IMG/VR virus record: IMGVR_UViG_2687453414_000003
Reading direction: 5' to 3' (one strand)
Source: an uncultured virus (IMG/VR IMGVR_UViG_2687453414_000003)
Lineage: Duplodnaviria > Heunggongvirae > Uroviricota > Caudoviricetes
DNA: 64,000 nucleotides
Of the stretch, positions 1 to 64,000 are shown in pieces. Every line of letters begins with the position of its first letter. Within the stretch, counting starts at the first letter, position 1. The notes under the pieces were generated by a model. It saw only the letters and a program-made list of their open reading frames with translations. It was not told the origin of the DNA and made no database searches. Both the position numbers and the translations under genes were made by a program.

Positions 1-1266
1 ATGGCTGTCAGCAGTGAAAAAAATAAGAGACGCGACAAGGGGTTGGGTGGCCTGTACGTGGATGCGAAGGGCTACCACGTCGCCTACGTCTACGTCACGG
101 ATGAGAACGGAAAACGCCGACAAATCCGGCGCGCGGCCAAGACCGAGAGACTTGCCAAGGAGAAGCTACGAGACCTACTCGTCGCCCAGACCAAGGGTGA
201 GCTGAACTCGCACAGCTCGGATCGGTACACGGTTGCTGAATGGCTACGCAAGTGGACAGATGAGATTCACAAGGATCGGGTGAAGCCTGAATCGCTGCGT
301 GACTATCGCTCCACGATTCGGAACTACATCACCCCGTACATCGGGACGCACCGGCTCGACAAGCTGACGGCAGATCACGTGCGGAAGATGGTTCGGTCCA
401 ATCAAAAGGAGCATTCACCCCGTAGCGCCCAGAAGGCATACGTCGTGTTGAATCGCGCGGTGGCCGACGCCGTGAAAGAAGAGGTCGTGCCTAAGAATGT
501 TGTGGCACTGGTGCATAAGCCGGGATATACGGCTCGGGAGCGTGGTGCATACGATCAGCTCACGGCTAAGAAGATGTTGGCGGTCGCCGCTGAGCTGGAC
601 GAGAGGCGGAGCTTTGGCCCCTATTTGGCGTCGCGTTGGGCGTTCGCGTTCCTTACCGGCGCACGGCAGGCTGAATGCCTCGGGATGGAATGGGATCGCG
701 TCTATCTGGATGAGGGCGTATTGGATGTTTCGTGGCAGTTGCAGAACCACACCAAGGTTCACGGATGCGGCGGTACCTGCGATATGGGTGGTCCTGCGTG
801 GTGCCCGCAAGCTAAGTGGGATTTTCCTGCCGGTTACGAGTATCGGGAGTGCCATCGGAGCCTTGTGTGGACGCGGCCGAAGAGCGTGACGAGTGAGCGC
901 TTTGTGCCGATGACCGAGGCTCTGGTTGAGATATTGAAGGTCTACAAGCAGGAGCAGGCGGGGCGTCACAATCCGCATAACTTGTTGTGGCATCACGACG
1001 ATGGCAGGCCCGTATCTCAGCGTGACGACAACCGGGCGTGGAATGAGCTTGTAGCGGCGTGCGGTATCACCAAGAAACGCGGCGAGGTGCTTCTACACGA
1101 GGCGCGCAACACTGCGGCTACGCAACTCATGGAAGATGGCGTAGATGCCAGGGCCATTCAGGAGTTCTTGGGTCACGCCCACATTCTGACTACCCGGCAC
1201 TACCAAAAGGTCGATATGGGGTTCCTGCGTAAGTCGGTGGCGGGGCTTGATGCCTTAGTGCCCTAA
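1..1266 (+). CDS. int: Tyrosine integrase
   Basis: Arm-binding N-terminus; TGARQAE (R), HEAR (HxxR), LGH..ILTTRHY (H, Y) catalytic motifs. Confidence 0.96.
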   Translation: MAVSSEKNKRRDKGLGGLYVDAKGYHVAYVYVTDENGKRRQIRRAAKTERLAKEKLRDLLVAQTKGELNSHSSDRYTVAEWLRKWTDEIHKDRVKPESLRDYRSTIRNYITPYIGTHRLDKLTADHVRKMVRSNQKEHSPRSAQKAYVVLNRAVADAVKEEVVPKNVVALVHKPGYTARERGAYDQLTAKKMLAVAAELDERRSFGPYLASRWAFAFLTGARQAECLGMEWDRVYLDEGVLDVSWQLQNHTKVHGCGGTCDMGGPAWCPQAKWDFPAGYEYRECHRSLVWTRPKSVTSERFVPMTEALVEILKVYKQEQAGRHNPHNLLWHHDDGRPVSQRDDNRAWNELVAACGITKKRGEVLLHEARNTAATQLMEDGVDARAIQEFLGHAHILTTRHYQKVDMGFLRKSVAGLDALVP

Positions 1267-1269
1267 GAC

Positions 1270-2040
1270 CTACACGGGCTCGGGGCGTCGGGGGGTCGGA
1301 TCGTCAGCGGGAGCCTTGTCCGTTCCTTGCTTGTTCTTTCCCAGCCATGAAAGTGCGCCGGTAACTGCGAATCCGATGGCGCAGGCGCATGTGAGCAGCC
1401 AGGCGGCTTCGCTGCCGATTGCTGGCGGTATGGAGGGGACAAATGAACTAAGCAGGCGGACAAGGCTTGCCGCGATCCCGCAAAGGCAACACATAAGGTA
1501 TGTGTCGGCTATCTGGGTTGATCGCGGGTCTTCGCGCAGGATCACGAGCATGCGGCATCCATAGCCCAGAAGGTAGATATTGATGGCGCAGACGATGAAG
1601 GAGTATGCGGACAGCCAGAAGTCGGCCGGCAGTTCAAAGAAGTCGTCCGCATACTGATTTGTGCTCTCGCTTAGGGCGAAGGTCACGAGCGTGAGCGGGA
1701 AAGCCAAAATTGCTGGTGTTTCGAGATATAGCTTGAAAGACCGTTCGAGGTAGGGGCCTTCGTCTAGGCGCTCTAGTGCGTGGTAGACGACTGCACTTAA
1801 GGCCACTATGTATGTGTTGTGCGCTAGGTAGTCCTCTAGGTTGGCCCATCCGGTTTGGTGTTGTAGCCAGATTCCGAGATGTTGGGATGCCCACGGTGAC
1901 ATGAGGATTACTGAGATGCCCTGTAGTAGCAGGCTGATGGTGGCGGCGCGTTCATAGGTGGTCTTCCATGTGGCGCGCCGTATCCACAGGCTTAGGCAGA
2001 GCGCAATTAGGGTAAGGAGTATCAACGTCGGTACTGACAT
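1270..2040 (-). CDS. Multi-pass membrane protein (about 7 TM), likely lysogen-expressed
   Basis: 256 aa with repeated hydrophobic segments; co-oriented with and downstream of the repressor. Confidence 0.75.
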   Translation of the reverse strand: MSVPTLILLTLIALCLSLWIRRATWKTTYERAATISLLLQGISVILMSPWASQHLGIWLQHQTGWANLEDYLAHNTYIVALSAVVYHALERLDEGPYLERSFKLYLETPAILAFPLTLVTFALSESTNQYADDFFELPADFWLSAYSFIVCAINIYLLGYGCRMLVILREDPRSTQIADTYLMCCLCGIAASLVRLLSSFVPSIPPAIGSEAAWLLTCACAIGFAVTGALSWLGKNKQGTDKAPADDPTPRRPEPV

Positions 2041-2145
2041 GTAAGAACGGCCCCCGTGGCTGGTCTTGTGTGCAGCGCCCCTTGTTTTTAGCTACTGCTG
2101 GGGCGCTGTGTGTGGGTTGGTTGGTTGGTTTTTGTTAGTCCCCCG

Positions 2146-2505
2146 TCACGCTGAGGGCTTTCTTTTTGCGGTGTCTAGCCGTCGTTCTCGCTTACTTGCC
2201 TTGGTGACCTCCTTTCGTCTTGTGGTCACCGTAGGGTGGCCGGATCGGTGCTCCCGCAAGAACTCTATGGCTTCGTCGTCAATGAGCCCGAAGTCGTAGT
2301 GCAGGGCGGCGGGGACTAGTTCGAAGTGCTTTGCGATAGCTGTGAGCTCTTCAAAGTTGGGGAAGTCGGCTCGGACGGCAAGCTTGCGGCTGTACGCGGC
2401 AGCGGGCAGTCCGAGGGCGGCGGTTATTTCGTTCTTCTGTACAACTCGCCCCAGGGCGTCGCTCAGGGCAACTTGTATGTCGTTACCTCGACTGTCTGTG
2501 CGCAT
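2146..2505 (-). CDS. Immunity repressor (HTH)
   Basis: HTH-like EITAALGLPAAAYSRK; divergent from cro. Start MRTDSRG at 2505 lies 6 nt after a -10 element. Confidence 0.75.
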   Translation of the reverse strand: MRTDSRGNDIQVALSDALGRVVQKNEITAALGLPAAAYSRKLAVRADFPNFEELTAIAKHFELVPAALHYDFGLIDDEAIEFLREHRSGHPTVTTRRKEVTKASKRERRLDTAKRKPSA

Positions 2506-2511
2506 GCGTGA

Positions 2512-2540
2512 ACCGTACAACCACTTTCGGTTGTGAGCAA
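2512..2540 (-). promoter_or_regulatory. SigA-like leaderless repressor promoter with a palindromic operator
   Basis: Minus strand TTGCTC-17-TACGGT-6-ATG; ACAACC-N6-GGTTGT palindrome at 2517-2534. Confidence 0.6.
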
Positions 2541-2605
2541 CTACCTTGCACCTGCGGTTATGAACTTTCCACGACAGCATGTCACAGCCATTTTTAGTTA
2601 CATGC

Positions 2606-2635
2606 TTGCAATTTTGGAAAGTGCCTTGCTACTGT
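2606..2635 (+). promoter_or_regulatory. SigA-like early lytic promoter (leaderless cro)
   Basis: TTGCAA-18-TACTGT with extended TGn, 7 nt before GTG 2643. Confidence 0.6.
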
Positions 2636-2642
2636 CGATAGC

Positions 2643-2915
2643 GTGCAACAGACCACACCAGACATCCACTGGGACTGCGAATACGTTCGAAACCTGATGG
2701 CCGTCAACAAGATTGAGACCCGCGAGGATCTTGCCCGTGAGATTTATGAAGCGCCGACGACAGTTCGCCGGTCGTTCTCAAAGAACTGGCAGGGCCGTCC
2801 GACGGTCAAGCTGATAGCGGCAATGTCCTACCGATTCAATGTCCCAATCAACAACCTGATCACCGACCCTCGACGGATGCCGCGACGCATCGCGGCTGTG
2901 AGGCGGGCCGGATGA
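2643..2915 (+). CDS. Cro-like HTH protein
   Basis: TREDLAREIYEAPTTVRR HTH; divergent from the repressor. Confidence 0.7.
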   Translation: MQQTTPDIHWDCEYVRNLMAVNKIETREDLAREIYEAPTTVRRSFSKNWQGRPTVKLIAAMSYRFNVPINNLITDPRRMPRRIAAVRRAG

Positions 2916-3127
2916 CTGCGGTAGTCGAAAGGGTCACGGCCGAGCCAGTGCTAGTGCCCAGGAGGCAGGCGGCGGAAATGCTCGGACTCGGACTCACCGA
3001 GTTTGACGAGCTGCGGCGAGCAGGACGCATCTTTGTACGCAAGTACGGACGCAAGGTGCTGGTTCCGATGGAAGAGATTAGGAAGTGCGCGGAAACGATT
3101 CCGTGGGATGAAGATAAGGATTCGTAA
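2912..3127 (+). CDS. xis: Excisionase / MerR-like HTH
   Basis: LVPRRQAAEMLGLG...GRI...KYGRKVLVP pattern. Confidence 0.75.
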   Translation: MTAVVERVTAEPVLVPRRQAAEMLGLGLTEFDELRRAGRIFVRKYGRKVLVPMEEIRKCAETIPWDEDKDS

Positions 3128-3128
3128 C

Positions 3129-3440
3129 ATGGGCTTTGCGAACATTGAAACCGAGTTGCGTTTAGCCGAGGCTCTTACCGCTATCAATGATATTCGGGAG
3201 CTTACGGGAATCGCTAACGAGCCCGTCGAACGCGGATACGTTGTTCATCGGGTCACTTCCGAACTTCAGGAATGGCTGCCGAGTGTCAAGTTTGACCAGC
3301 TTGCAGCAATCGCGGATGCCATTGTTGACAACCTAGCCGAGGTGAACCTTATCCCGGTTGGGCCGAATCTGGACGAACCTATCGGGTTCGAAATTGTTGA
3401 GAAGCTAGAGTTTTCGATTGTTCCCCTTAATGGGGGATAA
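3129..3440 (+). CDS. Hypothetical protein
   Basis: ORF starting 1 nt after the xis stop. Confidence 0.6.
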   Translation: MGFANIETELRLAEALTAINDIRELTGIANEPVERGYVVHRVTSELQEWLPSVKFDQLAAIADAIVDNLAEVNLIPVGPNLDEPIGFEIVEKLEFSIVPLNGG

Positions 3441-3702
3441 TTGAAATATGAGGATGGGGGTCAGGAGTAGGTTTGCGCGAGCGCGAAGGATCGCAAAAAT
3501 CAAAGTCTATCGCCTTGTGGCGCGTGTGAATCTACTTCTGACCGAGTGGACGTATCCGCTCTAACTTAATCCAACCAACCACATAAAAACTTTTACAGCT
3601 GGCCGTACGAAGTAACCCCGTTGTCGGGGCACCTGTGACGTTTATACCGGGTGGGTGTGCGTTTCGCCGCCAAGTTTAGGTCGCAATGAATATTGTGTGC
3701 TT

Positions 3703-3815
3703 TCACTGTTGGGCACAAACCGATGGTATGGGCGGCGTCTACACGTCTGACGCAATGCCTTGACTCGTATCCCGTGGCTGAGATACGGAGGTAGAACGGT
3801 TAGCCCTAACAGTGA
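3703..3815 (+). ncRNA. Putative structured ncRNA (three-way junction)
   Basis: TCACTGTTGGGC/GCCC(T)AACAGTGA and AACCG/CGGTT closing stem; inner GCGTC/GACGC and CTCGTATC/GATACG(G)AG stems. Confidence 0.5.
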
Positions 3816-3818
3816 GGA

Positions 3819-3920
3819 TGCGCGGGGCAGGTAATGGCTGCCGCACCCTTGCTACTTATCTATTACAAGGTAGGGACGCTGACTGGGGGGTGTTTCCGAG
3901 TTCGATTCTCGGCGCGCAGC
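3819..3920 (+). ncRNA. tRNA-like RNA with an extended arm in place of the anticodon arm
   Basis: Acceptor TGCGCG/CGCGCA; D arm GGCAG-GTAATGG-CTGCC; T arm CCGAG-TTCGATT-CTCGG; about 50-nt middle arm GCACCCTT/GGGGGTGT. Confidence 0.65.
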
Positions 3921-3921
3921 T

Positions 3922-4040
3922 AGTCGGCCGGGTTGAGCGAGCCTAATTGGAAACGGCGTTATTTGTGGTCATACGCCTGTTTGTGTTGGGGCTTAATACG
4001 GGTTTGCCTCACTCACCGGGTTTCCGCTCCCCGGCCGACT
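3922..4040 (+). ncRNA. Putative structured ncRNA with a long terminal stem
   Basis: Perfect 11-bp AGTCGGCCGGG/CCCGGCCGACT plus GAGCG/CGCTC; inner GGCGT/ACGCC hairpin. Confidence 0.5.
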
Positions 4041-4074
4041 CATTTCTCTAAATCCCTTCATCGAGAGGTGGGCA

Positions 4075-4383
4075 ATGGCTATCAATCTTGGGAAACCTAC
4101 GGGTCCAAAGTTACGTGAACTGCCGCGAGCAGATAGAAACCGCATCCGCATTCTTCTGAATGCTTGGCTGGATTGCGCTATTCGTTATCCACCTCACAAG
4201 CGTGAGCCGCTGCCGGTTGATTACACCCGTGCGCTGGCGTCTTTGGCGAAACAGCGGGGTATTCAAGTGGTCTTTGATGGCCGCGATGGTTCTAAGCCTC
4301 TACAGGTGACCTTGGATCGCACCATTCCGGGGTGCGTGGGCGGCACTCACCGAAAGGTCGCAGTGCGCAAGCCGTGGAAATGA
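4075..4383 (+). CDS. Hypothetical protein
   Basis: GAGGTG RBS; 102 aa. Confidence 0.6.
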   Translation: MAINLGKPTGPKLRELPRADRNRIRILLNAWLDCAIRYPPHKREPLPVDYTRALASLAKQRGIQVVFDGRDGSKPLQVTLDRTIPGCVGGTHRKVAVRKPWK

Positions 4384-4693
4384 GTTTAACCATTTAGGAA
4401 AGGTAGTAAAGGAATGTTCGAATGCCCGCTGGGGTGTGGTCATGCGTACCGCGAAGAATACCAGCTTCATTTACATGAATGGGCTTCTGAGGCGGGGCGT
4501 CTGCCGGATTGCGGCAAGGGTATGGGTGGCCCGCCCTCGCACTCTCAGTTCGAGGTGTCCGAGTCGTGATCAGGTGTCGGTTGGGCATCCATAAGTGGAC
4601 GCTATGGGGGAAACCTAACAACGCATTTAGCCTATCGCTAAGGCAGAAACGCGAGTGCATTCGGTGCCGGATAGTGAAGACGAGGTTGGCCAT

Positions 4694-5467
4694 ATGGTGA
4701 TAGAGCCGAATAAGGTAATGGTTGCGGGGGATTGGCACGGTAACCCGTACTGGGCTGAACAGGCCATTAAGTACGCCAAGCGTAACGGCGTAGACACGAT
4801 AGTTCATGTTGGCGATTACGGGTTTTGGACGCCATCGGAGCGGACCTATGCCTACCTGCTCGGGTCTAACCAACTGCTTGAAGAGCTAGGCATGTGGCTG
4901 GTCTGGGTGGATGGCAACCATGAGGATCATTCGCAGCTTGACGAATGCAACGTACCTGGCGGTAAGCCAACGGTATTCGGTGATCTAGACCGGATCATGC
5001 ATCTGCCTCGCGGTTTCCGCTGGGAGTGGTGGGGTATGACGTGGATGGCGTTAGGTGGCGCACATTCGGTGGACCGCTCGTGGCGGCGCGAGGGTCACGA
5101 CTGGTGGCCTGGTGAGGCGCTTAGCGGTGAGCAGGTCGAATACGCTTCACGGCCTGGCGGCGTGGATGTGATCGTTGCCCATGATGCGCCTCGCGGGTTC
5201 GCGATTCCAGGTATCGGTTCGGGTAACGAGTTCCCTAGCGAAGACCTGTTAGCAGCCGAGTCTCATCGGGGCCTGGTCCGTGAAGTGGTTGATGCGACTA
5301 AGCCGAGCCTGTTCTTTCACGGGCACTATCACGTCAACTACCGGGCCAAGCTTGAGCGCGAGGGCGGCACTACCGAGGTTTTCGGTTTGGACCGCGACAA
5401 CTCCACGATTGCGCGAAACACCATGTTCCTTACCCGCGAGGATCTGGAGAAGGTGATCAATCCGTGA
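4694..5467 (+). CDS. Calcineurin-like metallophosphoesterase
   Basis: GDWHG, GDYG, GNHE, HD and GHYH motifs. Confidence 0.92.
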   Translation: MVIEPNKVMVAGDWHGNPYWAEQAIKYAKRNGVDTIVHVGDYGFWTPSERTYAYLLGSNQLLEELGMWLVWVDGNHEDHSQLDECNVPGGKPTVFGDLDRIMHLPRGFRWEWWGMTWMALGGAHSVDRSWRREGHDWWPGEALSGEQVEYASRPGGVDVIVAHDAPRGFAIPGIGSGNEFPSEDLLAAESHRGLVREVVDATKPSLFFHGHYHVNYRAKLEREGGTTEVFGLDRDNSTIARNTMFLTREDLEKVINP

Positions 5468-5667
5468 GGGTCCAAGAGAAGGCTGTACTCAACTTCCTTA
5501 CTGACTATGTGGGCGAACACGGGTACGCGCCGAGCTATCGGGAGATATGCGAAGGAACTGGGATTAGGTCTTCGTCTTCTATTCAGCCCGTACTGGACTC
5601 GTTGCAGGATGAAGGATTCATCCGTCATCGTGCCCGCGCATCTCGCGCTATCGCGCTGTTGCGATAG
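5464..5667 (+). CDS. Stand-alone LexA-type DNA-binding domain protein
   Basis: GYAPSYREICEGTGIRSSSS...LQDEGFI...SRAI; no peptidase domain. Confidence 0.8.
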   Translation: MRVQEKAVLNFLTDYVGEHGYAPSYREICEGTGIRSSSSIQPVLDSLQDEGFIRHRARASRAIALLR

Positions 5668-5672
5668 GAGAT

Positions 5673-5933
5673 GTGATGAGAATCCTTGTGCTCATGGTCA
5701 TCTTGGCTCTGCTCGCGCTCGTTGGCTACGCGATATACGCCACCGTCCGATGGCGCGAACGAGGACGGCTCATCGAGGGGCTAAACGATCCCGTTAAGTG
5801 GCTCTCCCGCAAGGAACGCCGAGAGCATGCCCGAACGCTCCTAGCTCGCGAGCAAGACGAGTACGACCAAAAACGGCAACAACAAATCGAATCAACAATC
5901 AACCAATTTTTAGAGAGGCAATCCAAAGTATGA
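5673..5933 (+). CDS. Small membrane-anchored protein
   Basis: N-terminal TM helix; AGGAG RBS. Confidence 0.65.
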   Translation: MMRILVLMVILALLALVGYAIYATVRWRERGRLIEGLNDPVKWLSRKERREHARTLLAREQDEYDQKRQQQIESTINQFLERQSKV

Positions 5934-6832
5934 AACGCACTAAGGCAGCTGTAGTCGGTATCGCCGTGGCCGCTGGCCTCACGCTTTCCGCCTGCGCTAC
6001 CCAGATTCCCGCCGGCCAAACGGCAGTTAAGGTCGATGACTACGCGTTTGTTCCTACCGCCCCCAAGATCATCGGTTGTATGGGGCCGGAAACCTCGGAG
6101 GCCAACCCGCCTGGCGGTTTCAAGATCTACCGTTATCCGGCGCGCCAGATCAGTTGGGACGCAACGGGCGCGAAGGGCGCAGAACACCAGCCGTACGTTG
6201 TGGTATCGGGCGCGGAGGCACCGGCTGAGCTTAAGGTGCCGGTTGTTGTGACCATGGACCTGACCTCGGATTGCGAGAAGCTATCTCAGTTCCACCGGGA
6301 CTTCGGTACTAAGTATCAGGGTTGGCTGAATGAGGACGGCACTCAGTCGGATGGTTGGGTGCAGTTGGTGAATTACGTTGTGGGCCAACCACTTGAGCAG
6401 ACGCTTACGCAGGTGGCGCAGAAGTACACTTGGCGTCAGATCTGGAATGACGAAAAGGTGCGTGTGGAATTCCAGAACGTGCTTAAAGAACGGCTTCCGG
6501 GCGCGTCCAAGGCGCGCACTGATGGGCAGGAGTATTTCACCAACTTTCAGATAACGGTGCTTAAGCCTGAGCCGATGGACGGAAACCTCAAGGCTGCAAT
6601 CAATAAGGAGCAGTCCAGCGTCGCGGAGGCGAACGCTAAAAAGGCTGCCGCCGACGCGGAGGTTAAGGCTGCGGAGTCGCAGACTGAGGTGGCTAAGCAG
6701 CAGGCGTTGCAGAAGCAAGCCGAGATTGCGGGCTTCCCAACCATTGAGGCCTACTTGCAGTCCCAGTTGATTGCGCAGGGCGGTAACCCCTATCAGCCCA
6801 CTTACGTTGTCCCGCAGGGCGGTAATCGGTAA
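5930..6832 (+). CDS. SPFH/band-7-like lipoprotein
   Basis: Lipobox LSAC; band-7-like core; Ala/Glu/Lys coiled coil. Confidence 0.65.
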   Translation: MKRTKAAVVGIAVAAGLTLSACATQIPAGQTAVKVDDYAFVPTAPKIIGCMGPETSEANPPGGFKIYRYPARQISWDATGAKGAEHQPYVVVSGAEAPAELKVPVVVTMDLTSDCEKLSQFHRDFGTKYQGWLNEDGTQSDGWVQLVNYVVGQPLEQTLTQVAQKYTWRQIWNDEKVRVEFQNVLKERLPGASKARTDGQEYFTNFQITVLKPEPMDGNLKAAINKEQSSVAEANAKKAAADAEVKAAESQTEVAKQQALQKQAEIAGFPTIEAYLQSQLIAQGGNPYQPTYVVPQGGNR

Positions 6833-7042
6833 GTGAGGCGTTCGAAGACGCTGGTGGCCGGTGGCGTTATCGCTGCCGGTCTCACCGGCCTACTTGTCGG
6901 GTGTGATGTCAGCGACCAGCGCACGAACACATCCGACCCTGATCTAACAGTTGCGCATATCAACGTGGATAACGTTCCGCGTACATGCGTTGTCTACCGG
7001 GACTACCGAAAAGGTGGGTTGTCCTGCAATTGGAGTGACTAA
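6833..7042 (+). CDS. Small lipoprotein
   Basis: Signal peptide with LVGC; GGLSCNW C-terminus. Confidence 0.6.
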   Translation: MRRSKTLVAGGVIAAGLTGLLVGCDVSDQRTNTSDPDLTVAHINVDNVPRTCVVYRDYRKGGLSCNWSD

Positions 7043-7045
7043 CCT

Positions 7046-7390
7046 ATGAGTAAAAAGCTAACTAAGACACAAGGATTGGTGCAGACGGTACCTATGCCCA
7101 AAGACGTTGCATGGGCTACCAAGGTCACCGGCAGAAACCTTGGGGCAGTGACCTACATGCTGTCTTTGTCGTGCGAGAAGAAGTCCAAGCTTGGGCAGCT
7201 CACGGTGACGTTCAAAGAGGACGGCTCACTACGGCGAATCCGGTTCCGGGGCACGGGCGTTGTCGTCTATCCCGGCACCTATCTGGTGTACGTGCCGTCA
7301 ACCGGAAACGTTCATGTCGTACCGGCTAAGGACTACAAAGAGAACTTCGGGGAGGTAATAGATCGTGACCACGTTTTTGCAGGAGATTAG
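7046..7390 (+). CDS. Hypothetical protein
   Basis: ORF in operon. Confidence 0.55.
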   Translation: MSKKLTKTQGLVQTVPMPKDVAWATKVTGRNLGAVTYMLSLSCEKKSKLGQLTVTFKEDGSLRRIRFRGTGVVVYPGTYLVYVPSTGNVHVVPAKDYKENFGEVIDRDHVFAGD

Positions 7391-8798
7391 CCGCGAGACC
7401 AACCTGACCCGCACTGAGAATGGCGCGGTTACGAATGCGTCGAGTCTCAACGCGGTGGTTGATTTCTTCGCGGCTGCCGGGGCGATGCGGGACACCCCCG
7501 ACAAGGCTGCCGATCTTTTCGAGAAGGCGTATCGGGAAGACCCGCAGACTGCTATCCGCACCATGTTCTACCTGCGCGATGTGCGCGGAGGGCAGGGGGA
7601 GCGCGATGTCTTCCGGTCCTGCCTTAAGCGCCTGGCCGATCTGGGCTTTACTCCAATGGACAAGGTGCTTAAGCACATTCCGGAGTATGGCCGCTGGGAC
7701 GACCTGTTTTATCAGGGTTCGACGGTGACAGGTGGCATGGCCAAGATCATTGGCGACCAGCTCGTGAAGGACGCCGACGCGTACAACCGTGGCGAGTCAG
7801 TATCACTGCTGGCCAAGTGGCTGCCGTCCGATACGTCCAAGGGACGCAAGGATCTTGCGGTAAACCTGCGTAAGGCTATCGGCTTGGATCAGCGCAAGTA
7901 CCGCAAGGTGCTGTCTCGGCTGCGGGCTCACATCGGCCTGCTTGAGCAGGATATGTCCGCTAAGCGGTGGCGGGAGATTGACTGGGGCAAGTTGCCTTCG
8001 CGCGCTCACATGACGCACGTTAAGGCGTTCCATCGCCACACGCCCGCCGAGTATCAGGCTTACCTCGATTCGGTTGTTAAGGGCGAGGCCAAGGTAAACG
8101 CGGCGACCCTGTATCCGTATGAGCTGTACGACATGGTGAATGCCGGTCAGTCGCAGGCTGCGGATGCGTTGTGGGCAAACCTGCCTGACTACACGCGCGG
8201 CAACGATGGGATCGTTCTAGCGGACGTGTCGGGATCGATGAGTGGTCGGCCTATGTCGGTTTCGGTATCGCTGGCGTTGTATTTCGCGGACCGCAATCAG
8301 GGCGTTTACAAAGATCACTTCATGACCTTCTCGTCCACCCCCAAGATTGAGAAGGTCGAGGGCAAGACCCTGGCGGATCGAATGCGCGCGATTGAGAATT
8401 CGACCGGCTGGTATGGCTCAACAGACCTGCACGCGGCGTTCCGGGCCATCTTGGCAGCGGGGCAGCGCTCAGGCCAGGTGCCCAAGACTCTCTACGTGGT
8501 GTCGGATATGGAGTTCAACGCGGCGTTCGGGTTCTACCGCAACGACCGCACCGTTGACACCATCTTTGAGACGGCCAAGCGGGAGTTCGCAGCTGCGGGG
8601 CTCGTACTGCCTCACGTCGTGTTCTGGAACGTCAACGCCCGGAACAGTAACTACCCGGCACTAGCCCACGACGGCAATGTGACGCTGGTTTCTGGACTGT
8701 CGCCCACGGTGTTCGGAATGGCGGTAGAGGGTAAGTCTCCCGCTGAATTGGTGCGAGATGTCGTGAATGGACCGCGTTATCAGCCCATCGTAATTTGA
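7365..8798 (+). CDS. DUF2828-family protein with C-terminal VWA domain (Ro60/TROVE-like architecture)
   Basis: TENGA, RDVRGGQGER, YGRWDDL, AKWLPS, KLPS, TLYPYEL motifs; MIDAS DVSGS; SDMEF; VFWNV; LVSGLSP. Confidence 0.88.
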   Translation: MTTFLQEISRETNLTRTENGAVTNASSLNAVVDFFAAAGAMRDTPDKAADLFEKAYREDPQTAIRTMFYLRDVRGGQGERDVFRSCLKRLADLGFTPMDKVLKHIPEYGRWDDLFYQGSTVTGGMAKIIGDQLVKDADAYNRGESVSLLAKWLPSDTSKGRKDLAVNLRKAIGLDQRKYRKVLSRLRAHIGLLEQDMSAKRWREIDWGKLPSRAHMTHVKAFHRHTPAEYQAYLDSVVKGEAKVNAATLYPYELYDMVNAGQSQAADALWANLPDYTRGNDGIVLADVSGSMSGRPMSVSVSLALYFADRNQGVYKDHFMTFSSTPKIEKVEGKTLADRMRAIENSTGWYGSTDLHAAFRAILAAGQRSGQVPKTLYVVSDMEFNAAFGFYRNDRTVDTIFETAKREFAAAGLVLPHVVFWNVNARNSNYPALAHDGNVTLVSGLSPTVFGMAVEGKSPAELVRDVVNGPRYQPIVI

Positions 8799-8840
8799 TG
8801 GGTTGGTAGTGTTCCCCTAGTTGGGGTATGGTGAATTTAG

Positions 8841-9035
8841 TGGGCGCGAACAGCAATCACACTCAACTTTCATTTTCGAAAAAATAGAGAGCGCCCAGTT
8901 TCTGAACTTTGTGGACCCATACAGCAATATTTTACCTTGCATATAGGAAAGAAATCGGGTCCAGTCTTGCGGTCGAGGACACAAGCAGCAATCTAAAATC
9001 AACTGTTAAGTGGTAACTGTTTCAAACGGTGTCCT
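8841..9035 (+). ncRNA. Array of three CAGCAAT stem-loop units (8841-8897, 8912-8963, 8976-9035)
   Basis: Each unit is G-[7-bp stem]-NARCAGCAAT-AT-rich 28-36 nt-[complement]-GT; stems differ in sequence but pair perfectly. Confidence 0.75.
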
Positions 9036-9094
9036 GTCAAACCGCGAAAACTCACTGTTTTCATGCTCGTGAGTCCTAACAATATTTTCGGGTT

Positions 9095-9132
9095 AACCCG
9101 GCCAGCCTAGGGGGGTGCTGGCCGGGTTTTCT
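9095..9132 (+). terminator. Intrinsic terminator after the ncRNA array
   Basis: AACCCGGCCAGC/GCTGGCCGGGTT 12-bp stem followed by TTCT. Confidence 0.8.
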
Positions 9133-9161
9133 CGTATCTGCACACCATTTTAGGAGTACAC

Positions 9162-9512
9162 ATGTGGCGCATAGCTGCAATCACTGCCATCTGCGCAGCA
9201 TTGGGCATCTCTGCCTCTGCCTGCGCGACGAGCAATCAGGAATGGCACCGAGACTGCACGGTGCTGTCTAAAGACACCCTCTACGACACGTCGGGGTCCA
9301 ATGGCCACACCAGGACGACTCGTAAGAATCGGCTATCGACTAGTTGCGGTGCGTTCTCTGTTGACGACGCTTGGGAAGTAGGTTCATTCAATTCATGGGA
9401 TCTGTGGGCGCGACTTGAACAAGGCAAGGTCTATGACCTTAAGACCGGCGGATACCGCAATGGCTTCATGGGCATGTTTCCCGTGGTGCTCGAAATTAAG
9501 GGGCCTAAGTGA
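9162..9512 (+). CDS. Secreted/lipoprotein hypothetical
   Basis: AGGAG RBS; signal peptide ending ASAC. Confidence 0.7.
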   Translation: MWRIAAITAICAALGISASACATSNQEWHRDCTVLSKDTLYDTSGSNGHTRTTRKNRLSTSCGAFSVDDAWEVGSFNSWDLWARLEQGKVYDLKTGGYRNGFMGMFPVVLEIKGPK

Positions 9513-9694
9513 ACGGCACAATTCGCGTGTTCGACTACCAGGGAAATTCGGAAGCTTATTCCGCTGAATCGGCGCGGGTAGAGGCCGGTGTTTTGTATGT
9601 GGAAAACGGTCAGACGGTGACGATTGTGAATGCTGATGCGTGGTCTAAGGCAGTCGCAACTGGGGTAAATGATTTTAGAGGGGGTTACGTTTGA
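9509..9694 (+). CDS. Hypothetical protein
   Basis: GTGA-coupled ORF. Confidence 0.55.
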   Translation: MNGTIRVFDYQGNSEAYSAESARVEAGVLYVENGQTVTIVNADAWSKAVATGVNDFRGGYV

Positions 9695-9718
9695 TTATTA
9701 GGTTGACTGTGGGGGATT

Positions 9719-10558
9719 TTGACTGACCACAGCATTGTTAGGGACCGCTGGGGTAGGCCGTATATCACGCAGAATGGGGAGCCGCTGCGCTACAAGCCGG
9801 GCGGTAAGACCCCGATTAACGCGGAGGGCTATACGCGCATCTCGACGTTGGCCGGCACTCTTGACGACAAGGGCAATCTGTCTGACTGGCTAGCTGCTAG
9901 AGCGCTTATGGGCGTGGTGAAGTCAGAAGCTCTGTTCGCGCAGGCCGCACACCTGGTCTCCGCGCACAAAGATCCCTGGGCAGTACCCGAGGGCAAGAAG
10001 CCGCTAAAAGAGTTAGTAGCGAGTGCGCAGGCATTGGGCGGTTCGGAAGATGCGAGCGGGTTAGGTACGGCGTTCCATGGCCTCTGTGAGGTTCTAGACG
10101 AAGGCAACAAGCCGCAGTATGTGCCACGACAGCTTGAGCCTTGGATTGAAGCCCGCCAGGCGGCTATTGAAGAGTTCGACCCGGTTCTTATTGAGCCGTT
10201 CGTGGTTAATGACGAGTTGAAGAGTGCCGGTAACCCGGACCGATACTTGTTGCATAGGCCAACGGGCATTGTGTACGCAGCTGACGATAAGACGGGTTCT
10301 AGTGAGCCTGATTTTCCGCTCAAGGTCACGATTCAGGTTGCGATTGCGTCGCGGAGCGTCCTATATGACCAGAAGACCGGTAAGCGCACTCCTATTAAAT
10401 GTGATCAAAGCAAGGGCTTGCTGGTGCATACGCCTATTCGGGATGTGCGGCCCCGCTCCAATCTGTATTGGCTTGATCTAAATAAGGGCTGGGAGTACGC
10501 CAAGTTGGCGGTACAGGTGCGTGAGGCTCGGAAGCTGCCGAAGCTGACAAGGAAATAG
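9719..10558 (+). CDS. PD-(D/E)XK / Cas4-like recombination exonuclease
   Basis: RDRWGRP N-terminus, GTAFH, E..V, GNPDR, DDKTG, Q motifs; near the ERF gene. Confidence 0.8.
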   Translation: MTDHSIVRDRWGRPYITQNGEPLRYKPGGKTPINAEGYTRISTLAGTLDDKGNLSDWLAARALMGVVKSEALFAQAAHLVSAHKDPWAVPEGKKPLKELVASAQALGGSEDASGLGTAFHGLCEVLDEGNKPQYVPRQLEPWIEARQAAIEEFDPVLIEPFVVNDELKSAGNPDRYLLHRPTGIVYAADDKTGSSEPDFPLKVTIQVAIASRSVLYDQKTGKRTPIKCDQSKGLLVHTPIRDVRPRSNLYWLDLNKGWEYAKLAVQVREARKLPKLTRK

Positions 10559-10647
10559 ATGCGCAATGGGTCTACTTGGAGAAATAGTTTTGGCCGCATT
10601 CCTTATGGGTGTGGTCGTGGCGTATTGGATTATGGCGGAGTGAACTG

Positions 10648-10998
10648 ATGTCTCTAATTGGGGAGAACCTAATTCGTTTGGTACGAGAAAAGGCGGCGTC
10701 TTACCCCGAGTTCGTCTATGACAACAACGGTGTGGCTTGCAGATATGTAGTGGAAGGTAAACCAAGCTGCCTTATCGGACACGCCTTGTGGGGGGCCGAT
10801 CTGATCGGGCCATCATTCGAACACAATCAACGCAATCAGGTTGCGTTTGGGCATCTCGTGACGCCCCTTGGGCTTGCACTTGATTGGCGGGAAATAGCTT
10901 GGTTGAGGCGGGTGCAATTCCTTCAAGACTCCGGCCACGCGTGGGGTGTAGCCGTAGGCGACGCCGATAGAACGTGCGCACTTAGCGCCACAGGATAG
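10648..10998 (+). CDS. Hypothetical protein
   Basis: CRY...PSCLIG...QDSG..WG pattern typical of actinophage ORFs. Confidence 0.6.
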   Translation: MSLIGENLIRLVREKAASYPEFVYDNNGVACRYVVEGKPSCLIGHALWGADLIGPSFEHNQRNQVAFGHLVTPLGLALDWREIAWLRRVQFLQDSGHAWGVAVGDADRTCALSATG

Positions 10999-11005
10999 GA
11001 AGATT

Positions 11006-11767
11006 TTGACAGACGATGAAGTGAAAGAAGATGTTACTTACGAGGCGATCATCTCGCGTCTCGATGAGCTTGAAAACAAGCTGAAAGACCCGGCCTATTA
11101 CGACCCGACCCCGACCGTCTTTGAGGCGTGGGGCCGGGTTATGGATGAGGTTAGGTCCATCGGCAAGGAGTCGCGGAACGCGCAGCAGGGCTTCAACTTC
11201 CGTGGCATCGATGCAGTAATGGACGCGGTTGGCCCGGTGCTCCGAAAGCACGGCGTAACGGTGGTCCCTATCGCTATCGAGCACGAAGCGGAACGGTACG
11301 AGACCGCCAAGGGCGGCAAGATGGTTAACCGCATCGCTAAGGTGCAGTTCACCGTATTCGGGCCACGAGGCGATCATTTCGGCGGTGTCACGTACGGCGA
11401 GGCTGCCGATTCCGGCGATAAGGCGATGACTAAGGCCGAATCAGTGGCGCTGCGGACATTCCTGTTGCAGGCGTTGATGATTCCGACTGGTGATCCCGAT
11501 CCTGATGCGGAGTCGCATGAGCGGGCCACGTCTGCACGTCCTGCTGCTAAGGCTGCCGCACCTGCCAAGGCTAAGGCACCGTCTGCTGCCGATAAGGCAC
11601 GAGACGACTTGAGGGCCGTTGCAGCCGAGAATGAGTGGGATCTAGAACGGGTTGCGGCAACGTTCACTAAGAACAATGCGGGCAAGTCGTTGAAGACTGC
11701 TACCGCTGATGTGGTTAAGGCGTTCACGGCTGCTCTTGTGGGTGGGGTGGTGACACTTGATGAATAG
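11006..11767 (+). CDS. ERF-family single-strand annealing protein
   Basis: FNFRGIDAV, GEAADSGDKAMTKA, IPTGDPDPD. Confidence 0.9.
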   Translation: MTDDEVKEDVTYEAIISRLDELENKLKDPAYYDPTPTVFEAWGRVMDEVRSIGKESRNAQQGFNFRGIDAVMDAVGPVLRKHGVTVVPIAIEHEAERYETAKGGKMVNRIAKVQFTVFGPRGDHFGGVTYGEAADSGDKAMTKAESVALRTFLLQALMIPTGDPDPDAESHERATSARPAAKAAAPAKAKAPSAADKARDDLRAVAAENEWDLERVAATFTKNNAGKSLKTATADVVKAFTAALVGGVVTLDE

Positions 11768-11929
11768 CAACTGGTGGAAACCTTCGCTCGGACCTGACTG
11801 CGATTACAAGTGTGGCCGCAAGGCCACGCACGCAGTCGGGTTCGTGGACCACCTGCTTCTGTGTGCGAGCTGCCTTAGTTGGGGTCAGATTCGGCGCTGG
11901 TGGCATAAAGAGCCTGTGCAGGTGATCTA

Positions 11930-12277
11930 GTGGCGGAACCGACTAATCCGGTTGAGATTGAGTCGCGTATCCGTGATGTGGTGGCCTTTATTTCCAAGGG
12001 CACCAGGGTGGTTCGGCAAGCTCGTGACGAGTATTTGGCCGCTAAGCGCGCCTATCAGCTCGGGTTGGCGGCGTCGCGCCAATCAGAGCAGGGCACACGC
12101 GCGGACCGCGAAGACAAGGCGCTTCTCGCTAACGCCGAGCTATGGGAATCCATGGATACCGCCGAGGTCACCATGAAATACGCGCAGGACAAGAAATCAG
12201 ACCTGGAGTCTGAGCTGTCCGGTTTGCAAACGTCAGCGCGCCTAATTGCGCAGGAATACAACGTTTCTGGCCGCTGA
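11930..12277 (+). CDS. Hypothetical coiled-coil protein
   Basis: ORF in operon. Confidence 0.6.
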   Translation: MAEPTNPVEIESRIRDVVAFISKGTRVVRQARDEYLAAKRAYQLGLAASRQSEQGTRADREDKALLANAELWESMDTAEVTMKYAQDKKSDLESELSGLQTSARLIAQEYNVSGR

Positions 12278-12307
12278 CGGTACTAACTACGAAAGGATTA
12301 TTAATCA

Positions 12308-12544
12308 ATGGTCAAGCTCAATGTGGAACTGACGCCCTCGGAGGCGCTGATCGTGACGATGGCTCTCAAGCTGATGTCCAACACTGCCAACGATCCTAAG
12401 TACAAAGAGTTGTACAGCCCGGATGCCGTCAAGAAACTCGAAAGTACTTGTGATCGTGTCACGGAACTGATCAGCGCGGAGGCGGCTAAGGCTCTGGTTG
12501 GGAAGATCACGGGGCTTAGCGATCTGGTCGATAAGAAGGTTTGA
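12308..12544 (+). CDS. Hypothetical protein
   Basis: AAGGA RBS. Confidence 0.55.
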   Translation: MVKLNVELTPSEALIVTMALKLMSNTANDPKYKELYSPDAVKKLESTCDRVTELISAEAAKALVGKITGLSDLVDKKV

Positions 12545-12870
12545 ACGAAAAGCAGTGCCGCAAGGTAGTTCAAGAACGTTCTGAGGGGTTCTGTGAGCGC
12601 TGTTGCCGCTCCGGAGCCCTGTCTATGCATCACCGCAAGAAACGTGGTCAGGGTGGCCCGTGGAGTCCGGAAAACATAGTTGCCGTGTGCGGCTCCGGCA
12701 CCACGGGCTGCCATGGCTGGATTGAACATAACCCGGATGCTGCGGCTAGCGAGGGTTTCCATGTGCGGCCTTGGCAGGAACCGGCAGAGGTGCCGTTGCT
12801 TAGGCGCGGTTCAGATTGGGTGCTGCTGACCAAATTCGGCAGCCTCGTAACTCAAGAGGTTCTTTTCTGA
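12541..12870 (+). CDS. HNH endonuclease
   Basis: CERC, HHR, N..AVCGSGTTGCHGWIE. Confidence 0.85.
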   Translation: MNEKQCRKVVQERSEGFCERCCRSGALSMHHRKKRGQGGPWSPENIVAVCGSGTTGCHGWIEHNPDAAASEGFHVRPWQEPAEVPLLRRGSDWVLLTKFGSLVTQEVLF

Positions 12871-13223
12871 TGACCGAGATTGGACTATTTGAAGTACCCG
12901 ATGACGCCTACGTGGTTCCGCCCCTACCAGAACAGTCCACGGCTAGTGAGCGACGCAAACGGCTGATTCAGACACGCATTGCGAGGGGCGAGCACCCGTT
13001 AGGTAAGTCGATAAGGCTGCACGATCAGGCCGCCCGTATCCGGGGCGGCGAAGGTTTGAAATGCGGGGATTGCGCGTATCGGGTGATGAGGCGGTGGCCG
13101 AAATGCCTTATCCCGCTGGAGGCGGGAGGACGGGTTACTTACCCGCGTGAAACAGGGTCCGAATCGTCCGACGTTCGGGCCTGGTGGCCCGCTTGCGCTG
13201 GATTCAAGGCAAGGGATGAATAG
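12870..13223 (+). CDS. Hypothetical Cys-containing protein
   Basis: CGDC, KC, DVRAWWPAC. Confidence 0.6.
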   Translation: MTEIGLFEVPDDAYVVPPLPEQSTASERRKRLIQTRIARGEHPLGKSIRLHDQAARIRGGEGLKCGDCAYRVMRRWPKCLIPLEAGGRVTYPRETGSESSDVRAWWPACAGFKARDE

Positions 13224-13885
13224 TGAGTGATAACGGCCGGATTCACCGGGAGTTCTGGAACCACCCCAAAGCCAAAGCGGCCGGGAATGCGGCAATCGGG
13301 CTGTGGGCGCGCGCAAACTCGCGCTGCCGATACGACAGGACAGCCGGCCACGTCTCAGAGTCCGTAGCCATGGAGCTAGGCACAAGGGAAGAGATTGACG
13401 CTCTTGTGCGTGAACGGCTTTGGGTAAAGACCAGCTCCGGATATGTGATGAAGGACTACGCCCACTGGAACGATGACGTAGAACCGGACACCGCTGCCGG
13501 GGCGCTGGTGCGTGAGGTTGTGCCGGTCGAGCATCCATCCGCTATCCGTAAGCAATTAGCGCGGCGTGCAGCCGAGTTGATCGCGGAGGGTATCGACCTG
13601 GAACACGTCAAGCGTGGCCTGATTCTGTGGACGGAAAAGGATCTGTCTCCGGCCTTACTACCGTCGCTGGTGTCGCAGGCGATGAACACCCACAAGCACA
13701 CCCAATCCCTGCTGAACGTGCTTAGGGACTGCTGGCGTACCGGGGATGTAACCCCGCTTAAGCCATTTGGGTTTGTGTTCACGGTCCCTGATCTGCCTAG
13801 CGGCCTTAGCGCTGATATGCGCCGTGAGTGCATCCGGCAGGCCCAAAAGAATTGGCTACTTGAGGTTAAAGAAAGGGTTAAGTGA
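13223..13885 (+). CDS. Putative replication initiator (wHTH)
   Basis: HPK..AAGNAAIGLW...LV..RLW...Y..KDY..WN N-terminus; directly upstream of DnaB. Confidence 0.6.
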   Translation: MSDNGRIHREFWNHPKAKAAGNAAIGLWARANSRCRYDRTAGHVSESVAMELGTREEIDALVRERLWVKTSSGYVMKDYAHWNDDVEPDTAAGALVREVVPVEHPSAIRKQLARRAAELIAEGIDLEHVKRGLILWTEKDLSPALLPSLVSQAMNTHKHTQSLLNVLRDCWRTGDVTPLKPFGFVFTVPDLPSGLSADMRRECIRQAQKNWLLEVKERVK

Positions 13886-15153
13886 CGGACGAGGACCGTA
13901 TTCCGAAAGACATCACAGCGGAACAGTCCGCGTTGGGCGCGATGATGCTCAACGAGAAAGCCTTAGCCGAGGTCTCCGAGGTTTTGAAGCCTGACGACTT
14001 CTACCGGCCTAACCATGGGGTGGTGTTCACGGCGATTGTGGACACCTGGCTCTCCGGCGTTGACGTTGACCCGGTGACAGTAGCGGCCCAGCTCGACAGG
14101 GCGGGGAAGCTGACCAAGGTTGGCGGTGCGCCGTACCTGCACACGCTGATATCGACGGTGCCGACCCCCGAGTTTGGGTTGCAGTACGCGGAGATTGTTG
14201 CGGGTAAAGCCCGGCTGCGGCGTCTAGGCGAATTAGGTGTGCGGCTAAGGCAATTGGCATCTAACGATGTCCCGGTCGAGGACATGGACGCGATGGTTGC
14301 GCAGGCCGAGAAGTTCTTTCGTGACGTACAACAGGCAGAGAAGTCCGCGCAGGACTTCGACCAGCTCGTCACATCGTGGAATGCCTGGTATGAGGGCGAG
14401 GCCGGTAAGCCTATCCCGACGCCTTGGCCTGGCTTGAACGACCGCCTGAATGGTGGTCTACAGCGCGGCCGCGTGTATGTGGTCGCAGCGAGGCCGGGAG
14501 TCGGTAAAAGCGTTGCAACTACGCAGCTTTCACAGTTCGTTGCCTACCGCGATTTTCAGTCGGTCGTTATCTCGCTTGAGATGTCAGCTAATGAGGTTAT
14601 GACGCGGATTCTGGCGCAGGGCGCGGACGTGAACCTTACGGATCTGGCGCGGCGGCGACTGGACATTGAGGCATCCAATCGGGTGGCCAAGTTCACCGAA
14701 GAGAACAAGGGGCTACCGCTGCAAATCGTTGACCGAGAACAGATCACGGTTGAGCAGATCGTGGCCCACTGTCGCGCTCGGGGCAAGGTTGATGTGTTGG
14801 TGGTCGATTACTTGCAGCTGATCGAGCCATCCGATAAGCGGGTGTCTCGACAAGAGCAGGTGGCGCACTTTAGCCGCACGCTCAAGATGGCTGCACGTGA
14901 GTTGAACGCGGCGGTTGTGGTGGCTGCGCAGTTGAATCGTGGGCCGGTTAAGGACGGCAAGCCTCGCGCGCCGACGATTGCGGATCTACGCGAGTCGGGT
15001 GCGATTGAACAGGACGCGGATTGCGTGATTCTGCTGCACACAGATGAAGACGACCCCGGGTTTGTGCAGATGATCGTTGGCAAGAATAGGCAGGGAAAAT
15101 TGGGAGACCTCGTTATGCAATTCGAGGGAAATTATGCCCGTATAACGCAATGA
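13882..15153 (+). CDS. dnaB: DnaB-like replicative helicase
   Basis: AEQSALG, ARPGVGKS, SLEM, VDYLQL, QLNR, DLRESGAIEQDAD, KNRQG. Confidence 0.97.
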   Translation: MTDEDRIPKDITAEQSALGAMMLNEKALAEVSEVLKPDDFYRPNHGVVFTAIVDTWLSGVDVDPVTVAAQLDRAGKLTKVGGAPYLHTLISTVPTPEFGLQYAEIVAGKARLRRLGELGVRLRQLASNDVPVEDMDAMVAQAEKFFRDVQQAEKSAQDFDQLVTSWNAWYEGEAGKPIPTPWPGLNDRLNGGLQRGRVYVVAARPGVGKSVATTQLSQFVAYRDFQSVVISLEMSANEVMTRILAQGADVNLTDLARRRLDIEASNRVAKFTEENKGLPLQIVDREQITVEQIVAHCRARGKVDVLVVDYLQLIEPSDKRVSRQEQVAHFSRTLKMAARELNAAVVVAAQLNRGPVKDGKPRAPTIADLRESGAIEQDADCVILLHTDEDDPGFVQMIVGKNRQGKLGDLVMQFEGNYARITQ

Positions 15154-15413
15154 GCCGGGATTTACACCGGCTCATGTCGCAGAGGCCGGAGGATTGGCAG
15201 TCTGCCGCTGTATGTCACGGGGATGACAGATTCACTAAGGCGCGTTCGCAGCTTTCCGATAGGGACCTATTGGAGCTTGAGGACGTTTGTTTGTCGTGCC
15301 CTGTGTTTGTGAAGTGTCTTGATGAATGGGTTCCGAGTGTAGTTCCTGGAGGTGCTACTGATGTTTTCGCGGCGGGCGAATGGCGAGAAGCCGAGGGAAG
15401 TGAAAAACAGTGA
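15150..15413 (+). CDS. Divergent WhiB-like protein
   Basis: WQSAAVC...CLSCPV..KCL...VFAG. Confidence 0.6.
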   Translation: MSRDLHRLMSQRPEDWQSAAVCHGDDRFTKARSQLSDRDLLELEDVCLSCPVFVKCLDEWVPSVVPGGATDVFAAGEWREAEGSEKQ

Positions 15414-15756
15414 CCGAGACCTAATCTCGGCGCTTATCTACAAGCATACGGCTGTGGTGTTTAACGCACGGACGGAAGTCGCGGCTGGAACAAAATACAG
15501 CCCTAGCGAGACCTCTTGCACGGCTGCGGCTGATTCAATTTTGGAGTTGGTATATGGCCTTAAGTCGTCGGACGGTCCGAGCTTGGAAGAACGAGTATCC
15601 CGATTAGAGAAATGGGCTAAGGGCGAAATTGGAGCACTGCCGTGATTTGCCTGCGATGCGAAAGATACGCCTACCGCGTAAGCAACGGTATCTGTGATCA
15701 ATGCGAGGACGAGATTTATTGCGGTTCACTCGCGGAATGTGAAGAGGAATACGAAC

Positions 15757-16617
15757 GTGACAATCAGTTTTAAAGCTTACGTGCAGGGTCGGGGAACTTT
15801 TAGTAACGTCGCTGAACCTTTCCGGTTTCCGGGCGGTGAATGGCATTTAAGGTATATGCGCCAGTTCGCCGAGAGTGACATTACGTGGATTGCCGATGTT
15901 CGGGGCGCTGACGCTAACGACCTTGTTAAGGCGGGTCTGCTTGCACAACATGTATCGTATCTCGATCAGCCGCACAATTTCGTGTTGATGTTGCCCTATT
16001 TCCCGGCTGCTCGCGCAGATCGCGGCACCCCGCTAGGGGCGGCAACCTACGCCAAGCTGATTAATTCGATGTACGCCGATCAGGTGATTAGCGTCGATCT
16101 GCATTCGCGTGCCGCGTGGGATTGGACGAATGATCTTACGGAAGTTCCGGTTACAGCGCTGTTCATCGACCGGGCGTTGATGGGTCGTGAATACGACTCG
16201 GTGATTGCACCCGACAGGGGTGCCCTAAGCCGCGCGCAACAGGTCGCCACGCATCTGGGAATTGAGGTAGTGCGGGTCGAGAAGTACCGCGATTTCGCAA
16301 CCGGCCGCATTACCGGCATGGAACTAATCGGCAATGTTCCGAAGCCTGGGCGGTTCCTCGTGGTGGATGACATCTGTGATGGCGGCGGAACCTTCATAGC
16401 CCTAGCGGAACTGTTGAACCTGCCAAAGGATCAGCTCGACCTGTGGGTTACGCACGGCATCTTCTCCGGCAAGGCCGGTCAGCTGCATGACCACTACGGG
16501 CGGATCTACACCACGGACTCCCACCCTGGCGCTTACTCGGGTGCGGTTAGGCCGTTCTCGATTGTTCCGACTTTCCCAATCATGTTCAACGCTATGAGAA
16601 ATGGACTATCCAAGTGA
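15757..16617 (+). CDS. PRPP-synthetase-like protein (probable NARP1 Adps, ADPR-PP synthetase)
   Basis: FPGGE, PYFPAARADR, DLHS, APDRGA, K.RD, VVDDICDGGGTF, THG; GAGGA RBS before GTG 15757. Confidence 0.9.
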   Translation: MTISFKAYVQGRGTFSNVAEPFRFPGGEWHLRYMRQFAESDITWIADVRGADANDLVKAGLLAQHVSYLDQPHNFVLMLPYFPAARADRGTPLGAATYAKLINSMYADQVISVDLHSRAAWDWTNDLTEVPVTALFIDRALMGREYDSVIAPDRGALSRAQQVATHLGIEVVRVEKYRDFATGRITGMELIGNVPKPGRFLVVDDICDGGGTFIALAELLNLPKDQLDLWVTHGIFSGKAGQLHDHYGRIYTTDSHPGAYSGAVRPFSIVPTFPIMFNAMRNGLSK

Positions 16618-18104
16618 GTGTTGACTACGCGCCCGTGGCTCCGCTATTCCACACGGACGCATACAAACTGGACCACCGCAGGCAATATGCGCTAAGCGGA
16701 AACGTCACGCGGGTCTACTCGAACTACACCAACCGCAAGAGCCGAATCCCTGGTGTTGACAAGGTGGTTCATTTCGGGTTGCAGGCTTACATCCAGCGGT
16801 ACCTGATGGATGAGTTCGCGCCGTTCTTTGCGGCACCCTCCCATAAGGTCACAGCTGCATACAAGGCGCGGCTGGCTCAAGTGTTAGGCCGCGAGGCCGC
16901 AGACGCGATCGGTGTAGGGCACATTGCCAGCCTGCACGATCTGGGGTACTTGCCGTTGCGGTTCTGCGCGGTCCCCGAGGGCACCCTAGTCCCCATCGGT
17001 GTTCCGTCATTCACGGTCGAGAGCACTCGCGGTTTCGGGTGGTTGACGAACTTTGTGGAGACAGGGCTATCCGCCGGCCTTTGGCAAGCGTCCACGTCAG
17101 CGACCATCGCGCACGAATACCGCAAAGTCTTGGAGAGTGCGGCCCTGCGGACTGGCGGTGACCCTACCGATATCGACTGGCAGTGTCATGACTTCTCGTA
17201 CCGGGGTATGTCCTCGCATGAGTCGGCGGCGGTGTCCGGTGCGGCGCACCTCCTGTCATTCACGGGTACCGACTCCCTGGTGTCGCTCGATTGGATTGAG
17301 CGCTACTACGGCGGGCCATACGAGGCGTCCAGCGTGCCCGCTACCGAACATTCGGTGATGTGCACGGGCATTGAGACCCTGGGGGAGCAAGAGACGTTCT
17401 CGCGCCTCCTGGACCTGTATCCGACTGGAACGGTCGCAGTCGTAGCAGACACGTTCGATCTGTGGCGGGTGCTCACTGAGTACCTACCGGCACTAAGGGA
17501 CAAGGTTTGTGCCCGCGACGGCAAGCTAGTCATTCGGCCCGACTCGGGAGACCCCGAGACCATCCTGTGCGGCGACGAGACTGCAACTGTGGGTTCGCCG
17601 CAGTGGATGGGCGTACTTGGCCTGCTTTACGAGCATTTCGGTGGACGCAAGAACATCGCCGGGTTCATCGAGCTGAACCCTAAAGTCGGTGCGATCTATG
17701 GTGATTCGATCACATTGGATCGGGCTAGGTCCATCACGGCGCGCATGGAGAAACTGGGCTACGCGTCTACGAATGTTGTGTTTGGTGTGGGTTCCTTTAC
17801 GTACCAGTACAACACGCGGGACACGTTTGGTTCTGCGATGAAGGCGACATGGGTCGAGGTTGACGGCAGGGGCGTGAACCTGCTTAAAGACCCGGTTACC
17901 GATGACGGTACTAAGAAGTCTGCAACAGGCCGCCTGGCGGTCCTAAGAAAGTCGAAAGCATTTGGCGGGCAGATGTTTTTGGTTGAGAAGGCGGTTCTTT
18001 TCGCCGAGTTGAACAGTCTGTTGCGGCCGGTGTGGGAAGACGGGAAATTCATTAAGCGCCAGACATTTTCGGATGTACGCAAGATGCTTAAGGAGCAAGA
18101 GTGA
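16614..18104 (+). CDS. NAMPT-like protein (probable NARP1 Namat)
   Basis: TDAYKLDH, HDFSYRG, ATEHSVM, IRPDSGDP, YGDSI, TRDTFG.AMK, KDPVTDDGTKKS. Confidence 0.93.
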   Translation: MSVDYAPVAPLFHTDAYKLDHRRQYALSGNVTRVYSNYTNRKSRIPGVDKVVHFGLQAYIQRYLMDEFAPFFAAPSHKVTAAYKARLAQVLGREAADAIGVGHIASLHDLGYLPLRFCAVPEGTLVPIGVPSFTVESTRGFGWLTNFVETGLSAGLWQASTSATIAHEYRKVLESAALRTGGDPTDIDWQCHDFSYRGMSSHESAAVSGAAHLLSFTGTDSLVSLDWIERYYGGPYEASSVPATEHSVMCTGIETLGEQETFSRLLDLYPTGTVAVVADTFDLWRVLTEYLPALRDKVCARDGKLVIRPDSGDPETILCGDETATVGSPQWMGVLGLLYEHFGGRKNIAGFIELNPKVGAIYGDSITLDRARSITARMEKLGYASTNVVFGVGSFTYQYNTRDTFGSAMKATWVEVDGRGVNLLKDPVTDDGTKKSATGRLAVLRKSKAFGGQMFLVEKAVLFAELNSLLRPVWEDGKFIKRQTFSDVRKMLKEQE

Positions 18105-18436
18105 GTGAAGTAGTGACGGATCAGTTGGAGTTCCCCAAGCTCCCGAGATTTCACAAGTGGAGCGTGCGATACACCCCGACGCTAAATACGCCTCGGTTGC
18201 ACGTAAAGATCAAGTTTATAGGTCTTTTCGTGTGCGAGGAGTACTCCTCATGGTTTGACGGTGAAGCGACGCCGGAACGGTTACGCCTTAAGGCCGTTCG
18301 TATTGCCAAGCTAGTACATGCCAATTTTGAGCGAGACCGTCGGCGCGACCGCAGTTTGGGCGCTCTGCGCGCTGCCGCTGCCGAGGTTGAGCGGGATCTA
18401 AACAGTGGTGATCCACGGAAAGTTGCTGATAAGTGA
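18101..18436 (+). CDS. Hypothetical protein
   Basis: GTGA-coupled ORF. Confidence 0.55.
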   Translation: MSEVVTDQLEFPKLPRFHKWSVRYTPTLNTPRLHVKIKFIGLFVCEEYSSWFDGEATPERLRLKAVRIAKLVHANFERDRRRDRSLGALRAAAAEVERDLNSGDPRKVADK

Positions 18437-19383
18437 CATTGAAACTAACCGCTATGCGCGGGTACCCCGGCTCCGGAAAGTCCACCAAGGCTAAAGAGAT
18501 TGCCGCTGCAACCGGCGCTGTCCGGGTCTGTCGCGATGACCTACGGAAGATGCTGCACGACAACCACTACACCGGCAAGACGGAGTGTGAAGAGCAGGTG
18601 ACGACGGCTGAGCGTGCGCAAGTTCACGCGCTACTGAAGGCCGGCACGTCAGTGGTGGTAGATGCTACGCATTTGGAGCCGCGTTGGTTGCGTAAGTGGC
18701 AGAAGATGGCCGCGCAGTACGGAGCCGAGTTCGAGGTAATCGACGTTGACACCGGCCAGCTCAAGTGTGCCGCTAACGACCTGTTGCGTAAGGCTCAGGG
18801 TGGGCGTCATGTGGGCTCCGATGTGATTGAGCGGATGGCTAAGCGGTACCCGATTAAGAACTGGCCCAAGGTTACTCAACTTGAGACGTTCAAGCCTGAG
18901 CCGGTCGAATGGATCGAGGGCCTGCCGGAAGCAATCATTGTGGATATTGACGGAACAGTCGCCCACATGACGGGAAGATCACCGTACGACTACACGCAGG
19001 TTCACACCGACGTGGTTGACGAACCTGTGCGCTGGTTGGTCAATCTGATCTACGAGGAACGGTTCGCATGCGAGCTTGGGCCTGATCCCTATTACCCACG
19101 GATTCTGTTCGTGTCAGGCCGGGATGATGAGTGTCGCGATGAAACTGCTAAGTGGCTGGACAACAACGGTATTCCGTTCGACGAGCTGCACATGCGGCCC
19201 ACCGGAGCTAAGGACGCCAACGGAAACAAGCTGCCCGACTACCGGGTGAAGTACGACCTGTTCAACCAGCATATTCGCGGCAAGTACAACGTTCGGTTTG
19301 TGCTGGATGATCGCGACCAGGTTGTGAATCTCTGGCGGGCATTGGGTTTGAAGTGCTTGCAGGTCCAGCCGGGGGACTTCTGA
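18433..19383 (+). CDS. pnk: Polynucleotide 5'-kinase/3'-phosphatase (T4 PseT-like)
   Basis: GYPGSGKST P-loop, RDDLR, DIDGT HAD motif, SGR, DDR. Confidence 0.95.
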   Translation: MTLKLTAMRGYPGSGKSTKAKEIAAATGAVRVCRDDLRKMLHDNHYTGKTECEEQVTTAERAQVHALLKAGTSVVVDATHLEPRWLRKWQKMAAQYGAEFEVIDVDTGQLKCAANDLLRKAQGGRHVGSDVIERMAKRYPIKNWPKVTQLETFKPEPVEWIEGLPEAIIVDIDGTVAHMTGRSPYDYTQVHTDVVDEPVRWLVNLIYEERFACELGPDPYYPRILFVSGRDDECRDETAKWLDNNGIPFDELHMRPTGAKDANGNKLPDYRVKYDLFNQHIRGKYNVRFVLDDRDQVVNLWRALGLKCLQVQPGDF

Positions 19384-19384
19384 C

Positions 19385-19675
19385 ATGGAAGACATGGAAA
19401 CTGTCGATGCACCAAAGGGATACAGCTGGACACTCAGCCCTGTTGGATGGGGTACGGGGGCCAACTTCTATCAACTCAAGTTGAAGAGATGGGGCTTACT
19501 CACAGTTGCAACCGAGTCCTTCTTTAGCGACGGCCTGCGTGGTCCAGCAACAGAGGACGAGTTCCGGCGGCAGACCGCTAACGCGGCTCGAAAGATACTG
19601 AGAGGTATGGAAACTAAGCGCAGCTGGGCTCGCAACATAGAGCGGGCCTTAAATGCGGGTAAGGAAAGGGGGTGA
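19385..19675 (+). CDS. Hypothetical protein
   Basis: ORF in operon. Confidence 0.5.
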   Translation: MEDMETVDAPKGYSWTLSPVGWGTGANFYQLKLKRWGLLTVATESFFSDGLRGPATEDEFRRQTANAARKILRGMETKRSWARNIERALNAGKERG

Positions 19676-19863
19676 CCAGGTGGCGATAAGCATCACAGGT
19701 GACGGAATGGCCATTGCGCTGGACGGCGACGCCGGTATCACCTACGACCGAAAGGCAAAGACCTTGACCGTTCATGGTCTCGGGCCGTCTGACCGGGTGA
19801 TCACCCGAACGGATAGCCGGGACCAGTCGCAGACAGTGATCGTCCAGCTCGGGGCGTCGAATC

Positions 19864-20214
19864 ATGGCTAGCTCGCTTGAAAAGGCGCTGTTGGCTGGCA
19901 TTGAGAAGCAGTGCGACGTTGAGGCGGCGAGCGACGGATCATATTCGGTCATTGGCCCCCTGCATCTAGGGGAACTTACCGGATATCTGATGGGCAACGG
20001 AGGCAGTGTGGAGCTGCGCGCTAAGGGGCGCGGCTCCACGGGGCTTACGGAGGTCAGGACGGTGCATTCGCGCGCCGTCACGGCGCTGAGGCATGTGCGC
20101 CGGAGGACTTCATGGGACGGTGAAACCCCATGGGAAGACAACGATTTGCGCGACGAAATGCAGTCAGATCTTGAGCAGGTCGTGTCCATCCTGGATAAGT
20201 GGCGACGCAAGTAA
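19864..20214 (+). CDS. Hypothetical protein
   Basis: ORF in operon. Confidence 0.5.
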   Translation: MASSLEKALLAGIEKQCDVEAASDGSYSVIGPLHLGELTGYLMGNGGSVELRAKGRGSTGLTEVRTVHSRAVTALRHVRRRTSWDGETPWEDNDLRDEMQSDLEQVVSILDKWRRK

Positions 20215-20233
20215 GTAAGTAAATCGGGGGAAC

Positions 20234-20605
20234 TTGGAGCACCTAATAACGGTGCCCATGACACGGCCACCCATGCTGTCAAACGACCAGCGCAGGTGGA
20301 CGTGGCCGCAAGTCCGGAAAGCCAAGCAACAGGTCGGGGAGGCCGTTGCCTGGCTTACCCGGCAAGCCGGGATAAAGAATCTAGGCCCGTCACAAGTCGC
20401 AATCACCTGGTTTGTTCCAGACAGGCGACGGCGTGACGTTGACTCACTCGGACCATTCGCAAAAGCCGCACTAGACGGCATGGTCGAGTCTGGGGTTTGG
20501 CCGGGCGACGATTCGAAATGGGTAACCAAATTAAGTCTATCTATTGATCAAACGCAACCAAAGAATTCGCGTATCGAAATTAAGGTGAGTGAGAATGTTG
20601 AATGA
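20234..20605 (+). CDS. RusA-like Holliday junction resolvase
   Basis: RRRDVDS...KAALDG...GDD. Confidence 0.85.
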   Translation: MEHLITVPMTRPPMLSNDQRRWTWPQVRKAKQQVGEAVAWLTRQAGIKNLGPSQVAITWFVPDRRRRDVDSLGPFAKAALDGMVESGVWPGDDSKWVTKLSLSIDQTQPKNSRIEIKVSENVE

Positions 20606-20611
20606 GGCCGC

Positions 20612-21112
20612 GTGAGGGCAGGCCCGCTTAGAAGCGACCTTGGAACGCTAAACGGAAACAACGAGCCAGTTCTATCCGGAATCAATATCAACCAGCGCAA
20701 GCACACCCCAACATTCGGGATAGAGGACATCCCTCATCTACCGGGAGCGGCCTGCAAGGGCGTTGACGATGACGGCGCGTTCTTTCCTAAGACGCGGGGA
20801 ACCGACGCTACCGAAGCTGCCAAGGCGATCTGCCAGGAATGTCCGGTAGTTACGGAGTGTCTTGACTATGCCCTTGCTTGGGAAAACCGCACGGGGGAAA
20901 AGGTTTACGGCGTTTGGGGTGGCCTAGACGAATGGGATCGTACCGAACTACGTGACAAGTCGGCGGCGCGGTTGTGTCGCAAGCGGCTACACGAGGTAAG
21001 CGGAGATAACGCCGAAGCTGTCCCGCATGCACCTGGCACATTCCGTTGCCGCGCATGCAGATTGGCAGCCAAGAGCGCCTATCGGGCGCGCAAGAAGGTG
21101 CAGGATGGATAG
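20612..21112 (+). CDS. whiB: WhiB-family transcription factor with C-terminal Zn-finger
   Basis: AAC..FFP..AKAICQECPV..CL...GVWGG; CRKRLH...CRAC. Confidence 0.9.
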   Translation: MRAGPLRSDLGTLNGNNEPVLSGININQRKHTPTFGIEDIPHLPGAACKGVDDDGAFFPKTRGTDATEAAKAICQECPVVTECLDYALAWENRTGEKVYGVWGGLDEWDRTELRDKSAARLCRKRLHEVSGDNAEAVPHAPGTFRCRACRLAAKSAYRARKKVQDG

Positions 21113-21668
21113 CCATTGCCAGTCCGGGAAGTACTGCGTAGCCCGTACCTCGACGGGTCCAGCGGTGGTCGTGCGGCCTGGGCTGTGCCCCCGCTGCATT
21201 GACGACATTGAGAAATGCTGGTCTGAGCTGCCGGAGTATCGCCGCGCATTGGAGTCTTTTAAGGCTAAGGGCTCAAGCGCTGGTGGTGAGCGGGTAGGCG
21301 GGAGTTCGGAACCGTCGTCACCGCTGAACGTGCGTGTCCTGGACTTAATTAACGCTATCGATGGCGCGCTGTCGGTTCTGTCTATTCGGCCAGAGGCGCG
21401 TATTCGGGACATCGTTACTTGGAATGGGTCTATTGACGGTGTGTCGTTTGCGTTGCGTGTTCGTGGGTTGCATTCGCAGGCTGACGGGATTGTGGGGTTG
21501 GGCAAGGTTTGGGAGCGGCGTCGGGCTCCTTGTCCTGAGTGTGATTTGCCGACGTTGGGTGCGTGGGTCGGTTCGGGTGTCGTTATGTGCACGAATGCGG
21601 ATTGCGCAACCACTTTGACACAGGATGACTACGAGGCGTATTGCCTTATTAAGGCTAAGGAAAAATGA
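21105..21668 (+). CDS. Cys-rich hypothetical protein
   Basis: Several CxxC motifs. Confidence 0.6.
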   Translation: MDSHCQSGKYCVARTSTGPAVVVRPGLCPRCIDDIEKCWSELPEYRRALESFKAKGSSAGGERVGGSSEPSSPLNVRVLDLINAIDGALSVLSIRPEARIRDIVTWNGSIDGVSFALRVRGLHSQADGIVGLGKVWERRRAPCPECDLPTLGAWVGSGVVMCTNADCATTLTQDDYEAYCLIKAKEK

Positions 21669-22510
21669 GTGAATTAAGTATTGCCGGGGATGCTGCTCCG
21701 TTTGATCTGATCAAGATGGTTGATGAGGCGGGCCGCGAATATTGGTCTGCCCGCGACCTGATGCCGTACCTCGGGTACGGGCGCTGGGAGCGGTTCTCAG
21801 AAGCAATCGAGCGTGCCAAAGTGGCTGCACGTAACTCCGGCGCAGTCTCTACCAGCCACTTTCGCGGCGCTGCGAAAGTGGTGCCCCGTCCACAAGGCGG
21901 AGGAATCAACCGAGAGGACGTTCACCTTACGCGCTACGCTGCGTACCTCGTGGCGATGAACGGCGACCCGCGTAAGCCGGAGATTGCCGCAGCTCAGACC
22001 TACTTTGCGGCAAAGACGCGTGAGGCCGAGTTAGTGCAGGCACAGATCCCGCAGAGTTATGCGGAAGCCCTGCGTCTGGCAGCAGAGCAGGTTGATCGGG
22101 CCGAAGTCGCGGAGGCTAAGGCTTTAGAACTCGAAGCTAAGGCCGTAATCGACGCACCTAAGGTCGCGGCATGGGATCAATTTGCAAATGCTGATGGCGC
22201 GTACTCAATAGGTACGGTCGCGAAGATCCTTGGAAACATAGGCCAAAACACCCTATTCAAGTTGTTGAGACAGAATGATGTGCTCATTGAAGGCGGCGAT
22301 AGGCACAATACGCCGTACCAGCGATATGCGCATCACTTCAAAGTGAGAACTAGGACGCGAAACATCGGCGGTAAAAATCGGTCTTCATATAAGACGCTCG
22401 TGCTGCCGTCTGGCTTGCCTTTTGTTGCGCGCAAGGCCGCAATACCGCTACCGGACGCTTCAACAATAAACGAAATCCTTGCTACAGAAAGGGAGGTAAT
22501 TCATGCCTGA
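21665..22510 (+). CDS. Antirepressor (Bro-N/DinD-like N-terminus + ANT/KilAC C-terminus)
   Basis: WSARDLM..LGY..W, MNGDPRKPEIAAAQTYFA, PQSYAEAL, PKV...AKIL..IGQN.LF. Confidence 0.88.
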   Translation: MSELSIAGDAAPFDLIKMVDEAGREYWSARDLMPYLGYGRWERFSEAIERAKVAARNSGAVSTSHFRGAAKVVPRPQGGGINREDVHLTRYAAYLVAMNGDPRKPEIAAAQTYFAAKTREAELVQAQIPQSYAEALRLAAEQVDRAEVAEAKALELEAKAVIDAPKVAAWDQFANADGAYSIGTVAKILGNIGQNTLFKLLRQNDVLIEGGDRHNTPYQRYAHHFKVRTRTRNIGGKNRSSYKTLVLPSGLPFVARKAAIPLPDASTINEILATEREVIHA

Positions 22511-22904
22511 TACATACACTTTCATTGTCGGAAACCTGACCGCTGACCCGGAGCTACGCGAGCTGCCCTCCGGCGTCCACGTCGCCAACTTCACGGTCGC
22601 GTCAACTCCTCGGCGGTACGACAAGCAGTCCGGCGAGTGGGTGGATGAAGACACCGTGTTCCTGCGGGTCAACGCCTGGCGGGCATATGCGGAGGGCGCG
22701 GCCGAGCAGCTGCGTAAGGGCGACACAGTGGGGGTCTGGGGCAAGCTCAAGCAGAAGCCTTACGAGACCCGCGACGGCGAGAAGCGCAGTTCTTACGAGA
22801 TTGAAGCTGAGTTTGTTGGTCCTGCGGCTTTGGCTCGTCGGAAGCGTGAGGATGACGACCCGTGGGGCAGCGCTAAGCCTGCAAAGGATGAGGCGCCATT
22901 CTAA
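22503..22904 (+). CDS. ssb: Single-stranded DNA-binding protein
   Basis: GNLTADPELR..., acidic DEAPF tail. Confidence 0.95.
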   Translation: MPDTYTFIVGNLTADPELRELPSGVHVANFTVASTPRRYDKQSGEWVDEDTVFLRVNAWRAYAEGAAEQLRKGDTVGVWGKLKQKPYETRDGEKRSSYEIEAEFVGPAALARRKREDDDPWGSAKPAKDEAPF

Positions 22905-22909
22905 ACGGT

Positions 22910-23332
22910 GTTCCGCTTAAGAAACGCATTCTAGTAACGGGTTCGCGGAACTGGACGGATAGGACGAGGTTATTTCTCGCCTTATCCGTCCAGACTGCGT
23001 TGTGTGACGAAATTGTCATAGTTCATGGGGACGCTTCCGGCGCTGATGCGCTGGCTGACAGTTTCGCGGTGAATCATCCGAGAACTAGAGCGGAACGCCA
23101 CCCGGCCGACTGGGGACGGCCATGCGATGAGAGGTGCTATCACAAGTCGCGCTACCGCGCGGATGGGACCGAGTATTGCCCGATGGCTGGCCACTACCGC
23201 AATCAGGAAATGGTCGATTTGGGCGCGGACATTTGTTTAGCGTTCCCGCTCGGTAAGTCGAATGGGACACGCGATTGTATGCGCCGTGCCGCAAAGGCCG
23301 GTATTCCAGTCTCGAATTTTGGGGATAGGTAA
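22910..23332 (+). CDS. DUF2493/SLOG (YspA-like) protein; start uncertain
   Basis: In-frame RILVTGSRNW, VHGDASGADALA, PADW, AG..RN.EM, GT.DC. Confidence 0.75.
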   Translation, partial: VPLKKRILVTGSRNWTDRTRLFLALSVQTALCDEIVIVHGDASGADALADSFAVNHPRTRAERHPADWGRPCDERCYHKSRYRADGTEYCPMAGHYRNQEMVDLGADICLAFPLGKSNGTRDCMRRAAKAGIPVSNFGDR

Positions 23333-23668
23333 TTCACCTATGGTGGTCTACAACAATAAGCAGGGTACCGGCCTTTTTGTCGTTGTCAAGTATGTAGACG
23401 GCGAACTGGACACCGGTAGCTACACCGGTAGTTATGCACGCAAGCCTCCGGCCCGGACTTACAACACACGAGGCCAGGCTAAAACTCAGTGGCAACGCTT
23501 TATCAAAGACGGTTACGGGGCACGCGCGGCAGAACTGAGAATCAACCCGGACGGCTCTATTCAGGCTGTGTGGATTGATGGCGAATGGACGCCAACACCG
23601 GATCTATGTAAATACAGCCGCTACGGCAATACATGCAAGTTACTTAAGGGACATGAAGGAATACACCA

Positions 23669-24949
23669 ATGAAGTTTGAACAACCTAAGAATGTGAATTA
23701 TGCGGCAACCATCGTCCGGGTACCAGAGCCTCTTAGGGTTCTGGGCCTGGACAACCTGGTGGCAATCCCAATGTTCGGGTACCAGGTGCTCACGCAAAGG
23801 GAGGGCATCAAGGCCGGAGACCTGCGCGTATTGTTCGTCGCGGAAACCCAGCTGTCCGAAGAGTACGCCCGCCTAAACAACCTGCACAGGGAGGCGACGC
23901 TTAACGATGATGCCGGCGAGACCGGCTACTTGGAGGCTAACCGCCGCGTTAGGGCAATCCGGCTGCGTAAGAACAACTCTAGTGCGCTGCTCATGCCGCT
24001 TGAGTCGCTGGCCTACACGGGCATTGACGTTTCTCAGCTTGAGGTGGGGGACACGTTCGACACGCTGAACGGTCATGAGATTTGCCGTAAGTATGAGGTT
24101 CCGGGCAAGCGGGCACAGTCCGCGTCGGGGCAGCCGAAGATCCGTCAGCGGGTCGATCAGAAGCTATTCCCCATGCATTTGGATACCGAGCATCTGTTTA
24201 GGAACTGGCATGTGTTCCGGGAGCCTAAACGGGTTGTGGTGACTCAGAAGTTGCACGGCACGAGCATCCGTATTGGCCGGGTTCCTGCCGCCCGCGATAA
24301 GGGTTGGATTGAGCGGGTTGTGGTTAACAAGTGGCTGCGAATCGCTACCTCGGATACTGCGTATGAGGATGTGGCGGGCTCCCGGAGGGTGATTAAGGGC
24401 CGGTCTGAGAACAATCACTACTACGACTCGGACATCTGGGCGGCCTGCGCTAAGTGGCTTGAGGGCCTGATCCCGGAGAACTTCATCGTGTATGGCGAGC
24501 TGATCGGCTGGGAGAGTGAAGAGAAGCCGATCCAGAAGGGCTACACCTACAACTTGCGTCCTGGTGACTGCGCTCTATACGTGTACCGGGTAGCTACGGT
24601 GAATGGGCAGGGCGTTATCGCTGACCTGTCTTGGGAGGGCGTTGAGCAGTTCTGCGCGGCGATCGGTGTTAAAACGGTTCCGGTCATCCATAAGTTCAAC
24701 GAGTACGTTTCGGCCGAGGACGAGCCGAGGATTACTGAGGCTTACGTAGACGCTTATCTTGATAAGAATCTGGCGGATAAGTTCAGCGGCGCGCTACCAC
24801 TTTCCAATCCGCTTTCGGTGGATGAGGGCATTTGTGTACGCGTGGAGGGCCAGGTGCCGCGCATCTTTAAGGCTAAGTCTCCAATCTTCTTTGAGCATGA
24901 AACCAAGATGCTCGACAAGGGCGAAGAGGACTTGGAGGCTGCCGCATAG
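23669..24949 (+). CDS. RNA ligase (Rnl2/DRB0094-like, N-terminal OB fold)
   Basis: KLHGTS (motif I), YGELIG, EGICVR, FKAKS. Confidence 0.88.
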   Translation: MKFEQPKNVNYAATIVRVPEPLRVLGLDNLVAIPMFGYQVLTQREGIKAGDLRVLFVAETQLSEEYARLNNLHREATLNDDAGETGYLEANRRVRAIRLRKNNSSALLMPLESLAYTGIDVSQLEVGDTFDTLNGHEICRKYEVPGKRAQSASGQPKIRQRVDQKLFPMHLDTEHLFRNWHVFREPKRVVVTQKLHGTSIRIGRVPAARDKGWIERVVVNKWLRIATSDTAYEDVAGSRRVIKGRSENNHYYDSDIWAACAKWLEGLIPENFIVYGELIGWESEEKPIQKGYTYNLRPGDCALYVYRVATVNGQGVIADLSWEGVEQFCAAIGVKTVPVIHKFNEYVSAEDEPRITEAYVDAYLDKNLADKFSGALPLSNPLSVDEGICVRVEGQVPRIFKAKSPIFFEHETKMLDKGEEDLEAAA

Positions 24950-25281
24950 TGGCTGGCCTCTGGCCGTGGCCTAAAGACACCCGCGTAGCGAGGCTCGTGC
25001 GCATCATCGACACCTACCGGGAAACCCTGGCACTTGTCGATGCTGCGGCGTGCGAGTCAGTAGATGACCGTATGCGCGCATGGGGGCAAGGTTGGGTCTG
25101 CAATAACGAGATTGTTGATGTCAATGAATGGGCGTCGGCTAAATCCATTGCAGACCGCCACCCGGTCACCGTGTGGGATATCTATAACTGGGAGCGCGAC
25201 GGCCTGTATTCAGGTAAGAAAGTCGGGGCGCGAAAACGCTACAAAGTGGGGGATATTCTGGCGGCGATGGCAACTCGGTAA
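24949..25281 (+). CDS. HTH DNA-binding protein
   Basis: PWPKDT N-terminus; MerR-like C-terminus IYNW.RDG. Confidence 0.6.
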   Translation: MAGLWPWPKDTRVARLVRIIDTYRETLALVDAAACESVDDRMRAWGQGWVCNNEIVDVNEWASAKSIADRHPVTVWDIYNWERDGLYSGKKVGARKRYKVGDILAAMATR

Positions 25282-25332
25282 AGGGAACCTGGTTTGTTGC
25301 TACAATAATTCTGTTGGGAGAAGTGTATCTAA

Positions 25333-25737
25333 TTGTGGGCTGAAATTGTTGGTGAGACTGGCTATAAGGTCAGCGACCAAGCGGAAGTAATAAGTCAGCG
25401 AAAAACTCTTTCTCAATGGACGGATGAGCGGGGCCGGAGACGCGTAAAGATCAAAGGGCGTCCGCGTGATGTTCACCTTTTGGTGTTGAACGCGTTTGTT
25501 GGCCCCCGTCCTGAAGGTGCTACACCTAAGTGGAAAAACGGTGACGTCTCCGATAACCGTGCCGAGAATCTGTGCTGGCATGTCGAGTCGGATGATGAGC
25601 CTGCGCGGTATGACACGTGCCGTAGGAACCACGAGTACACGCCGGAGAACACCGAGGTGTGGGGGTCAGGTAACCGAATTTGCAGGGCTTGTCGCGCGGG
25701 AATAGACCCGGTGGTTGAGCTGCCGGAGGTTCTGTGA
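25333..25737 (+). CDS. NUMOD4/HNH-like endonuclease, possibly degenerate
   Basis: YKVSD, VHLLV..AFVGPRP, NGD.SDNR.ENL.W. Confidence 0.75.
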   Translation: MWAEIVGETGYKVSDQAEVISQRKTLSQWTDERGRRRVKIKGRPRDVHLLVLNAFVGPRPEGATPKWKNGDVSDNRAENLCWHVESDDEPARYDTCRRNHEYTPENTEVWGSGNRICRACRAGIDPVVELPEVL

Positions 25738-26295
25738 CGAGCCAGGACAGGCTTGCCCGCAGAGTCGAATGGGCGCTGACGAGGGTTCGGTATTCGAACG
25801 GGTACGCCGACACCGCGAATCAAGTCGTCGAGGCCCTGTCAGACCTCTTTCCGGGAGACGTAGAGGCGGCGCGGAGGATTCAAGCGCTTGAGGATGAACT
25901 GCGTGAGGTTCGGCAAGACCTTGCGTGGGCACGTTTACGAAGGCCATAGAGGGTTTGGTGCGCCCGCCTGCCGGTTCTGGCTGCACCGCGTGGGCACGGC
26001 CAAGTGATGATTGGGACAGCTTGGCCGCTGCCTGCGTTTCTAAAAGGGGGTGGGGGGATGAGACCAGCGGACATCGCATGGTCGGCCTTGCTGGGCGTGA
26101 TCATCGCCTACGAGATTGCCGCTCCCGTTAACGAACTTCTAAGCGAGGGATGGGACCGCTACCTAGTGAGCCGTCCTGTAATCGCTCGTGTGGTGCCAAT
26201 CATGTTGGCTCTGCACCTAATTAATGCCTTGCCGCGTTCCGTGGACCCGATCACTCGGTTCTGCGATGTGTTGCGCAGGGTGGGGGGATTCTTGA

Positions 26296-26613
26296 ATGTC
26301 AGACGCGATCAATCCGGCGCACTATAAGGATGGCTACTCCAATGGTGCCGAGGTTATCGACATCGTGGAGAACTTGACCTATAACCGTGGCGCTGCGGTG
26401 AAATACCTTGCCCGCGCGGGTAAGAAGGCCATAGCTGATGAACTTGAGGATCTGAATAAAGCCAAGTGGTACGTCGAACGTGAGATAGACCGCGTACTTG
26501 AGACTCGCGGGCACCGTGTAATCGAGACGACCGCAACGTTGAAGCACATTGTAGATCCGCAGCGGGTGTTGGACCCTCGTGAGACGCTACAGGGGGCCAT
26601 GCGTGGCCGCTAA
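26296..26613 (+). CDS. DUF3310 (SaV-like) protein
   Basis: INPAHY, KYLARAGKK, EDLNKAKWY. Confidence 0.85.
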   Translation: MSDAINPAHYKDGYSNGAEVIDIVENLTYNRGAAVKYLARAGKKAIADELEDLNKAKWYVEREIDRVLETRGHRVIETTATLKHIVDPQRVLDPRETLQGAMRGR

Positions 26614-27388
26614 GATCCTGACCGTTGATATCGAGACGCAACGCGCCATCGTTGAAACGTTCAGCCTCTACAAGCCGTTCATCCACATCGATAGGGTTGT
26701 AAAGCCTTCTCGTATATTGTGTTTCGCCGCGCAGTGGCGCGGCTCTGACAAGGTGATCTTTCATGCGGCTTGGGATGATGCTGACGGCGATGCATACGAC
26801 CGGATGATTCGTGCGGCTTGGGAGCTGCTGAATGAGGCTGACATTGTGGTCACCTACAACGGTGATCGTTTCGACCTGCAATGGTTTAACGCCGAGTTCG
26901 AACGTCTAAAACTTGGCCCGCCAACGCCTTACAAGAGTTTCGATCTCGTGAAACTGACTAAGCAGAAGTTTAAGCAGGGCTTGTTGTCCTTGAAACTAGA
27001 TTGGTCTTCACGAATCTACTTGGGGGACCGGAAGGTTCCGCACGGTGGAACCGATTTGTGGCATGACATTCGGTACGGGACACGTGCGGAGCGTCGGGCA
27101 GCTCAGAAGATCATGCGCGAGTACTGCGAGCATGACACGGTTCTTACGGGCCGGCTTATGGAACGCTGGTTGCCCTGGTCAAAGCTGAATCTGTCTCTGT
27201 ATGAGGACAATGACGACGAGCTGCTGCATTGCGTTAAGTGTAATGGCACTGACTTGAAACGTGATGGCGTAAAGTTTTACGCGACAAGCGGTTTCCTGTA
27301 TCAGATGTACCGCTGTAAGAGCAAGAGTTGTCGGGCTACGTCGCGGGGTAAGCGTGCGCAGCGTTCTAGCGAGTTGAGGCCGGTGTGA
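26603..27388 (+). CDS. DnaQ/RNase H-like 3'-5' exonuclease
   Basis: DIET, YNGDRFD, YCEHD; C-terminal Zn ribbon. Confidence 0.88.
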   Translation: MAAKILTVDIETQRAIVETFSLYKPFIHIDRVVKPSRILCFAAQWRGSDKVIFHAAWDDADGDAYDRMIRAAWELLNEADIVVTYNGDRFDLQWFNAEFERLKLGPPTPYKSFDLVKLTKQKFKQGLLSLKLDWSSRIYLGDRKVPHGGTDLWHDIRYGTRAERRAAQKIMREYCEHDTVLTGRLMERWLPWSKLNLSLYEDNDDELLHCVKCNGTDLKRDGVKFYATSGFLYQMYRCKSKSCRATSRGKRAQRSSELRPV

Positions 27389-27732
27389 TTGATGGTGGCG
27401 TGATCGAGACTTGGACAAACCCTCATCCGTACTCGTGGAAGCGTCCTACGCGCCCATGGCTTGATGGGCGGTCGAGCCTGATTAAGGGCGCTATCCTGGC
27501 GGGCACTCATGCGGCATGTATCGAGGTCGGGGATGCCCTTGGTTTGAATCCTTCTGAATGGTTGAGTATTTCGACGCGGGAATTTAAGGCTCCGAAGGGC
27601 TGTGGTTTTGGTCGAGTGTTGGTTGATGCGGCGACTGTGGGTGATGTTTCGCGGGAGATTCGGGACGCGCTGAATATGTGTGCGCTTCCGCATCGGATGC
27701 AGTGGCATTGGCTTGATCGGGATGTGTTGTGA
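27385..27732 (+). CDS. Hypothetical protein
   Basis: Coupled ORF. Confidence 0.5.
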   Translation: MIDGGVIETWTNPHPYSWKRPTRPWLDGRSSLIKGAILAGTHAACIEVGDALGLNPSEWLSISTREFKAPKGCGFGRVLVDAATVGDVSREIRDALNMCALPHRMQWHWLDRDVL

Positions 27733-28812
27733 GCGGTCCAATTAAGAGCCGTCTGGTTGAGTTGACTTCGGCTGTGACGGGAACTCTGCTGGCTGCGGGT
27801 GTTGATCCGAACGTAGCGGGTTTCCTTGCGTACAACTCAGTTACGAGTGTTTTAGAGGGTTCTGAGCGTGAGCTTCTAGCTTGGGAGGATTACGACTATG
27901 AGCCGTAATCAGTGGGAATACATACTGACTGGCGGTGAGCGCGTGATCATTTGGGCGTCGCGCCCGATCACGGAAGAACAGGCGCGGGAGGTCCTGGTGA
28001 AGGACTGGCCCGACGCCGTGGTGGTGAGCGTGAAGCGTTGGGAGCCAAAGTCTCACTCCGTCTGGGGTGGCCGGAGCGTGTATCGCGATGCTTTTCCGGA
28101 GTGGTGGGAGCTGCTGTATGGCCGTAAGCAAACCTAAGCCGCCGCCGGAGAGGCAGATCCTTGTGACGCTGCCGGAGGACAAGATGATGCGTCTCGTAAA
28201 ACGTGCGGGTGAGGCTGGGAAGTCTGCGCACGAGTATGCGGCGTGCAAGCTTTTGGAGGCTATTAAATGACTGTGTTTCTGTCGATAGTTATTGCCGTGG
28301 CGGTGGCTCTGGCTGTTCGCGCTGCGGTGTCGTAGTGGCAACGATCTACATGTTGTATGACCCGCTTGCTACCGGTAAGGCGGTCTACAACATCGGCGGT
28401 GGTTCGTCTACGGCAGCCTATCCGCGTATCTATCTAACACTTAAGCAGGCAGAACGTATGCAGGCTAGGCATTTTCCCGAGACGATGATTCACCCGATTC
28501 ATTTGACAGGTGGCGCTTGATGAATGGCGATGAGTTGTATGAGCATTCCGACGAACTGGCTTTAGAGGCTGTTGTAGGCGAGTACCCGGAGCTGTCGGGT
28601 GCGTGCCGTTTGGCGCGCCCGCGCCCGCATGAATGCCATCGTGGCCCCTGTTGGGGTCTGTGTGGACATGAGGGCGGCTGTGAGCCGGGGTGAAAGCTAC
28701 CGCGCCCGTCTTGAGCTTCGTAGGTCCAATGCTGCTGTCCCGCACCGTAACCGGTATCGGGAACGTAAATCAGGGAAGGGCAGGCATGGGGAGGCCATAG
28801 CGGAGTGGGGGA

Positions 28813-29235
28813 TTGATGCCGGGGAACTTGCGGAAGAAGACGACGAAGAACGCTGGCCGTACCGAGCGTGAGTATCTACGGATGCGGCGCAGGGTGCTTA
28901 GCAAGTCGGGAATCTGCCATCTATGCAAGTCACCGATTGATCCGAACCTGAAACCGATCTGCCAGTTCGTACGGACAGATGGTTATACGTGGGAGAACGC
29001 GCACGAGATTCCGTTGACGTGTGGCCCGGAGTGCGAGGGACACAGTAGGAAAGCTAATCCGTGGTCGGGGTCGCTTGATCACGTCACGCCGGTTAGTGAT
29101 CTGCCTCCGGATTCCCCGTTGTTGACTGCGGATTCAAACGGTAAGCCTGCGCATTTGGATTGCAATAGGCGTCGCGGTAATCGACCGCCTACTAGTAAAG
29201 CGAGAAACAAGGTTTCTCGGGATTGGTTGTTATAA
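28813..29235 (+). CDS. HNH endonuclease
   Basis: CHLC, DHV.P, AHLDCN..RGN. Confidence 0.85.
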   Translation: MMPGNLRKKTTKNAGRTEREYLRMRRRVLSKSGICHLCKSPIDPNLKPICQFVRTDGYTWENAHEIPLTCGPECEGHSRKANPWSGSLDHVTPVSDLPPDSPLLTADSNGKPAHLDCNRRRGNRPPTSKARNKVSRDWLL

Positions 29236-29241
29236 CTAAAC

Positions 29242-29487
29242 ATGTCTGAATACAACTTGGACGAGGCCAACATTCTGGTGTCTGAACTGCGGGTCATTAA
29301 ATACATTGATGGTGACGGCGATCTGCGCACTATTGATTTGTCGCAAGGCCAGGGCGGTTCTGAGCTTGAGGATTCAGAGCGCGCGGACCTTATTGAGTGG
29401 GCGCAGGCGTTTGGTCTGGCTCCTAAGGTGATGGCTGTTATTGCGTCGCTTACAGATGAGGACGACGAGGGCGACGAGAGTGCTTGA
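29242..29487 (+). CDS. Acidic hypothetical protein
   Basis: 81-aa ORF. Confidence 0.55.
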   Translation: MSEYNLDEANILVSELRVIKYIDGDGDLRTIDLSQGQGGSELEDSERADLIEWAQAFGLAPKVMAVIASLTDEDDEGDESA

Positions 29488-30027
29488 TGAGTACAAGTCT
29501 GATGTTGAGTGCAGATGTGATGTTTGTGATGACTTGATTCGCTTAGGCGATGTGGTTCGTGAGCGTGCGGGGGAGTTGTTTCATGGCGAGTGTGCGTGAT
29601 TACGAGAAGTGGACATGGCGTGTAGAGACCTTGGGCGGTGGACGTGCGCGGCTGTCTTTTGGCATTGAGGTTGGTCAGGAATTGACCTCTCAAATAGAGG
29701 TTCACAAGGCGCTTAAAGCCCTACGGAAACAGATTAAGAAGGCGATATCTGATGATTAGGTCTCATGGCGGTTGGGGTTCGGATGGTGGTCCTGTCGCTA
29801 CCGGGCGCGGCAGCAAGGTCTGGGACGGTCTTCCTACTGTTGAGCAGGTTGAGGAGATTCTTCGCATCACCGGCTATTTGTATGAGGCTGGCGGGTATCC
29901 GGATGAGATGTCGGATTATGCGCGGGCTTATGTAGATGGTGATGGTGGGTTGTTGAATGCCCTGTCTCATTTGAAGCGGGCTTTGTGCTTGCTGCCGGTT
30001 GCGCCGCGTGCGGGTTAGGTCGGTTGG

Positions 30028-30101
30028 GGTTCGGTAGGCAAATTGGCAAAGCCGTCACACTCAAAATGTGGTGTTTGTGGGTTCGACTCCCACCCGAACT
30101 A
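30028..30101 (+). tRNA. tRNA-Leu(CAA), short variable loop
   Basis: GGTTCGG/CCGAACT; loop CTCAAAA; TTCGACT. Confidence 0.88.
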
Positions 30102-30107
30102 CGTATT

Positions 30108-30181
30108 GCTGCCTTAGCTCAGTTGGTTAGAGCGGTCGCCTCGTAAGCGACAGGTCGCGTGTTCGATCCACGCAGGCAGCT
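30108..30181 (+). tRNA. tRNA-Thr(CGT)
   Basis: GCTGCCT/AGGCAGC; GTCGC-CTCGTAA-GCGAC. Confidence 0.93.
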
Positions 30182-30203
30182 CAGGGGATCGTATTGTTTC
30201 GGC

Positions 30204-30845
30204 ATGGACGATCCAGTGTGGGCGTTGATGTCCGCGATGCTAGCGATGCTGAGTATCGGACAGAGTTCGATGATGTTGTTGTCCAAGGTGATTGGGCTGT
30301 CGGAACGCAAGATTGCCACCTTCATCAGCAAGCTAGTCGAGTGCGCGTCGTTACTGGCCCTGGCGATGGCCACCGGCACCCTTCTGTGGACCTATCAGTC
30401 CGCCCACCCACCAACTCCGGATGAGTTGGACCAACTTAAGCATCTGCCCGCGATGCAGCTGGTTTCTTCGGCACTACACATCTACTACCAGACGGTGCTT
30501 ATGGCGATTATTGCCTCATTTTTATTGTACGGCTGTTTCAGGATGGGGCGTATACCGGGAGAGTTTTCAAAAGGGTTTGGGTTAGTAATGGGCTTGATCG
30601 GTTTTGGGCTTATCTCTTTGGCGATAGTCCCGCAAGTTCAGATTGCCTATCCGAAGCCAAACCGCGGGACGGATTACTTCATGTACGGCGCATTCATAGA
30701 TTTCGCGCTAGCCGGTATTGTAATGCTTGTGGCTTGGGTGACTAAGCCAAGGAAGGACGCAGGCGCTGTCGCGTTGCGTACCTCTTTGAGGGCTGCGTTG
30801 CGTACGGCTGGGCAGAAGTTTGATAGTTCGGCCTTTTGGTCTTAG
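30204..30845 (+). CDS. Multi-pass membrane protein inside the tRNA cluster
   Basis: About 5 hydrophobic segments; TATTGT 6 nt upstream of ATG (leaderless). Confidence 0.7.
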   Translation: MDDPVWALMSAMLAMLSIGQSSMMLLSKVIGLSERKIATFISKLVECASLLALAMATGTLLWTYQSAHPPTPDELDQLKHLPAMQLVSSALHIYYQTVLMAIIASFLLYGCFRMGRIPGEFSKGFGLVMGLIGFGLISLAIVPQVQIAYPKPNRGTDYFMYGAFIDFALAGIVMLVAWVTKPRKDAGAVALRTSLRAALRTAGQKFDSSAFWS

Positions 30846-30896
30846 TTAGTCCTGTAGGAGTTTTGATAGTTTCACTCCGTCTAGAAACTGTCTATT

Positions 30897-30971
30897 TGCG
30901 CGGTAGAGCAGCCTGGTAGCTCGCCAGTCTCATAAGCTGTGAGGTCGCGGGTTCAAATCCCGCCTGCGCAA
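30897..30971 (+). tRNA. tRNA-Met(CAT)
   Basis: TGCGCGG/CTGCGCA; loop CTCATAA; TTCAAAT. Confidence 0.88.
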
Positions 30972-31033
30972 CGTAGTCCCCATGTGTCGCCTCTCCCGTC
31001 TTGAGCGGTGAAGCGTGTGGGGTAAGTAGTAAT

Positions 31034-31107
31034 CGCATTGTGGCGCAGTTGGTTAGCGCGCCGACCTGATAAGTCGGAGGCCGCAGGTTCAATCCCTGCC
31101 GATGCGA
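31034..31107 (+). tRNA. tRNA-Ile(GAT)
   Basis: CGCATTG/CGATGCG; CCGAC-CTGATAA-GTCGG. Confidence 0.92.
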
Positions 31108-31111
31108 CCGT

Positions 31112-31891
31112 TTACGGCTGTGTCTCGGTGCAGATGACGTATCTGCGTACGGGATGCGCGTAGCCGCCTGATGGGCAGCTAGATATGCTGGTGCTGTTGA
31201 GAGCTAGGCGTACCGGCTTCTCACGGGCGGGTTTTGTGCGGTCATCGCATTTGACCCGTTTGATTTCGAAGCCGTTCATGCTTAGGCAGCTGCCCTGTAC
31301 CCAGTAGTAATCCATGCAGACTGTCCACTCGCCGCGACCGGCTGTGTTGGTGTAGTACTTCTGGTCTACGTCACCGATACATTCGGTCGGTTTCTGGACC
31401 TGTTGCACAACGATGAAGTTGTTCTCTGGTGAACCGCATCCGGCCTTGTCGATTTGGGCGTTGGTGCGAGACCCGTGAAGATTCACACATGTTCCGGCAG
31501 GGAAGTCAGGGTTGATTGTTTTCGTATCTGGTGGGAATTGCCCTGCTATTGACGAGAATGAGGTCTGTTCGGTTTCTTGCTGATCAACCGAACTGGTGTG
31601 TCCGCCAGCAAAGGTGCTGCGTATTGACAGTGCTGCAAGAGCCCACACGGCGGCAAATACAAGTACACCGATCCCTAACTGGATGTACAGTTTCTTCTTG
31701 CTCTTCTCGCTGGGGTGCTTGACAAAACTGTCGGCCACCACAAAGGCCATAACGACTGCTGTTATCGCGAATACGGTGAACCTCGATAGATGCAGGTCGG
31801 TAAAGAACGACAGTATGAGCCCGAGTAGCAGGCCAACAGCTAGAACTATTCTAACTATTCGCAGTACTTTGACCGCAGATTCTCTGTTCAC
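31112..31891 (-). CDS. Membrane protein (3 TM) with Cys-rich LppU-like domain
   Basis: CVNL.GS...CGS...VVQ...C.GDVD.KYY..VC.DY.W..G.C. Confidence 0.7.
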   Translation of the reverse strand: MNRESAVKVLRIVRIVLAVGLLLGLILSFFTDLHLSRFTVFAITAVVMAFVVADSFVKHPSEKSKKKLYIQLGIGVLVFAAVWALAALSIRSTFAGGHTSSVDQQETEQTSFSSIAGQFPPDTKTINPDFPAGTCVNLHGSRTNAQIDKAGCGSPENNFIVVQQVQKPTECIGDVDQKYYTNTAGRGEWTVCMDYYWVQGSCLSMNGFEIKRVKCDDRTKPAREKPVRLALNSTSISSCPSGGYAHPVRRYVICTETQP

Positions 31892-31914
31892 AGTGGTATG
31901 CCTTTTGATGGTTG

Positions 31915-33156
31915 TTAGAATAAGCAGCGTTGCGGAGTGAATCTAAACCAGAAGTCCCAGTGGAATTCCATTATTCCGCACTTTCCTGCGTCTTTGGCTC
32001 GGTTCATCTGAGTGACCATATTACTGATCGTGCTATCAATGGTGCCACAGCCAAACCCTGCCGAACCAAGTACTAACCTGCCAAGAAAGCCTGCCGGAAC
32101 GGTAACGACAGCGAGCAAGTAGCCCGCCCACTGGCATTTACTCAGGAGGTCGGACTTAGAGTCTTCGAGTTCCATTGCTATTGATTTCATATCGTCAAGT
32201 GAGTTAATTTGGGATTTGAATCCGTTCACCTGGTCGGTGCGGATAACTCCCCATTGGGCTTTCACTTCGGGGGGTGGGCATTGCCCATTGCAGCCACCTC
32301 CAGGAACCGGCACAGGGAACGGTTCTTTGCTCCATGACCGAGATGGCCCGCCCTGACGAGGCAACCCGCCGTTGGGTAGCATGCTGCGGAGAGCATCGGG
32401 GATTTCACCGACTATCTCATTTAGCACTTCTTCGGCGGGGTTCCCAAAGGACTGGGCGACGGCCTGGCACTGTTGTTGGCGCTCATTGAGCTGTTGCGTG
32501 GTGTCGTCTTGCTTGTTCTGCGGCTGCTCGGGCTGTTGAGTCTGTGTGGGGGCCTGGCTTGGCTGCTGCTGTTGAGGCTGCTGCTGGGGTTGTTGGCCCT
32601 GTTGCGGCGACTGCTGTTGGGGCGCTTGGTAGTCCGGGTTCGGCTTGCCGGGGCCTTGGGTGTATCCGGGGTTGGTCTGGTAGTCCGGGATTTGTGTGCC
32701 ATGCGCCGGCTGTTGGGCTTGCTGGGCCTGTTGCCCGCCCTGTTGGCCCGGAACCTGTTGCGGTGCTTGAGGATTACCGGAATTGTATATGCTAATTCCG
32801 GAGTTCTGATCTAGCGGTGGCTGATTGTTGCCGCCCTGGTAATCAGGCATTGAGCTAGGCATTTGCGGAGGCTGAAAGCCTTGCCCGCCACCATCGGTCA
32901 TGCCTCCGGTTGGCGCGGGAGGACCAGTAGGTTCCGCTGCTGCGGTCTGCACGGGCGAAAATCCGCTGCCCGGCATAGTCTCGTCGCTAACGATCTTCGT
33001 GCCCCCGACCATGACGGCTGTGATGGCGAGGGCCGCTAGCGTTCTGCGAGTAGCGGGCGTGATCCGACGACGGGCCTTCTGCACATCTGGCCAGCGTTGC
33101 AGATTCCGGCACCAGTACGTCTTGTACTGGTTGCGAGAGGTCTTGTCACGAGACAT
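31915..33156 (-). CDS. Pro/Gln-rich exported protein with distinct C-terminal domain
   Basis: Arg-rich plus hydrophobic signal, long PQ linker, hydrophobic Cys-containing C-terminus; start uncertain. Confidence 0.7.
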   Translation of the reverse strand: MSRDKTSRNQYKTYWCRNLQRWPDVQKARRRITPATRRTLAALAITAVMVGGTKIVSDETMPGSGFSPVQTAAAEPTGPPAPTGGMTDGGGQGFQPPQMPSSMPDYQGGNNQPPLDQNSGISIYNSGNPQAPQQVPGQQGGQQAQQAQQPAHGTQIPDYQTNPGYTQGPGKPNPDYQAPQQQSPQQGQQPQQQPQQQQPSQAPTQTQQPEQPQNKQDDTTQQLNERQQQCQAVAQSFGNPAEEVLNEIVGEIPDALRSMLPNGGLPRQGGPSRSWSKEPFPVPVPGGGCNGQCPPPEVKAQWGVIRTDQVNGFKSQINSLDDMKSIAMELEDSKSDLLSKCQWAGYLLAVVTVPAGFLGRLVLGSAGFGCGTIDSTISNMVTQMNRAKDAGKCGIMEFHWDFWFRFTPQRCLF

Positions 33157-33263
33157 AGGGAACAACGTAGACCATGATGACCAGCACGTAAACCGGAATC
33201 AGAAAACTTGGGGCCGGTTTGCGGCTCTTGACGTTCGCGACCTGCGGAAAGGTTGCGAGATGA

Positions 33264-33340
33264 CTGACTGTAGGTCAATTTGGTAGAGCGCTGGCTTTGG
33301 GAGCCAGGGGTTCGGGGTTCAAATCCCTGTAGTCAGACCA
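33264..33340 (+). tRNA. tRNA-Pro(TGG)
   Basis: CTGACTG/TAGTCAG; CTGGC-TTTGGGA-GCCAG; encoded CCA. Confidence 0.92.
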
Positions 33341-33341
33341 C

Positions 33342-33425
33342 GCGTGGGTTGGGCTTGTTGGGTAAGGCCCTCCAGACTGTAAATCTGGCGCTTCGGCTAC
33401 GGGGGTTCGATTCCCTCCCTGCGTA
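33342..33425 (+). tRNA. tRNA-Tyr(GTA)
   Basis: CCAGA-CTGTAAA-TCTGG; long variable arm; TTCGATT. Confidence 0.9.
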
Positions 33426-33481
33426 CATTAGGTAGGTGGGCCAGTTCTTAGGCTGGCCCACCGTGGGGTGAACTACTTCCC

Positions 33482-33571
33482 CTAGTTCAGCTCAATGAAA
33501 ATTCGCACGATTTGGGCTACGAAATTGCAGACTTGTAGCACCACGGCGAAGATCCGAATTTTGGTATTCAT
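33482..33571 (-). CDS. 29-aa hydrophobic peptide MNTKIRIFAVVLQVCNFVAQIVRIFIELN
   Basis: AGGA RBS upstream; 10-bp GC hairpin (33436-33463) downstream. Confidence 0.5.
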   Translation of the reverse strand: MNTKIRIFAVVLQVCNFVAQIVRIFIELN

Positions 33572-33741
33572 TGAGGGTTGTTTTCCTAACTCTATGGAGT
33601 TGTTTGACCCCGGCCTTTTGGCCGGTTACGCCGCTGGGAATTGTTGTCCCCGTTGGCTTGTAAGAACCTTACCGCTACCCGTCTTAGGTTCATGTGGGTT
33701 TGGTTTGTGCAGTTCAGCGGCTTGGGCCTGCCGGCCCGATT

Positions 33742-33814
33742 CGGCATGTAGCTCAGTTGGTAGAGCACCGGAGTGAAGCCCCGGAGCGCACAGGTTCGAT
33801 TCCTGTCATGTCGG
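33742..33814 (+). tRNA. tRNA-Phe(GAA)
   Basis: CGGCATG/CATGTCG; loop GTGAAGC; TTCGATT. Confidence 0.85.
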
Positions 33815-33901
33815 CGTGAGCAAGGTACGGGTTCTGCGGCTGCGGCCCCACGATCTGTCTGGCCCCGGTTGATGGCTACGGCGCGCCGGGGTTGCTCGTA
33901 T

Positions 33902-33974
33902 AGCTCGGTAGCTCAATTGGTAGAGCGCCCGTCTCCAAAGCGGGTCGTTGCAGGTTCGATTCCTGTCCGGGTTG
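33902..33974 (+). tRNA. tRNA-Trp(CCA)
   Basis: CCCGT-CTCCAAA-GCGGG. Confidence 0.92.
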
Positions 33975-34057
33975 CGTCGGGGCAACGGCGGTCCTCTTGG
34001 TTGGGGGGATTGTGCGTTCTCCAAACAGGTTGGGTGCTGTCCCCGGTATAGCCCGAT

Positions 34058-34131
34058 GGTTCCGTATCCCAATTGGCAGAGGATTCCGGCTTAGACCCGG
34101 TTTAGTGTGCGTTCGAGTCGCACCGGAACTA
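34058..34131 (+). tRNA. tRNA-Leu(TAG), short variable loop
   Basis: GGTTCCG/CGGAACT; loop CTTAGAC. Confidence 0.85.
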
Positions 34132-34203
34132 CGCGTAGTAGCTCAGTGGTAGAGCGTCCGGTTGTGGCCCGGAAGACTTTGAGTTCGATTCTCAACTATC
34201 GCC
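34132..34203 (+). tRNA. tRNA-His(GTG), bulged acceptor stem
   Basis: TCCGG-TTGTGGC-CCGGA; GCGTAG vs CTATCGC. Confidence 0.8.
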
Positions 34204-34208
34204 ACCAA

Positions 34209-34281
34209 ACCTATGTGGTCTAATTTGGCATGACACCGGAGTCTGGTTCCGGTAATTGAGGTTCGAATCCTTGCGTAGGTG
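34209..34281 (+). tRNA. tRNA-Gln(CTG)
   Basis: ACCTATG/CGTAGGT; CCGGA-GTCTGGT-TCCGG. Confidence 0.85.
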
Positions 34282-34290
34282 CTTTTATAT

Positions 34291-34362
34291 GTCGCGGTGG
34301 AGTAATGGTATCTCGCTAGGCTCTCAACCTAGAGATTGCGGGTTCGACCCCCGTCCGTGATA
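34291..34362 (+). tRNA. tRNA-Glu(CTC)
   Basis: CTAGG-CTCTCAA-CCTAG. Confidence 0.9.
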
Positions 34363-34383
34363 CTACGTCGATATAATGCGGCC

Positions 34384-34740
34384 ATGACACTATACAATCA
34401 GATGTTCTTTCCGGAAGAATTTCGGGCTGCTGCTAGGCGTCTACGTTCTCTTGAGAAGAGCGCCAAGATGACCCGGCCAGATGACGGCGAGGCGTTTGGG
34501 GAAATTCGTGAGAAATTCCTGGAGATTGTTACGCCCTTCGGGTTCCACTACACGGACATTGAATCACCGCAGGGGCGTTTGAGGCGACTGTATGTCCAAA
34601 TTGAAGGTGGCGGCGAAATTGACCCTCGCGCTCTCCGGATTATTGGGGATGCGCTGTGCGAGATTGCGAGGGCTCTGGAGTATGTGTATGCGGGCGTTGG
34701 CAGTCGGGTGGATCGGTTGTTAGATACTTTGGAGATTTAG
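34384..34740 (+). CDS. Hypothetical protein in the tRNA cluster
   Basis: TATAAT (34372-34377) 6 nt before ATG (leaderless). Confidence 0.65.
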   Translation: MTLYNQMFFPEEFRAAARRLRSLEKSAKMTRPDDGEAFGEIREKFLEIVTPFGFHYTDIESPQGRLRRLYVQIEGGGEIDPRALRIIGDALCEIARALEYVYAGVGSRVDRLLDTLEI

Positions 34741-34745
34741 TATCG

Positions 34746-34818
34746 GTGGTAGTCGTATAGCGGCCTAGTACCTCTGCTTTCCAAGCAGATGACGCGAGTT
34801 CAAATCTCGCCTACCACA
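34746..34818 (+). tRNA. tRNA-Gly(TCC)
   Basis: GTGGTAG/CTACCAC; TCTGC-TTTCCAA-GCAGA. Confidence 0.92.
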
Positions 34819-34823
34819 CCTTA

Positions 34824-35009
34824 TTACTTTTCAAGTTCTTTAACTTGTGCTGCTGCCAGGGACAGGGCGATTGAAACAATCCCATTTGCGATAGCATATT
34901 GGATCTTCTCGTTGGTTTCTGTAGGTGTGGAGACAGAGATAAGCACCCCGTGCGCCTCGTTGGCTAGGGCGTAGGCGTTTTTCGTTAAGTCGTCGTGGTA
35001 CATGTCCAT
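34824..35009 (-). CDS. Small hypothetical protein
   Basis: 61 aa; TACGCT 7 nt before ATG. Confidence 0.55.
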   Translation of the reverse strand: MDMYHDDLTKNAYALANEAHGVLISVSTPTETNEKIQYAIANGIVSIALSLAAAQVKELEK

Positions 35010-35025
35010 AAGGGGAAGCGTACAG

Positions 35026-35097
35026 CCCTCGCTAGCTCAGTGGTAGAGCTGCTGGCTCTTAACCAGCAGGTCCGGGGTTCGATTCCCTGGCGGGGGA
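35026..35097 (+). tRNA. tRNA-Lys(CTT)
   Basis: GCTGG-CTCTTAA-CCAGC. Confidence 0.93.
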
Positions 35098-35120
35098 CAT
35101 GGTAGGGTGGGCGACGTTTG

Positions 35121-35193
35121 GCCCCGTTAGCTCAGTTGGTAGAGCTGCTGACTTTTAATCAGTAGGTCGTAGGTTCGAGCCCTACACGGGGTA
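35121..35193 (+). tRNA. tRNA-Lys(TTT)
   Basis: GCTGA-CTTTTAA-TCAGT. Confidence 0.93.
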
Positions 35194-35220
35194 CTTAAAT
35201 TAAGCACACGATATTCATTT

Positions 35221-35309
35221 GGAAAGTAAAGCAGGCCATTGGAGTGCCGACTAGTCTTGAAAACTAGGTGTCCCGTTTTGGGGCTGGGGGTCGGGTCCTC
35301 TGCTTTCCG
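35221..35309 (+). tRNA. tRNA-Ser(TGA), 8/4 structure
   Basis: GGAAAGTA/TGCTTTCC; CTAGT-CTTGAAA-ACTAG; 4-bp T stem. Confidence 0.75.
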
Positions 35310-35313
35310 CTTT

Positions 35314-35385
35314 GGGCTGTTAGTTTAGTTGGTAAAATTCCTGTTTTGCACGCAGGTGTCCGGGGTTCGATTCCCCGATGGTCCA
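35314..35385 (+). tRNA. tRNA-Ala(TGC)
   Basis: G3:U70; CCTGT-TTTGCAC-GCAGG. Confidence 0.9.
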
Positions 35386-35389
35386 CTTT

Positions 35390-35473
35390 GGCGAGTAATC
35401 CGGGCTGGTGTCTGGTGTCCGTTGCTAACGGTTTGGCCGGGGTTCCGGTGGGTTTCGATTACTCTGCTCGCCG
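35390..35473 (+). tRNA. tRNA-Ser(GCT), 8/4 structure
   Basis: GGCGAGTA/TGCTCGCC; loop TTGCTAA; GGGT-TTCGATT-ACTC. Confidence 0.75.
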
Positions 35474-35626
35474 CTAGCCAATCCACCTGGGGGATAGGCA
35501 GTAGTTTTCGGTGCCGTCTTCGTCGGGTGGTATGGGCGCTAGATTGACGTTGCGCGCTGCGAACATGGCTTTTACGTCTTCCCATACGTCATCATCCGCG
35601 ATGCAGATTTGGCGTAGCTTGTGCAT
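35474..35626 (-). CDS. 50-aa hypothetical protein (MHKLRQICIADDDVWEDV...)
   Basis: AGGAA RBS; nearly fills the Ser-Cys tRNA spacer. Confidence 0.5.
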   Translation of the reverse strand: MHKLRQICIADDDVWEDVKAMFAARNVNLAPIPPDEDGTENYCLSPRWIG

Positions 35627-35637
35627 TGTTTGTTCCT

Positions 35638-35708
35638 GCCGTTGTGTCCGATTGGTTAGGTGCCAGCCTGCAAAGTTGGTTAGTCCGGTTCGATTCCGGG
35701 GGGCGGCT
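35638..35708 (+). tRNA. tRNA-Cys(GCA)
   Basis: CCAGC-CTGCAAA-GTTGG; U discriminator. Confidence 0.85.
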
Positions 35709-35710
35709 CT

Positions 35711-35800
35711 CTACTTCTTGTCTCGGGTGATGTAGTCGTACATCAGCGTTGCGCCTAGTGCGGCGATGGCGATGTTCTGACAGATGTCTACCCAGCTCAT
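35711..35800 (-). CDS. 29-aa peptide MSWVDICQNIAIAALGATLMYDYITRDKK
   Basis: GAAGGA RBS; one hydrophobic helix plus charged tail. Confidence 0.5.
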   Translation of the reverse strand: MSWVDICQNIAIAALGATLMYDYITRDKK

Positions 35801-35806
35801 GTTCAT

Positions 35807-35879
35807 TCCTTCGTAGCTCAATTGGTAGAGCTGCGCCCTGTTAAGGCGTCGGTTGTTGGTTCGAATCCAGCCGGAGGAG
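35807..35879 (+). tRNA. tRNA-Asn(GTT)
   Basis: TCCTTCG/CGGAGGA; GCGCC-CTGTTAA-GGCGT. Confidence 0.93.
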
Positions 35880-35881
35880 CA

Positions 35882-36229
35882 TCACAGGTGCACATCTGGC
35901 GGCTTAGTTGCCTGGAATGTCGCCGGCGGAAGCCATAGCCTCATTGTGATTTCCGACCAGCCGTTTCCGCTGGTAGTGGGTACTTCAACGATTCCGAGCC
36001 AGTGGTTTGACGTGGTTCGTATCCAGGCTAACTGAGTGCCCTTCATCCAGCGGTTAACGATTAGGCCATGGGTTTTGATGTCACGGTGGATGCCGTTCTT
36101 CGTGCCGTCTACGCATCCTGGTAGCGCTAGGAGCATGTTGACGTAGACGGTCCTGAACTGTCGGGTGAGTGTGGGGTGGCTGGGCAAGCTGTTCCAGTGT
36201 TCGAAAGCCCGGAAGAGTGGATCGAACAT
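35882..36229 (-). CDS. Hypothetical protein, putatively SOS-regulated
   Basis: 115 aa; SOS-box-like site overlaps the start codon. Confidence 0.65.
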   Translation of the reverse strand: MFDPLFRAFEHWNSLPSHPTLTRQFRTVYVNMLLALPGCVDGTKNGIHRDIKTHGLIVNRWMKGTQLAWIRTTSNHWLGIVEVPTTSGNGWSEITMRLWLPPATFQATKPPDVHL

Positions 36230-36237
36230 GTGTGCGA
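36222..36237. promoter_or_regulatory. Mycobacterial LexA (SOS) box
   Basis: TCGAAC-ATGT-GTGCGA; one mismatch to TCGAAC-N4-GTTCGA. Confidence 0.6.
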
Positions 36238-36276
36238 TGATGGCTCATGCGGGCTTGGGCTGCAAGATGCATGGTG

Positions 36277-36311
36277 TTTCGTCCAGCTTGGCGATTAAAA
36301 GCTGTGCAGAG
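36277..36311. repeat. 35-bp direct repeat, copy 1
   Basis: TTTCGTCCAGCTTGGCGATTAAAAGCTGTGCAGAG, identical to 39179-39213. Confidence 0.9.
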
Positions 36312-36318
36312 CGCGGGC

Positions 36319-36549
36319 CTAGTTCCCGGCGACGACCTGGTGGCACTGATACGTCACTGGATCGCACAACACCTGGTTGGTTGTCCAACCCCCGTAGGTG
36401 CCTGGCGTGTTCCAGGTCGGTTGTAGCGGCCCGTTGTAGCTGGGCTGGTATTGGCAGACGTTGAATGCTGCGCATGGCGGTTCCGCGGTGGCGGTGGGCG
36501 CGGCCAGGACGGCTAAGGCGATTAGGCCGGCCAGGGTTAGATGCTTCAT
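36319..36549 (-). CDS. Small secreted protein
   Basis: MKHLTLAGLIALAVLAAPTATA signal peptide; AAGGA RBS. Confidence 0.65.
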   Translation of the reverse strand: MKHLTLAGLIALAVLAAPTATAEPPCAAFNVCQYQPSYNGPLQPTWNTPGTYGGWTTNQVLCDPVTYQCHQVVAGN

Positions 36550-36908
36550 AACGTGGGTTCCTTTAAGGCTTGTGTCGCCGCCATCTCGGCGTAGCTGTCG
36601 AATAGGTCGGGCCAGTCGTCGCCGGGCTGTAGGGCTGATCCTGGGATGCGTCCGGTGACGACTGCGTATCGGACTCCGATGTGATCGACTCCCGCTGTGG
36701 CTAGCCAGCCAGCACATGCTTGTTCGCGGCCTTCTGTGGTCTTGTGGCAGGCGAACATGGGTGCGCCTAGTGGTGCTTCGTCACCGGCTGTGCCGGATGT
36801 GGTTCGGAGGGCTTCGTATCGTTCGGTGGGGAACATGCCGGGTGGTGTGTCTCGCCGCCATGGGCACTCGTTGCACGGGTAGAGGCGACGCGGTACGAGT
36901 TCTGACAT
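36546..36908 (-). CDS. Cys/His-rich protein (DUF6283-like)
   Basis: PC.ECPWRRD, FACH, CAGWL. Confidence 0.7.
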   Translation of the reverse strand: MSELVPRRLYPCNECPWRRDTPPGMFPTERYEALRTTSGTAGDEAPLGAPMFACHKTTEGREQACAGWLATAGVDHIGVRYAVVTGRIPGSALQPGDDWPDLFDSYAEMAATQALKEPTL

Positions 36909-37203
36909 GGTTCCCCCTTTCGGTGGGTTACTCTTGGGTAGTCCGGTTAAGCGGAAGCCCAGACCTATATTGCTTATTCAGCGAACCCCCCGGTTGGGTC
37001 GGTTCTCTGCTTAACCGGACAACTAACGTCCAGCTAGGATCTGTTCGCCCTGTTCAATTTGGTTTAAGCGCCGGTTCACGGCGTCTAGTTCTTCTTGACG
37101 TTCCGCTAGTTCGCGGACTAGTCGAGCCTTCACTTTGGTGAGGGTTTGTTTCTCGCCTTGCAATAGCTTGCGGATGGCCTCGCTAGGCATGTCCTTGATG
37201 CTG

Positions 37204-37452
37204 TTACGCATGAGCTTTCTGCTTCTTTCCGCGCGGCTTAGACTTGAGTGTGGCTTCTGCGTGTCTGTAGCCCTCTTCAAAGCCTTGGTTCAGTATTTCG
37301 TCGGCATATTCGGAGACGATGCGTTTGGCTTTGGCTTGGGTTTTTCTGAGTTGTTGGTTGTGTGCTTCCCGTTGCGCTTCAAGTTTGTGTGATGCGCCGA
37401 TTCCGACAACTAGTGCCATGAATCCGAATAGGACTGTTACGAGTAGTAGCAT
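37204..37452 (-). CDS. Membrane-anchored hypothetical protein
   Basis: N-terminal TM helix. Confidence 0.55.
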   Translation of the reverse strand: MLLLVTVLFGFMALVVGIGASHKLEAQREAHNQQLRKTQAKAKRIVSEYADEILNQGFEEGYRHAEATLKSKPRGKKQKAHA

Positions 37453-37497
37453 TTTAGTCGCCTTGGGATTAATAAGCTGTGCAGTGTGGTTGGTTGG

Positions 37498-37734
37498 TCA
37501 GCCGGTTATGTCGTCGGTATTGAGTGCGATGCTCAGGTTGAGCATGAGTTGAAGAAAGTTTGTTGTGTCTTGGTCATCGTTACCGGCTGCCATTGCGGAC
37601 AGTAGGGTTGTGGCCGCTTCTTCAATTTCCTTGAGCCTGTCGAGCTCGTAGGCTAGGTCATTGTCGGTGAAATTTTCGGAGAGGTTGAGTCGTTCTAAGC
37701 AGCGCTGCCGGATTTCATCTGTGGTTGTGCTCAT
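37498..37734 (-). CDS. Hypothetical protein
   Basis: AGGAG RBS. Confidence 0.6.
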   Translation of the reverse strand: MSTTTDEIRQRCLERLNLSENFTDNDLAYELDRLKEIEEAATTLLSAMAAGNDDQDTTNFLQLMLNLSIALNTDDITG

Positions 37735-37816
37735 TTCGGGTTCTCCTGCGGTTGGTTGGTGTCACTGTGACGTTTTATACCGTGGTCAGTGGTTCGTCTG
37801 ATTCGGTGACTTTTCA

Positions 37817-37846
37817 AGTGTACATAGCGTGTACATAATTTTGCAA
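37817..37846 (-). promoter_or_regulatory. SigA-like promoter with TGTACA-N5-TGTACA operator
   Basis: TTGCAA-18-TACACT; operator 37819-37835. Confidence 0.7.
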
Positions 37847-37852
37847 GGGTTT

Positions 37853-38068
37853 TCAGATATTTATTTGTGGTGTGACGCTGAATCGTGGGTTGCGTCCATT
37901 AAGAATGCTTTGAAGGGTGCCGCGTGGCATATCAACAAATTCGAGGATGTCGTTATACGAATATCCTCGCTCGTGTGCGTGTCGTATCTCATCGTAGAAG
38001 GCGAGGATGTCGGACTTGATTTGGTCTTGCGTCCTGGCTAGGTCGCGTAGGTTGACGGGTCGTGCCAT
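37853..38068 (-). CDS. Small HTH protein
   Basis: GYSYNDILEFVDMPRGTLQSIL HTH. Confidence 0.7.
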   Translation of the reverse strand: MARPVNLRDLARTQDQIKSDILAFYDEIRHAHERGYSYNDILEFVDMPRGTLQSILNGRNPRFSVTPQINI

Positions 38069-38113
38069 GCGGTTACGGTACCTGGCTAGCGCGCTAAGCA
38101 TGATCGCCCTCGC

Positions 38114-38680
38114 TTAGGTGTTGTCTTTTAGTGCGCGGTCGTAGATGTCCTTCGGCACGCACTCCCACGGCACGGCGTCTAGCTCGCGCTTGTACTGGTC
38201 ACGCTCGGCTTTAACGGTCTCTAGCTCGGCCTCGGCCTGCGTGCGCAACGCGTGTGGTGTCTGACCCTCCGACTTTGCGACATAGAACACGTAGCGGTGG
38301 CGAGTTTCTGGGTCACGCACCGTGGTTTCGATGTAGTTCTTAGCGTCGGGCTCTTGGGTAAACCAGATCTTCGCCATGCCTACGAGGATGTCGGTCAGGT
38401 ATTCGGGTATACCAAAACCTGCACCGTTAGGGCCTAATTCGGTCACGAGCGCGTCAACTTCGGCGCGTAGGTGCTGCTTAACCTCGGCGTACTTCTTAGC
38501 CTTCTTGGGGGACTTGTGGCGCTGTTCGTCGGGGATTTCCAGCACTAGTCGGCGCTCGCTGCGCCAGTCAGTGCCGTCATCCTTGATCATTGTGCCGGGC
38601 CATGTCTTGCCGATGATGTTGATTAGGGTGCCGGTTATGTCGATTGGTAGGGGTAGTTCAATCCTTATCTGGGTAGGCAT
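38114..38680 (-). CDS. Hypothetical protein
   Basis: 188-aa ORF in the leftward operon. Confidence 0.6.
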   Translation of the reverse strand: MPTQIRIELPLPIDITGTLINIIGKTWPGTMIKDDGTDWRSERRLVLEIPDEQRHKSPKKAKKYAEVKQHLRAEVDALVTELGPNGAGFGIPEYLTDILVGMAKIWFTQEPDAKNYIETTVRDPETRHRYVFYVAKSEGQTPHALRTQAEAELETVKAERDQYKRELDAVPWECVPKDIYDRALKDNT

Positions 38681-39178
38681 GGTTTAAGCCAAATCTTCCG
38701 GGTCGTATTCGTACCAGTTGCCATCCTCGTCTAGGTACGTCACCCCGCCCGCGTTGGCGTAGTCAGGAATCATATTGTTTTCGAACTGGAATAAGGCAAC
38801 GGAGTAGATGGCGTCCAGAATGGCCTGTCCGGTGGCCGGGTCTGGCACTGATTGTTCCCATGCCTTGCCGGGGACTTGGTGGGTGTACCAGACGCGAAAT
38901 TCTGTAGGTGTCTGCACGTTTGTTCCTTTCGGGTTGTGTCTGCCATAACCGGCCACGGGTGTTAAACCGTGACCGATTAAAGCGGACCAGCACCAACCAA
39001 ACCGCTTAGTCTTTTACCAGGCGATGAGTACGCCGAAAATACGGAGCGCACGCACAGTCTGAGTACTGCCCCTCTTGTTATCCATGTCGTCTTGGTAGTC
39101 GATGGATTGACGGAAGACGTTAAACGTCGTCTTGCGATAAGTAATGTGCTTGGTTGTGATCTTCATTTCAACCTTTCA

Positions 39179-39213
39179 TTTCGTCCAGCTTGGCGATTAA
39201 AAGCTGTGCAGAG
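39179..39213. repeat. 35-bp direct repeat, copy 2
   Basis: Identical to 36277-36311. Confidence 0.9.
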
Positions 39214-39756
39214 TAGACGGGGTAGGGGTAAGCGAACGGGTTAGGCCGGTGGCCGGCTAGGTGCTTAGCGCTTTGCGCGCTTCTGCGAGCCATCTGTCCC
39301 AGTGCCATGACGGAAGGCCGATAACATTGTCTTCCGGGTCCAAGATGAGGCGCGCGGCCTTGCGGATTGACTGGACTTCAACCCACATCGCTAGATCTGT
39401 GAATTTCATGCGCTCCATGTCACATGCTGTGGCCGGTTCCGGGACATTCAGGTATGCGGCCCGGTATTCGGCGTAGGAGTTGAGTAGTGCGGCTAGCTTC
39501 TGTACGTCAGCCATTGGCCTTGCTCCTTAGTTGTGTGTGGTTCATCGGCCTAGCGCCAACCACAAGCCGAGACCCATGCCTAGTAGAAACATGATTTGGG
39601 AATACAACCAAAACGAAAAGAAGTCCTTCATTTGCCTTGCTTCCGTACATATTTGGCTGCGGCTAGCAGTGCGGCCGCAATGGTCTCGGCATCATCGGGG
39701 TTGTCGATCACGCTCGGTATGAGGGCTTCTGGAATTTCCTTACTGGTCATGGACGG

Positions 39757-40593
39757 TTAGTCCTTAATCAAGTTCAATTTGCGCAGAGTGTCGATGACAG
39801 AGAACGTATCGTCATCGTCCTTAAGCGGAGGAATGATGGTTGAGCCCTCGGGGTAATCTGGCTCCCACCTATAAGTGTGGCCAGCATGATTGCCGTAGAA
39901 ACTTCCCACGCCCACAGCGTCATGCCAATCACTCGGTAGAGAATGATCGGCATTCCAACCTAGAACCCGGTTGTATGCGGCGTGGGTAAACGCGAACATG
40001 ACGCTACCGCTATCGTAAAAGTCACCGGGTGCCTTAATACGCACAGAGGTTCGGGCTGTTTTAGGCCCGCTCGTCGCATTGATAGACCTGTCAGCCCAAA
40101 TCTCAGTGGTTGCGCCCGTGGCCTCGATTGCCTCAATAAGCGCGACTACCTTCTGGCCGCGTAACTTGATTGCCTTTTGGCTGACCATCCAGGGGACGGC
40201 AGTCCCGATAACAAGTGACACAACCCGTTCTGGACGCTGCATGTCTTCCACGCGGTAGTCAATCATGCATTCAGGCTCACCAGCGAGATATAACGCTACG
40301 TCAACATCCGTGCCCGATACGTGCCATTCACTGCTGAAAGCCTGATAGTTGAGCTGACCTTCCAAATCTTTAAGTTGACCGGCGGCGATAGACAGGGCCT
40401 CGATACCCTCACGCTGCAAACCCTCGCGCGCCATATCTAAGGCGTGGTCAAGGTCTCTGGCTCCGCCGAAAAAATCCCGCTCGCGGTTAGACATTCGTGT
40501 ACTGCGGTAGTCCTTTTTAGCGTTGTGTTCTATAAATTCCTGTAGAGAGTTAAACACTAAGCGTGCGTGGTTGCCGTCAATTTCGGTACGCAT
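39757..40593 (-). CDS. Putative VWA-like partner of the AAA ATPase
   Basis: DVDVALYLAGEPECM motif; alpha/beta C-terminal region; adjacent to a MoxR-like ATPase. Confidence 0.6.
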   Translation of the reverse strand: MRTEIDGNHARLVFNSLQEFIEHNAKKDYRSTRMSNRERDFFGGARDLDHALDMAREGLQREGIEALSIAAGQLKDLEGQLNYQAFSSEWHVSGTDVDVALYLAGEPECMIDYRVEDMQRPERVVSLVIGTAVPWMVSQKAIKLRGQKVVALIEAIEATGATTEIWADRSINATSGPKTARTSVRIKAPGDFYDSGSVMFAFTHAAYNRVLGWNADHSLPSDWHDAVGVGSFYGNHAGHTYRWEPDYPEGSTIIPPLKDDDDTFSVIDTLRKLNLIKD

Positions 40594-40667
40594 TGGGTGG
40601 TCCTTAGGATTGTGGTTGGATTTTGGCAAGGGGCACCCAATAGGGTTATCGGATGCCCCGCGACTAG

Positions 40668-41858
40668 TCAGCGGGTCAGCTTGGCCCACACGTCGTCACC
40701 GATACCGCCACGCACCCAAATATCAACCGATTCGTCCCATGACAGGTCAGCTAGCAGCGCGTTGCACATGCCCTTGCTGGCACGCGGAGACAGGATTACT
40801 GGCAATCCGTTGTCAATGGCGGACTTGCGAAGCTTGCGAACGTAGGTCAACACCTTGTCAATGGTGGTCTGACTCGCTCCGGTCCCGTGGCAGATAGCGG
40901 ACTCTAGGGCCTCGTCGTAGCCGATAAACACCTTGCCGAAACGATCAAGAAATGCGGCATCCAGCTTATTGGAACCAACGTACTGTGCGTTAGGCCCGAG
41001 GCCGTATGTGTTGGCAGACGCGAACGCCACAAAGCCAGCGCCACGCTTAACGTTGCCATCCGGGAACGTCATACTCCCGTTAGCGAGCGCACTGTTTACC
41101 ACAGCCAGAATGCCGGGGTGCCCTTTATCGACCTCATCGAAATGAAATGCTTGCCCGTGCTCAAATGCCTCACGGAACGGCGTACGTACATAGTTGCCGT
41201 TGGCGTCCATGTAGCCGAGCAGCTGGCTAGCGGGTGTCTGCGGAGAAAGGCTAATGCTGTAGCACTTGAGACCCAAGGCTTCCGCGGCTTGTTCTGCAAT
41301 CGTTGACTTGCCAGTCCCCGCAGGTCCGACCATCATTACGTGCTCGCTCTGTGCGACTGCAACGACTGTTGCCAGCTTGGAATGCGTGGTGCCTTCGATA
41401 CTTTTTGTTTCGCCATCGCGGACAACGACAGTGCGTGTCGGGTACACAACACCGTTGATCACCTCGCGGGCGATGCGCTCCACCTCGGCGTGGTCGATTG
41501 CCTTGGGGGCACCGAAAATATCCTGCAACGCCTGCATAGCGGCTTGCGCCTTGTTGGCATCCATAGCGGGTGTCTGCGCGGTAGCCGTTGCGGTTGCCTG
41601 GGTGATCGCGGGCACGGTTTCGCGTGGTGGCTGAGCCGTGGTGATCACCTGCACACCCGAGCATTCGTGCAAGGTCTCATCGTAGTTCAACAGAACGTCA
41701 TCGCCCACGCGCATACCGCAGTCATCGCACCAATTCTCATTAACGGCATCATCGGCAACGATGTGGCCCTTGTAGAGGTTCATTGCGCCGCATCCCTCGC
41801 ATGGGGTGCGCAGCGTGCGCTTGGAATGCTTGACGTAAGTGATTGTCGCGGTGGTCAT
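40668..41858 (-). CDS. MoxR/CbbQ-like AAA+ ATPase with N-terminal Zn ribbon
   Basis: GPAGTGKS, FDEVD, ASANTYG, LDAAFLDRF, SPRA; CEGC and CDDC. Confidence 0.9.
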   Translation of the reverse strand: MTTATITYVKHSKRTLRTPCEGCGAMNLYKGHIVADDAVNENWCDDCGMRVGDDVLLNYDETLHECSGVQVITTAQPPRETVPAITQATATATAQTPAMDANKAQAAMQALQDIFGAPKAIDHAEVERIAREVINGVVYPTRTVVVRDGETKSIEGTTHSKLATVVAVAQSEHVMMVGPAGTGKSTIAEQAAEALGLKCYSISLSPQTPASQLLGYMDANGNYVRTPFREAFEHGQAFHFDEVDKGHPGILAVVNSALANGSMTFPDGNVKRGAGFVAFASANTYGLGPNAQYVGSNKLDAAFLDRFGKVFIGYDEALESAICHGTGASQTTIDKVLTYVRKLRKSAIDNGLPVILSPRASKGMCNALLADLSWDESVDIWVRGGIGDDVWAKLTR

Positions 41859-41913
41859 AAGCTGGTCGCCTTTACTTGGGTTGAAAAGTGGTTGGTTGGT
41901 TGGTGTGGTTAAG

Positions 41914-41942
41914 ACTGTACATGCCGTGTACAACCGGCGCAA
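41914..41942 (-). promoter_or_regulatory. SigA-like promoter with TGTACA-N5-TGTACA operator
   Basis: TTGCGC-17-TACAGT; operator 41916-41932. Confidence 0.7.
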
Positions 41943-41946
41943 GTAC

Positions 41947-42213
41947 TTACGCACTTTGGGTGTCGTACTCCCAGTCCCAATTGCGTTCGTCTCCGAACTC
42001 GTCGTATTCGTCGGTGACAGCCACGCGGGCGGCGAGGAGTGCGTCACGGTCAGCCGTGGTCAATGGCACGTACGCAATAGGCCCTGTACCGCCCGCTGGC
42101 TTAACCATCGCGGTCTCATGGGTAGGCGATACCCAAGTGACAGTGCCGGTGATTTGAGTGCCCGTTTGTGGGTGAGTGATTGTCACGGTGTTGCCCTCGG
42201 TGTACACGTTCAT
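41947..42213 (-). CDS. Hypothetical protein
   Basis: 88-aa ORF. Confidence 0.55.
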   Translation of the reverse strand: MNVYTEGNTVTITHPQTGTQITGTVTWVSPTHETAMVKPAGGTGPIAYVPLTTADRDALLAARVAVTDEYDEFGDERNWDWEYDTQSA

Positions 42214-42598
42214 TTGTCCCCGCTTAGATGGTATGGGTTAGTGCTGTGAGCTTGCGCGCTGCTGTCGCGACCGGATATCCAACAGTGCCGTCCGGGTAGT
42301 CAACATAGACGTAGGGATAACGCCCATTTTCGATCTTGGCTACCTTTCCGACGCCATCTATTTTCGATGACACTGTGTCGCCTATCTTGAATGCCATTGT
42401 TTCTATCCTTGGTATGTAGTAGGGGATTAGGCGCAACGCTTACAGTTGCGAGAATTCTTGCTTTGACGTGATGCGTAGATGCAGTCATTCGGCTGGTGAC
42501 CATGAACGTAAGACCATGCGCCACCACTGCGGCAATCTGCACATTGGCAGGCGCGGGGAAATTTAAACTCGGGTTCGTAATCGTCCGTGTTCATCTAT

Positions 42599-42880
42599 CT
42601 AGCCCTTATCGGTAGTAGAGGGCGAACGCTCGGCAGATGAATCACCGGCATCCTCTAAATGCTCGTCAATGTCCTCACCCGTGCTGCCCAGATGCTCAGA
42701 AACCCACACATCGGCAATCTCGGCGTGACCGAGCGCCCGAAATAGATTTGCAAGCGCTTCCACCTCGGCGCAATTAAGCCCAGGCGCAATCTCAGAGGCT
42801 AAACCGCCATCACCAAATGCATCCGTGAACTTGTAAACCGAATCAAGCAAGTTCGGCCTAACACTAGTAGCCATATTCAT
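42599..42880 (-). CDS. Hypothetical protein (first gene of the leftward operon)
   Basis: GGAG RBS. Confidence 0.6.
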   Translation of the reverse strand: MNMATSVRPNLLDSVYKFTDAFGDGGLASEIAPGLNCAEVEALANLFRALGHAEIADVWVSEHLGSTGEDIDEHLEDAGDSSAERSPSTTDKG

Positions 42881-42927
42881 AGTGCTGGTCTCCCGTGGTC
42901 AATGGGTAAGTGGTTGGTATGCGCATG

Positions 42928-42956
42928 ACTGTACAGGGCATGTACAGCTTAGGCAA
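42928..42956 (-). promoter_or_regulatory. SigA-like promoter with TGTACA-N5-TGTACA operator
   Basis: TTGCCT-17-TACAGT; operator 42930-42946; second site 43009-43025. Confidence 0.7.
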
Positions 42957-43581
42957 TACCTAAGCGCTAAACAGTGGGCCACCAGTGCATATGTGACCAC
43001 AACTCGCATGTACGGGGCATGTACACATACACCTCTATCCACCCATGCGCAGGGCCTTAACCCACACGCACACCTAAGCCACTACACACACCCCGCATGC
43101 AGGCCGACAGCAACGTAGCCAAAGCGCCCCCAACAGCCATAACACCGCAGTTCGCAGGCAAACAACGCAAACACACAGGCCAGACCACACACAGCCACAC
43201 GAAACACTTAGGCAAAACGACCACACCTAGCTAACACGCTAAGCCGGCAAAGTAACCGCATAACCGCAGGTCAAGGCGTGCCTTAGACCCCCTGGGGGGC
43301 TACCCGCGCGCCTGTGTGGCACACGCCTCGAACGGCCAGCGACCGCTCTCTCTCCGGCTGAAATGAGCCTGAGGGGGCCATCGTGGGGTGCTGGAAAACC
43401 GCTGGTCGCACTTCTTAAGCCGCAGGTGGGGTAGATATGGCAATGCCCCGGCGGCACTGAGCTTGGCTCAGCGTGCCTCCCACCGGGGCATCTATCGGCC
43501 TGGCAAGAAACCGAATCAGTGACATGGATAAAGCAACCGCGACGCTACAGGTCGCATATGAGCAGTGCAAGGGGGTGGTCG

Positions 43582-43941
43582 ATGGACGACAAGGTTCCTG
43601 TGGAGCTGGGGGAGTCTGGCCGGGATCTATGGGCTGGGGTCGCTAATGGTCGGGGGATGACTGCGGCGTCGCGGGCGCTTCTGCTGAATGCGTGCCGGAT
43701 GGCTGATCGGCTTGACGATTTGGTGGAGAAGATCGGGGATCGGCTGACGGTGATTAATCACCAGGGTACGGAGACTATTAATCCGCTTATTGCGGAGCAT
43801 CGGATGCAGTACACGGCGCTGGCGCAGGTGTTGGCGAAGATGGGCGTGGCTGAGTTGCCTAAGCCGAAGTCGGATAAGAAGTCGTCGCGGGATGAGTTGG
43901 CGGCTAAGCGCGCTGCTCGGGTGGCCGCGAAGGCGGATTAG
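43582..43941 (+). CDS. Terminase small subunit
   Basis: LGESGRDLW...LLNACRMADRLD...NPLIAEHR...DELAAKR pattern; position. Confidence 0.8.
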   Translation: MDDKVPVELGESGRDLWAGVANGRGMTAASRALLLNACRMADRLDDLVEKIGDRLTVINHQGTETINPLIAEHRMQYTALAQVLAKMGVAELPKPKSDKKSSRDELAAKRAARVAAKAD

Positions 43942-44124
43942 TGGCTCGGATGTTGGGGCGTCACGTTCGTGAGCCTTTGTTTTGTTTCTACGGCTGGAAA
44001 TGCGTGTGTGAGCGTGGCCGGGTGAAGGCCCATCGCCGCAGTAGTGGCCGGAATGTTGATTTGTCACGTCGTATTCGTCGGCGCAGGGAGGCGCGCGAAT
44101 GGTTGCGTGAGGCTTGGGGGGATT

Positions 44125-44874
44125 ATGACGGCGGTATTAGAGCCGGAGGCCGAGACTCGCCATGAGGGTCTAATCGGTGTTCAGCGTCCGCGTATTGAGC
44201 ATTTCCCGGCTTATTTTACGACGCTCGGGGATGACGCTATCGACTTGTGTAATCAGTTTGGCTTGGATTTGCTTCCGTGGCAAGAGCTGCTGGTTAGGCA
44301 GTCGCTAGGTCAAAAGGGGAGTTCTACCGGGGACTCTGAGATTGACAAGTTTACGAGCGGGATTACTTGGCAATGGTGCGCGTCTACCTGTTGCCTTATT
44401 GCCCCTCGCCAAAATGGCAAGAATGTGTGCGTTTATGCGCGGCAGCTGGCGGGTTTGTATCTGCTGGGTGAGCGCATTATGCATTCGGCGCACGAGTTCG
44501 ATACCGCTAAGGATGCTCACCGTGAGTTGACGGCGATTATCGCTGGCGATGAGGACTTGGAGGATGAGTGCAAGCTGCCTCACAAGATCGGGGCGGCTGA
44601 GCTTTCGGTAGTGCATAAGGAGTCGGGGGGCTTCATTCACTACGTTGCGCGCGGCAAGAACGCTAAGCGTGGTCGTACTCGCGTGGATCTGATGATTCTT
44701 GACGAGGCGTTTGCGCTGGATAACGACATGATGGGTTCGTTGTCGCCGCTACAGCAGGCGTCTAAGAATCCGCAGACTTGGTTGACCACCTCTGCCGGCA
44801 CCGATGACTCGGATGTCTTGAAACGTATGCGCGAGTACGGCATGACGTTGGCCGGATTGCGGGACGCGGCATGA
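44125..44874 (+). CDS. Terminase large subunit, ATPase part
   Basis: LLPWQ, PRQNGK, HSAH, LDEA, TSAG. Confidence 0.9.
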   Translation: MTAVLEPEAETRHEGLIGVQRPRIEHFPAYFTTLGDDAIDLCNQFGLDLLPWQELLVRQSLGQKGSSTGDSEIDKFTSGITWQWCASTCCLIAPRQNGKNVCVYARQLAGLYLLGERIMHSAHEFDTAKDAHRELTAIIAGDEDLEDECKLPHKIGAAELSVVHKESGGFIHYVARGKNAKRGRTRVDLMILDEAFALDNDMMGSLSPLQQASKNPQTWLTTSAGTDDSDVLKRMREYGMTLAGLRDAA

Positions 44875-45722
44875 CGGCAGTCGAGTATGACGATCCGCCG
44901 TTTCTGTTCGCGGAGTGGTCATGCGCTGAGGGTTCGGACCCTGCCGATTTCGAGAACTGGAAGATCGCTAATCCGTCGCTAGGCGTTAAGGGCATCGCTC
45001 CGGTGTCGGCTTTGCGTGAGGACTTCGAGGTCAAGATGGACCTCCAGCAGTTCGCGCGTGAGCACTTGGGTATGTGGGACGACCCGCGCATGAATTCGGT
45101 TATCCCGTTTGAGGCTTGGGTGGCGTGTCAGCTGGATGACGTTCCCGATCCGGATGAGCCGGGTTCTATGCGGCCTCCGGTGGTGGATCTGGGGATGGTT
45201 GTTGCGTCGGTTGATGTGGCACCTGATCAGGCTTGGGCGTCTATTGCTATTGCGGGTAAGCGTCCTGATGGCCGGTCGCATATCGAGTTGGTTTGGGCGG
45301 CGGGCGGCACGGCGTGGGTGTTGCCGATGATGCAGCGACTTATCTCGTCTTCTAAGCCTCCGGTGGCGGTGGCTGTTCAGGCGGGTGCTGCTGCGGGTGC
45401 GTTGGGTCCGGAGCTTGAGCAGATCGGTTTGAAGGTCCGCTATTTCGGTACTCAGGATATTGCGCAGTCTACGGCGCAGTTTTACACAGACATTATTGAT
45501 CAGAAGCTAACCCATTTGGACGATGACGCTCTATTTGAGTGTTTGGCGGGTGCGGCTAAATATCCGATTGGTAAGCCGGAGCTTGAGCAGTGGGGCTGGC
45601 TCCGTAAGAGCACGTCTACCGATATTACGGGGATTGTTGCCGCTTGCTATGCAAATCGGCTTTTGACGTTGGAGGACGTTGAGGTGACGCTTAACGCTCC
45701 AAAGAAACATAGGTTGCTTTGA
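44871..45722 (+). CDS. Terminase large subunit, nuclease part
   Basis: EWS, W..ANPSLG, FAREHLG.W, VDVAPD, DIT. Confidence 0.88.
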   Translation: MTAVEYDDPPFLFAEWSCAEGSDPADFENWKIANPSLGVKGIAPVSALREDFEVKMDLQQFAREHLGMWDDPRMNSVIPFEAWVACQLDDVPDPDEPGSMRPPVVDLGMVVASVDVAPDQAWASIAIAGKRPDGRSHIELVWAAGGTAWVLPMMQRLISSSKPPVAVAVQAGAAAGALGPELEQIGLKVRYFGTQDIAQSTAQFYTDIIDQKLTHLDDDALFECLAGAAKYPIGKPELEQWGWLRKSTSTDITGIVAACYANRLLTLEDVEVTLNAPKKHRLL

Positions 45723-47179
45723 GTTCTAATCTTATGGAGCTGCCATCGCGTTCGTTGACCTTGCCGTCGAGTATCGGTTCGTGTGATGTGGCTAAGTATA
45801 TTCACGATGTTGTTTGGCCTGCGTTTGATGGTGAGCGCGGGCGGTTGCAAGTGATTGATGCGTGGGCTGATGGCAATCAGCCTGACTATGCGCGTGTTGC
45901 GGCTAAGAGTCCGGAGAAGCGGGCGTTGTTCCGGCTGTCTAAGACTCCGTGGTTGCGGTTGGTGGTTACGACGTTTGCGCAGTGTCTTTATGTGTCGGGG
46001 TATCGGCGCGAGGGGGATCGGGAGAACGCGGCGGGTCCGTGGCAGACGTGGATCGCTAACGCTATGCCGCACCGGCAGATTGGTTTGCATCGGTCGGCGT
46101 TGACGTATGGGTATGCGTTTGCGATGGCTGAGCAGGGTACGGCGCTGGATGGCGCGAATCAGGCTGTGTTGACGGCTTATTCGCCGCGCCGGTTGTTCGC
46201 TTTGTATGAGGACACGGTTAATGATCCGTGGCCTAAGTATGCGTTGACGTTGCAGCCTGACGGTAAGACGGTCCGTTTTTGGACTGATCAGGTCTATTAC
46301 GAGCTGGATATGCCGTCGCCCAACGAGTTTCCGCGTCCTCCGCGTGTGGTGGAGCACAACACTGGGGTTTGTCCGGTGGTCCGCTACACGAACGTGATGG
46401 ATTTGGACGGTAAGACTCGGGGCGAGGTTGGTCCGCTGATTCCTGTGGCGACACGTATCGACAAGACCGAGCTGGATTTGCTTTATGCGCAGCATTACAA
46501 CTCTTTTAAGGTCAAGTACGCCACGGGTATCACGGATATGGCTGAGGCGACCGATGAAGAGGCAGAGGCGTTCAGGCGCAGGCTTGAGAATGACGACATC
46601 TTGGCGCACACGAGTCATGAGGCGAAGTTCGGGACGCTTGATGAGACGCCGTTGGATGGGTTTATTTCGTCTAAGCAGACGCATGTAGAGACGTTGGCCG
46701 CTATTGCGCAGTTGCCGTCTGATGTTTTGACCGGAAAGCTGGCGAACCTATCGGCTGAGGCTTTGGCGTCTGCGCGCGCTAACACAGAGGCGAAGCTAGC
46801 GGAGCGCAAGATGACTTTCGGGGCGTCGCATGCTCAATTGTTGCGTTTGTCTGCGCTTATCGAGGGCGATGCCGAGTCGGCTAATGACTTTACGGCTGAT
46901 GTGCGTTGGGTTGATACGAGTATTCGTTCGCTTGCTCAGGCTGTTGATGCTTGGGGTAAGGCAGCTCAGATGCTCGGTATGCCGCGTGAGGAGTTGTGGG
47001 AGTTCGTTCCGGGTGTCGATGAGGCGAAGTTGCAGCAGATGAAAGAGCACGCGATGGATAACGACGAGCTGACGAACATGCTTCGTTATTACGGCATGCA
47101 AGATCCGAATGCGCGGGCGGTGTCTGATCCGGCTGAGCGTAAGGGTGTTCCGGGGGCTCAGCCCGCGTTTGCGGCCTAG
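45719..47179 (+). CDS. Portal protein (SPP1 gp6-like)
   Basis: 486 aa after terminase; TPWLRLVV, CPVVRY, NLSAEAL. Confidence 0.9.
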   Translation: MSSNLMELPSRSLTLPSSIGSCDVAKYIHDVVWPAFDGERGRLQVIDAWADGNQPDYARVAAKSPEKRALFRLSKTPWLRLVVTTFAQCLYVSGYRREGDRENAAGPWQTWIANAMPHRQIGLHRSALTYGYAFAMAEQGTALDGANQAVLTAYSPRRLFALYEDTVNDPWPKYALTLQPDGKTVRFWTDQVYYELDMPSPNEFPRPPRVVEHNTGVCPVVRYTNVMDLDGKTRGEVGPLIPVATRIDKTELDLLYAQHYNSFKVKYATGITDMAEATDEEAEAFRRRLENDDILAHTSHEAKFGTLDETPLDGFISSKQTHVETLAAIAQLPSDVLTGKLANLSAEALASARANTEAKLAERKMTFGASHAQLLRLSALIEGDAESANDFTADVRWVDTSIRSLAQAVDAWGKAAQMLGMPREELWEFVPGVDEAKLQQMKEHAMDNDELTNMLRYYGMQDPNARAVSDPAERKGVPGAQPAFAA

Positions 47180-47199
47180 TTTTTACTCGGGGGGTATTT

Positions 47200-48294
47200 G
47201 TGGCTACACGGCAAGGGGAGGCGGCTGAGAATCGATTTGAGCCGCTTCCCGATCTGGCCGCGTTTTATGCGCAGCGACATATTCAGGATCAACAGAATGT
47301 GGCGGCTGCTACTGCTACCGGATTGGCGTTGTTGTGGCCGATTCTAAGTTACGGAAACCTAAGCCAGACGACGCCGGTTTGGGTTCATGCGACGACTCTT
47401 GAGATTGAGAAGCAATTCCGATTTTCAGAGGATTTGGCGTTTGAGTATGTGCAGGCCGCTAGGTGGTCTGTTAAGCCGGATGCACCGGCATTAGAGAAGA
47501 TCCCGACCGCGTTCCCAACAGAGGATGTCCAGTTGGCGATGCAGGTTACGGGGCCTTACGCAATCAAAGCGAAGGTTGGCGATGCGCCCCCAGAAGGGGT
47601 GGTTGTCGACGACGTGATGTCGCAGGCGCGCACCAACACGACGGGTGTTGGGGTCAAGCATGCGATGAACGGTGGCCGTGGCGAGGTTCAGCAGCAGATC
47701 AGGGCTGACTTTGAGCAGGCGGTGGTGGCTGAGAACACAGCCAAAAAGGCCGGCGCATCGGTTGCCGACTTGTCCGCGCGTCGGGCGGATCGGAAGGCCA
47801 TCGGCTATGCGCGGATGACGGATGATGATCCGTGTTATTTCTGCGCGATATTGGCGTCGCAGGGCGCTACCTATTTGAATGAACATTCGTTTGATCTATC
47901 AAATAGCAAGGTCCGCGATATTAAACGTAATGGACAGATTGTTGCTCACCGTCCGTTCGTTGGCGATGGTCCCGTTAAGGTGCATGACCATTGCCGCTGC
48001 CAGCTTAGGCCAGTTTATCGGAAAGCCGATGAGATGGATGAGCGCGCCAACTATTTCCTTGAGCAGTGGAAAAAGTTTGGTGTTGGCGGCAAGGGTGATG
48101 ATGGTGTTTATCGGAACGCTATGCAGAACTTTCGGCGTCACTATGTTGCGCCGCCACCTTATAAGGAGTCGCCAGCGGTTGATATCGCTGCGGTCCGCGC
48201 CAACCGGGAGGCGCTTATTTCTGCCGGGTTTGCAGTTGATTCGGCGAACGTTCGTTTTTATGACCGTTCGCTTTCTTTACTAGAAGCAGTCTAG
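47200..48294 (+). CDS. MuF-like minor capsid / head maturation protein
   Basis: YAR...CYFCAILASQG...HDHCRC. Confidence 0.8.
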   Translation: MATRQGEAAENRFEPLPDLAAFYAQRHIQDQQNVAAATATGLALLWPILSYGNLSQTTPVWVHATTLEIEKQFRFSEDLAFEYVQAARWSVKPDAPALEKIPTAFPTEDVQLAMQVTGPYAIKAKVGDAPPEGVVVDDVMSQARTNTTGVGVKHAMNGGRGEVQQQIRADFEQAVVAENTAKKAGASVADLSARRADRKAIGYARMTDDDPCYFCAILASQGATYLNEHSFDLSNSKVRDIKRNGQIVAHRPFVGDGPVKVHDHCRCQLRPVYRKADEMDERANYFLEQWKKFGVGGKGDDGVYRNAMQNFRRHYVAPPPYKESPAVDIAAVRANREALISAGFAVDSANVRFYDRSLSLLEAV

Positions 48295-48350
48295 GGGGGC
48301 GTTACGGCCGCGCTCGTTTATTGGCCGGGTTTTATGGGGGAATTTTTCTA

Positions 48351-48977
48351 ATGAGTGATCTTGATTTGACGACGCCAGAGGGCGGTGTGGCTGCGGCTGA
48401 GTCTGCGGCTGATAGTGCAGGTTCAGATGTCCGCGCGGGATCTGAAAGCGGCGCTAGCTCTGGCGGTGGTGAGTTTAAGGCCATCACGTCGCAAGAAGCT
48501 CTCGACGCTATTTTGACAAAGCGGTTGGAGCGTGCCGAGAAGGCTAGCTCTAAGAAGTATGGCGAGACGATCAAGTCTCTTGAGGACAAGATCGCTGCTT
48601 TCGAGACCGAGAAGCTTTCGGAGTCGGAGAAGCTACAGAAACGGCTAGAGGACGCGGAGAAGTTGGCGTCTGAGAGGGCCGGTGAACTGACCAAGTTGCA
48701 GCGTGAGCGCCAGGTGTTTGATCTTGCGCAGGAGCATGAGTTGCCGCGTGCGCTTTGGGATCGGGTTCGTGGGGACACGGATGAGGAAATTCTTGCCGAT
48801 ATTGAGGCTCTTAAGGGTGTTCTGCCCGGTAAGCCAGAGACCAAGGGCGGATTTCCGCAGGGGCCGACTCGTACGACTGTGACGCCTACGGGCGATGCAG
48901 CCGATCCGGGTGACCTGACTGCCGACGACATTTTGAAGTCGCTTTCTTATTCCGCGTTTCCGCAGTCGTCTTACTAA
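48351..48977 (+). CDS. Scaffolding protein
   Basis: Charged coiled coil; SQEALDAI..KRL; G.TDEEI.AD. Confidence 0.85.
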   Translation: MSDLDLTTPEGGVAAAESAADSAGSDVRAGSESGASSGGGEFKAITSQEALDAILTKRLERAEKASSKKYGETIKSLEDKIAAFETEKLSESEKLQKRLEDAEKLASERAGELTKLQRERQVFDLAQEHELPRALWDRVRGDTDEEILADIEALKGVLPGKPETKGGFPQGPTRTTVTPTGDAADPGDLTADDILKSLSYSAFPQSSY

Positions 48978-49014
48978 TTGTTGAACAACTAAATAAAGAA
49001 TCGGGGGGAGACTT

Positions 49015-50184
49015 TTGTCTCACATTTTTGTTAAGCCGTCGCTAGTGATTGAGACGGCTGTGAAGGTTCTGCGTCGGCAGATCGTTTTGCCTAATTACGT
49101 TCTTGCGAACGCTTTGGGCGATTTCGGGGGTTCTGCGAATGACACGATCAATGTGCGTGTCGGCGCGGTTATGGATTCGCGTACTCGTAAGTTCCGTGGC
49201 ACTGGCGCTGAGCGCAAGGTGGTTATGGATGATCTAACCGAGACCAGCTTCCCTGTCACGTTGGATGACGTTATCTATAACGCTGTCACGTTGACTGATG
49301 AGCAGTTGACGTTGGATATTAAAGATTTCATCGAGCAGGTTATTGTGCCTCAGGTCGGTGGTGTCGCTTACGGTATCGAGAATTACTTGTACAAGCTGAT
49401 TTCTTCGGCTCCGTATCAGGACACGCATTGGATTAATCCAGAAGACACGTTCCCGGCATTCGTGGATGCTCGGCGTGCTTTGAATGACGAGAATGTCGAA
49501 TACAACGACCGTGTGATGATCGTTGGTTCGGCTGTCGAGTCTGCGTTGCTGAAAGATCCGCAGTTCCGGCGTTACGACGCCACGGGTTCCGAGCAGGCCG
49601 ACGCCTTGCGTCAGGCTCACATCGGCAACGTGGCTGGTCTGCCGGTGTTGCGTTCTAACGCTTTGAAGCCCGATGAGGCTTTCGAGTGGCAGCGCAACGC
49701 GTTCATCTATATCAACCGTGCGCCTAAGAAGCCTTTCTCTACGGCTATCAACGCTTACGGCTCGTACGCGGCTTCTAACGCGGCGTTCCGTTGGCTGGCT
49801 GACTACGACTTCGACAACTTGGCTGACCGGTCGTTGCTCGATACGTATGTCGGTTCGCGCGTGGTTTTGGAGCGTGACGGACGTTTCGTGCGTGGCGTGC
49901 GTTTGCAGCTGGCGGCTACTGGCATTTCTATCCCTAACCAGGGATTGACGGTTACGGCTGCTGCGGGTCCGAACAACACCGCAAAGGTGAAGGTTCTGGA
50001 CTCGAACGGTGTTGACGTGACGGCTAAGTCAACGTTCAAGTCTGGCACCGAGGCTAAGGCTACGGTTGCGGCTGACGGAACGGTCACGGGTGTCGCTACC
50101 GGCACGTCGGTGATTACCGCTACCTACAACCCACCGCAGGGCGGGGCCGCTGTGACGGCCACCGTGACGGCGAACGTGGTCTAG
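49015..50184 (+). CDS. Major capsid protein with C-terminal Ig-like (Big_2) domain
   Basis: Position and size; ATVAADGTVTGVATGTSVITATY tail. Confidence 0.88.
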   Translation: MSHIFVKPSLVIETAVKVLRRQIVLPNYVLANALGDFGGSANDTINVRVGAVMDSRTRKFRGTGAERKVVMDDLTETSFPVTLDDVIYNAVTLTDEQLTLDIKDFIEQVIVPQVGGVAYGIENYLYKLISSAPYQDTHWINPEDTFPAFVDARRALNDENVEYNDRVMIVGSAVESALLKDPQFRRYDATGSEQADALRQAHIGNVAGLPVLRSNALKPDEAFEWQRNAFIYINRAPKKPFSTAINAYGSYAASNAAFRWLADYDFDNLADRSLLDTYVGSRVVLERDGRFVRGVRLQLAATGISIPNQGLTVTAAAGPNNTAKVKVLDSNGVDVTAKSTFKSGTEAKATVAADGTVTGVATGTSVITATYNPPQGGAAVTATVTANVV

Positions 50185-50194
50185 GGCGGTCGCT

Positions 50195-50671
50195 GTGGGT
50201 GCATTGGCGACTGTTGATGACCTACAGACCTTGATGGGTGTGACATTCACTCCAGAGCAGCGCGGCCAGGCCGAGTTTGTTCTGAGCATGGTGTCTGCAT
50301 GGGCGCGGGGGTATTCCGGTCAATCGTGGCCGGACCCCGCGTCCACACCCGAGGATGTGCACTGGGTGGTGTTGTCGGCCGCTAAGCGCGAGCTGCGCAA
50401 CCCTGACCGGGTGGTTTCTAAAGATAAGGGACCGTTTTCGGTTACTTACGATAAGCCGCCGGATGGGGCGTTCTTGCCGGCGGAGTTGGCGATTCTGCGG
50501 AGGTTCCGTGGCGGGGGTGGTCTGTTCACGGTGAAGTTCGGCAGGTCGGACACCACGGTTGATCCGTATGCGTTCGGTAAAGACGGGTTCCTAATCGACG
50601 GGGCGGGCGGCGACCCAATTCCCTACTACCGGCGCGATGAGCCTGGTTGGGAGGATTCGTACCATTTCTGA
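50195..50671 (+). CDS. Head-to-tail adaptor
   Basis: LATVDDL...R.LRNPD...GPFS. Confidence 0.8.
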   Translation: MGALATVDDLQTLMGVTFTPEQRGQAEFVLSMVSAWARGYSGQSWPDPASTPEDVHWVVLSAAKRELRNPDRVVSKDKGPFSVTYDKPPDGAFLPAELAILRRFRGGGGLFTVKFGRSDTTVDPYAFGKDGFLIDGAGGDPIPYYRRDEPGWEDSYHF

Positions 50672-50990
50672 GACTCTTACGGTTATCCGGGGTGGCTCGG
50701 ATAAGTACGGTAATCCGAACAAGCAGCCTCACGGCACTATTCAAGGTCTGATTGGTTGGGGGACGAGTCGCGGGGCTTTCTTCAAGGACTTGCGGGGCGA
50801 GTCCAACAAGATTAGTGCGACTTTGTTTGTGCGTAAGGGCACCGATGTTCAGGTTCGTGATCGCATTGTTCGGAAAAACGGTCAGAAGTTCATTGTCGGG
50901 CCGGTCATGTGGGATGAGCCGGAGCCTTTCGGCGGTGATCCTTTCCTGGATGAGGACGTGGTTCACCTGTTGGAATCGGATAACGGCTAA
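50637..50990 (+). CDS. Head-to-tail stopper
   Basis: DKYGNP...DV.VRDRI; position. Confidence 0.7.
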   Translation: MSLVGRIRTISETLTVIRGGSDKYGNPNKQPHGTIQGLIGWGTSRGAFFKDLRGESNKISATLFVRKGTDVQVRDRIVRKNGQKFIVGPVMWDEPEPFGGDPFLDEDVVHLLESDNG

Positions 50991-51002
50991 GGGGGTATCG
51001 CT

Positions 51003-51398
51003 GTGGCTGCTAAGACGGGGCCTGGTGGCGGTTATCTGCTCGATGACATCGACGTGCCTGCGTACAACGCGGGGGCTGCTAGGTGGATGAATACCTCTCC
51101 GGTGCTGGGGGGCTACTTGGCGCATATCGGTGAGGAGGTGGTGCGGTTGTATGCGGCGAAAGTTGCTAAGCGCACTGGTGATTTGTCGAGGTCTGGTGAG
51201 GTTCGGGTGTTGCCGGATGGCGGGCATAAGAAGGACCGTCAGGTTGCGATTGTGACTGTTGGTGGTCTTTTGGCCGCTAAGACTTGGAAGGGTGCACCGT
51301 TCTATTACGGGGTTCTGCACAACTTCGGTTCTCCTACTAAGGAGCAGTTCCAGGCGCATAACGATCTGCGGGAAGCGGTGCTTGCACTGCGAATGTAA
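51003..51398 (+). CDS. Neck protein (HK97 gp10-like)
   Basis: KRTGDL..S...Y..LHNFG. Confidence 0.65.
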   Translation: MAAKTGPGGGYLLDDIDVPAYNAGAARWMNTSPVLGGYLAHIGEEVVRLYAAKVAKRTGDLSRSGEVRVLPDGGHKKDRQVAIVTVGGLLAAKTWKGAPFYYGVLHNFGSPTKEQFQAHNDLREAVLALRM

Positions 51399-51410
51399 TT
51401 AGGGGGTTGC

Positions 51411-51887
51411 ATGGTCACACTCCCAGGGTGGTTCAAAAGCAATTTCGTGAACGTCGAGAATTTGATGATCGATATTTTCACGAAAGTGTTTCCCGATATT
51501 GAGTCGGGGTGTTGGACTCCGGAAGACTGGCTTGATCAGGTGCAGCCTGATCCTGTGTTGAAGTTCTTTCGCATGCCGGGCGGTCGGGTTGATTGGCAGC
51601 GCGGTTTCGATGAGTGCTTTATCCAAGCTACGGCGGTCACTAATTCACGCGATGAGTCGTGGGACGTGATGTCGGTTGTGCGAGCGGTACTTCTGCCTAT
51701 GCAGGGGTACAAATTCACAATGGCCGATGGTTTCACGGCCCAGATTCACACGGTTGAAGAGGTGTTGGGGCCGCAATTGTTGATGCCTAATCAGCAGTTG
51801 GATACCCGCGTAGTTAATTGCCAGTTCAGGGTAAGTGTTGGTTTGCGTTCGCGCGATAACTATTTGAGGGAAGTCGCTGCCCTCTGA
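51411..51887 (+). CDS. Tail terminator
   Basis: Position before major tail; R.PGG motif. Confidence 0.7.
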   Translation: MVTLPGWFKSNFVNVENLMIDIFTKVFPDIESGCWTPEDWLDQVQPDPVLKFFRMPGGRVDWQRGFDECFIQATAVTNSRDESWDVMSVVRAVLLPMQGYKFTMADGFTAQIHTVEEVLGPQLLMPNQQLDTRVVNCQFRVSVGLRSRDNYLREVAAL

Positions 51888-51929
51888 TTTAGCGACATTC
51901 ATAACTGAATACAGAAAGAACAACTAAAT

Positions 51930-52826
51930 ATGGATTTTTACACGTTGAAGGATGCGCAGGCAGATCTTGCGATTGCGCCTCTTAATTTGACGGTGTTCCT
52001 TGCTCCGTATTCGGTGACTCCGGCTTTGACGTTGGAAGATCCCACGGACGGCTCGTTGTCTATTCCTGCTGGTTACAAGTCTGTGGGCCATTTCGAGAAG
52101 AAGGCCGGTCTTACGCTTGGTAACGAGTTCGATTCCAAGGATATTGAGGCGTTCGGTGAGCCGGACCCGATTCGGTCGATTATTTCGAAGCGTACGACGA
52201 CGTTTGATTTCTCGATGTTCCAGAATCAGCGCAATGTTCTTGAGTTGATTTGGACCGAGGACTTCTCAGATGTCACGCCTTCGCCGTTTGGTGGCATTGT
52301 TCTTGAGGCTCCTAAGGTGCCTAAGAACATCTACTACCGGGCGATTTTGTGCGGTTTGGATGACCGGAACAATGAGGAGCTTTGGACCTACTGGCTGTTG
52401 CCTAAGGTGAAGTTGGACAAGCTGGATAACCAGACGCTTAATGACGACAACGTTATTGAGTACAAGCCTACGTTGAAGGCCTTCCGTGATGACACGGTTG
52501 GTTATTCGGTGGCTCAGGGGTTCGCAGGGCCGGGTTGGCGTTCGATCATCGATAAGGCTGGTTTCGCGGCTTCGTTGACGGCGCTTGAGGTTTCGCCGCC
52601 TACGCCGTCTGTCACGGTTGCTTCGGGTGCGTCGCACACGGTGCAGCTGGTTGTGCAGGGTGATAACGGGATCAACTACACGCCGGATTGCAAGTTTAAG
52701 TCGTCTGCGCCTGATAAGGCGTCTGTTTCGGCTTCGGGCTTGGTGACGGGTGTTGCGGCTGGTACGGCGAGCATTACGGCGACTAAGGGAGCTAAGTCGG
52801 CTTCGGTGACCGTAACGGTTACTTAG
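51930..52826 (+). CDS. Major tail protein with C-terminal Ig-like domain
   Basis: GFAGPGW motif; Big_2-like tail. Confidence 0.88.
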   Translation: MDFYTLKDAQADLAIAPLNLTVFLAPYSVTPALTLEDPTDGSLSIPAGYKSVGHFEKKAGLTLGNEFDSKDIEAFGEPDPIRSIISKRTTTFDFSMFQNQRNVLELIWTEDFSDVTPSPFGGIVLEAPKVPKNIYYRAILCGLDDRNNEELWTYWLLPKVKLDKLDNQTLNDDNVIEYKPTLKAFRDDTVGYSVAQGFAGPGWRSIIDKAGFAASLTALEVSPPTPSVTVASGASHTVQLVVQGDNGINYTPDCKFKSSAPDKASVSASGLVTGVAAGTASITATKGAKSASVTVTVT

Positions 52827-52914
52827 GCGAGGGAATAGGGGGAGTGGCCTAGTCGGGTTGCTCCCCCTATTTCTTTTCTACACATTGATACACTTTTATA
52901 GGGGGAAACTAGTA

Positions 52915-53235
52915 ATGAGTGCACAGGGGATTTCTGGCCGCGACCTGAAGGTTGTTGAGGACGCTGTTAGCGATTTCTTCGCTGAGTTGGTTGAGTCGGT
53001 GCGGGTTCCGGAGCCTTTGAAGGTTACGAATAAGATCACGCTTAAGTGCCCGACCAAAAAGCAGGTGTCTGACCTTTTGAAGGCGACAACCGAGGAAGAG
53101 GCTCAGAAAATCATCTTTGGCTCGGCATATGCAGAGGCTATGAAGCTGTTCGATAACCGGCCTGTTCAGCTGTGGAACAAGTTTATGGAGAAGTACAATT
53201 CGCACTTCTTCGGGGACAGCGATAAGGGAAAATAG
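52915..53235 (+). CDS. Tail assembly chaperone (G)
   Basis: Position; ends at the GGGAAAA slippery site. Confidence 0.85.
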   Translation: MSAQGISGRDLKVVEDAVSDFFAELVESVRVPEPLKVTNKITLKCPTKKQVSDLLKATTEEEAQKIIFGSAYAEAMKLFDNRPVQLWNKFMEKYNSHFFGDSDKGK

Positions 53236-53744
53236 GCACGGTCGCTGAGTTGGTCGGTAGGTATTGGCGCGCGATTGAGTGGGATTTTCAACACTTGCTC
53301 GGCGTCAATGCCTTGGACTACTTCGCGGCCCCGTGTCGGTGCGCCCAGTGCCGTACCAGTGTCACTGACTATGCGTCTCGCAGGGACTGGGATCAGTTCA
53401 TCCGGTTCTACGAGACCTGCAATGGCAAGCGTGGGTCGTACTGCCAGGCTGCGGCGTTGACAGACCCGCAGGTGATCGACTTGCAGGCGTCGGCTCCGGA
53501 ATCTGATTGGGAGCCTGGTCCACCACCGCTGTTCGGGTGGTCTGCGGAGATTGACGCGTTGACCAATATTGCTGACCAACTGATTGCGTCGAGGTCGGCG
53601 GGCGCTCCGGACGTCAAGTACTACCCGCGTCCTGTTATCCCTGCCGAGAAGGAACGTAAGAGGCGTAAGGCGGATAAGCAGGAAACCGGTCTTGAGGCGG
53701 CTATAGAGCGCGGCCTTAGAGCAGCCGAATTGAATTACAAATGA
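53226..53744 (+). CDS. Tail assembly chaperone -1 frameshift extension (GT)
   Basis: G GGA AAA at 53226-53232; -1 frame open to 53744. Confidence 0.85.
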   Translation, partial: GKIGTVAELVGRYWRAIEWDFQHLLGVNALDYFAAPCRCAQCRTSVTDYASRRDWDQFIRFYETCNGKRGSYCQAAALTDPQVIDLQASAPESDWEPGPPPLFGWSAEIDALTNIADQLIASRSAGAPDVKYYPRPVIPAEKERKRRKADKQETGLEAAIERGLRAAELNYK

Positions 53745-53781
53745 TCTTTTTATAACTGAATATTGAATATAGGGGGCTGTT

Positions 53782-56700
53782 GTGGCGGCTGAATTTGTTG
53801 CTGCGCAGGCATCGGTTCACATCGTTCCTTCGTTGAAGGATTTCCGCAGTCGATTGCGGGCTCAATTGGCGACAGTTGAGCAGTCAGTCAGTGTCGAGGT
53901 TAAGGCGCAGACGGCGAAGGCTCTTGCCGAGATTAAGGCGGCGAAAGAGCTTGCGGAGCGTGACCCGATTGATTTGCAGGTAAAGCTTAGGTTCGACGCT
54001 AAAAAGCCGCTAACTGAGATTCGGCATATTTATCAGGATCTTAAGGCGGACATGCTTAAGGGTCTCAAGCTGAACATCATGGTTGCGGGTGCTACGCAAC
54101 TAAGTCAGCTTGGGGTGGCTTTGGCAGCCCTAAATACATCTGTTGTGGAACTGGGGCAGTCGGCCCTGTTGCTTCCGGGCATCTTTTCTGGCGTCGCGTC
54201 CAGTGTCGGCGCTTTGGCGGTGGGTACCCGTGGAGTCACCGACGCATTTAAGGCGTATTCGAATGCGCAGAAGGATTCGGCGGATGCGGCGCGCCAGCAG
54301 GTGCAGGCGAACCGGAACGTGGCTGATGCGACGTTGCAGCTGGATAGGGCCGTTAAGGACGCCAAGCGCAACTTGGAGGATCTGAACTCGCAGTTGCGCG
54401 ATGCGCCTCTTGATGAGGCCGAGGCGGTGCTGAACGTTCAGGAGGCCCGCCAGGAGGCGGCCAAGACCTTCGGCAAGTCGGCGTTGCAGATGCAGCGGGA
54501 CAACCTCAATGTCCAAAAGTCTGAGGCTCGGCTTGCGGAGACGCGGCGACGGAATGCGCGGCTGATCGATGATGTGGCCGAGGCCAACGCTAAGGGCGTC
54601 CGGAACAGTGACAACGTTGTGGCAGCGCTTAACAGGCTGTCCACTGCTTCGGAAGAGGCCGGGGAATCTTCTGGGGCGCTTAAGGAATGGCAAGACGCGA
54701 TGGGGCGTCTGTCTCCGGAGGCCCGCAATTTCGTGACTCAGCTGACCTCGATGTCTGGGCAGTGGGATGTGTTGCGGCAGAGCGTCCAGGATGGCTTGTT
54801 CGCAGGGCTCGGTGACGATGTGCGCCAGCTTGGCGAGGTCGGACTGCCGGTGCTTAACCGTGGACTGACTTCTATTGCGTCGGGTATCAATTCGAACCTC
54901 AAGACTGCGATTGCGTCGCTTCGACAGGGCAGCAATTTGTCGATGATCGAATCCGTCTTCGGTAGCACTGCGGACGCGCAGCGGCGACTCGATGGCGCGA
55001 TCAATCCCATGGTGGACGCGTTTTTGCGGTTGTCCACGGTTGGTGCTTCGCATCTGCCGAGGTTGGCGACTGCGTTTGGCGATGTCATGCGCCGGTTCGA
55101 CACGTTCATTAAGCGGGCGTCTGCTGATGGATCGTTGGATCGTTGGATTTCGCGTGGGGAGAAGTCTCTTAAGGATCTTGGCAACTCGCTGATCAACATC
55201 GGTTCGATCATGAACACGATCAGCGACATTTTCGTTGGATCTAACGGTAAGGGCCTGTTGGCTAGCTTGGAGTCTGGAACTAAGCGGCTATCGGATTATC
55301 TGAAAACCGTTGAGGGACACAATAAGGTCCGGCAGTTCTTCCTGGATGCGCGCGCTGAGTTTGAGCGGTGGAAGCCGGTCCTTAGTGACGTGTGGGCCAT
55401 TATCAGGAACGTCAAAGACGGTGTAATGGCCTGGGGCGGAACGGTGCTGCCGGTTCTGCGCACTGTGTCTCAGTTGTTGGCCGGTGTGCCTGGCTTGGCT
55501 GCCGCGATCACCTACGCGATCCTCGGCTGGCGGACACTTTCTCCGGTATTCCAAGGTGTGAATAAGGCCCTTGGCCTGATTGACATGGACTTCCGAAATG
55601 TTGTGAAGTCTGTTGGCGAGGGCAAGGGCTTCACTGGGAAGCTGCGGGTGCTAGCGAATGTGCTTGGCACGGGCGGTGCTTTGGCTGTCGCATCGGTGGC
55701 GGCGGGTGGGATTCTGTACACGCTGGCCGACAAGCAGGACATGGCCGCTACCAAGGCTAGTCGTCACGCAGATGAGATTCGGCGGTTGCGGTCTGAGCTG
55801 AATAACCTTACCGGCGAGCTGACGAATCAGGGCTTGATTGACAAGCTAAACGCTTTGGGTGAGTACAAACCCGAGTCGGGTTGGCGTGGTGAATCGATAG
55901 ACATTCCCAAGCAGGCCGAGAAGGTCGGTATCGACCGAAACAAGCTGGGGCAGATCCTTACTCCGCGACAGGAGGCGGCGCGCAACGCTGAGCTTGGCCG
56001 TCTGGACAAGATTACCGAGGGTGCGCTTACTGGGACGGACTACTGGAAAAAGAACCATGAAGCTTTCGAGAAGGTCGGCATTAGTTCCGATGTTCTTGCT
56101 AGGGCTTTGGGTGGCGATCAGCAGGCCATTGACAAGTTCAATGCGGCGTTCGCGGCCGGTCAAATTCCAGGTGGCGGGCCAGCTTCGCTGCATCCGGACT
56201 CGTACACGCTGGCTGATATTCAGCAGGGCGCGAACCGCATGGGTAAGCGAGTGTTGCCAGGCTTGGGCGACCAGGCCCAGTCTGCCTCTCAGGTGGCCGG
56301 CGCGGTACGTAGCAATGTCGCTGGTTCTAATGAGGTGTCTAACGACATCCGTAAGAACAACGCGGCTGCCGGTGGCGGTGAGGTAACTCTTAAGCCAGAC
56401 AATCCGTTCCGTGGCTTGAATGTTGATAAGGCTTACCGTGATCCGGTCAGGGGTGGCGGCGCGGTTGTGTTAAACACTCCGTTCGCTCAGTTGCCGGAGC
56501 AACTTGTCAAAGATGTTGAGGCTAACAGTGGCACGGTAGAGCCGCTGGATGGCGGTCTGCGGTCACAGGTCACGATGAATAGGGATCGCTTCGAGCTGTA
56601 TGCGGGCGGTAAACCCTTTGGCCCCTACGTTGGTGCGCACAAGGCTGGCGGATTCTTGTCGGGGCCTGGTACGGGCACCTCGGATTCAATGTTGGCTCGC

Positions 56701-58779
56701 GTCTCCAATGGCGAGTACATCGTTAAGGCGTCATCTGTTTCGAAATACGGTCTCGGACTGTTGCATTCGATCAATGATGGGGAATTGCCTCGGTTTGACG
56801 AGGGCGGGCCGGTCATGGTCGGACCTAAGCAGCCTTATCAACCGGTGGATCGGACGGTTGTTCCGAATCCTGGTCCCGCTGCGGGCAATTATGCAAAGGA
56901 CTGGTACGGGACTAAGCCTGCTCCGGGTGTTGCGGCTACGCCCGCTCCTACCCCAATGCCGGATATGTCTAACCCTGGTTTGTACAACCCGGCTACGGGC
57001 TCGTATACCGCGTTGCCGGATGGGTTGGGCGACAGGGGTGTTGGTACTGGCGCGAACGTTCCGCAGGTTCCTACCGCTGTTGAGACTCGGCACGGTTTGG
57101 GTATCGCTGTACCTGGCGGTAGCCAGTATTCGGCGTTGCCTGGACCCGACATGGGTGCACAGGTGCCGCAGAACACGTTGGTGCCACAACAGCAGTTGGG
57201 CCTGGCATCTCTGCCGGAGAACTTGCAGCCAGTCAACATCCTTAGCCAGCTCGGCGAGATTCTGTTGCAGTTCGTTGCGGGATTCTTTGGCATTGACCTG
57301 TCGTACTTCAACGCGTTTAAGTCAGGGCTTAGTGGCGTCACTCATCGAATAGCACCGGGTCAGGCGGCTAACCCCGAGGCGCAGGCGCTACAGAACCTAG
57401 CTCCTAATCCGTTGGCGGGTAGTACATCTGCACTGCTTGAGGGCGGTACGGCGCAGGCTATGTCAGCGCAACCGGCTGCGGCACGTGCGGCGGCTATGGC
57501 CGAGTCGATGGCCGGCAAGCCTTACACGTGGGGCGGCTCAACGCTGGACGGCACGGATTGCTCTGGCTTGGTGATGTATGTCGCGGATGCCTATACCGGT
57601 AAGCAGTTCTCGGGGCGTTCTGGCGGTACCGGCACCGAGGGTGACACGCTGCGCGCTAAGGGCGCGGTGATCATTTCGGACCCGTCGCAAGCTCCAGCGG
57701 GAACTCTGCGGATTGGCTGGAATGGCAGTCACACGGCGGGTACGTTGCCCGATGGCCGGAATTTTGAGGCGTCCACATTCGGTAAGCCGATCGCGGTTGG
57801 GTCGGGGGCGCAGGGCTATAACGCAAGCGCCTTCACTAACTGGGCGTACTTCCCGGCTGGTTATGCGGCTGGCGGTTTGTTGTCCGGCCCTGGCACTGGC
57901 ACGTCTGATTCGATGCTTGCGCGGGTTTCTAACGGCGAGTTCATCGTTAAGGCGTCGTCTGTGTCCAAGTATGGGGCTGGGATGCTCCATGCGCTGAATG
58001 AGGGCAAGTTGCCTCGTTTCGACGAGGGCGGGCCGGTCCTTATTCCTGGGATGGTTGCCCCGGCTCCACAGGCTGCCCCGCAGCCGATTCCTGATCCGCA
58101 AGGGCCACAGGCCCAGCAGGCTCAACAGTCGGCGCAGGCGCAAGCTCAGAGCCAGCAGGGTGCGCAGGCGGCTACTCAGTCGCAGGCCCCGCAGACCGAT
58201 ACGGCGGTACAGACCGTTGGGGACGCTATGTCTGGTATCGGAAATGCGTTGAGCGGTGTTGGGGGTGGCGGTTCGTCGCCGGGTGCCGAGGCTCCGGAGG
58301 GGGCTACGGCTGAGCAGGACCCGCGTTCGATCTTGGGTGCCGCGCCTACTAATCAGGATCACAATGCGCCTTGGCTTACTAAGGGTATTCAGGGCGCGGC
58401 GTCAACGATTGGTAGTGCGTTGTCTACCGCGATTTCGGCTGCCGGTTCTGTGGCTGGTGCTGGCGCTCCGGGTGCTGGAGCTGGCGCGAGTGCGGCGGGG
58501 TCGATGGCGGCTGCGGGTGCGCAGATCGCGGGCCAGGTGGCCTCTGGTGCGGTCAACATTTTGTCGAGCTTGATGGTTGGCACGTTGACCGGTGGAACTA
58601 CTCAGGGCGCTTATGGCGCTCCGGTGTTGCCTGGTCCTCCGCAGTCTTCGGGCGGTCAGGGTGGGCCGGGAATTGTCAACAATTACGGCGACATTCATAC
58701 GGCGAACTATGACGAGTTCTACAAGGGCCAGCAGCGCCGCGAGGCTCAGCAGCAGGCACCGCTTTTGCCTATGCGATAA
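53782..58779 (+). CDS. Tape measure protein with NlpC/P60-like domain
   Basis: 1665 aa, Ala/Gly-rich; PYTWGG..DCSGLV..HT. Confidence 0.95.
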   Translation: MAAEFVAAQASVHIVPSLKDFRSRLRAQLATVEQSVSVEVKAQTAKALAEIKAAKELAERDPIDLQVKLRFDAKKPLTEIRHIYQDLKADMLKGLKLNIMVAGATQLSQLGVALAALNTSVVELGQSALLLPGIFSGVASSVGALAVGTRGVTDAFKAYSNAQKDSADAARQQVQANRNVADATLQLDRAVKDAKRNLEDLNSQLRDAPLDEAEAVLNVQEARQEAAKTFGKSALQMQRDNLNVQKSEARLAETRRRNARLIDDVAEANAKGVRNSDNVVAALNRLSTASEEAGESSGALKEWQDAMGRLSPEARNFVTQLTSMSGQWDVLRQSVQDGLFAGLGDDVRQLGEVGLPVLNRGLTSIASGINSNLKTAIASLRQGSNLSMIESVFGSTADAQRRLDGAINPMVDAFLRLSTVGASHLPRLATAFGDVMRRFDTFIKRASADGSLDRWISRGEKSLKDLGNSLINIGSIMNTISDIFVGSNGKGLLASLESGTKRLSDYLKTVEGHNKVRQFFLDARAEFERWKPVLSDVWAIIRNVKDGVMAWGGTVLPVLRTVSQLLAGVPGLAAAITYAILGWRTLSPVFQGVNKALGLIDMDFRNVVKSVGEGKGFTGKLRVLANVLGTGGALAVASVAAGGILYTLADKQDMAATKASRHADEIRRLRSELNNLTGELTNQGLIDKLNALGEYKPESGWRGESIDIPKQAEKVGIDRNKLGQILTPRQEAARNAELGRLDKITEGALTGTDYWKKNHEAFEKVGISSDVLARALGGDQQAIDKFNAAFAAGQIPGGGPASLHPDSYTLADIQQGANRMGKRVLPGLGDQAQSASQVAGAVRSNVAGSNEVSNDIRKNNAAAGGGEVTLKPDNPFRGLNVDKAYRDPVRGGGAVVLNTPFAQLPEQLVKDVEANSGTVEPLDGGLRSQVTMNRDRFELYAGGKPFGPYVGAHKAGGFLSGPGTGTSDSMLARVSNGEYIVKASSVSKYGLGLLHSINDGELPRFDEGGPVMVGPKQPYQPVDRTVVPNPGPAAGNYAKDWYGTKPAPGVAATPAPTPMPDMSNPGLYNPATGSYTALPDGLGDRGVGTGANVPQVPTAVETRHGLGIAVPGGSQYSALPGPDMGAQVPQNTLVPQQQLGLASLPENLQPVNILSQLGEILLQFVAGFFGIDLSYFNAFKSGLSGVTHRIAPGQAANPEAQALQNLAPNPLAGSTSALLEGGTAQAMSAQPAAARAAAMAESMAGKPYTWGGSTLDGTDCSGLVMYVADAYTGKQFSGRSGGTGTEGDTLRAKGAVIISDPSQAPAGTLRIGWNGSHTAGTLPDGRNFEASTFGKPIAVGSGAQGYNASAFTNWAYFPAGYAAGGLLSGPGTGTSDSMLARVSNGEFIVKASSVSKYGAGMLHALNEGKLPRFDEGGPVLIPGMVAPAPQAAPQPIPDPQGPQAQQAQQSAQAQAQSQQGAQAATQSQAPQTDTAVQTVGDAMSGIGNALSGVGGGGSSPGAEAPEGATAEQDPRSILGAAPTNQDHNAPWLTKGIQGAASTIGSALSTAISAAGSVAGAGAPGAGAGASAAGSMAAAGAQIAGQVASGAVNILSSLMVGTLTGGTTQGAYGAPVLPGPPQSSGGQGGPGIVNNYGDIHTANYDEFYKGQQRREAQQQAPLLPMR

Positions 58780-58800
58780 CTGAATAACTAATCACGGGGA

Positions 58801-58835
58801 GACCCCGCCTGGCTTCGGTTGGGCGGGGTTTTCTT
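58801..58835 (+). terminator. Intrinsic terminator after tape measure
   Basis: GACCCCGCCTGGC-TTCG-GTTGGGCGGGGTT-TTCTT. Confidence 0.8.
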
Positions 58836-58857
58836 GTGGGGGAGACAACTAAATAGA

Positions 58858-59739
58858 GTGACCGATTTCCTGAAAATTGAATTGACGGGGCGGGACGGTT
58901 CGCATTGGGTGCTGTCCGGTCCTGGTATGGGGAAGCAGGGGGTGACCCTTTCCCCAAATTTGCAGCAGTTCTACGACGCTCCCGTTAAGACGATGTATGT
59001 TCCGGGGCCTTTTGGTGAGGAATACGCAGGTAAACGTGTTCAGCGGCGAGAGATTGTTTTCTCTGTCCAGGCGTGGGATGAAGACCCTGATACGTGGGCG
59101 TCAGTTGATTCTGCATGGCGGTGGGCCTGGGATTACGACGAGCAGTCAACGCTAAGGGTTACTACTAGCGATGGCACGCGTTATTTGAACGTGCGGCTAA
59201 TGGAGGAACCTAAGCCGTACTACGAAAAAGATCCGCATATTACAGCGGATAACCCAATTGTCATGACGGTTACCTCGACGTTTCCGTATTGGCAGGAGGA
59301 GCCTAAGGAATATATCTGGGAAACGCTGCATACGCAGGATTTGACGACTTTCCCGGTTCGGAATGACGGCGATGTGCCGGTGTGGTTGCGGTGGGTTCTT
59401 ACCGCTCCTGGCCGCTGGATTCTGCCGGATTTTTCTTGGGCGAACGATATGTATTCGCGCGGGCTTGAGGATTTGGGCCGCACCGTTCCGTTGCCGAGTT
59501 TGGTTGCGGGCGAGCATGTTTCGGCTGACTCCGATCCGCGTGTTCAGACACTTATTTCTGCTAACGGAATGCCTACTCAGCACCGCTGGAAAGGCAATGA
59601 CCTGCTGTATCCGCTTATGCCGGGTAAGGGCGGGGACATCCCAGTGCAGTTGAAGGATGCGCCGCAGGGTGGGGCTTGCAAATTGACTGTCCCGCGCTGG
59701 TTTTCGCGTCCGTGGTCGCGGCCGGGGGTGACGTTGTGA
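58858..59739 (+). CDS. Minor tail protein (Dit-like)
   Basis: First gene after tape measure; G.DGS.W.L.G, NDGDVPVW. Confidence 0.85.
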   Translation: MTDFLKIELTGRDGSHWVLSGPGMGKQGVTLSPNLQQFYDAPVKTMYVPGPFGEEYAGKRVQRREIVFSVQAWDEDPDTWASVDSAWRWAWDYDEQSTLRVTTSDGTRYLNVRLMEEPKPYYEKDPHITADNPIVMTVTSTFPYWQEEPKEYIWETLHTQDLTTFPVRNDGDVPVWLRWVLTAPGRWILPDFSWANDMYSRGLEDLGRTVPLPSLVAGEHVSADSDPRVQTLISANGMPTQHRWKGNDLLYPLMPGKGGDIPVQLKDAPQGGACKLTVPRWFSRPWSRPGVTL

Positions 59740-61499
59740 GCAGCTGGGTAGAGCTGATGTCGGAGCACGGTAACGATCCGTGGAAGGCGTTTAAGGCCGT
59801 TGAGGCTAAGGCCGAAGCCGAGAGGGCACGGCATCACGCGTTTAGGCGCGCTAAGCCGCTTATCCGGTTCTGGATGAATGACCCGACCGGCGCTCCCGGC
59901 CTGGTGTATGTGGGCCGCGTCGATTACGACGACTCGATTAGAGGTTCATTCCCGTTCAAGAACAACACACCCACTCAGGGTGTTTTGGAATTGCGAGATG
60001 ACCACTACATGTCGATGTGGTTGAAGCGGCTTCCGAATGATCCTGAATATAAGAAGAACGTCGTTATTACGGTGGACTTCTACGGCGGTAAAAAGCGCTG
60101 GTCAGGGCTCTTGGACCATTGGACGGTTAAGGGTAAAGATCACGTCAAATATTTGGAAGTCACCTTTAATGACGACCTAACGCATTTGCAATATCTGCTC
60201 GCACCTCCAAATCCATTGTTGCCAATCCCTTTATTCCAATTCCCTCGCATTTTCGCGCTTGCTGGACCCGCAAAATGGTGTATTTCCGCCCTAATTTTTA
60301 TAAATCTATTTCGCGTAGAGGGCCATCCGTTCACACTGCCCGATGATCCATTCGACTTACGCTCCTGGGCGACGACGATTGACTGGTCATTGTGGCAGAC
60401 GCACATTAAGTGCAGTCCATGGCTGCTAGACGATTCGACATTGTGGACGTTCTTGTCTGCCCGCATGAATCCGATCGATTCTGTCATCGCTGACTCTCTG
60501 GACGATGCGCAGTTGACGATGACTTATCGGCGTGTTCTGTCTGATGAGGGCGAGACGGTCGAGGGGCTTATTAGTGCCCCTACGGGGCATGTCGCTAACG
60601 GGGCCTTGGTGTTCGAGGTTGTTGACAACTCGAATGCAACTGCGCTTGAGGGCACGTTTTTTCAGGGCACGATCCTGGATGGATTCGTGCGCTCGGTTAT
60701 CACCTATGGCGGCGGGTTTATTGAGGACACGCTGAGCGTGGTTAGTGATGACCAGACGTTACAGCCTGACGAGTATTACCAGACTGGCTGGTTGGCGACC
60801 ATGGCGAAAATGCCTTGGTTGGTTGTTCGCGATAACGAGTGGACGCCTATCGAGTCGAGCGATTTGTCGTGGGGGCCTGCAAAGAACGTATCGGTTGTTG
60901 TTGGTGGCGATAATCCGGCGGCAGATGCTATCGCGAAACTAGTGATCGAAACTGTTGGGAATCTTCTCGGATATTTCTTGCTGGGCGGCTTCTCCAGTGC
61001 GGGAAATATCGCGGCCGATGTGATCATGCCATTCATTGTCGGCACCATTGCGGCGTGGCTTGAATGGAAAAACACTGGCCGTGCGACTCAGCTTGGCTGG
61101 GTTCATTACATGGAGCTGTACCAGCAAGGCGCTGAGAACAACTCTTGGTCTCTATCGGCGCTTGCTGCACTGCGAGGCGGGTTCCTTGTGGGCCGTTCCG
61201 AGACCACGCATCTAATGGCCCTGCATGACTCGTGGATTATCCCCGGTCTGCATATCGATATTGGGCAGCGGCTCGGTTCAACTGTCCAGTCTAAGGGAAT
61301 TGAGCACATTATTTGGGTTAACCAATTGGAGGAAATGACGGCGGCGTGGGATCACTCAGACGGTAAGCATCCGCTTTCGTGGGTGTTGAAAGCCGGTAAG
61401 TCTGATCGCGCTATGTCAGTCGGTGAGCGTATGGCTCGGTTGGCTAAAAAAATGAGTGAGGCTCTGAACAACGTGGGTGTCCATTTGGTTCAGAGTTAA
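59736..61499 (+). CDS. Minor tail protein (baseplate hub-like)
   Basis: RWSG, PNP.LP...QFPR motifs. Confidence 0.85.
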   Translation: MSSWVELMSEHGNDPWKAFKAVEAKAEAERARHHAFRRAKPLIRFWMNDPTGAPGLVYVGRVDYDDSIRGSFPFKNNTPTQGVLELRDDHYMSMWLKRLPNDPEYKKNVVITVDFYGGKKRWSGLLDHWTVKGKDHVKYLEVTFNDDLTHLQYLLAPPNPLLPIPLFQFPRIFALAGPAKWCISALIFINLFRVEGHPFTLPDDPFDLRSWATTIDWSLWQTHIKCSPWLLDDSTLWTFLSARMNPIDSVIADSLDDAQLTMTYRRVLSDEGETVEGLISAPTGHVANGALVFEVVDNSNATALEGTFFQGTILDGFVRSVITYGGGFIEDTLSVVSDDQTLQPDEYYQTGWLATMAKMPWLVVRDNEWTPIESSDLSWGPAKNVSVVVGGDNPAADAIAKLVIETVGNLLGYFLLGGFSSAGNIAADVIMPFIVGTIAAWLEWKNTGRATQLGWVHYMELYQQGAENNSWSLSALAALRGGFLVGRSETTHLMALHDSWIIPGLHIDIGQRLGSTVQSKGIEHIIWVNQLEEMTAAWDHSDGKHPLSWVLKAGKSDRAMSVGERMARLAKKMSEALNNVGVHLVQS

Positions 61500-61520
61500 G
61501 TAAATGGGGGAAATAAATTA

Positions 61521-61970
61521 ATGGCTAAGACTCAGGCAGAGTCCGATATGGATGATCCGCAGGAGGCTTTCGCATGGATGTTCGCGGCGGGCATTCCTGA
61601 TCCGCGAGGGGGCGGGGGCAAGTTCCCTAATCAGCCACTAGTGCCGCCACCGTGTTGGCCGGCGCTTTCTCAGATGTTGTGGGACTTCGGGTGTCGGTTC
61701 CATGCGGACAAGCAGACTAAATGGATTGAGCAGGCTGGGGGGCCGCTAAGCAACTTTTCTGTTGGGCGGCTTTCAGATTCGCGTCCGGAAGAGGTTGTTG
61801 CGGACGTGGCCGCGATGGCTGTTGATCAGTTTCCGGCGATTGCGGCCGAGGTGGCGGCGGTACAGCCAGGGGATCACGAGAAGGCGATTAAGGAGTTTGA
61901 GGGGCGGCTGCTGGATAGCGTCTCGCGGCTTAGCGCCGCGCGTGAGCGTTTGGAGAGGGGGGATCTCTAA
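61521..61970 (+). CDS. DUF2744-like minor tail protein
   Basis: DDPQEAFAW...SQ.LWDFG.R. Confidence 0.75.
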   Translation: MAKTQAESDMDDPQEAFAWMFAAGIPDPRGGGGKFPNQPLVPPPCWPALSQMLWDFGCRFHADKQTKWIEQAGGPLSNFSVGRLSDSRPEEVVADVAAMAVDQFPAIAAEVAAVQPGDHEKAIKEFEGRLLDSVSRLSAARERLERGDL

Positions 61971-63433
61971 TGACTATGCCTAGCGGTGTTGCCGGTTTGG
62001 ATGCTGGCGGCTGGCTTGCTAATTGGGTCGATGGCAAGGGGAATGCCCCCGATTTGTCAGGTTTGGCGGGGCGGACGCGGGATAACGTCACGGACTACTA
62101 CCGCAACCAGGTTCAGGGTGAAACATCTTGGCAGCAAGCATCTTTGACGTTCTTCACCAATATCTTGCACGGGTTTCGGGATCTTGGGCAGTTCATCACG
62201 CTTATTACTAAGGCGATTACGGGGCAGTCGGGCGGCCTAGCTGAGCTTGCCGCGTTTGTGACTCAGCGTTGGAATGACCTTGCGACGGCGTTTGAGAAGG
62301 CGGTCGATTCATTCTTGGGGTTGGGCTGGCTGCGGGATGCACTGACGGGTATTACTGGTTCGACTGATCACCAGGTGATTGACTGGATTGGTCAGTTGTT
62401 GACTGCTGCATCGCATTTGGACGCGGGCAAGGTTATTGGTCTGTTGGCGGCTGCGGTGATTCCGGGCCTGGATGCGTCAAAGATCGTCTCTGGTCAGTTT
62501 GCGCAGTCGATGGTCGCTGGGCTTGCGAATGCTCTTTCCAATCTTGTTGACGGATTGACGAAGGTTGGCGCTGACCTCGGCTCTGTCATTAAGGGCTTGT
62601 TTGACGGTTGGTTCGGCGGTGGCGGTACGGGTACCCCGCAAGAGGTCCAGTACACCATTCAGGCGATTAAGGATGCGGTAGTCAACGGCTACACCGTGAG
62701 GACGTTTACGTCGTCGGAGGTGAACTGGGCTAAGCCGCAATGTACCGAGATGGTGGCCGTGTTGATTGGCGGTGGCCAGAACGGTCCCGAGGGTGTCGAT
62801 GGGCCTCAGGGGCCGGGGTCGCCTGGCGGTCTGCATGGCTCTTACATTGTTCAGCAGTTGGTGGTTGCCGACCTCCCGGCTGCGTTTGATGTGCAGGTTG
62901 GTACGGCGGGGAACCGTTCGTATGTGCGGGTGGCCAACGGGTCTCATACGGGGGCCGTGATTGTCGAATCGGGTCCACACGGTTCGTTGGGTGGTACCGC
63001 AACGACATTCGGGTATGCCGGTACTGCGTCTCAGCCGGGAAGTGGCGGGTTTGGTGCCGCTGGCGGCAACACCATTGGTGGCCGTGAGGAGACTCCAGGT
63101 GGTCCGGGTGCGCCAAGCACCGCGGCGGCGGGTGGAACGGCTGGTGCTGCGGGTAAGGACGCCAATAGTGGCGGCGATGGCGGCGCGGGCGGGAACGTTT
63201 CGGCTGGTGCGCTGACCAAGTGTGGCGGCGGCGGCGGCGGCGGCGGTGGCCGTGGCGGCGGTGGTGCGGCATTTCAGCGGGCCGGTAACGGTGGCCGTGG
63301 CGGTCCTGGCGGCTATCCCGGTGGTGGTGGCGGTGCCGGTGGCGGGCGCGGAATGAACGCGACGTATGGCAATGGCAATCAAGGGCCTGGTGGCCCCGGC
63401 GCGGCCGGGGTTGTGTGGTTGTTCTACAGGTAA
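61970..63433 (+). CDS. Minor tail protein with Gly-rich C-terminus
   Basis: IPGLDASKI repeat; GGGGG-rich domain. Confidence 0.85.
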   Translation: MTMPSGVAGLDAGGWLANWVDGKGNAPDLSGLAGRTRDNVTDYYRNQVQGETSWQQASLTFFTNILHGFRDLGQFITLITKAITGQSGGLAELAAFVTQRWNDLATAFEKAVDSFLGLGWLRDALTGITGSTDHQVIDWIGQLLTAASHLDAGKVIGLLAAAVIPGLDASKIVSGQFAQSMVAGLANALSNLVDGLTKVGADLGSVIKGLFDGWFGGGGTGTPQEVQYTIQAIKDAVVNGYTVRTFTSSEVNWAKPQCTEMVAVLIGGGQNGPEGVDGPQGPGSPGGLHGSYIVQQLVVADLPAAFDVQVGTAGNRSYVRVANGSHTGAVIVESGPHGSLGGTATTFGYAGTASQPGSGGFGAAGGNTIGGREETPGGPGAPSTAAAGGTAGAAGKDANSGGDGGAGGNVSAGALTKCGGGGGGGGGRGGGGAAFQRAGNGGRGGPGGYPGGGGGAGGGRGMNATYGNGNQGPGGPGAAGVVWLFYR

Positions 63434-63443
63434 AGGGGGTTTG

Positions 63444-63770
63444 ATGGCTACGGCTGAATTGGTGGCGCGAATGTTGCCGCAGTTCTGTCCTACGACGAAT
63501 CACTACAAGTGCTCGGACGGCAAGTATTTGCTTGTGACCAAGCCTACGTTGGATTCTGTTGGCACACTTAAGAAGACGTTGGGTCTAACAGTGCCCGTTG
63601 CGGCGTCGCACTTGCCGCCGAATGTTGATGTGTTTTTGTCCAACGCGGACGCGGAGGTTGTGGATGCGGACGGCGATCCTACTAACGGACTAACGCCCAT
63701 TGCGCGTCTTGTAGCTGATAGTCACGCAGCCGCGTTGGCTTCGCTCGGTTACTCGCTTAAGGGGGAGTAG
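63444..63770 (+). CDS. Hypothetical tail-region protein
   Basis: CPTTNHYKCSDG...H.AAL..LGY. Confidence 0.65.
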   Translation: MATAELVARMLPQFCPTTNHYKCSDGKYLLVTKPTLDSVGTLKKTLGLTVPVAASHLPPNVDVFLSNADAEVVDADGDPTNGLTPIARLVADSHAAALASLGYSLKGE

Positions 63771-64000
63771 GTGGCCGAGGACGTATATATGCGTGGGGCT
63801 GTTAAGGCTTGTGACTCGGCGGTTGCTATCAAGCGTGAGGACAGTTCGGGGCCTACGTCGTGGGCGGTAATGACTATTGATAATGGCGGGCATTATGGCT
63901 CGTTTGACGAAGTTGCGGATTGGGAGGACCGATGAACCGAATTTATGAATTGCGGGTGCGGTTGTCTGTGGGCTGGTGGCTTGTTAAGACCCGTATTCGA

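Follow-up and report, generated by a model that had tools for sequence, protein, structure and literature searches.

The window, which is the whole stretch of 64,000 nucleotides analysed in the present study, is of the Lclasvirinae (cluster L) kind and derives either from a temperate mycobacteriophage or from a prophage. Its nearest annotated phages are Aegeus and Baudelaire (host M. chelonae), with 72.9% identity across 97% of positions 3400-4120 and about 75% identity in the early region. The early region contains an RNA cassette at positions 3597-4040, composed of E0, E1, a tRNA mimic and E3, all on the + strand, and the 17 ordinary tRNA genes of the window are located far from this cassette, at 30-36 kb. 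The features of the locus are as follows.

1-1266: integrase, at the left end of the window
2146-2580: leftward gene of the repressor side
2643-2915: cro-like gene
2912-3127: HTH_17 excisionase
3448-3564, + strand: small conserved open reading frame of 38 aa (36 aa from the probable start Met3), from the list of open reading frames
3597-3690, + strand: E0, a four-way junction of an outer stem and three hairpins, from alifold and covariation
3685-3702, + strand: E0-E1 spacer, AAUGAAUAUUGUGUGCUU in the window clade and R-UGA-R-UA in relatives
3703-3815, + strand: E1, a long closing stem around two hairpins
3817-3921, + strand: tRNA mimic (TLS), from its fold and the covariation of the acceptor and T stems
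3922-4040, + strand: E3, closed by a stem of 11 bp, with a UU bulge, a second stem (GAGCG/CGCUC) and a branched top
4041-4056, + strand: conserved pyrimidine-rich tail after E3, CAUUUCUCU in the window and AUUCUCUU in the smegmatis phages
4075-4383, + strand: first gene 3' of the cassette, 102 aa, phrog_5916, function unknown
4655-5467: metallophosphoesterase
7365-8798, + strand: Ro-like RNA-binding protein (DUF2828 and DUF7788/vWA, phrog_850), 3.3 kb downstream of the cassette

The initial annotation described this locus as a 630-bp gap with no credible open reading frame, and its RNA cassette as expressed just after cro/xis. The first part of this description fails, as the gap includes the conserved open reading frame at 3448-3564, which lies outside the RNA cassette and is identical to Aegeus gp47 at 22 of 36 amino acids (61%); a comparison with Crossroads gp44 gave no match. 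The stretch truly without coding is about 3565-4074. The second part is only approximate, since two small open reading frames intervene between xis and the cassette. A promoter and terminator scan of 2500-4500 called no + strand site within the gap, and the -10-like hexamers seen by eye 5' of E0 are not conserved. The E0-E1 spacer is invariant across three alignments and contains a -10-like hexamer, TATTGT, which was recognised by eye only and was not called by the promoter scan.

Folds and covariation of the four modules

Relatives of the cassette were drawn from IMG/VR using an exact 20-mer and a degenerate E0 pattern, and further relatives were obtained from an annotated phage collection and from genome and metagenome contigs. 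The window clade comprises 5 sequences in 3 lineages (the window and L009; L024; the Aegeus-type L001 and L002), and the independent lineages behind the covariation are few, with 3 in this clade and about 9 overall. Across the whole cassette in the window clade, standard pairs were observed in 93.6% of 672 cells, compared with 41-45% when the partners were slid by 1-3 columns; the structure used is the window's own minimum free energy (MFE) fold, which favours this measure and does not favour the counts of changes on both sides. The latter amounted to 19 of 137 pairs, compared with 0-2 in the slid controls. The RNA strand of the cassette is the + strand, because frequent G-U pairs fix the orientation. 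Thus, the three folds previously proposed at 3703-3815, 3819-3920 and 3922-4040 are borne out at about those positions and on the + strand, with fold energies below those of shuffled sequences and compensatory changes in relatives, and the covariation named as a check in the initial annotation was found. The total of three was wrong, as a fourth module, E0, lies upstream, and the spacing given as 1-3 nt is in fact 0-3 nt.

The order of the modules is identical in every full cassette, and their closing stems adjoin, 0-4 nt apart. All helices are local, with no long-range pairing found between modules, and no second copy of E0 or of the cassette was found within the window. Every one of the four folds closes independently of the others and has been maintained by compensatory evolution.

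E0, which was overlooked in the initial annotation, is the best conserved module. Among 12 sequences, 97.6% of the cells are paired (31-51% in slid controls) and 7 of the 21 pairs have changed on both sides, and the covariation score was reached by 0 of 500 shuffles. Its linker, UACGAA-N-UA, is invariant, and the module also has a hairpin that reads CYCCG-UUGY-CGGRG. E0 was also observed alone, without the rest of the cassette, in three elements that are not of the L type (L030, L054 and L055), and is duplicated in tandem in L054. A strict E0 pattern gave 0 matches in the genome contigs, and a relaxed pattern gave 27 loci, of which 3 (L044, L054 and L055) contain a real E0 according to nhmmer; the remaining loci match the pattern only, in about the number expected by chance.

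E1 (MFE -45.5, z -3.6) has changed on both sides at 5 of the 12 pairs of its closing stem and at 3 of the 13 pairs of its inner hairpin, and is a closed stem in 12 of the 12 lineages folded. Its apical part is swapped between lineages. GuuelaD, Bromden and Lumos have a small hairpin, L027 has another hairpin, and the window shares a large three-way version with Appletree2 and L025; Lumos and L025 are 93% alike elsewhere, yet differ in E1. E3 (MFE -53.3, z -3.8) has 6 pairs changed on both sides in its helices within the window clade, and its long closing helix is present in 12 of the 12 lineages, beginning 0-5 nt after the mimic. The three closing stems that abut one another might just as well stack to form a single large RNA, which is a point against the processing proposed below.

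The order E0-E1-mimic-E3 is syntenic across the Lclasvirinae mycobacteriophages and was observed in GuuelaD, Appletree2, Bromden, Lumos, several IMG/VR contigs and a Mycolicibacterium sphagni prophage. All of the full cassettes found lie ahead of the same 102-aa-type gene, which is syntenic in all relatives, followed by the metallophosphoesterase. Using the GuuelaD cassette as a blastn query, 93 phage records, all from Mycobacterium phages, match at least part of the cassette, with at least 80% of the query covered in 45 of the 93, and related prophages of the M. chelonae group also match. No annotated feature lies under the match in 56 of the 60 cluster L records, among the matches listed. 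No description of the cassette was found in the literature searched. The LeBron overexpression screen, as far as its available text goes, left out RNA genes and mentions only the Ro-like protein, RNA ligase and kinase.

Scans with Rfam models at the gathering score over the whole window, and at E<=10 over 3400-4120, 1-12000 and 8700-9500, returned nothing in the cassette, and scans at E<=1 of the loci of five relatives returned nothing in their cassettes. Weak matches to mir-315, U8, Ms_IGR-8, sR44, Chlorobi-1 and Dicty class I were considered and rejected as chance-level.

The tRNA mimic

The middle element of the three originally proposed had been called a tRNA mimic, and this designation was upheld: the element retains the acceptor stem, the D hairpin and a T arm of canonical form but has no conserved anticodon arm, making it a mimic and not a tRNA. 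The fold at 3819-3920 has an MFE of -42.0 (z -2.25). The acceptor stem (3818-3824/3913-3919, with A.G at pair 1) runs directly into a 5-bp T stem, the T arm reads CCGAG-UUCGAUU-CUCGG with a canonical loop closed by G-C, and the loop of the D hairpin holds GG, a D hairpin being present in 13 of the 13 sequences folded. The anticodon arm is replaced by a variable structured arm of 61-77 nt, the inner hairpin of which is poorly kept (62% of the cells paired in the window clade). Position 8 of the window mimic is G and not U.

The stems of the mimic were counted using a script anchored on the T loop, because the MAFFT alignment of the mimic was out of register across clades. Among 14 sequences, 93 of 98 cells are paired in the acceptor, with changes on both sides at 5 of the 7 positions, and 68 of 70 cells are paired in the T stem, with such changes at 3 of the 5 positions; a control shifted by one position gave 7 of 84 and 36 of 56 cells, respectively. 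The T loop is UUCGAUU in 11 sequences, UUCAAUU in 1 and UGCAAUC in 2, and the Aegeus mimic has an extra G at the T arm. In the smegmatis-phage mimics, the acceptor is perfect over 7 bp (GCGAUAC/GUAUCGC or a variant of it) and the discriminator is A, and the mimics of the window clade (4 of the 14 sequences) have 6 standard acceptor pairs and A.G. ACCA is encoded directly after the acceptor in 3 of the 14 mimics, and E3 begins immediately thereafter.

The tRNA model RF00005 gave no match at the gathering score or at E<=10 in 3400-4120, and a default ARAGORN search called none of the 22 cassette sequences. When introns were allowed, ARAGORN called 9 or 15 of the 22, exactly at the coordinates of the mimic (3817-3921 in the window), with "anticodons" that vary by lineage (act, att, gat, ggc, caa and gct). 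The leads to YrlA and tmRNA that had been suggested for follow-up were not sustained. The YrlA model RF02553 gave no match at E<=10 in 3400-4120 or in 1-12000, this model being weak on phage YrlA; Rfam tmRNA models gave no match at E<=10, the tmRNA mode of ARAGORN (-m) called 0 of 22, and the long arm is without a conserved reading frame. An origin of the mimic in any of the 17 tRNAs of the window was also considered, and no evidence for it was obtained, the best candidate matching at 25 of 53 end positions.

Expression, proposed processing and alternative readings

In Crossroads, a close relative, a cassette identical to that of GuuelaD lies at 35824-36239, between genes 45 and 46. RNA-seq of Crossroads revealed early rightward transcription of genes 41-48 (PMC6426596). 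The cassette of this close relative is thus inside a published early transcript, consistent with the early-region placement originally proposed. Herein, we propose that the four modules at 3597-4040 form a non-coding RNA cassette, transcribed with the early rightward operon, in which the tRNA mimic acts as a cutting signal that frees its neighbours, a reading to which we assign a probability of about one half. The mimic would keep the parts read by tRNA-processing enzymes, namely the acceptor stacked on the T arm and the D/T elbow, so that the 5' side of the mimic would be cut by the host RNase P. On the 3' side, either RNase Z or trimming together with the CCA-adding enzyme would act. E1 would be released with a 3' overhang of 1-3 nt and E3 with a defined 5' end, and a stable tRNA-shaped RNA would be left after the cuts. 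That RNase P and 3' processing would free the neighbours in this way is plausible, and our best guess is that the released RNAs might serve as RNA-protein scaffolds or decoys tied to the RNA-metabolism genes of the phage.

The nearest tested precedent for the proposed processing is the YrlA of M. smegmatis. [quoted passage not shown] Also in favour of the proposal are the ACCA encoded after the acceptor of some mimics and the swapping of E1 and separate occurrence of E0. For Y RNAs without a 7-bp acceptor, no RNase P cleavage was seen by Chen et al. (PMC4201824), and the acceptor of 6 bp and A.G in the window mimic makes the argument for RNase P weaker for the window copy. The G at position 8, the extra G at the Aegeus T arm, the poorly kept inner hairpin of the long arm and the small number of independent lineages likewise count against the proposal.

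Several other readings of the locus were weighed against this proposal. The stretch of about 450 nt might be one unprocessed, multi-domain "ornate" RNA, in which the tRNA-like domain would have an architectural or enzyme-recruiting role in the manner of ROOL or GOLLD. Closing stems only 0-4 nt apart, which permit coaxial stacking, and the fixed order of the modules in all full cassettes would agree with such an RNA, as would the report that ROOL and GOLLD are often found near tRNAs and in prophages (PMC5737381) and the presence in Listeria phage P100 of a ROOL-like RNA (RF03087, 86 bits, E 2e-16, gathering score 99.1) with tRNAs directly upstream of a homologous Ro-like gene. However, no ROOL or GOLLD match was observed at the gathering score in the window or at E<=10 in the region, and the helices are all local, with no pairing between modules. 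The swapping of E1 between otherwise close phages and the occurrence of E0 alone argue for separable units and against one large RNA, and we consider this reading unlikely. A cis-acting role of the cassette, or at least of E0, as an early-operon leader, a nut/put-like antitermination site or an attenuator appears equally doubtful. In L030, L054 and L055, which are small integrative elements, the lone E0 lies between the integrase-side region and an excisionase-type HTH gene, a position that hints at a role in regulation. In L055, a terminator-like hairpin with a T-run, called by the terminator scan, lies between E0 and the gene, about 35 nt before the gene start, and in the window the early operon is interrupted, downstream of the Ro-like gene, by a strong hairpin with a U-rich tail that was recognised by eye at about 9093-9135. 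E0 may be comparable with HK022 put and lambda nut. Against a leader stand the terminator scan, which called neither the L030 hairpin nor the window hairpin at 9093-9135, and the L-type phages, which are without a terminator after E0; moreover, a leader leaves the need for a tRNA mimic and two further closed domains unexplained.

Coding readings of the same stretch, in which it would encode small proteins (Aegeus gp48-gp51, including a 34-aa "membrane protein") or a real intron-containing tRNA, are essentially excluded. The Aegeus record annotates four tiny coding sequences, gp48-gp51, across the homologous stretch, and one open reading frame, 3947-4051, the counterpart of the "membrane protein" gp51, is intact in the window and in the Aegeus-type sequences. 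However, of the five + strand open reading frames of at least 31 aa across the cassette, four contain stops or frameshifts in L024 or in the Aegeus-type sequences, and the fifth, 3947-4051, goes out of frame and back in L024; substitutions follow base-pairing, and most cluster L records annotate nothing at this site, as given above. Since the open reading frames are broken in relatives, the four Aegeus coding sequences are most likely over-annotation. The cassette is non-coding, with no open reading frame conserved over it. ARAGORN with introns allowed does call a "tRNA-Ser", but the differing anticodons, the failure of the default search and the missing tRNA covariance model match speak against a tRNA gene.

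A partnership with the Ro-like protein is a further reading, in which E0 and/or E1, and perhaps the mimic, would be Y-RNA-type partners of this protein, acting as a tether to host enzymes or as a gate of its cavity, the roles that YrlA and YrlB have with Rsr. YrlA-type RNAs lie on the same strand as Ro genes and within 4 kb of them (Chen et al. 2014, PMC4201824). Of the 26 related loci, 24 agree with this rule, with the Ro-like gene on the same strand as E0 and 3.5-5.1 kb downstream of it, at about the distance used by Chen et al. This co-occurrence reflects synteny among relatives and is therefore not independent evidence, and in L030 E0 is present with no Ro-like gene within the 7.6 kb examined. 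The phages in Table S2 of the same paper are of cluster C, Bacillus phage G and CcrColossus, with none of cluster L (PMC4201824). tRNA mimicry is a hallmark of YrlA, and the linker bearing CGAA in E0 lies directly 3' of the 5' strand of the end-to-end stem. With regard to the motif GNCGAA(N0-1)G, the window E0 has G-UA-CGAA-G, with one base extra, other L-type E0 have UACGAA, and exact GNCGAA(N)G (as GACGAAG) was found among E0 copies only in L054 and L055; GACGAA followed by CCG is present in the E1 of Bromden and Lumos. The strict motif GNCGAA(N)G is absent from both E0 and E1 of the window. Better candidate Y RNAs lie directly 3' of the Ro-like gene, where three Y-RNA-like hairpins were observed in tandem; their GG-NNNN stems covary, and the motif A-C/G-AGCAA is invariant in them. 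All three units of this array are short in the window, none with a tRNA-like domain, and the middle one carries, in Appletree2 and in Lumos, a permuted tRNA mimic matching RF02553 at 39.8 and 39.3 bits, respectively (E about 3e-5). The known YrlA of Bxz1, used as a control, scored 32.5 bits, and the gathering score of 69 is above all three of these scores. As the Ro-like gene has its own Y-RNA-like array, the RNAs of the cassette are probably not the main partners of this protein. The cassette gave no RF02553 match, and the mimic has a normal topology (5' acceptor, D, long arm, T and 3' acceptor, with open acceptor ends) that is not permuted. Given these two results, the missing strict motif and the better array, a partnership with the Ro-like protein is possible and is not the leading reading; we rate it as quite unlikely. 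In addition, Table 1 of PMC6426596 lists a parent phage with a deletion of 38089-43093 (genes 49-58), which removes the Ro-like gene 55; this gene is therefore dispensable for plaque growth.

Beyond the proposed cutting by the mimic, a wider reading can be put forward that we consider improbable when all of its parts are taken jointly. The cassette would be one half of a phage RNA-handling system, in which a polycistronic set of new structured RNAs, cut apart by the host enzymes at the mimic, would act with the Ro-like protein, its Y-RNA array, the metallophosphoesterase, and the phage RNA ligase and kinase. These RNAs might then be decoys or scaffolds through which RNAs hit by the tRNA-targeting defences of the host are protected or repaired, and E0 might be a nut-like signal common to L-type phages and small integrative elements. 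If this were true, small integrative elements could be switched on by a factor of an infecting phage.

Comparison with known systems

A cassette of about 450 nt, matched at least in part by about 93 cluster L records, is unannotated or covered by tiny hypothetical proteins in almost all of them, and four RNA folds without an Rfam family are added herein. Together with the Y-RNA-like array, the cassette offers an easily tested M. smegmatis model for phage Ro-type proteins and tRNA mimics during infection, and the same model could reveal whether phages and small integrative elements are connected by E0 as an RNA signal common to both.

Compared with the canonical tRNA genes of the window, the mimic shares the acceptor abutting a 5-bp T stem, the UUCGAUU loop with G53-C61 and the GG of the D hairpin, and differs in having no anticodon arm of 5 bp and 7 nt, no conserved anticodon, and G at position 8. 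With YrlA and YrlB (RF02553), the cassette has in common that it is non-coding, contains an acceptor/D/T module and has a Ro-type gene on its own strand less than 4 kb away. In contrast, YrlA is permuted, with the order V, T arm, closed acceptor hairpin and D arm, and its 5' and 3' ends form the Ro-binding stem, whereas the mimic of the cassette has the normal order. The protein associated with the cassette is a DUF2828/vWA protein and not an annotated TROVE Ro60 as with YrlA, and the production of several RNAs from one precursor, a feature of YrlA/YrlB, is for the cassette something that we infer. ROOL and GOLLD are likewise large, gene-free, structured RNA regions of phages associated with tRNAs, whereas the cassette has no match to their covariance models, is a chain of local modules in which long-range helices or pseudoknots were not detected, and has modules that are exchanged or found alone.

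tRNA-shaped elements acting as processing signals are represented by the t-elements of plant mitochondria, the mascRNA of MALAT1, the TMERs of MHV68 and the tRNA punctuation of mitochondrial transcripts. In these systems, border cuts by RNase P and RNase Z define the ends of the neighbouring RNAs, which in the case of the TMERs are folded hairpin RNAs, and the principle of the tRNA as punctuation is one of organelles and of one herpesvirus. The cassette shares with t-elements, mascRNA and TMERs a tRNA-shaped, non-decoding element within a longer transcript. It differs from them in the structured arm of 40-65 nt that the mimic has where an anticodon arm would be, and in the large closed RNA domains that border the mimic on either side. 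Those systems are also eukaryotic, organellar or of animal viruses, whereas the cassette belongs to the early operon of a bacteriophage, with a cleavage that we infer, and it may thus represent a case in a bacterial virus where a tRNA shape punctuates structured RNAs. The cassette belongs to the theme of tRNA-mimic non-coding RNAs and tRNA-like punctuation, and is built of folds that match no Rfam family.

RNA hairpins downstream of the Ro-like gene

Tandem hairpin RNAs (n = 3; 8840-9040) were observed immediately 3' of the Ro-like gene of the window, and an additional hairpin lies beyond them.

Hairpins 3' of the Ro-like gene
window ~8840-8899: hairpin unit 1
window ~8911-8965: hairpin unit 2
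window ~8976-9040: hairpin unit 3
window 9093-9135: hairpin, GC-rich (CCGGCCAGCC ... GCUGGCCGG), followed by a U-rich tail

In each unit of the array, the 5' strand of the stem reads GUGG/GAGG-NNNN, and the complementary 3' strand has a CCAGU or CCUGU end. An A-C/G-AGCAA motif is invariant in these hairpins, and covariation of the stems was observed both from unit to unit and from phage to phage. All three units are short in the window; the middle one measures 131-134 nt in the smegmatis cluster L phages, where it contains a permuted tRNA mimic, which matches Rfam YrlA below the threshold (39.8 and 39.3 bits). The array hairpins probably represent the Y RNAs that belong to the Ro-like (DUF2828) protein.

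The hairpin at 9093-9135 marks the end of the block extending from cro to the Ro-like gene, ahead of the next early genes, and resembles an intrinsic terminator placed midway through the early operon. This hairpin, with a loop of 9 nt, was not called in the terminator scan.

Lone E0 copies and small ORFs at or near the cassette

E0, the first module of the RNA cassette in the early region, was also observed alone in small elements that carry an integrase.

Lone E0 loci
L030:1590-1760: lone E0
L055:640-815: lone E0
L054 ~1480-1680, minus strand: lone E0, two tandem copies

In these elements, both a hairpin or terminator and an excisionase-type HTH gene lie downstream of the lone E0; in L055, the HTH gene is followed by a gene of 361 aa. 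The carriers may represent satellites, or integrative elements of another kind, with an RNA signal in common with the L-type phages.

Small ORFs in and around the cassette
L001:3202-3630: gp48-gp51 of Aegeus, four tiny CDS that the record annotates across the RNA cassette
window 3448-3564: basic ORF of 36-38 aa

The Aegeus set, including a 34-aa "membrane protein" of the record annotation, was rejected as genes on comparative evidence. The ORF at 3448-3564 shows 61% identity with Aegeus gp47, and no Pfam or PHROG family was found for it.

Ro-like homologues in unrelated phages

Neighbourhoods of Ro-like homologues
L037:1968-2519, Listeria phage P100: ROOL-like RNA (RF03087, cmscan) flanked by tRNAs
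L038:4877-8060, Salmonella phage FO1a: Ro-like homologue (Felix O1-type) with a tRNA cluster directly after it

The P100 RNA, located just upstream of the Ro-like homologue gp165 on the same strand, scored 86 bits (E 2e-16) and is therefore sub-threshold for RF03087 (gathering score 99.1); the flanking tRNAs are recorded on the strand opposite to that given by cmscan. The FO1a cluster comprises at least nine tRNA matches and is absent from the record annotation. Upstream of the Rsr-like gene of the P100-like phage CKA15, "three highly transcribed regions" are reported (PMC12282133), for which a P100-type ROOL-like RNA and its tRNAs may account. In unrelated phages, DUF2828 genes seem to adjoin regions of tRNA or ncRNA.

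Follow-up and report, generated by a model that had tools for sequence, protein, structure and literature searches.

The window analysed here, a 64,000-nucleotide stretch of an uncultured tailed-phage genome (IMG/VR record IMGVR_UViG_2687453414_000003), carries an array of three short units that begins 43 nt past the stop codon of a DUF2828 gene and lies on the same strand (Table 1). The three units are alike in one part only, the handle, which consists of a 7-bp stem, the motif ACAGCAAY after its 5' strand and an invariant G after its 3' strand. The closing stems are TGGGCGC/GCGCCCA followed by G8898, TGGACCC/GGGTCCA followed by G8964, and AGGACAC/GTGTCCT followed by G9036, so that the 7 bp plus G described in an earlier, sequence-only reading of this DNA hold for every unit. 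A conserved G-C pair is found near the base of the handle stem, and the linkers are A-rich. Tandem Repeats Finder detected no array. The same prophage encodes 17 tRNAs, a polynucleotide kinase and an RNA ligase, and a NAD-salvage gene pair is also present.

Table 1. Coordinates of the array and of related features in the 64,000-nt window.
Feature	Position	Strand	Remarks
Gene for predicted Ro-like RNA-binding protein (477 aa, DUF2828 + DUF7788/vWA)	7365..8798	+	presumed partner of the array
Candidate -10 hexamer TATGGT (TANNNT type)	8827..8832	+	about 8 nt 5' of unit 1
Unit 1	8841..8898	+	model R1 45.1 bits; 58 nt
Unit 1 handle stem	8841-8847 with 8891-8897	+	CAGCAAT 8851-8857; terminal G 8898
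Unit 1 inner hairpin TTTC-ATTTTC-GAAA	8868-8881	+	fold
Unit 2	8912..8964	+	model R1 45.6 bits; 53 nt
Unit 2 handle stem	8912-8918 with 8957-8963	+	CAGCAAT 8922-8928; terminal G 8964
Unit 2 inner hairpin CCT-TGCATAT-AGG	8935-8947	+	
Unit 3	8976..9036	+	model R1 41.8 bits; 61 nt
Unit 3 handle stem	8976-8982 with 9029-9035	+	CAGCAAT 8986-8992; terminal G 9036
Unit 3 weak anticodon-arm-like hairpin ATCAA-CTGTTAA-GTGGT	8998-9014	+	loop 9003-9009
Unit 3 second hairpin ACTGT-TTCAA-ACGGT	9016-9030	+	
Extra hairpin ACTCAC-(13 nt)-GTGAGT	9050..9074	+	between unit 3 and terminator; RNAfold of region
Terminator-like hairpin CCCGGCCAGC...GCTGGCCGGG then TTTTCTCG	9097..9133	+	RNAfold of 8799-9135
Polynucleotide kinase	18433..19380	+	RNA-repair context; PHROG 505 at 1.1e-106
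RNA ligase	23669..24946	+	RNA-repair context; PHROG 968 at 1.9e-116
Prophage tRNA-Asn(GTT)	35807..35880	+	ARAGORN; anticodon loop CTGTTAA, as in unit 3

A TANNNT hexamer was found at the equivalent spot 5' of unit 1 in phage Aegeus and in cluster-L-like loci, and a consensus promoter scan found no promoter at the array. The terminator-like hairpin is kept in relatives and would close the transcription unit formed by the gene and the array. It was not listed by a simple terminator scan, in our reading because its 10-nt loop is larger than the 3-8 nt that the scan accepted. The extra hairpin ahead of it is deleted in one relative (L013), absent in Aegeus and without an R1 match, and is not a member of the handle family.

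The protein encoded next to the array was matched by Pfam DUF2828 (2.2e-33) and DUF7788 (1.1e-31), weakly by vWA, and by PHROG 850, 'RNA-binding protein' (1.3e-150). An AlphaFold2 model of the protein (pLDDT 89.1, pTM 0.88) was compared with the PDB using Foldseek, and the best 12 matches listed (ranks 1-13) were all Ro60/Rsr or the Ro60 of phage phiLo, matched over the full length with E values from 8e-8 to 2e-4 and TM scores of 0.45-0.63 (structures 1YVR, 1YVP, 2I91, 2NVO, 9KOP, 9L5Y and 9NEN). The predicted fold is a ring of helical repeats with a vWA domain, as in the solved Ro60 structures. At the sequence level, Pfam TROVE (PF05731) was not found in the window protein, and phmmer against the PDB sequences returned nothing at E <= 10. 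DUF2828 is present in 710 phage records; a literature search, with subscription journals and bioRxiv supplements outside its scope, found no paper linking DUF2828 proteins to small RNAs.

The units belong to a family of handle-bearing RNAs that is associated with the DUF2828 gene by strand and by genome. Model R1, run over both strands of the 64 kb, matched the three units only, all three being in the R1 seed. In relatives it gave 173 matches at 99 loci at E <= 0.1, and 137 matches at 72 of 91 loci at E <= 0.05, every one of them on the strand of the gene, and including Listeria P100, Felixounavirus, Staphylococcus and Campylobacter phages. Among 98 non-redundant matches CAGCAA is 95-100% conserved and the terminal G is found in 98 of 98; the motif is single-stranded, and invariant across hosts from Mycobacterium to Campylobacter. 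When the motif was sought together with a stem of at least 7 bp, it occurred 291 times on the gene strand, against 64 times on the opposite strand and 40 times in shuffles. The closing stem of unit 3 has two compensatory changes relative to Aegeus; pair counts on alignment A3 are circular, because its rows were picked for having the stem.

Among the named phages, R1 matches adjoin the gene in six of eight, often within tRNA clusters, and Aeromonas phiAS5 and Vibrio K491 carry the gene with no R1 match within 2 kb. Many relatives have their units 5' of the gene, within groups of tRNA genes, or at a distance of over 3 kb. The association was also approached from the RNA side, using the pattern TAGACNNTAACAGCAAT, for which 80 of 112 matches were examined and 46 had the stem. 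A DUF2828 gene lies within 3 kb on the same strand in 19 of these 46; for the remaining 27, 25 records were searched, of which 14 carry the gene elsewhere, including 4 of the 4 that are at least 90% complete. Two records, 79% and 86% complete, contain a unit, and no DUF2828 gene was found in them. A control pattern with one extra N gave 54 mostly coding chance matches with DUF2828 neighbours in 0 of 54. One control-pattern locus (L130) resembles a true unit.

The inserts held by the handle in relatives are often circularly permuted tRNA-like domains, running in the order anticodon arm, variable loop, T arm, capped acceptor stem and D arm, in units of 96-131 nt. A test for the T arm was positive in 26 of 71 long units. 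There are 28 non-redundant units with a 5-bp T arm and a TTYRANN loop, and in 10 of them an anticodon arm (Y-U-NNN-R loop) stands in exact tRNA register, compared with 0.38 +/- 0.61 in shuffles. Short units are enriched as well: hairpin loops of the Y-U-NNN-R form occur in 13 of 89, where 3.3 +/- 1.7 are expected, and in 10 of 89 (1.1 +/- 1.0 expected) when a stem of at least 5 bp is also required. Enrichment of anticodon loops in homologous arrays was the check proposed in the sequence-only reading, and it is present in both sets of units. Seven nucleotides is the commonest loop size (23 of 81), hairpins with a 7-nt loop number 45, roughly double the shuffle count of 25.5 +/- 3.9, and CTGTTAA occurs in 5 of 141 units, with 0.61 expected. 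CTGTTAA, CTTCTAA and a TTTCA/TGAAA stem recur in distant phages; another recurrent loop class, UGCAU, which is that of unit 2 here, is unlike an anticodon loop. The tRNA-like inserts and the excess of anticodon hairpins in relatives support tRNA mimicry for the family.

Two narrower ideas about the loops were rejected. The best hairpins suggested that only tRNAs reading ANN codons are mimicked (U36-A37-A38, the t6A class), which did not survive pooling of all U33/R37 loops, where the third base is T in 14, A in 14, C in 8 and G in 8. The recurrence of CTGTTAA as a complement of TAACAG in the handle was likewise discarded for the family (3 of 129 units vs 1.19 +/- 1.11 in shuffles); in the RNAfold structures of unit 3 and of one relative (L028), CUGUU is the partner of the motif.

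In the window itself the cargo is reduced and partly degenerate, and none of the three units has the T arm, D arm or capped acceptor-like stem. The strings on which the sequence-only reading was built are all there, including TTTCATT at 8868-8874, and the anticodon arm of tRNA-Asn(GTT), GCGCC-CTGTTAA-GGCGT, holds the CTGTTAA of unit 3, so that the loop identity noticed in that reading is real. On its own, within the window, this identity is not beyond chance (P = 0.21 that a shuffle of the array with matched composition contains at least one of the 17 tRNA anticodon loops), and the significance of the likeness comes from relatives only. As an anticodon arm the unit 3 hairpin fits in its loop and falls short in its stem: ATCAA and GTGGT form 4 of 5 pairs, one of which is a wobble, for a stem of 3-4 pairs with an A.G mismatch beside the loop. 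In 7 near-identical prophages this hairpin shows one CTGTTTA and one 7-nt deletion. The T arm proposed to follow it does not stand up, for its loop has 5 nt, its outer two pairs use G9029 and T9030, which are also closing-stem bases, and its TTCAA is TTAAA in Aegeus and absent in another relative (L007). RNAfold chose neither of these hairpins for unit 3, the insert of which, folded alone (8990-9029), has z = -0.42.

The sequence-only reading also pointed to units 1 and 2 for possible anticodon likeness. Neither has a canonical anticodon loop: the fold of unit 1 leaves 6 nt in the loop, and in unit 2 a G occupies the position of tRNA U33. The hairpin orthologous to that of unit 1 in Aegeus is TTTCA-CTTCTAA-TGAAA, and this and TTTCA-CTGTTAA-TGAAA are among the orthologues in relatives that obey the anticodon-arm rule. 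Position and stem sequence mark unit 2 as the orthologue of the tRNA-like middle unit in cluster-L-like arrays (L016, L022 and L028), and it is without the T, acceptor and D parts of that counterpart. The proposal that the closing stem and its G represent an acceptor stem and discriminator had to be abandoned as well. The stem is the conserved handle and is followed by ACAGCAAY, not by a D arm; tRNA-like relatives have a separate internal acceptor-like stem that is capped by a loop; and the terminal G is invariant. Discriminator bases of tRNAs vary. What remains of the tRNA mimicry first suggested for the array is thus its broader part, that the variable middles are tRNA-derived across the family, and not the T-arm and acceptor readings in the window.

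Y RNAs and Ro60 have been described in both animals and bacteria. We consider it probable that the units are small RNAs of the Y-RNA kind, in which a constant handle for the Ro-like protein is joined to a variable cargo derived from tRNA. The RNAs would be made from the 3' region of the Ro60-fold protein gene, or from their own promoter immediately 5' of the array, and the neighbourhood of gene and array is what suggests that the protein binds them; we also infer that they are processed into separate RNAs. The handle would most likely be the docking site for the Ro-like ring, by analogy with the conserved stem of Y RNAs, and the cargo would be displayed on it. Across the family this cargo comes from tRNA, often as a whole permuted body and sometimes as an anticodon-arm-like hairpin only. 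In the present prophage lineage it takes the form of three short, partly degenerate pieces: unit 3 keeps CUGUUAA, unit 2 is probably the stump of a tRNA-like unit, and unit 1 has a 6-nt form of a loop whose counterpart in the closest relatives resembles an anticodon loop. If Ro60/Y RNA particles are a guide, the RNAs would act as a gate on the Ro-like protein or link it to proteins that recognise tRNA shape, presumably affecting those tRNA-binding proteins, within a phage tool kit of tRNAs, polynucleotide kinase and RNA ligase. Several observations count against this explanation: the handle is unlike known Ro60-binding motifs, anticodon-like loops are a minority of the short units, the CTGTTAA hairpin is not strictly kept in the near-identical prophages, and there are both the two incomplete records with a unit and no gene, and phiAS5 and K491 with the gene and no R1 match within 2 kb.

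The closest known counterparts are YrlA and other bacterial Y RNAs, which are bound by Ro60/Rsr (Chen et al. 2014, PMC4201824; Rfam RF02553). As described there, YrlA shares with the present family a small RNA beside a gene for a Ro60-fold protein on the same strand, a modular build with a conserved motif in the terminal stem and a variable module, mimicry of tRNA by that module (T arm, D arm and loop-capped acceptor stem), and several RNAs per locus. The partner here is DUF2828 and not Pfam TROVE; the handle consists of stem, ACAGCAAY and terminal G, whereas the Ro60-binding motif of Y RNAs is GGUCCGA or GNCGAAN0-1G; and the window units are 53-61 nt long, compared with 80-130 nt, with a large internal loop, for the Y RNAs described. 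Unlike YrlA, many relatives of the window array retain a full anticodon arm in tRNA register. The Rfam YrlA model had no match in window positions 8000-10000 at E <= 10, and gave sub-threshold scores of 47.2, 39.8, 28.3 and 24.9 bits on middle units of relatives; the alignment spans the T/acceptor/D core only and not the handle, and no middle unit scored reached the RF02553 gathering threshold of 69 bits. The 22 phages of Table S2 (PMC4201824) are cluster C1-type mycobacteriophages, Bacillus phage G and CcrColossus, and none of the 22 has the gene of this family. The tandem YrlAs of CcrColossus were considered as members of the same family and rejected: their protein is a Pfam TROVE protein without similarity by BLASTP, and there is no R1 match.

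A second counterpart is Thermus phage phiLo, which has a Ro60 with the RNAs Yrl1 and Yrl2 (PMC12135203). It too encodes a Ro60-fold protein with adjacent Y-like RNAs, and the window protein has 9KOP and 9L5Y, both phiLo structures, among its best fold matches. The phiLo protein, in contrast, is recognisable as a Ro60 homologue by sequence, its RNAs were chosen by a CGAA motif and lie upstream of the gene, and the available text of that report describes no tRNA-derived cargo for them. Phage tRNAs offer a third comparison, having been proposed to counter tRNA-cutting defences (PMC10264068 and PMC11555353). Like them, RNAs with anticodon arms occur here in the tRNA clusters of phages with RNA-repair genes, and their loops are variable; those of the published proposal are working tRNAs with open acceptor ends, whereas the units have no free acceptor end, sit on a predicted protein handle and would not be chargeable.

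The permuted order of the tRNA parts in relatives of the window array has its own precedents, since circularly permuted tRNA genes and permuted tmRNA exist. Rfam tmRNA_permuted gave a weak match. The break here is between the D arm and the anticodon arm, in contrast to these permuted forms, and a loop such as UUCG closes off the acceptor end, which would prevent the release of a mature tRNA.

One alternative to the Y-RNA-like reading with tRNA-derived cargo is that in this prophage the handle alone matters. The RNAs would then bind the Ro-like protein and serve as its gate, like the Y RNAs that plug the Ro60 cavity, and the inner hairpins would be decaying tRNA-like leftovers that have no function of their own connected with tRNA. 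Seven close relatives have 0 changes in the handle, along with changes and one deletion in the loops of units 1 and 3, and the loss of the whole T/acceptor/D body from unit 2, the weak folds of the inserts and the small share of canonical loops among short units all agree with such decay. We regard it as unlikely: unit 2, including its insert, is invariant in the same seven relatives, and this, the excess of 7-nt-loop hairpins and the recurrence of the same loops and stem in distant phages suggest selection on the cargo.

Quite unlikely, in our judgement, is the stronger form of tRNA mimicry, that the units are minimal tRNA mimics serving as decoys which soak up host anticodon nucleases of types such as VapC or PrrC, or block them, with the closing stem as acceptor and discriminator and the inner hairpins as anticodon and T arms. 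It draws on the enrichment of anticodon-arm-like hairpins and whole tRNA-like bodies in the family, on the tRNA-Asn loop of unit 3, on the other tRNA-related items of the prophage, and on the published proposal for phage tRNAs (PMC10264068, PMC11555353); the handles are also constant across relatives in which the cargo changes fast, a pattern that an arms race would produce. It conflicts with a closing stem that is the family's constant handle leading into ACAGCAAY, with the internal, capped acceptor-like stem of relatives, with an unconserved T-like hairpin that clashes with the closing stem, and with loops in units 1 and 2 that violate the 7-nt or the U33 rule, and a free decoy would need neither a conserved handle nor a Ro-like partner. 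A role for the hairpins in cis on the messenger RNA, in stabilising its 3' end, in processing or in attenuation, instead of as separate protein-bound RNAs, which their place between stop codon and terminator might suggest, is highly improbable in view of the remote or upstream positions of units in many relatives, the invariance of a single-stranded motif across such distant hosts and the tRNA-like bodies that units carry.

Read as Y-RNA-like RNAs, the units point to a second, sequence-distinct Ro-like branch, DUF2828, with an RNA handle of its own. The family also provides a natural deletion series on that handle, which starts with a complete permuted tRNA body and ends in an anticodon-arm hairpin alone, and as the series occurs in well-studied laboratory phages, the tRNA feature that counts and the host proteins bound can be tested directly. 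The gene is often found in tRNA clusters beside RNA-repair genes, which bears on how phages cope with tRNA-targeting defences. A doubtful but broader extension is that an unannotated 'tRNA display' particle is shared by many tailed phages (mycobacteriophages, Felix O1-like, Listeria P100-like, staphylococcal and Campylobacter phages). In it, handle RNAs held by a Ro-like ring would have been diversified to intercept host proteins. Every RNA would then offer its own anticodon arm, or a permuted tRNA body with a closed end, to proteins that attack or inspect anticodon loops, such as defence nucleases, toxins of toxin-antitoxin systems and modification enzymes; if so, translation would be protected by protein-anchored tRNA baits beside spare tRNAs and RNA-repair enzymes. 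No Rfam family covers the handle, and phage annotations do not list the handle RNAs either. In the annotation of phage Aegeus, a 'hypothetical protein' spans units 1 and 2.

Directly ahead of the array lies an ORF whose product matched Pfam DUF2828 (2.2e-33), DUF7788/vWA (1.1e-31) and PHROG 850 'RNA-binding protein', and in related mycobacteriophages it carries the annotation 'Ro-like RNA binding protein'. Searching the PDB by sequence with the window protein gave no match, and a Pfam search gave no match to TROVE. An AlphaFold2 model was built from 42 relatives (pLDDT 89.1, pTM 0.88) and compared with the PDB using Foldseek; the best 12 matches listed (ranks 1-13) were all Ro60 structures, matched at full length with E 8e-8 to 2e-4 and TM 0.45-0.63, from frog and human Ro60, Deinococcus Rsr and Thermus phage phiLo Ro60. 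From its model the window protein is therefore predicted to have the Ro60 fold, in a sequence family of its own. The DUF2828 family was present in 710 phage records, including Felixounavirus, Listeria P100-like, Staphylococcus, Enterococcus, Campylobacter, Vibrio, Aeromonas and Synechococcus phages.

Comparison of the window with Mycobacterium phage Aegeus and IMG/VR relatives gave a shared frame for the units, the handle, consisting in order of a 7-bp stem, 1-3 bases, CAGCAA(Y), A-rich linkers flanking a variable insert (the cargo), the 3' stem strand and an invariant G. The stem of AT-rich phages has the sequence TAGAC/AAGAC/GAGAC ... GTCTA/GTCTT. Outermost stem pairs covary, and the unit 3 closing stem shows two compensatory changes relative to Aegeus. 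An eighth stem pair was not real by the pair statistics of the handle alignment, which are circular because its rows were picked for having stems. A motif-plus-stem finder returned 291 units on the gene strand, as against 64 opposite to it and 40 in shuffles. Within the 64-kb window R1, a covariance model built for the handle, matched just the three units, all of which are in its seed. At E <= 0.1 it gave 173 matches spread over 99 loci, and at E <= 0.05 it gave 137 from 72 of 91 sources, these E-values being rough owing to a shortened calibration; every match was on the gene strand, and those of the larger set lay near the start or end of the DUF2828 gene. Among 98 non-redundant matches CAGCAA was 95-100% conserved and the terminal G 100%. 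R1 matches adjoined the gene in six of eight named phages (P100, Staphylococcus BE22, Felixounavirus Si3, Campylobacter CPX, Enterococcus VRE9_4 and Synechococcus B3), while Aeromonas phiAS5 and Vibrio K491 had none within 2 kb of it. No Rfam 15 family describes the handle. Aegeus gene 61, annotated over units 1 and 2 as a 'hypothetical protein' CDS, probably reflects a mistaken gene call on non-coding RNA.

An IMG/VR pattern scan with TAGACNNTAACAGCAAT matched 112 stretches, of which 80 were examined. The 7-bp stem was present in 46, and 19 of these had a same-strand DUF2828 gene no more than 3 kb away; for the remaining 27, the gene was found elsewhere in 14 of 25 records searched, including all four that were at least 90% complete, and the 11 records with a stemmed unit and no DUF2828 match were 2-86% complete. 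The family search was positive in 0 of 14 control genomes, and a control pattern with one extra N gave 54 matches, mostly coding, with no DUF2828 neighbours. From these counts the link between handle and gene holds at the level of the genome, and units may sit far from the gene. In records G003 and G004 (loci L183 and L186; estimated 79% and 86% complete), which have a stemmed unit and no DUF2828 match, either the gene is in the missing part or the partner is different. One stretch from the extra-N scan (L130) resembles a true unit, in which a T arm and an acceptor-like hairpin come after a handle, and has 8-bp-type spacing in its stem.

The middle unit of cluster-L-like mycobacteriophages is about 120 nt long and has a sub-threshold Rfam YrlA match (47.2, 39.8, 28.3 and 24.9 bits versus a threshold of 69), the alignment spanning the T arm, capped acceptor stem and D arm only, with the handle outside. 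Such tRNA-like units run from the handle through an anticodon arm, a variable loop (often NGGTC) and a T arm (GGTTCGANTCC type) to a 6-7 bp acceptor-like stem with a loop cap (e.g. TTCG), TA, a D arm and the handle again. This order of arms is that of a circularly permuted tRNA whose ends fall between the D and anticodon arms and whose acceptor end is sealed. An anticodon arm (at least three contiguous pairs and a Y-U-NNN-R loop) stood in exact tRNA register in 10 of 28 non-redundant T-arm units, compared with 0.38 +/- 0.61 in shuffles (maximum 4 in 1000). A few of the tRNA-like units are non-permuted. In L041, one unit encloses what ARAGORN calls as a complete non-permuted tRNA-Gln(TTG), and handle units lie directly beside ordinary tRNA genes.

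Among 89 non-redundant short units, 45 had a hairpin with a 7-nt loop and a stem of 4 bp or more (shuffles 25.5 +/- 3.9), 13 a Y-U-NNN-R loop (3.3 +/- 1.7) and 10 such a loop on at least 5 bp (1.1 +/- 1.0), values reached by 0 of 500 shuffles; the unit sets behind the loop statistics came from the motif-plus-stem finder, whose 291 units include a false background of about 40-64, and the enrichment is partly common descent because many units share ancestors. In minimum-energy folds 7 nt was the commonest loop size (23/81), and CTGTTAA occurred in 5 of 141 units versus 0.61 expected. Examples of anticodon-type hairpins are TTTCA-CTGTTAA-TGAAA, TTTCA-CTTCTAA-TGAAA, TCAGA-CCTCTAA-TCTGA and CATTA-CTGCTAA-TGATG. 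Anticodon-type loops are nevertheless a minority, and another class, UGCAU, that of window unit 2, is unlike an anticodon loop. The sequence-only reading, which speculated that the window units are minimal tRNA mimics, had named a lack of anticodon-type loop enrichment in homologues as counting against it, and with this enrichment it passes its own test. For the family as a whole, a tRNA origin of the cargo is supported.

In the window, all the strings quoted in that reading are present. The unit 3 loop is indeed identical to the anticodon loop of the prophage tRNA-Asn(GTT), since that arm is GCGCC-CTGTTAA-GGCGT, and in all three units a 7-bp closing stem is followed by G. The ATCAA/GTGGT stem has four pairs, one a wobble, and its mismatch adjoins the loop; unit 1 folds with a 6-nt loop, and unit 2 has G at the tRNA U33 position of its loop. 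RNAfold formed the closing stems and did not choose the proposed unit 3 hairpins, the unit 3 insert folded alone gave z = -0.42, and for the window alone the probability of any of 17 tRNA loops in a shuffled array was P = 0.21. On its own, the window proves nothing. Judged by position and stem sequence, its units 1-3 are the orthologues of the three units in cluster-L-like arrays, taken in order. The unit 1 hairpin, TTTCA-CTTCTAA-TGAAA in Aegeus, is a 6-nt-loop variant in the window; unit 2 keeps a hairpin in the anticodon-arm position (TTGCATA) and lacks a T/acceptor/D body; in unit 3 CTGTTAA persists on a weakened stem, with a second hairpin where the T arm would come. That hairpin uses G9029 and T9030, which are also closing-stem bases, and its loop, TTCAA in the window, is TTAAA in Aegeus and absent in the related locus L007, so its reading as a T arm is unsupported. 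Seven near-identical prophages have identical handles and an identical unit 2, and differ in the unit 1 loop and the unit 3 first hairpin, where one copy has CTGTTTA and one a 7-nt deletion; the exact tRNA-Asn loop is therefore not strictly constrained in this lineage.

The closing stem and G had also been likened to an acceptor stem and discriminator. They are instead the constant module of the family, followed by ACAGCAAY with no D arm, and in the tRNA-like relatives a separate capped acceptor stem lies inside the unit. The closing stem more plausibly corresponds to the stem by which Y RNAs bind their protein, and its motif is a different one. As described in PMC4201824 and PMC12135203, known Y RNAs serve Ro60 as a gate and as its tether to PNPase, and a tRNA-like domain forms part of bacterial YrlA. 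In the best-supported model, the array RNAs would dock on the Ro-like ring through the handle and present tRNA-shaped cargo to tRNA-recognising proteins, which the display may recruit, titrate or sense. It is possible that the RNAs act as decoys, which the sequence-only reading had suggested for anticodon nucleases. We file the handle RNAs and the DUF2828 protein under the Ro60/Y RNA kind. The phage Y RNAs listed in PMC4201824 Table S2 are those of cluster C1-type mycobacteriophages, Bacillus phage G and CcrColossus; known phage Y RNAs go with TROVE-type Ro proteins, whereas the putative window partner is DUF2828, and CcrColossus has a Pfam TROVE protein, no R1 match and no similarity to the window protein. 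No paper linking DUF2828 to small RNAs was found in the literature searched, subscription journals excepted.

Coordinates of features in the window and in related phage loci
Source	Feature	Coordinates	Strand
Window	DUF2828 ORF	7365-8798	+
Window	Unit 1	8841-8898	+
Window	TTTCATT (unit 1)	8868-8874	
Window	Unit 2	8912-8964	+
Window	CCT-TGCATAT-AGG (unit 2)	8935-8947	
Window	Unit 3	8976-9036	+
Window	ATCAA-CTGTTAA-GTGGT (unit 3)	8998-9014	
Window	ACTGT-TTCAA-ACGGT (unit 3)	9016-9030	
Window	Hairpin ACTCAC / 13-nt loop / GTGAGT	9050-9074	
Window	NAD-salvage pair	15694-18101	
Window	Polynucleotide kinase	18433-19380	
Window	RNA ligase	23669-24946	
Window	17 tRNA genes	30-36 kb	
Window	tRNA-Phe(GAA), tRNA-Gln(CTG)	33742-33815, 34209-34282	
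Window	Large terminase subunit, two ORFs	44044-44871, 44871-45719	
Aegeus (L001)	Gene 61	3060-3203	
P100 (L110)	tRNA-Pro, tRNA-Met	339-413, 1306-1379	
L025	tmRNA	1464-1895	-
L068	tmRNA	1014-1307	
L041	tRNA-Trp, handle unit, tRNA-Pro	427-498, 499-568, 573-646	
L041	Unit enclosing tRNA-Gln(TTG)	3066-3181 (tRNA 3091-3163)	
L058	Example of tRNA-like unit	1104-1214	
L130	Unit-like stretch	3001-3110	

The DUF2828 gene is often inside or adjoining phage tRNA clusters. tRNA genes lay within 1.5 kb in 21 of 60 IMG/VR loci, all on the same strand, and are likewise close by in CPX, VRE9_4, Si3, B3 and P100, with units and tRNA genes interleaved in Si3. The two P100 tRNAs are deposited on the strand opposite gp165; ARAGORN places both on the gene's strand. 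Near the DUF2828 gene of two uncultured phages (L025 and L068) are tmRNA genes, one an Rfam tmRNA match of 72 bits and the other an ARAGORN permuted tmRNA call. The window is itself a prophage, with an integrase at its start, repressors, and replication, head and tail genes. Its polynucleotide kinase and RNA ligase share an early region; for LeBron, PMC13148394 reports that the Ro-like protein, RNA ligase and kinase are each toxic when overexpressed. In the same region a ribose-phosphate pyrophosphokinase-like gene is directly followed by a nicotinamide phosphoribosyltransferase gene. The anticodon loops of tRNA-Phe(GAA) and tRNA-Gln(CTG), GTGAAGC and GTCTGGT, start unusually with G, those of the other 15 tRNAs having mostly C or T first, then T. 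The two terminase ORFs match the first and second half of one PHROG family. Between unit 3 and the terminator sits the extra 9050-9074 hairpin, which Aegeus does not have and which has been deleted in L013, a close relative.
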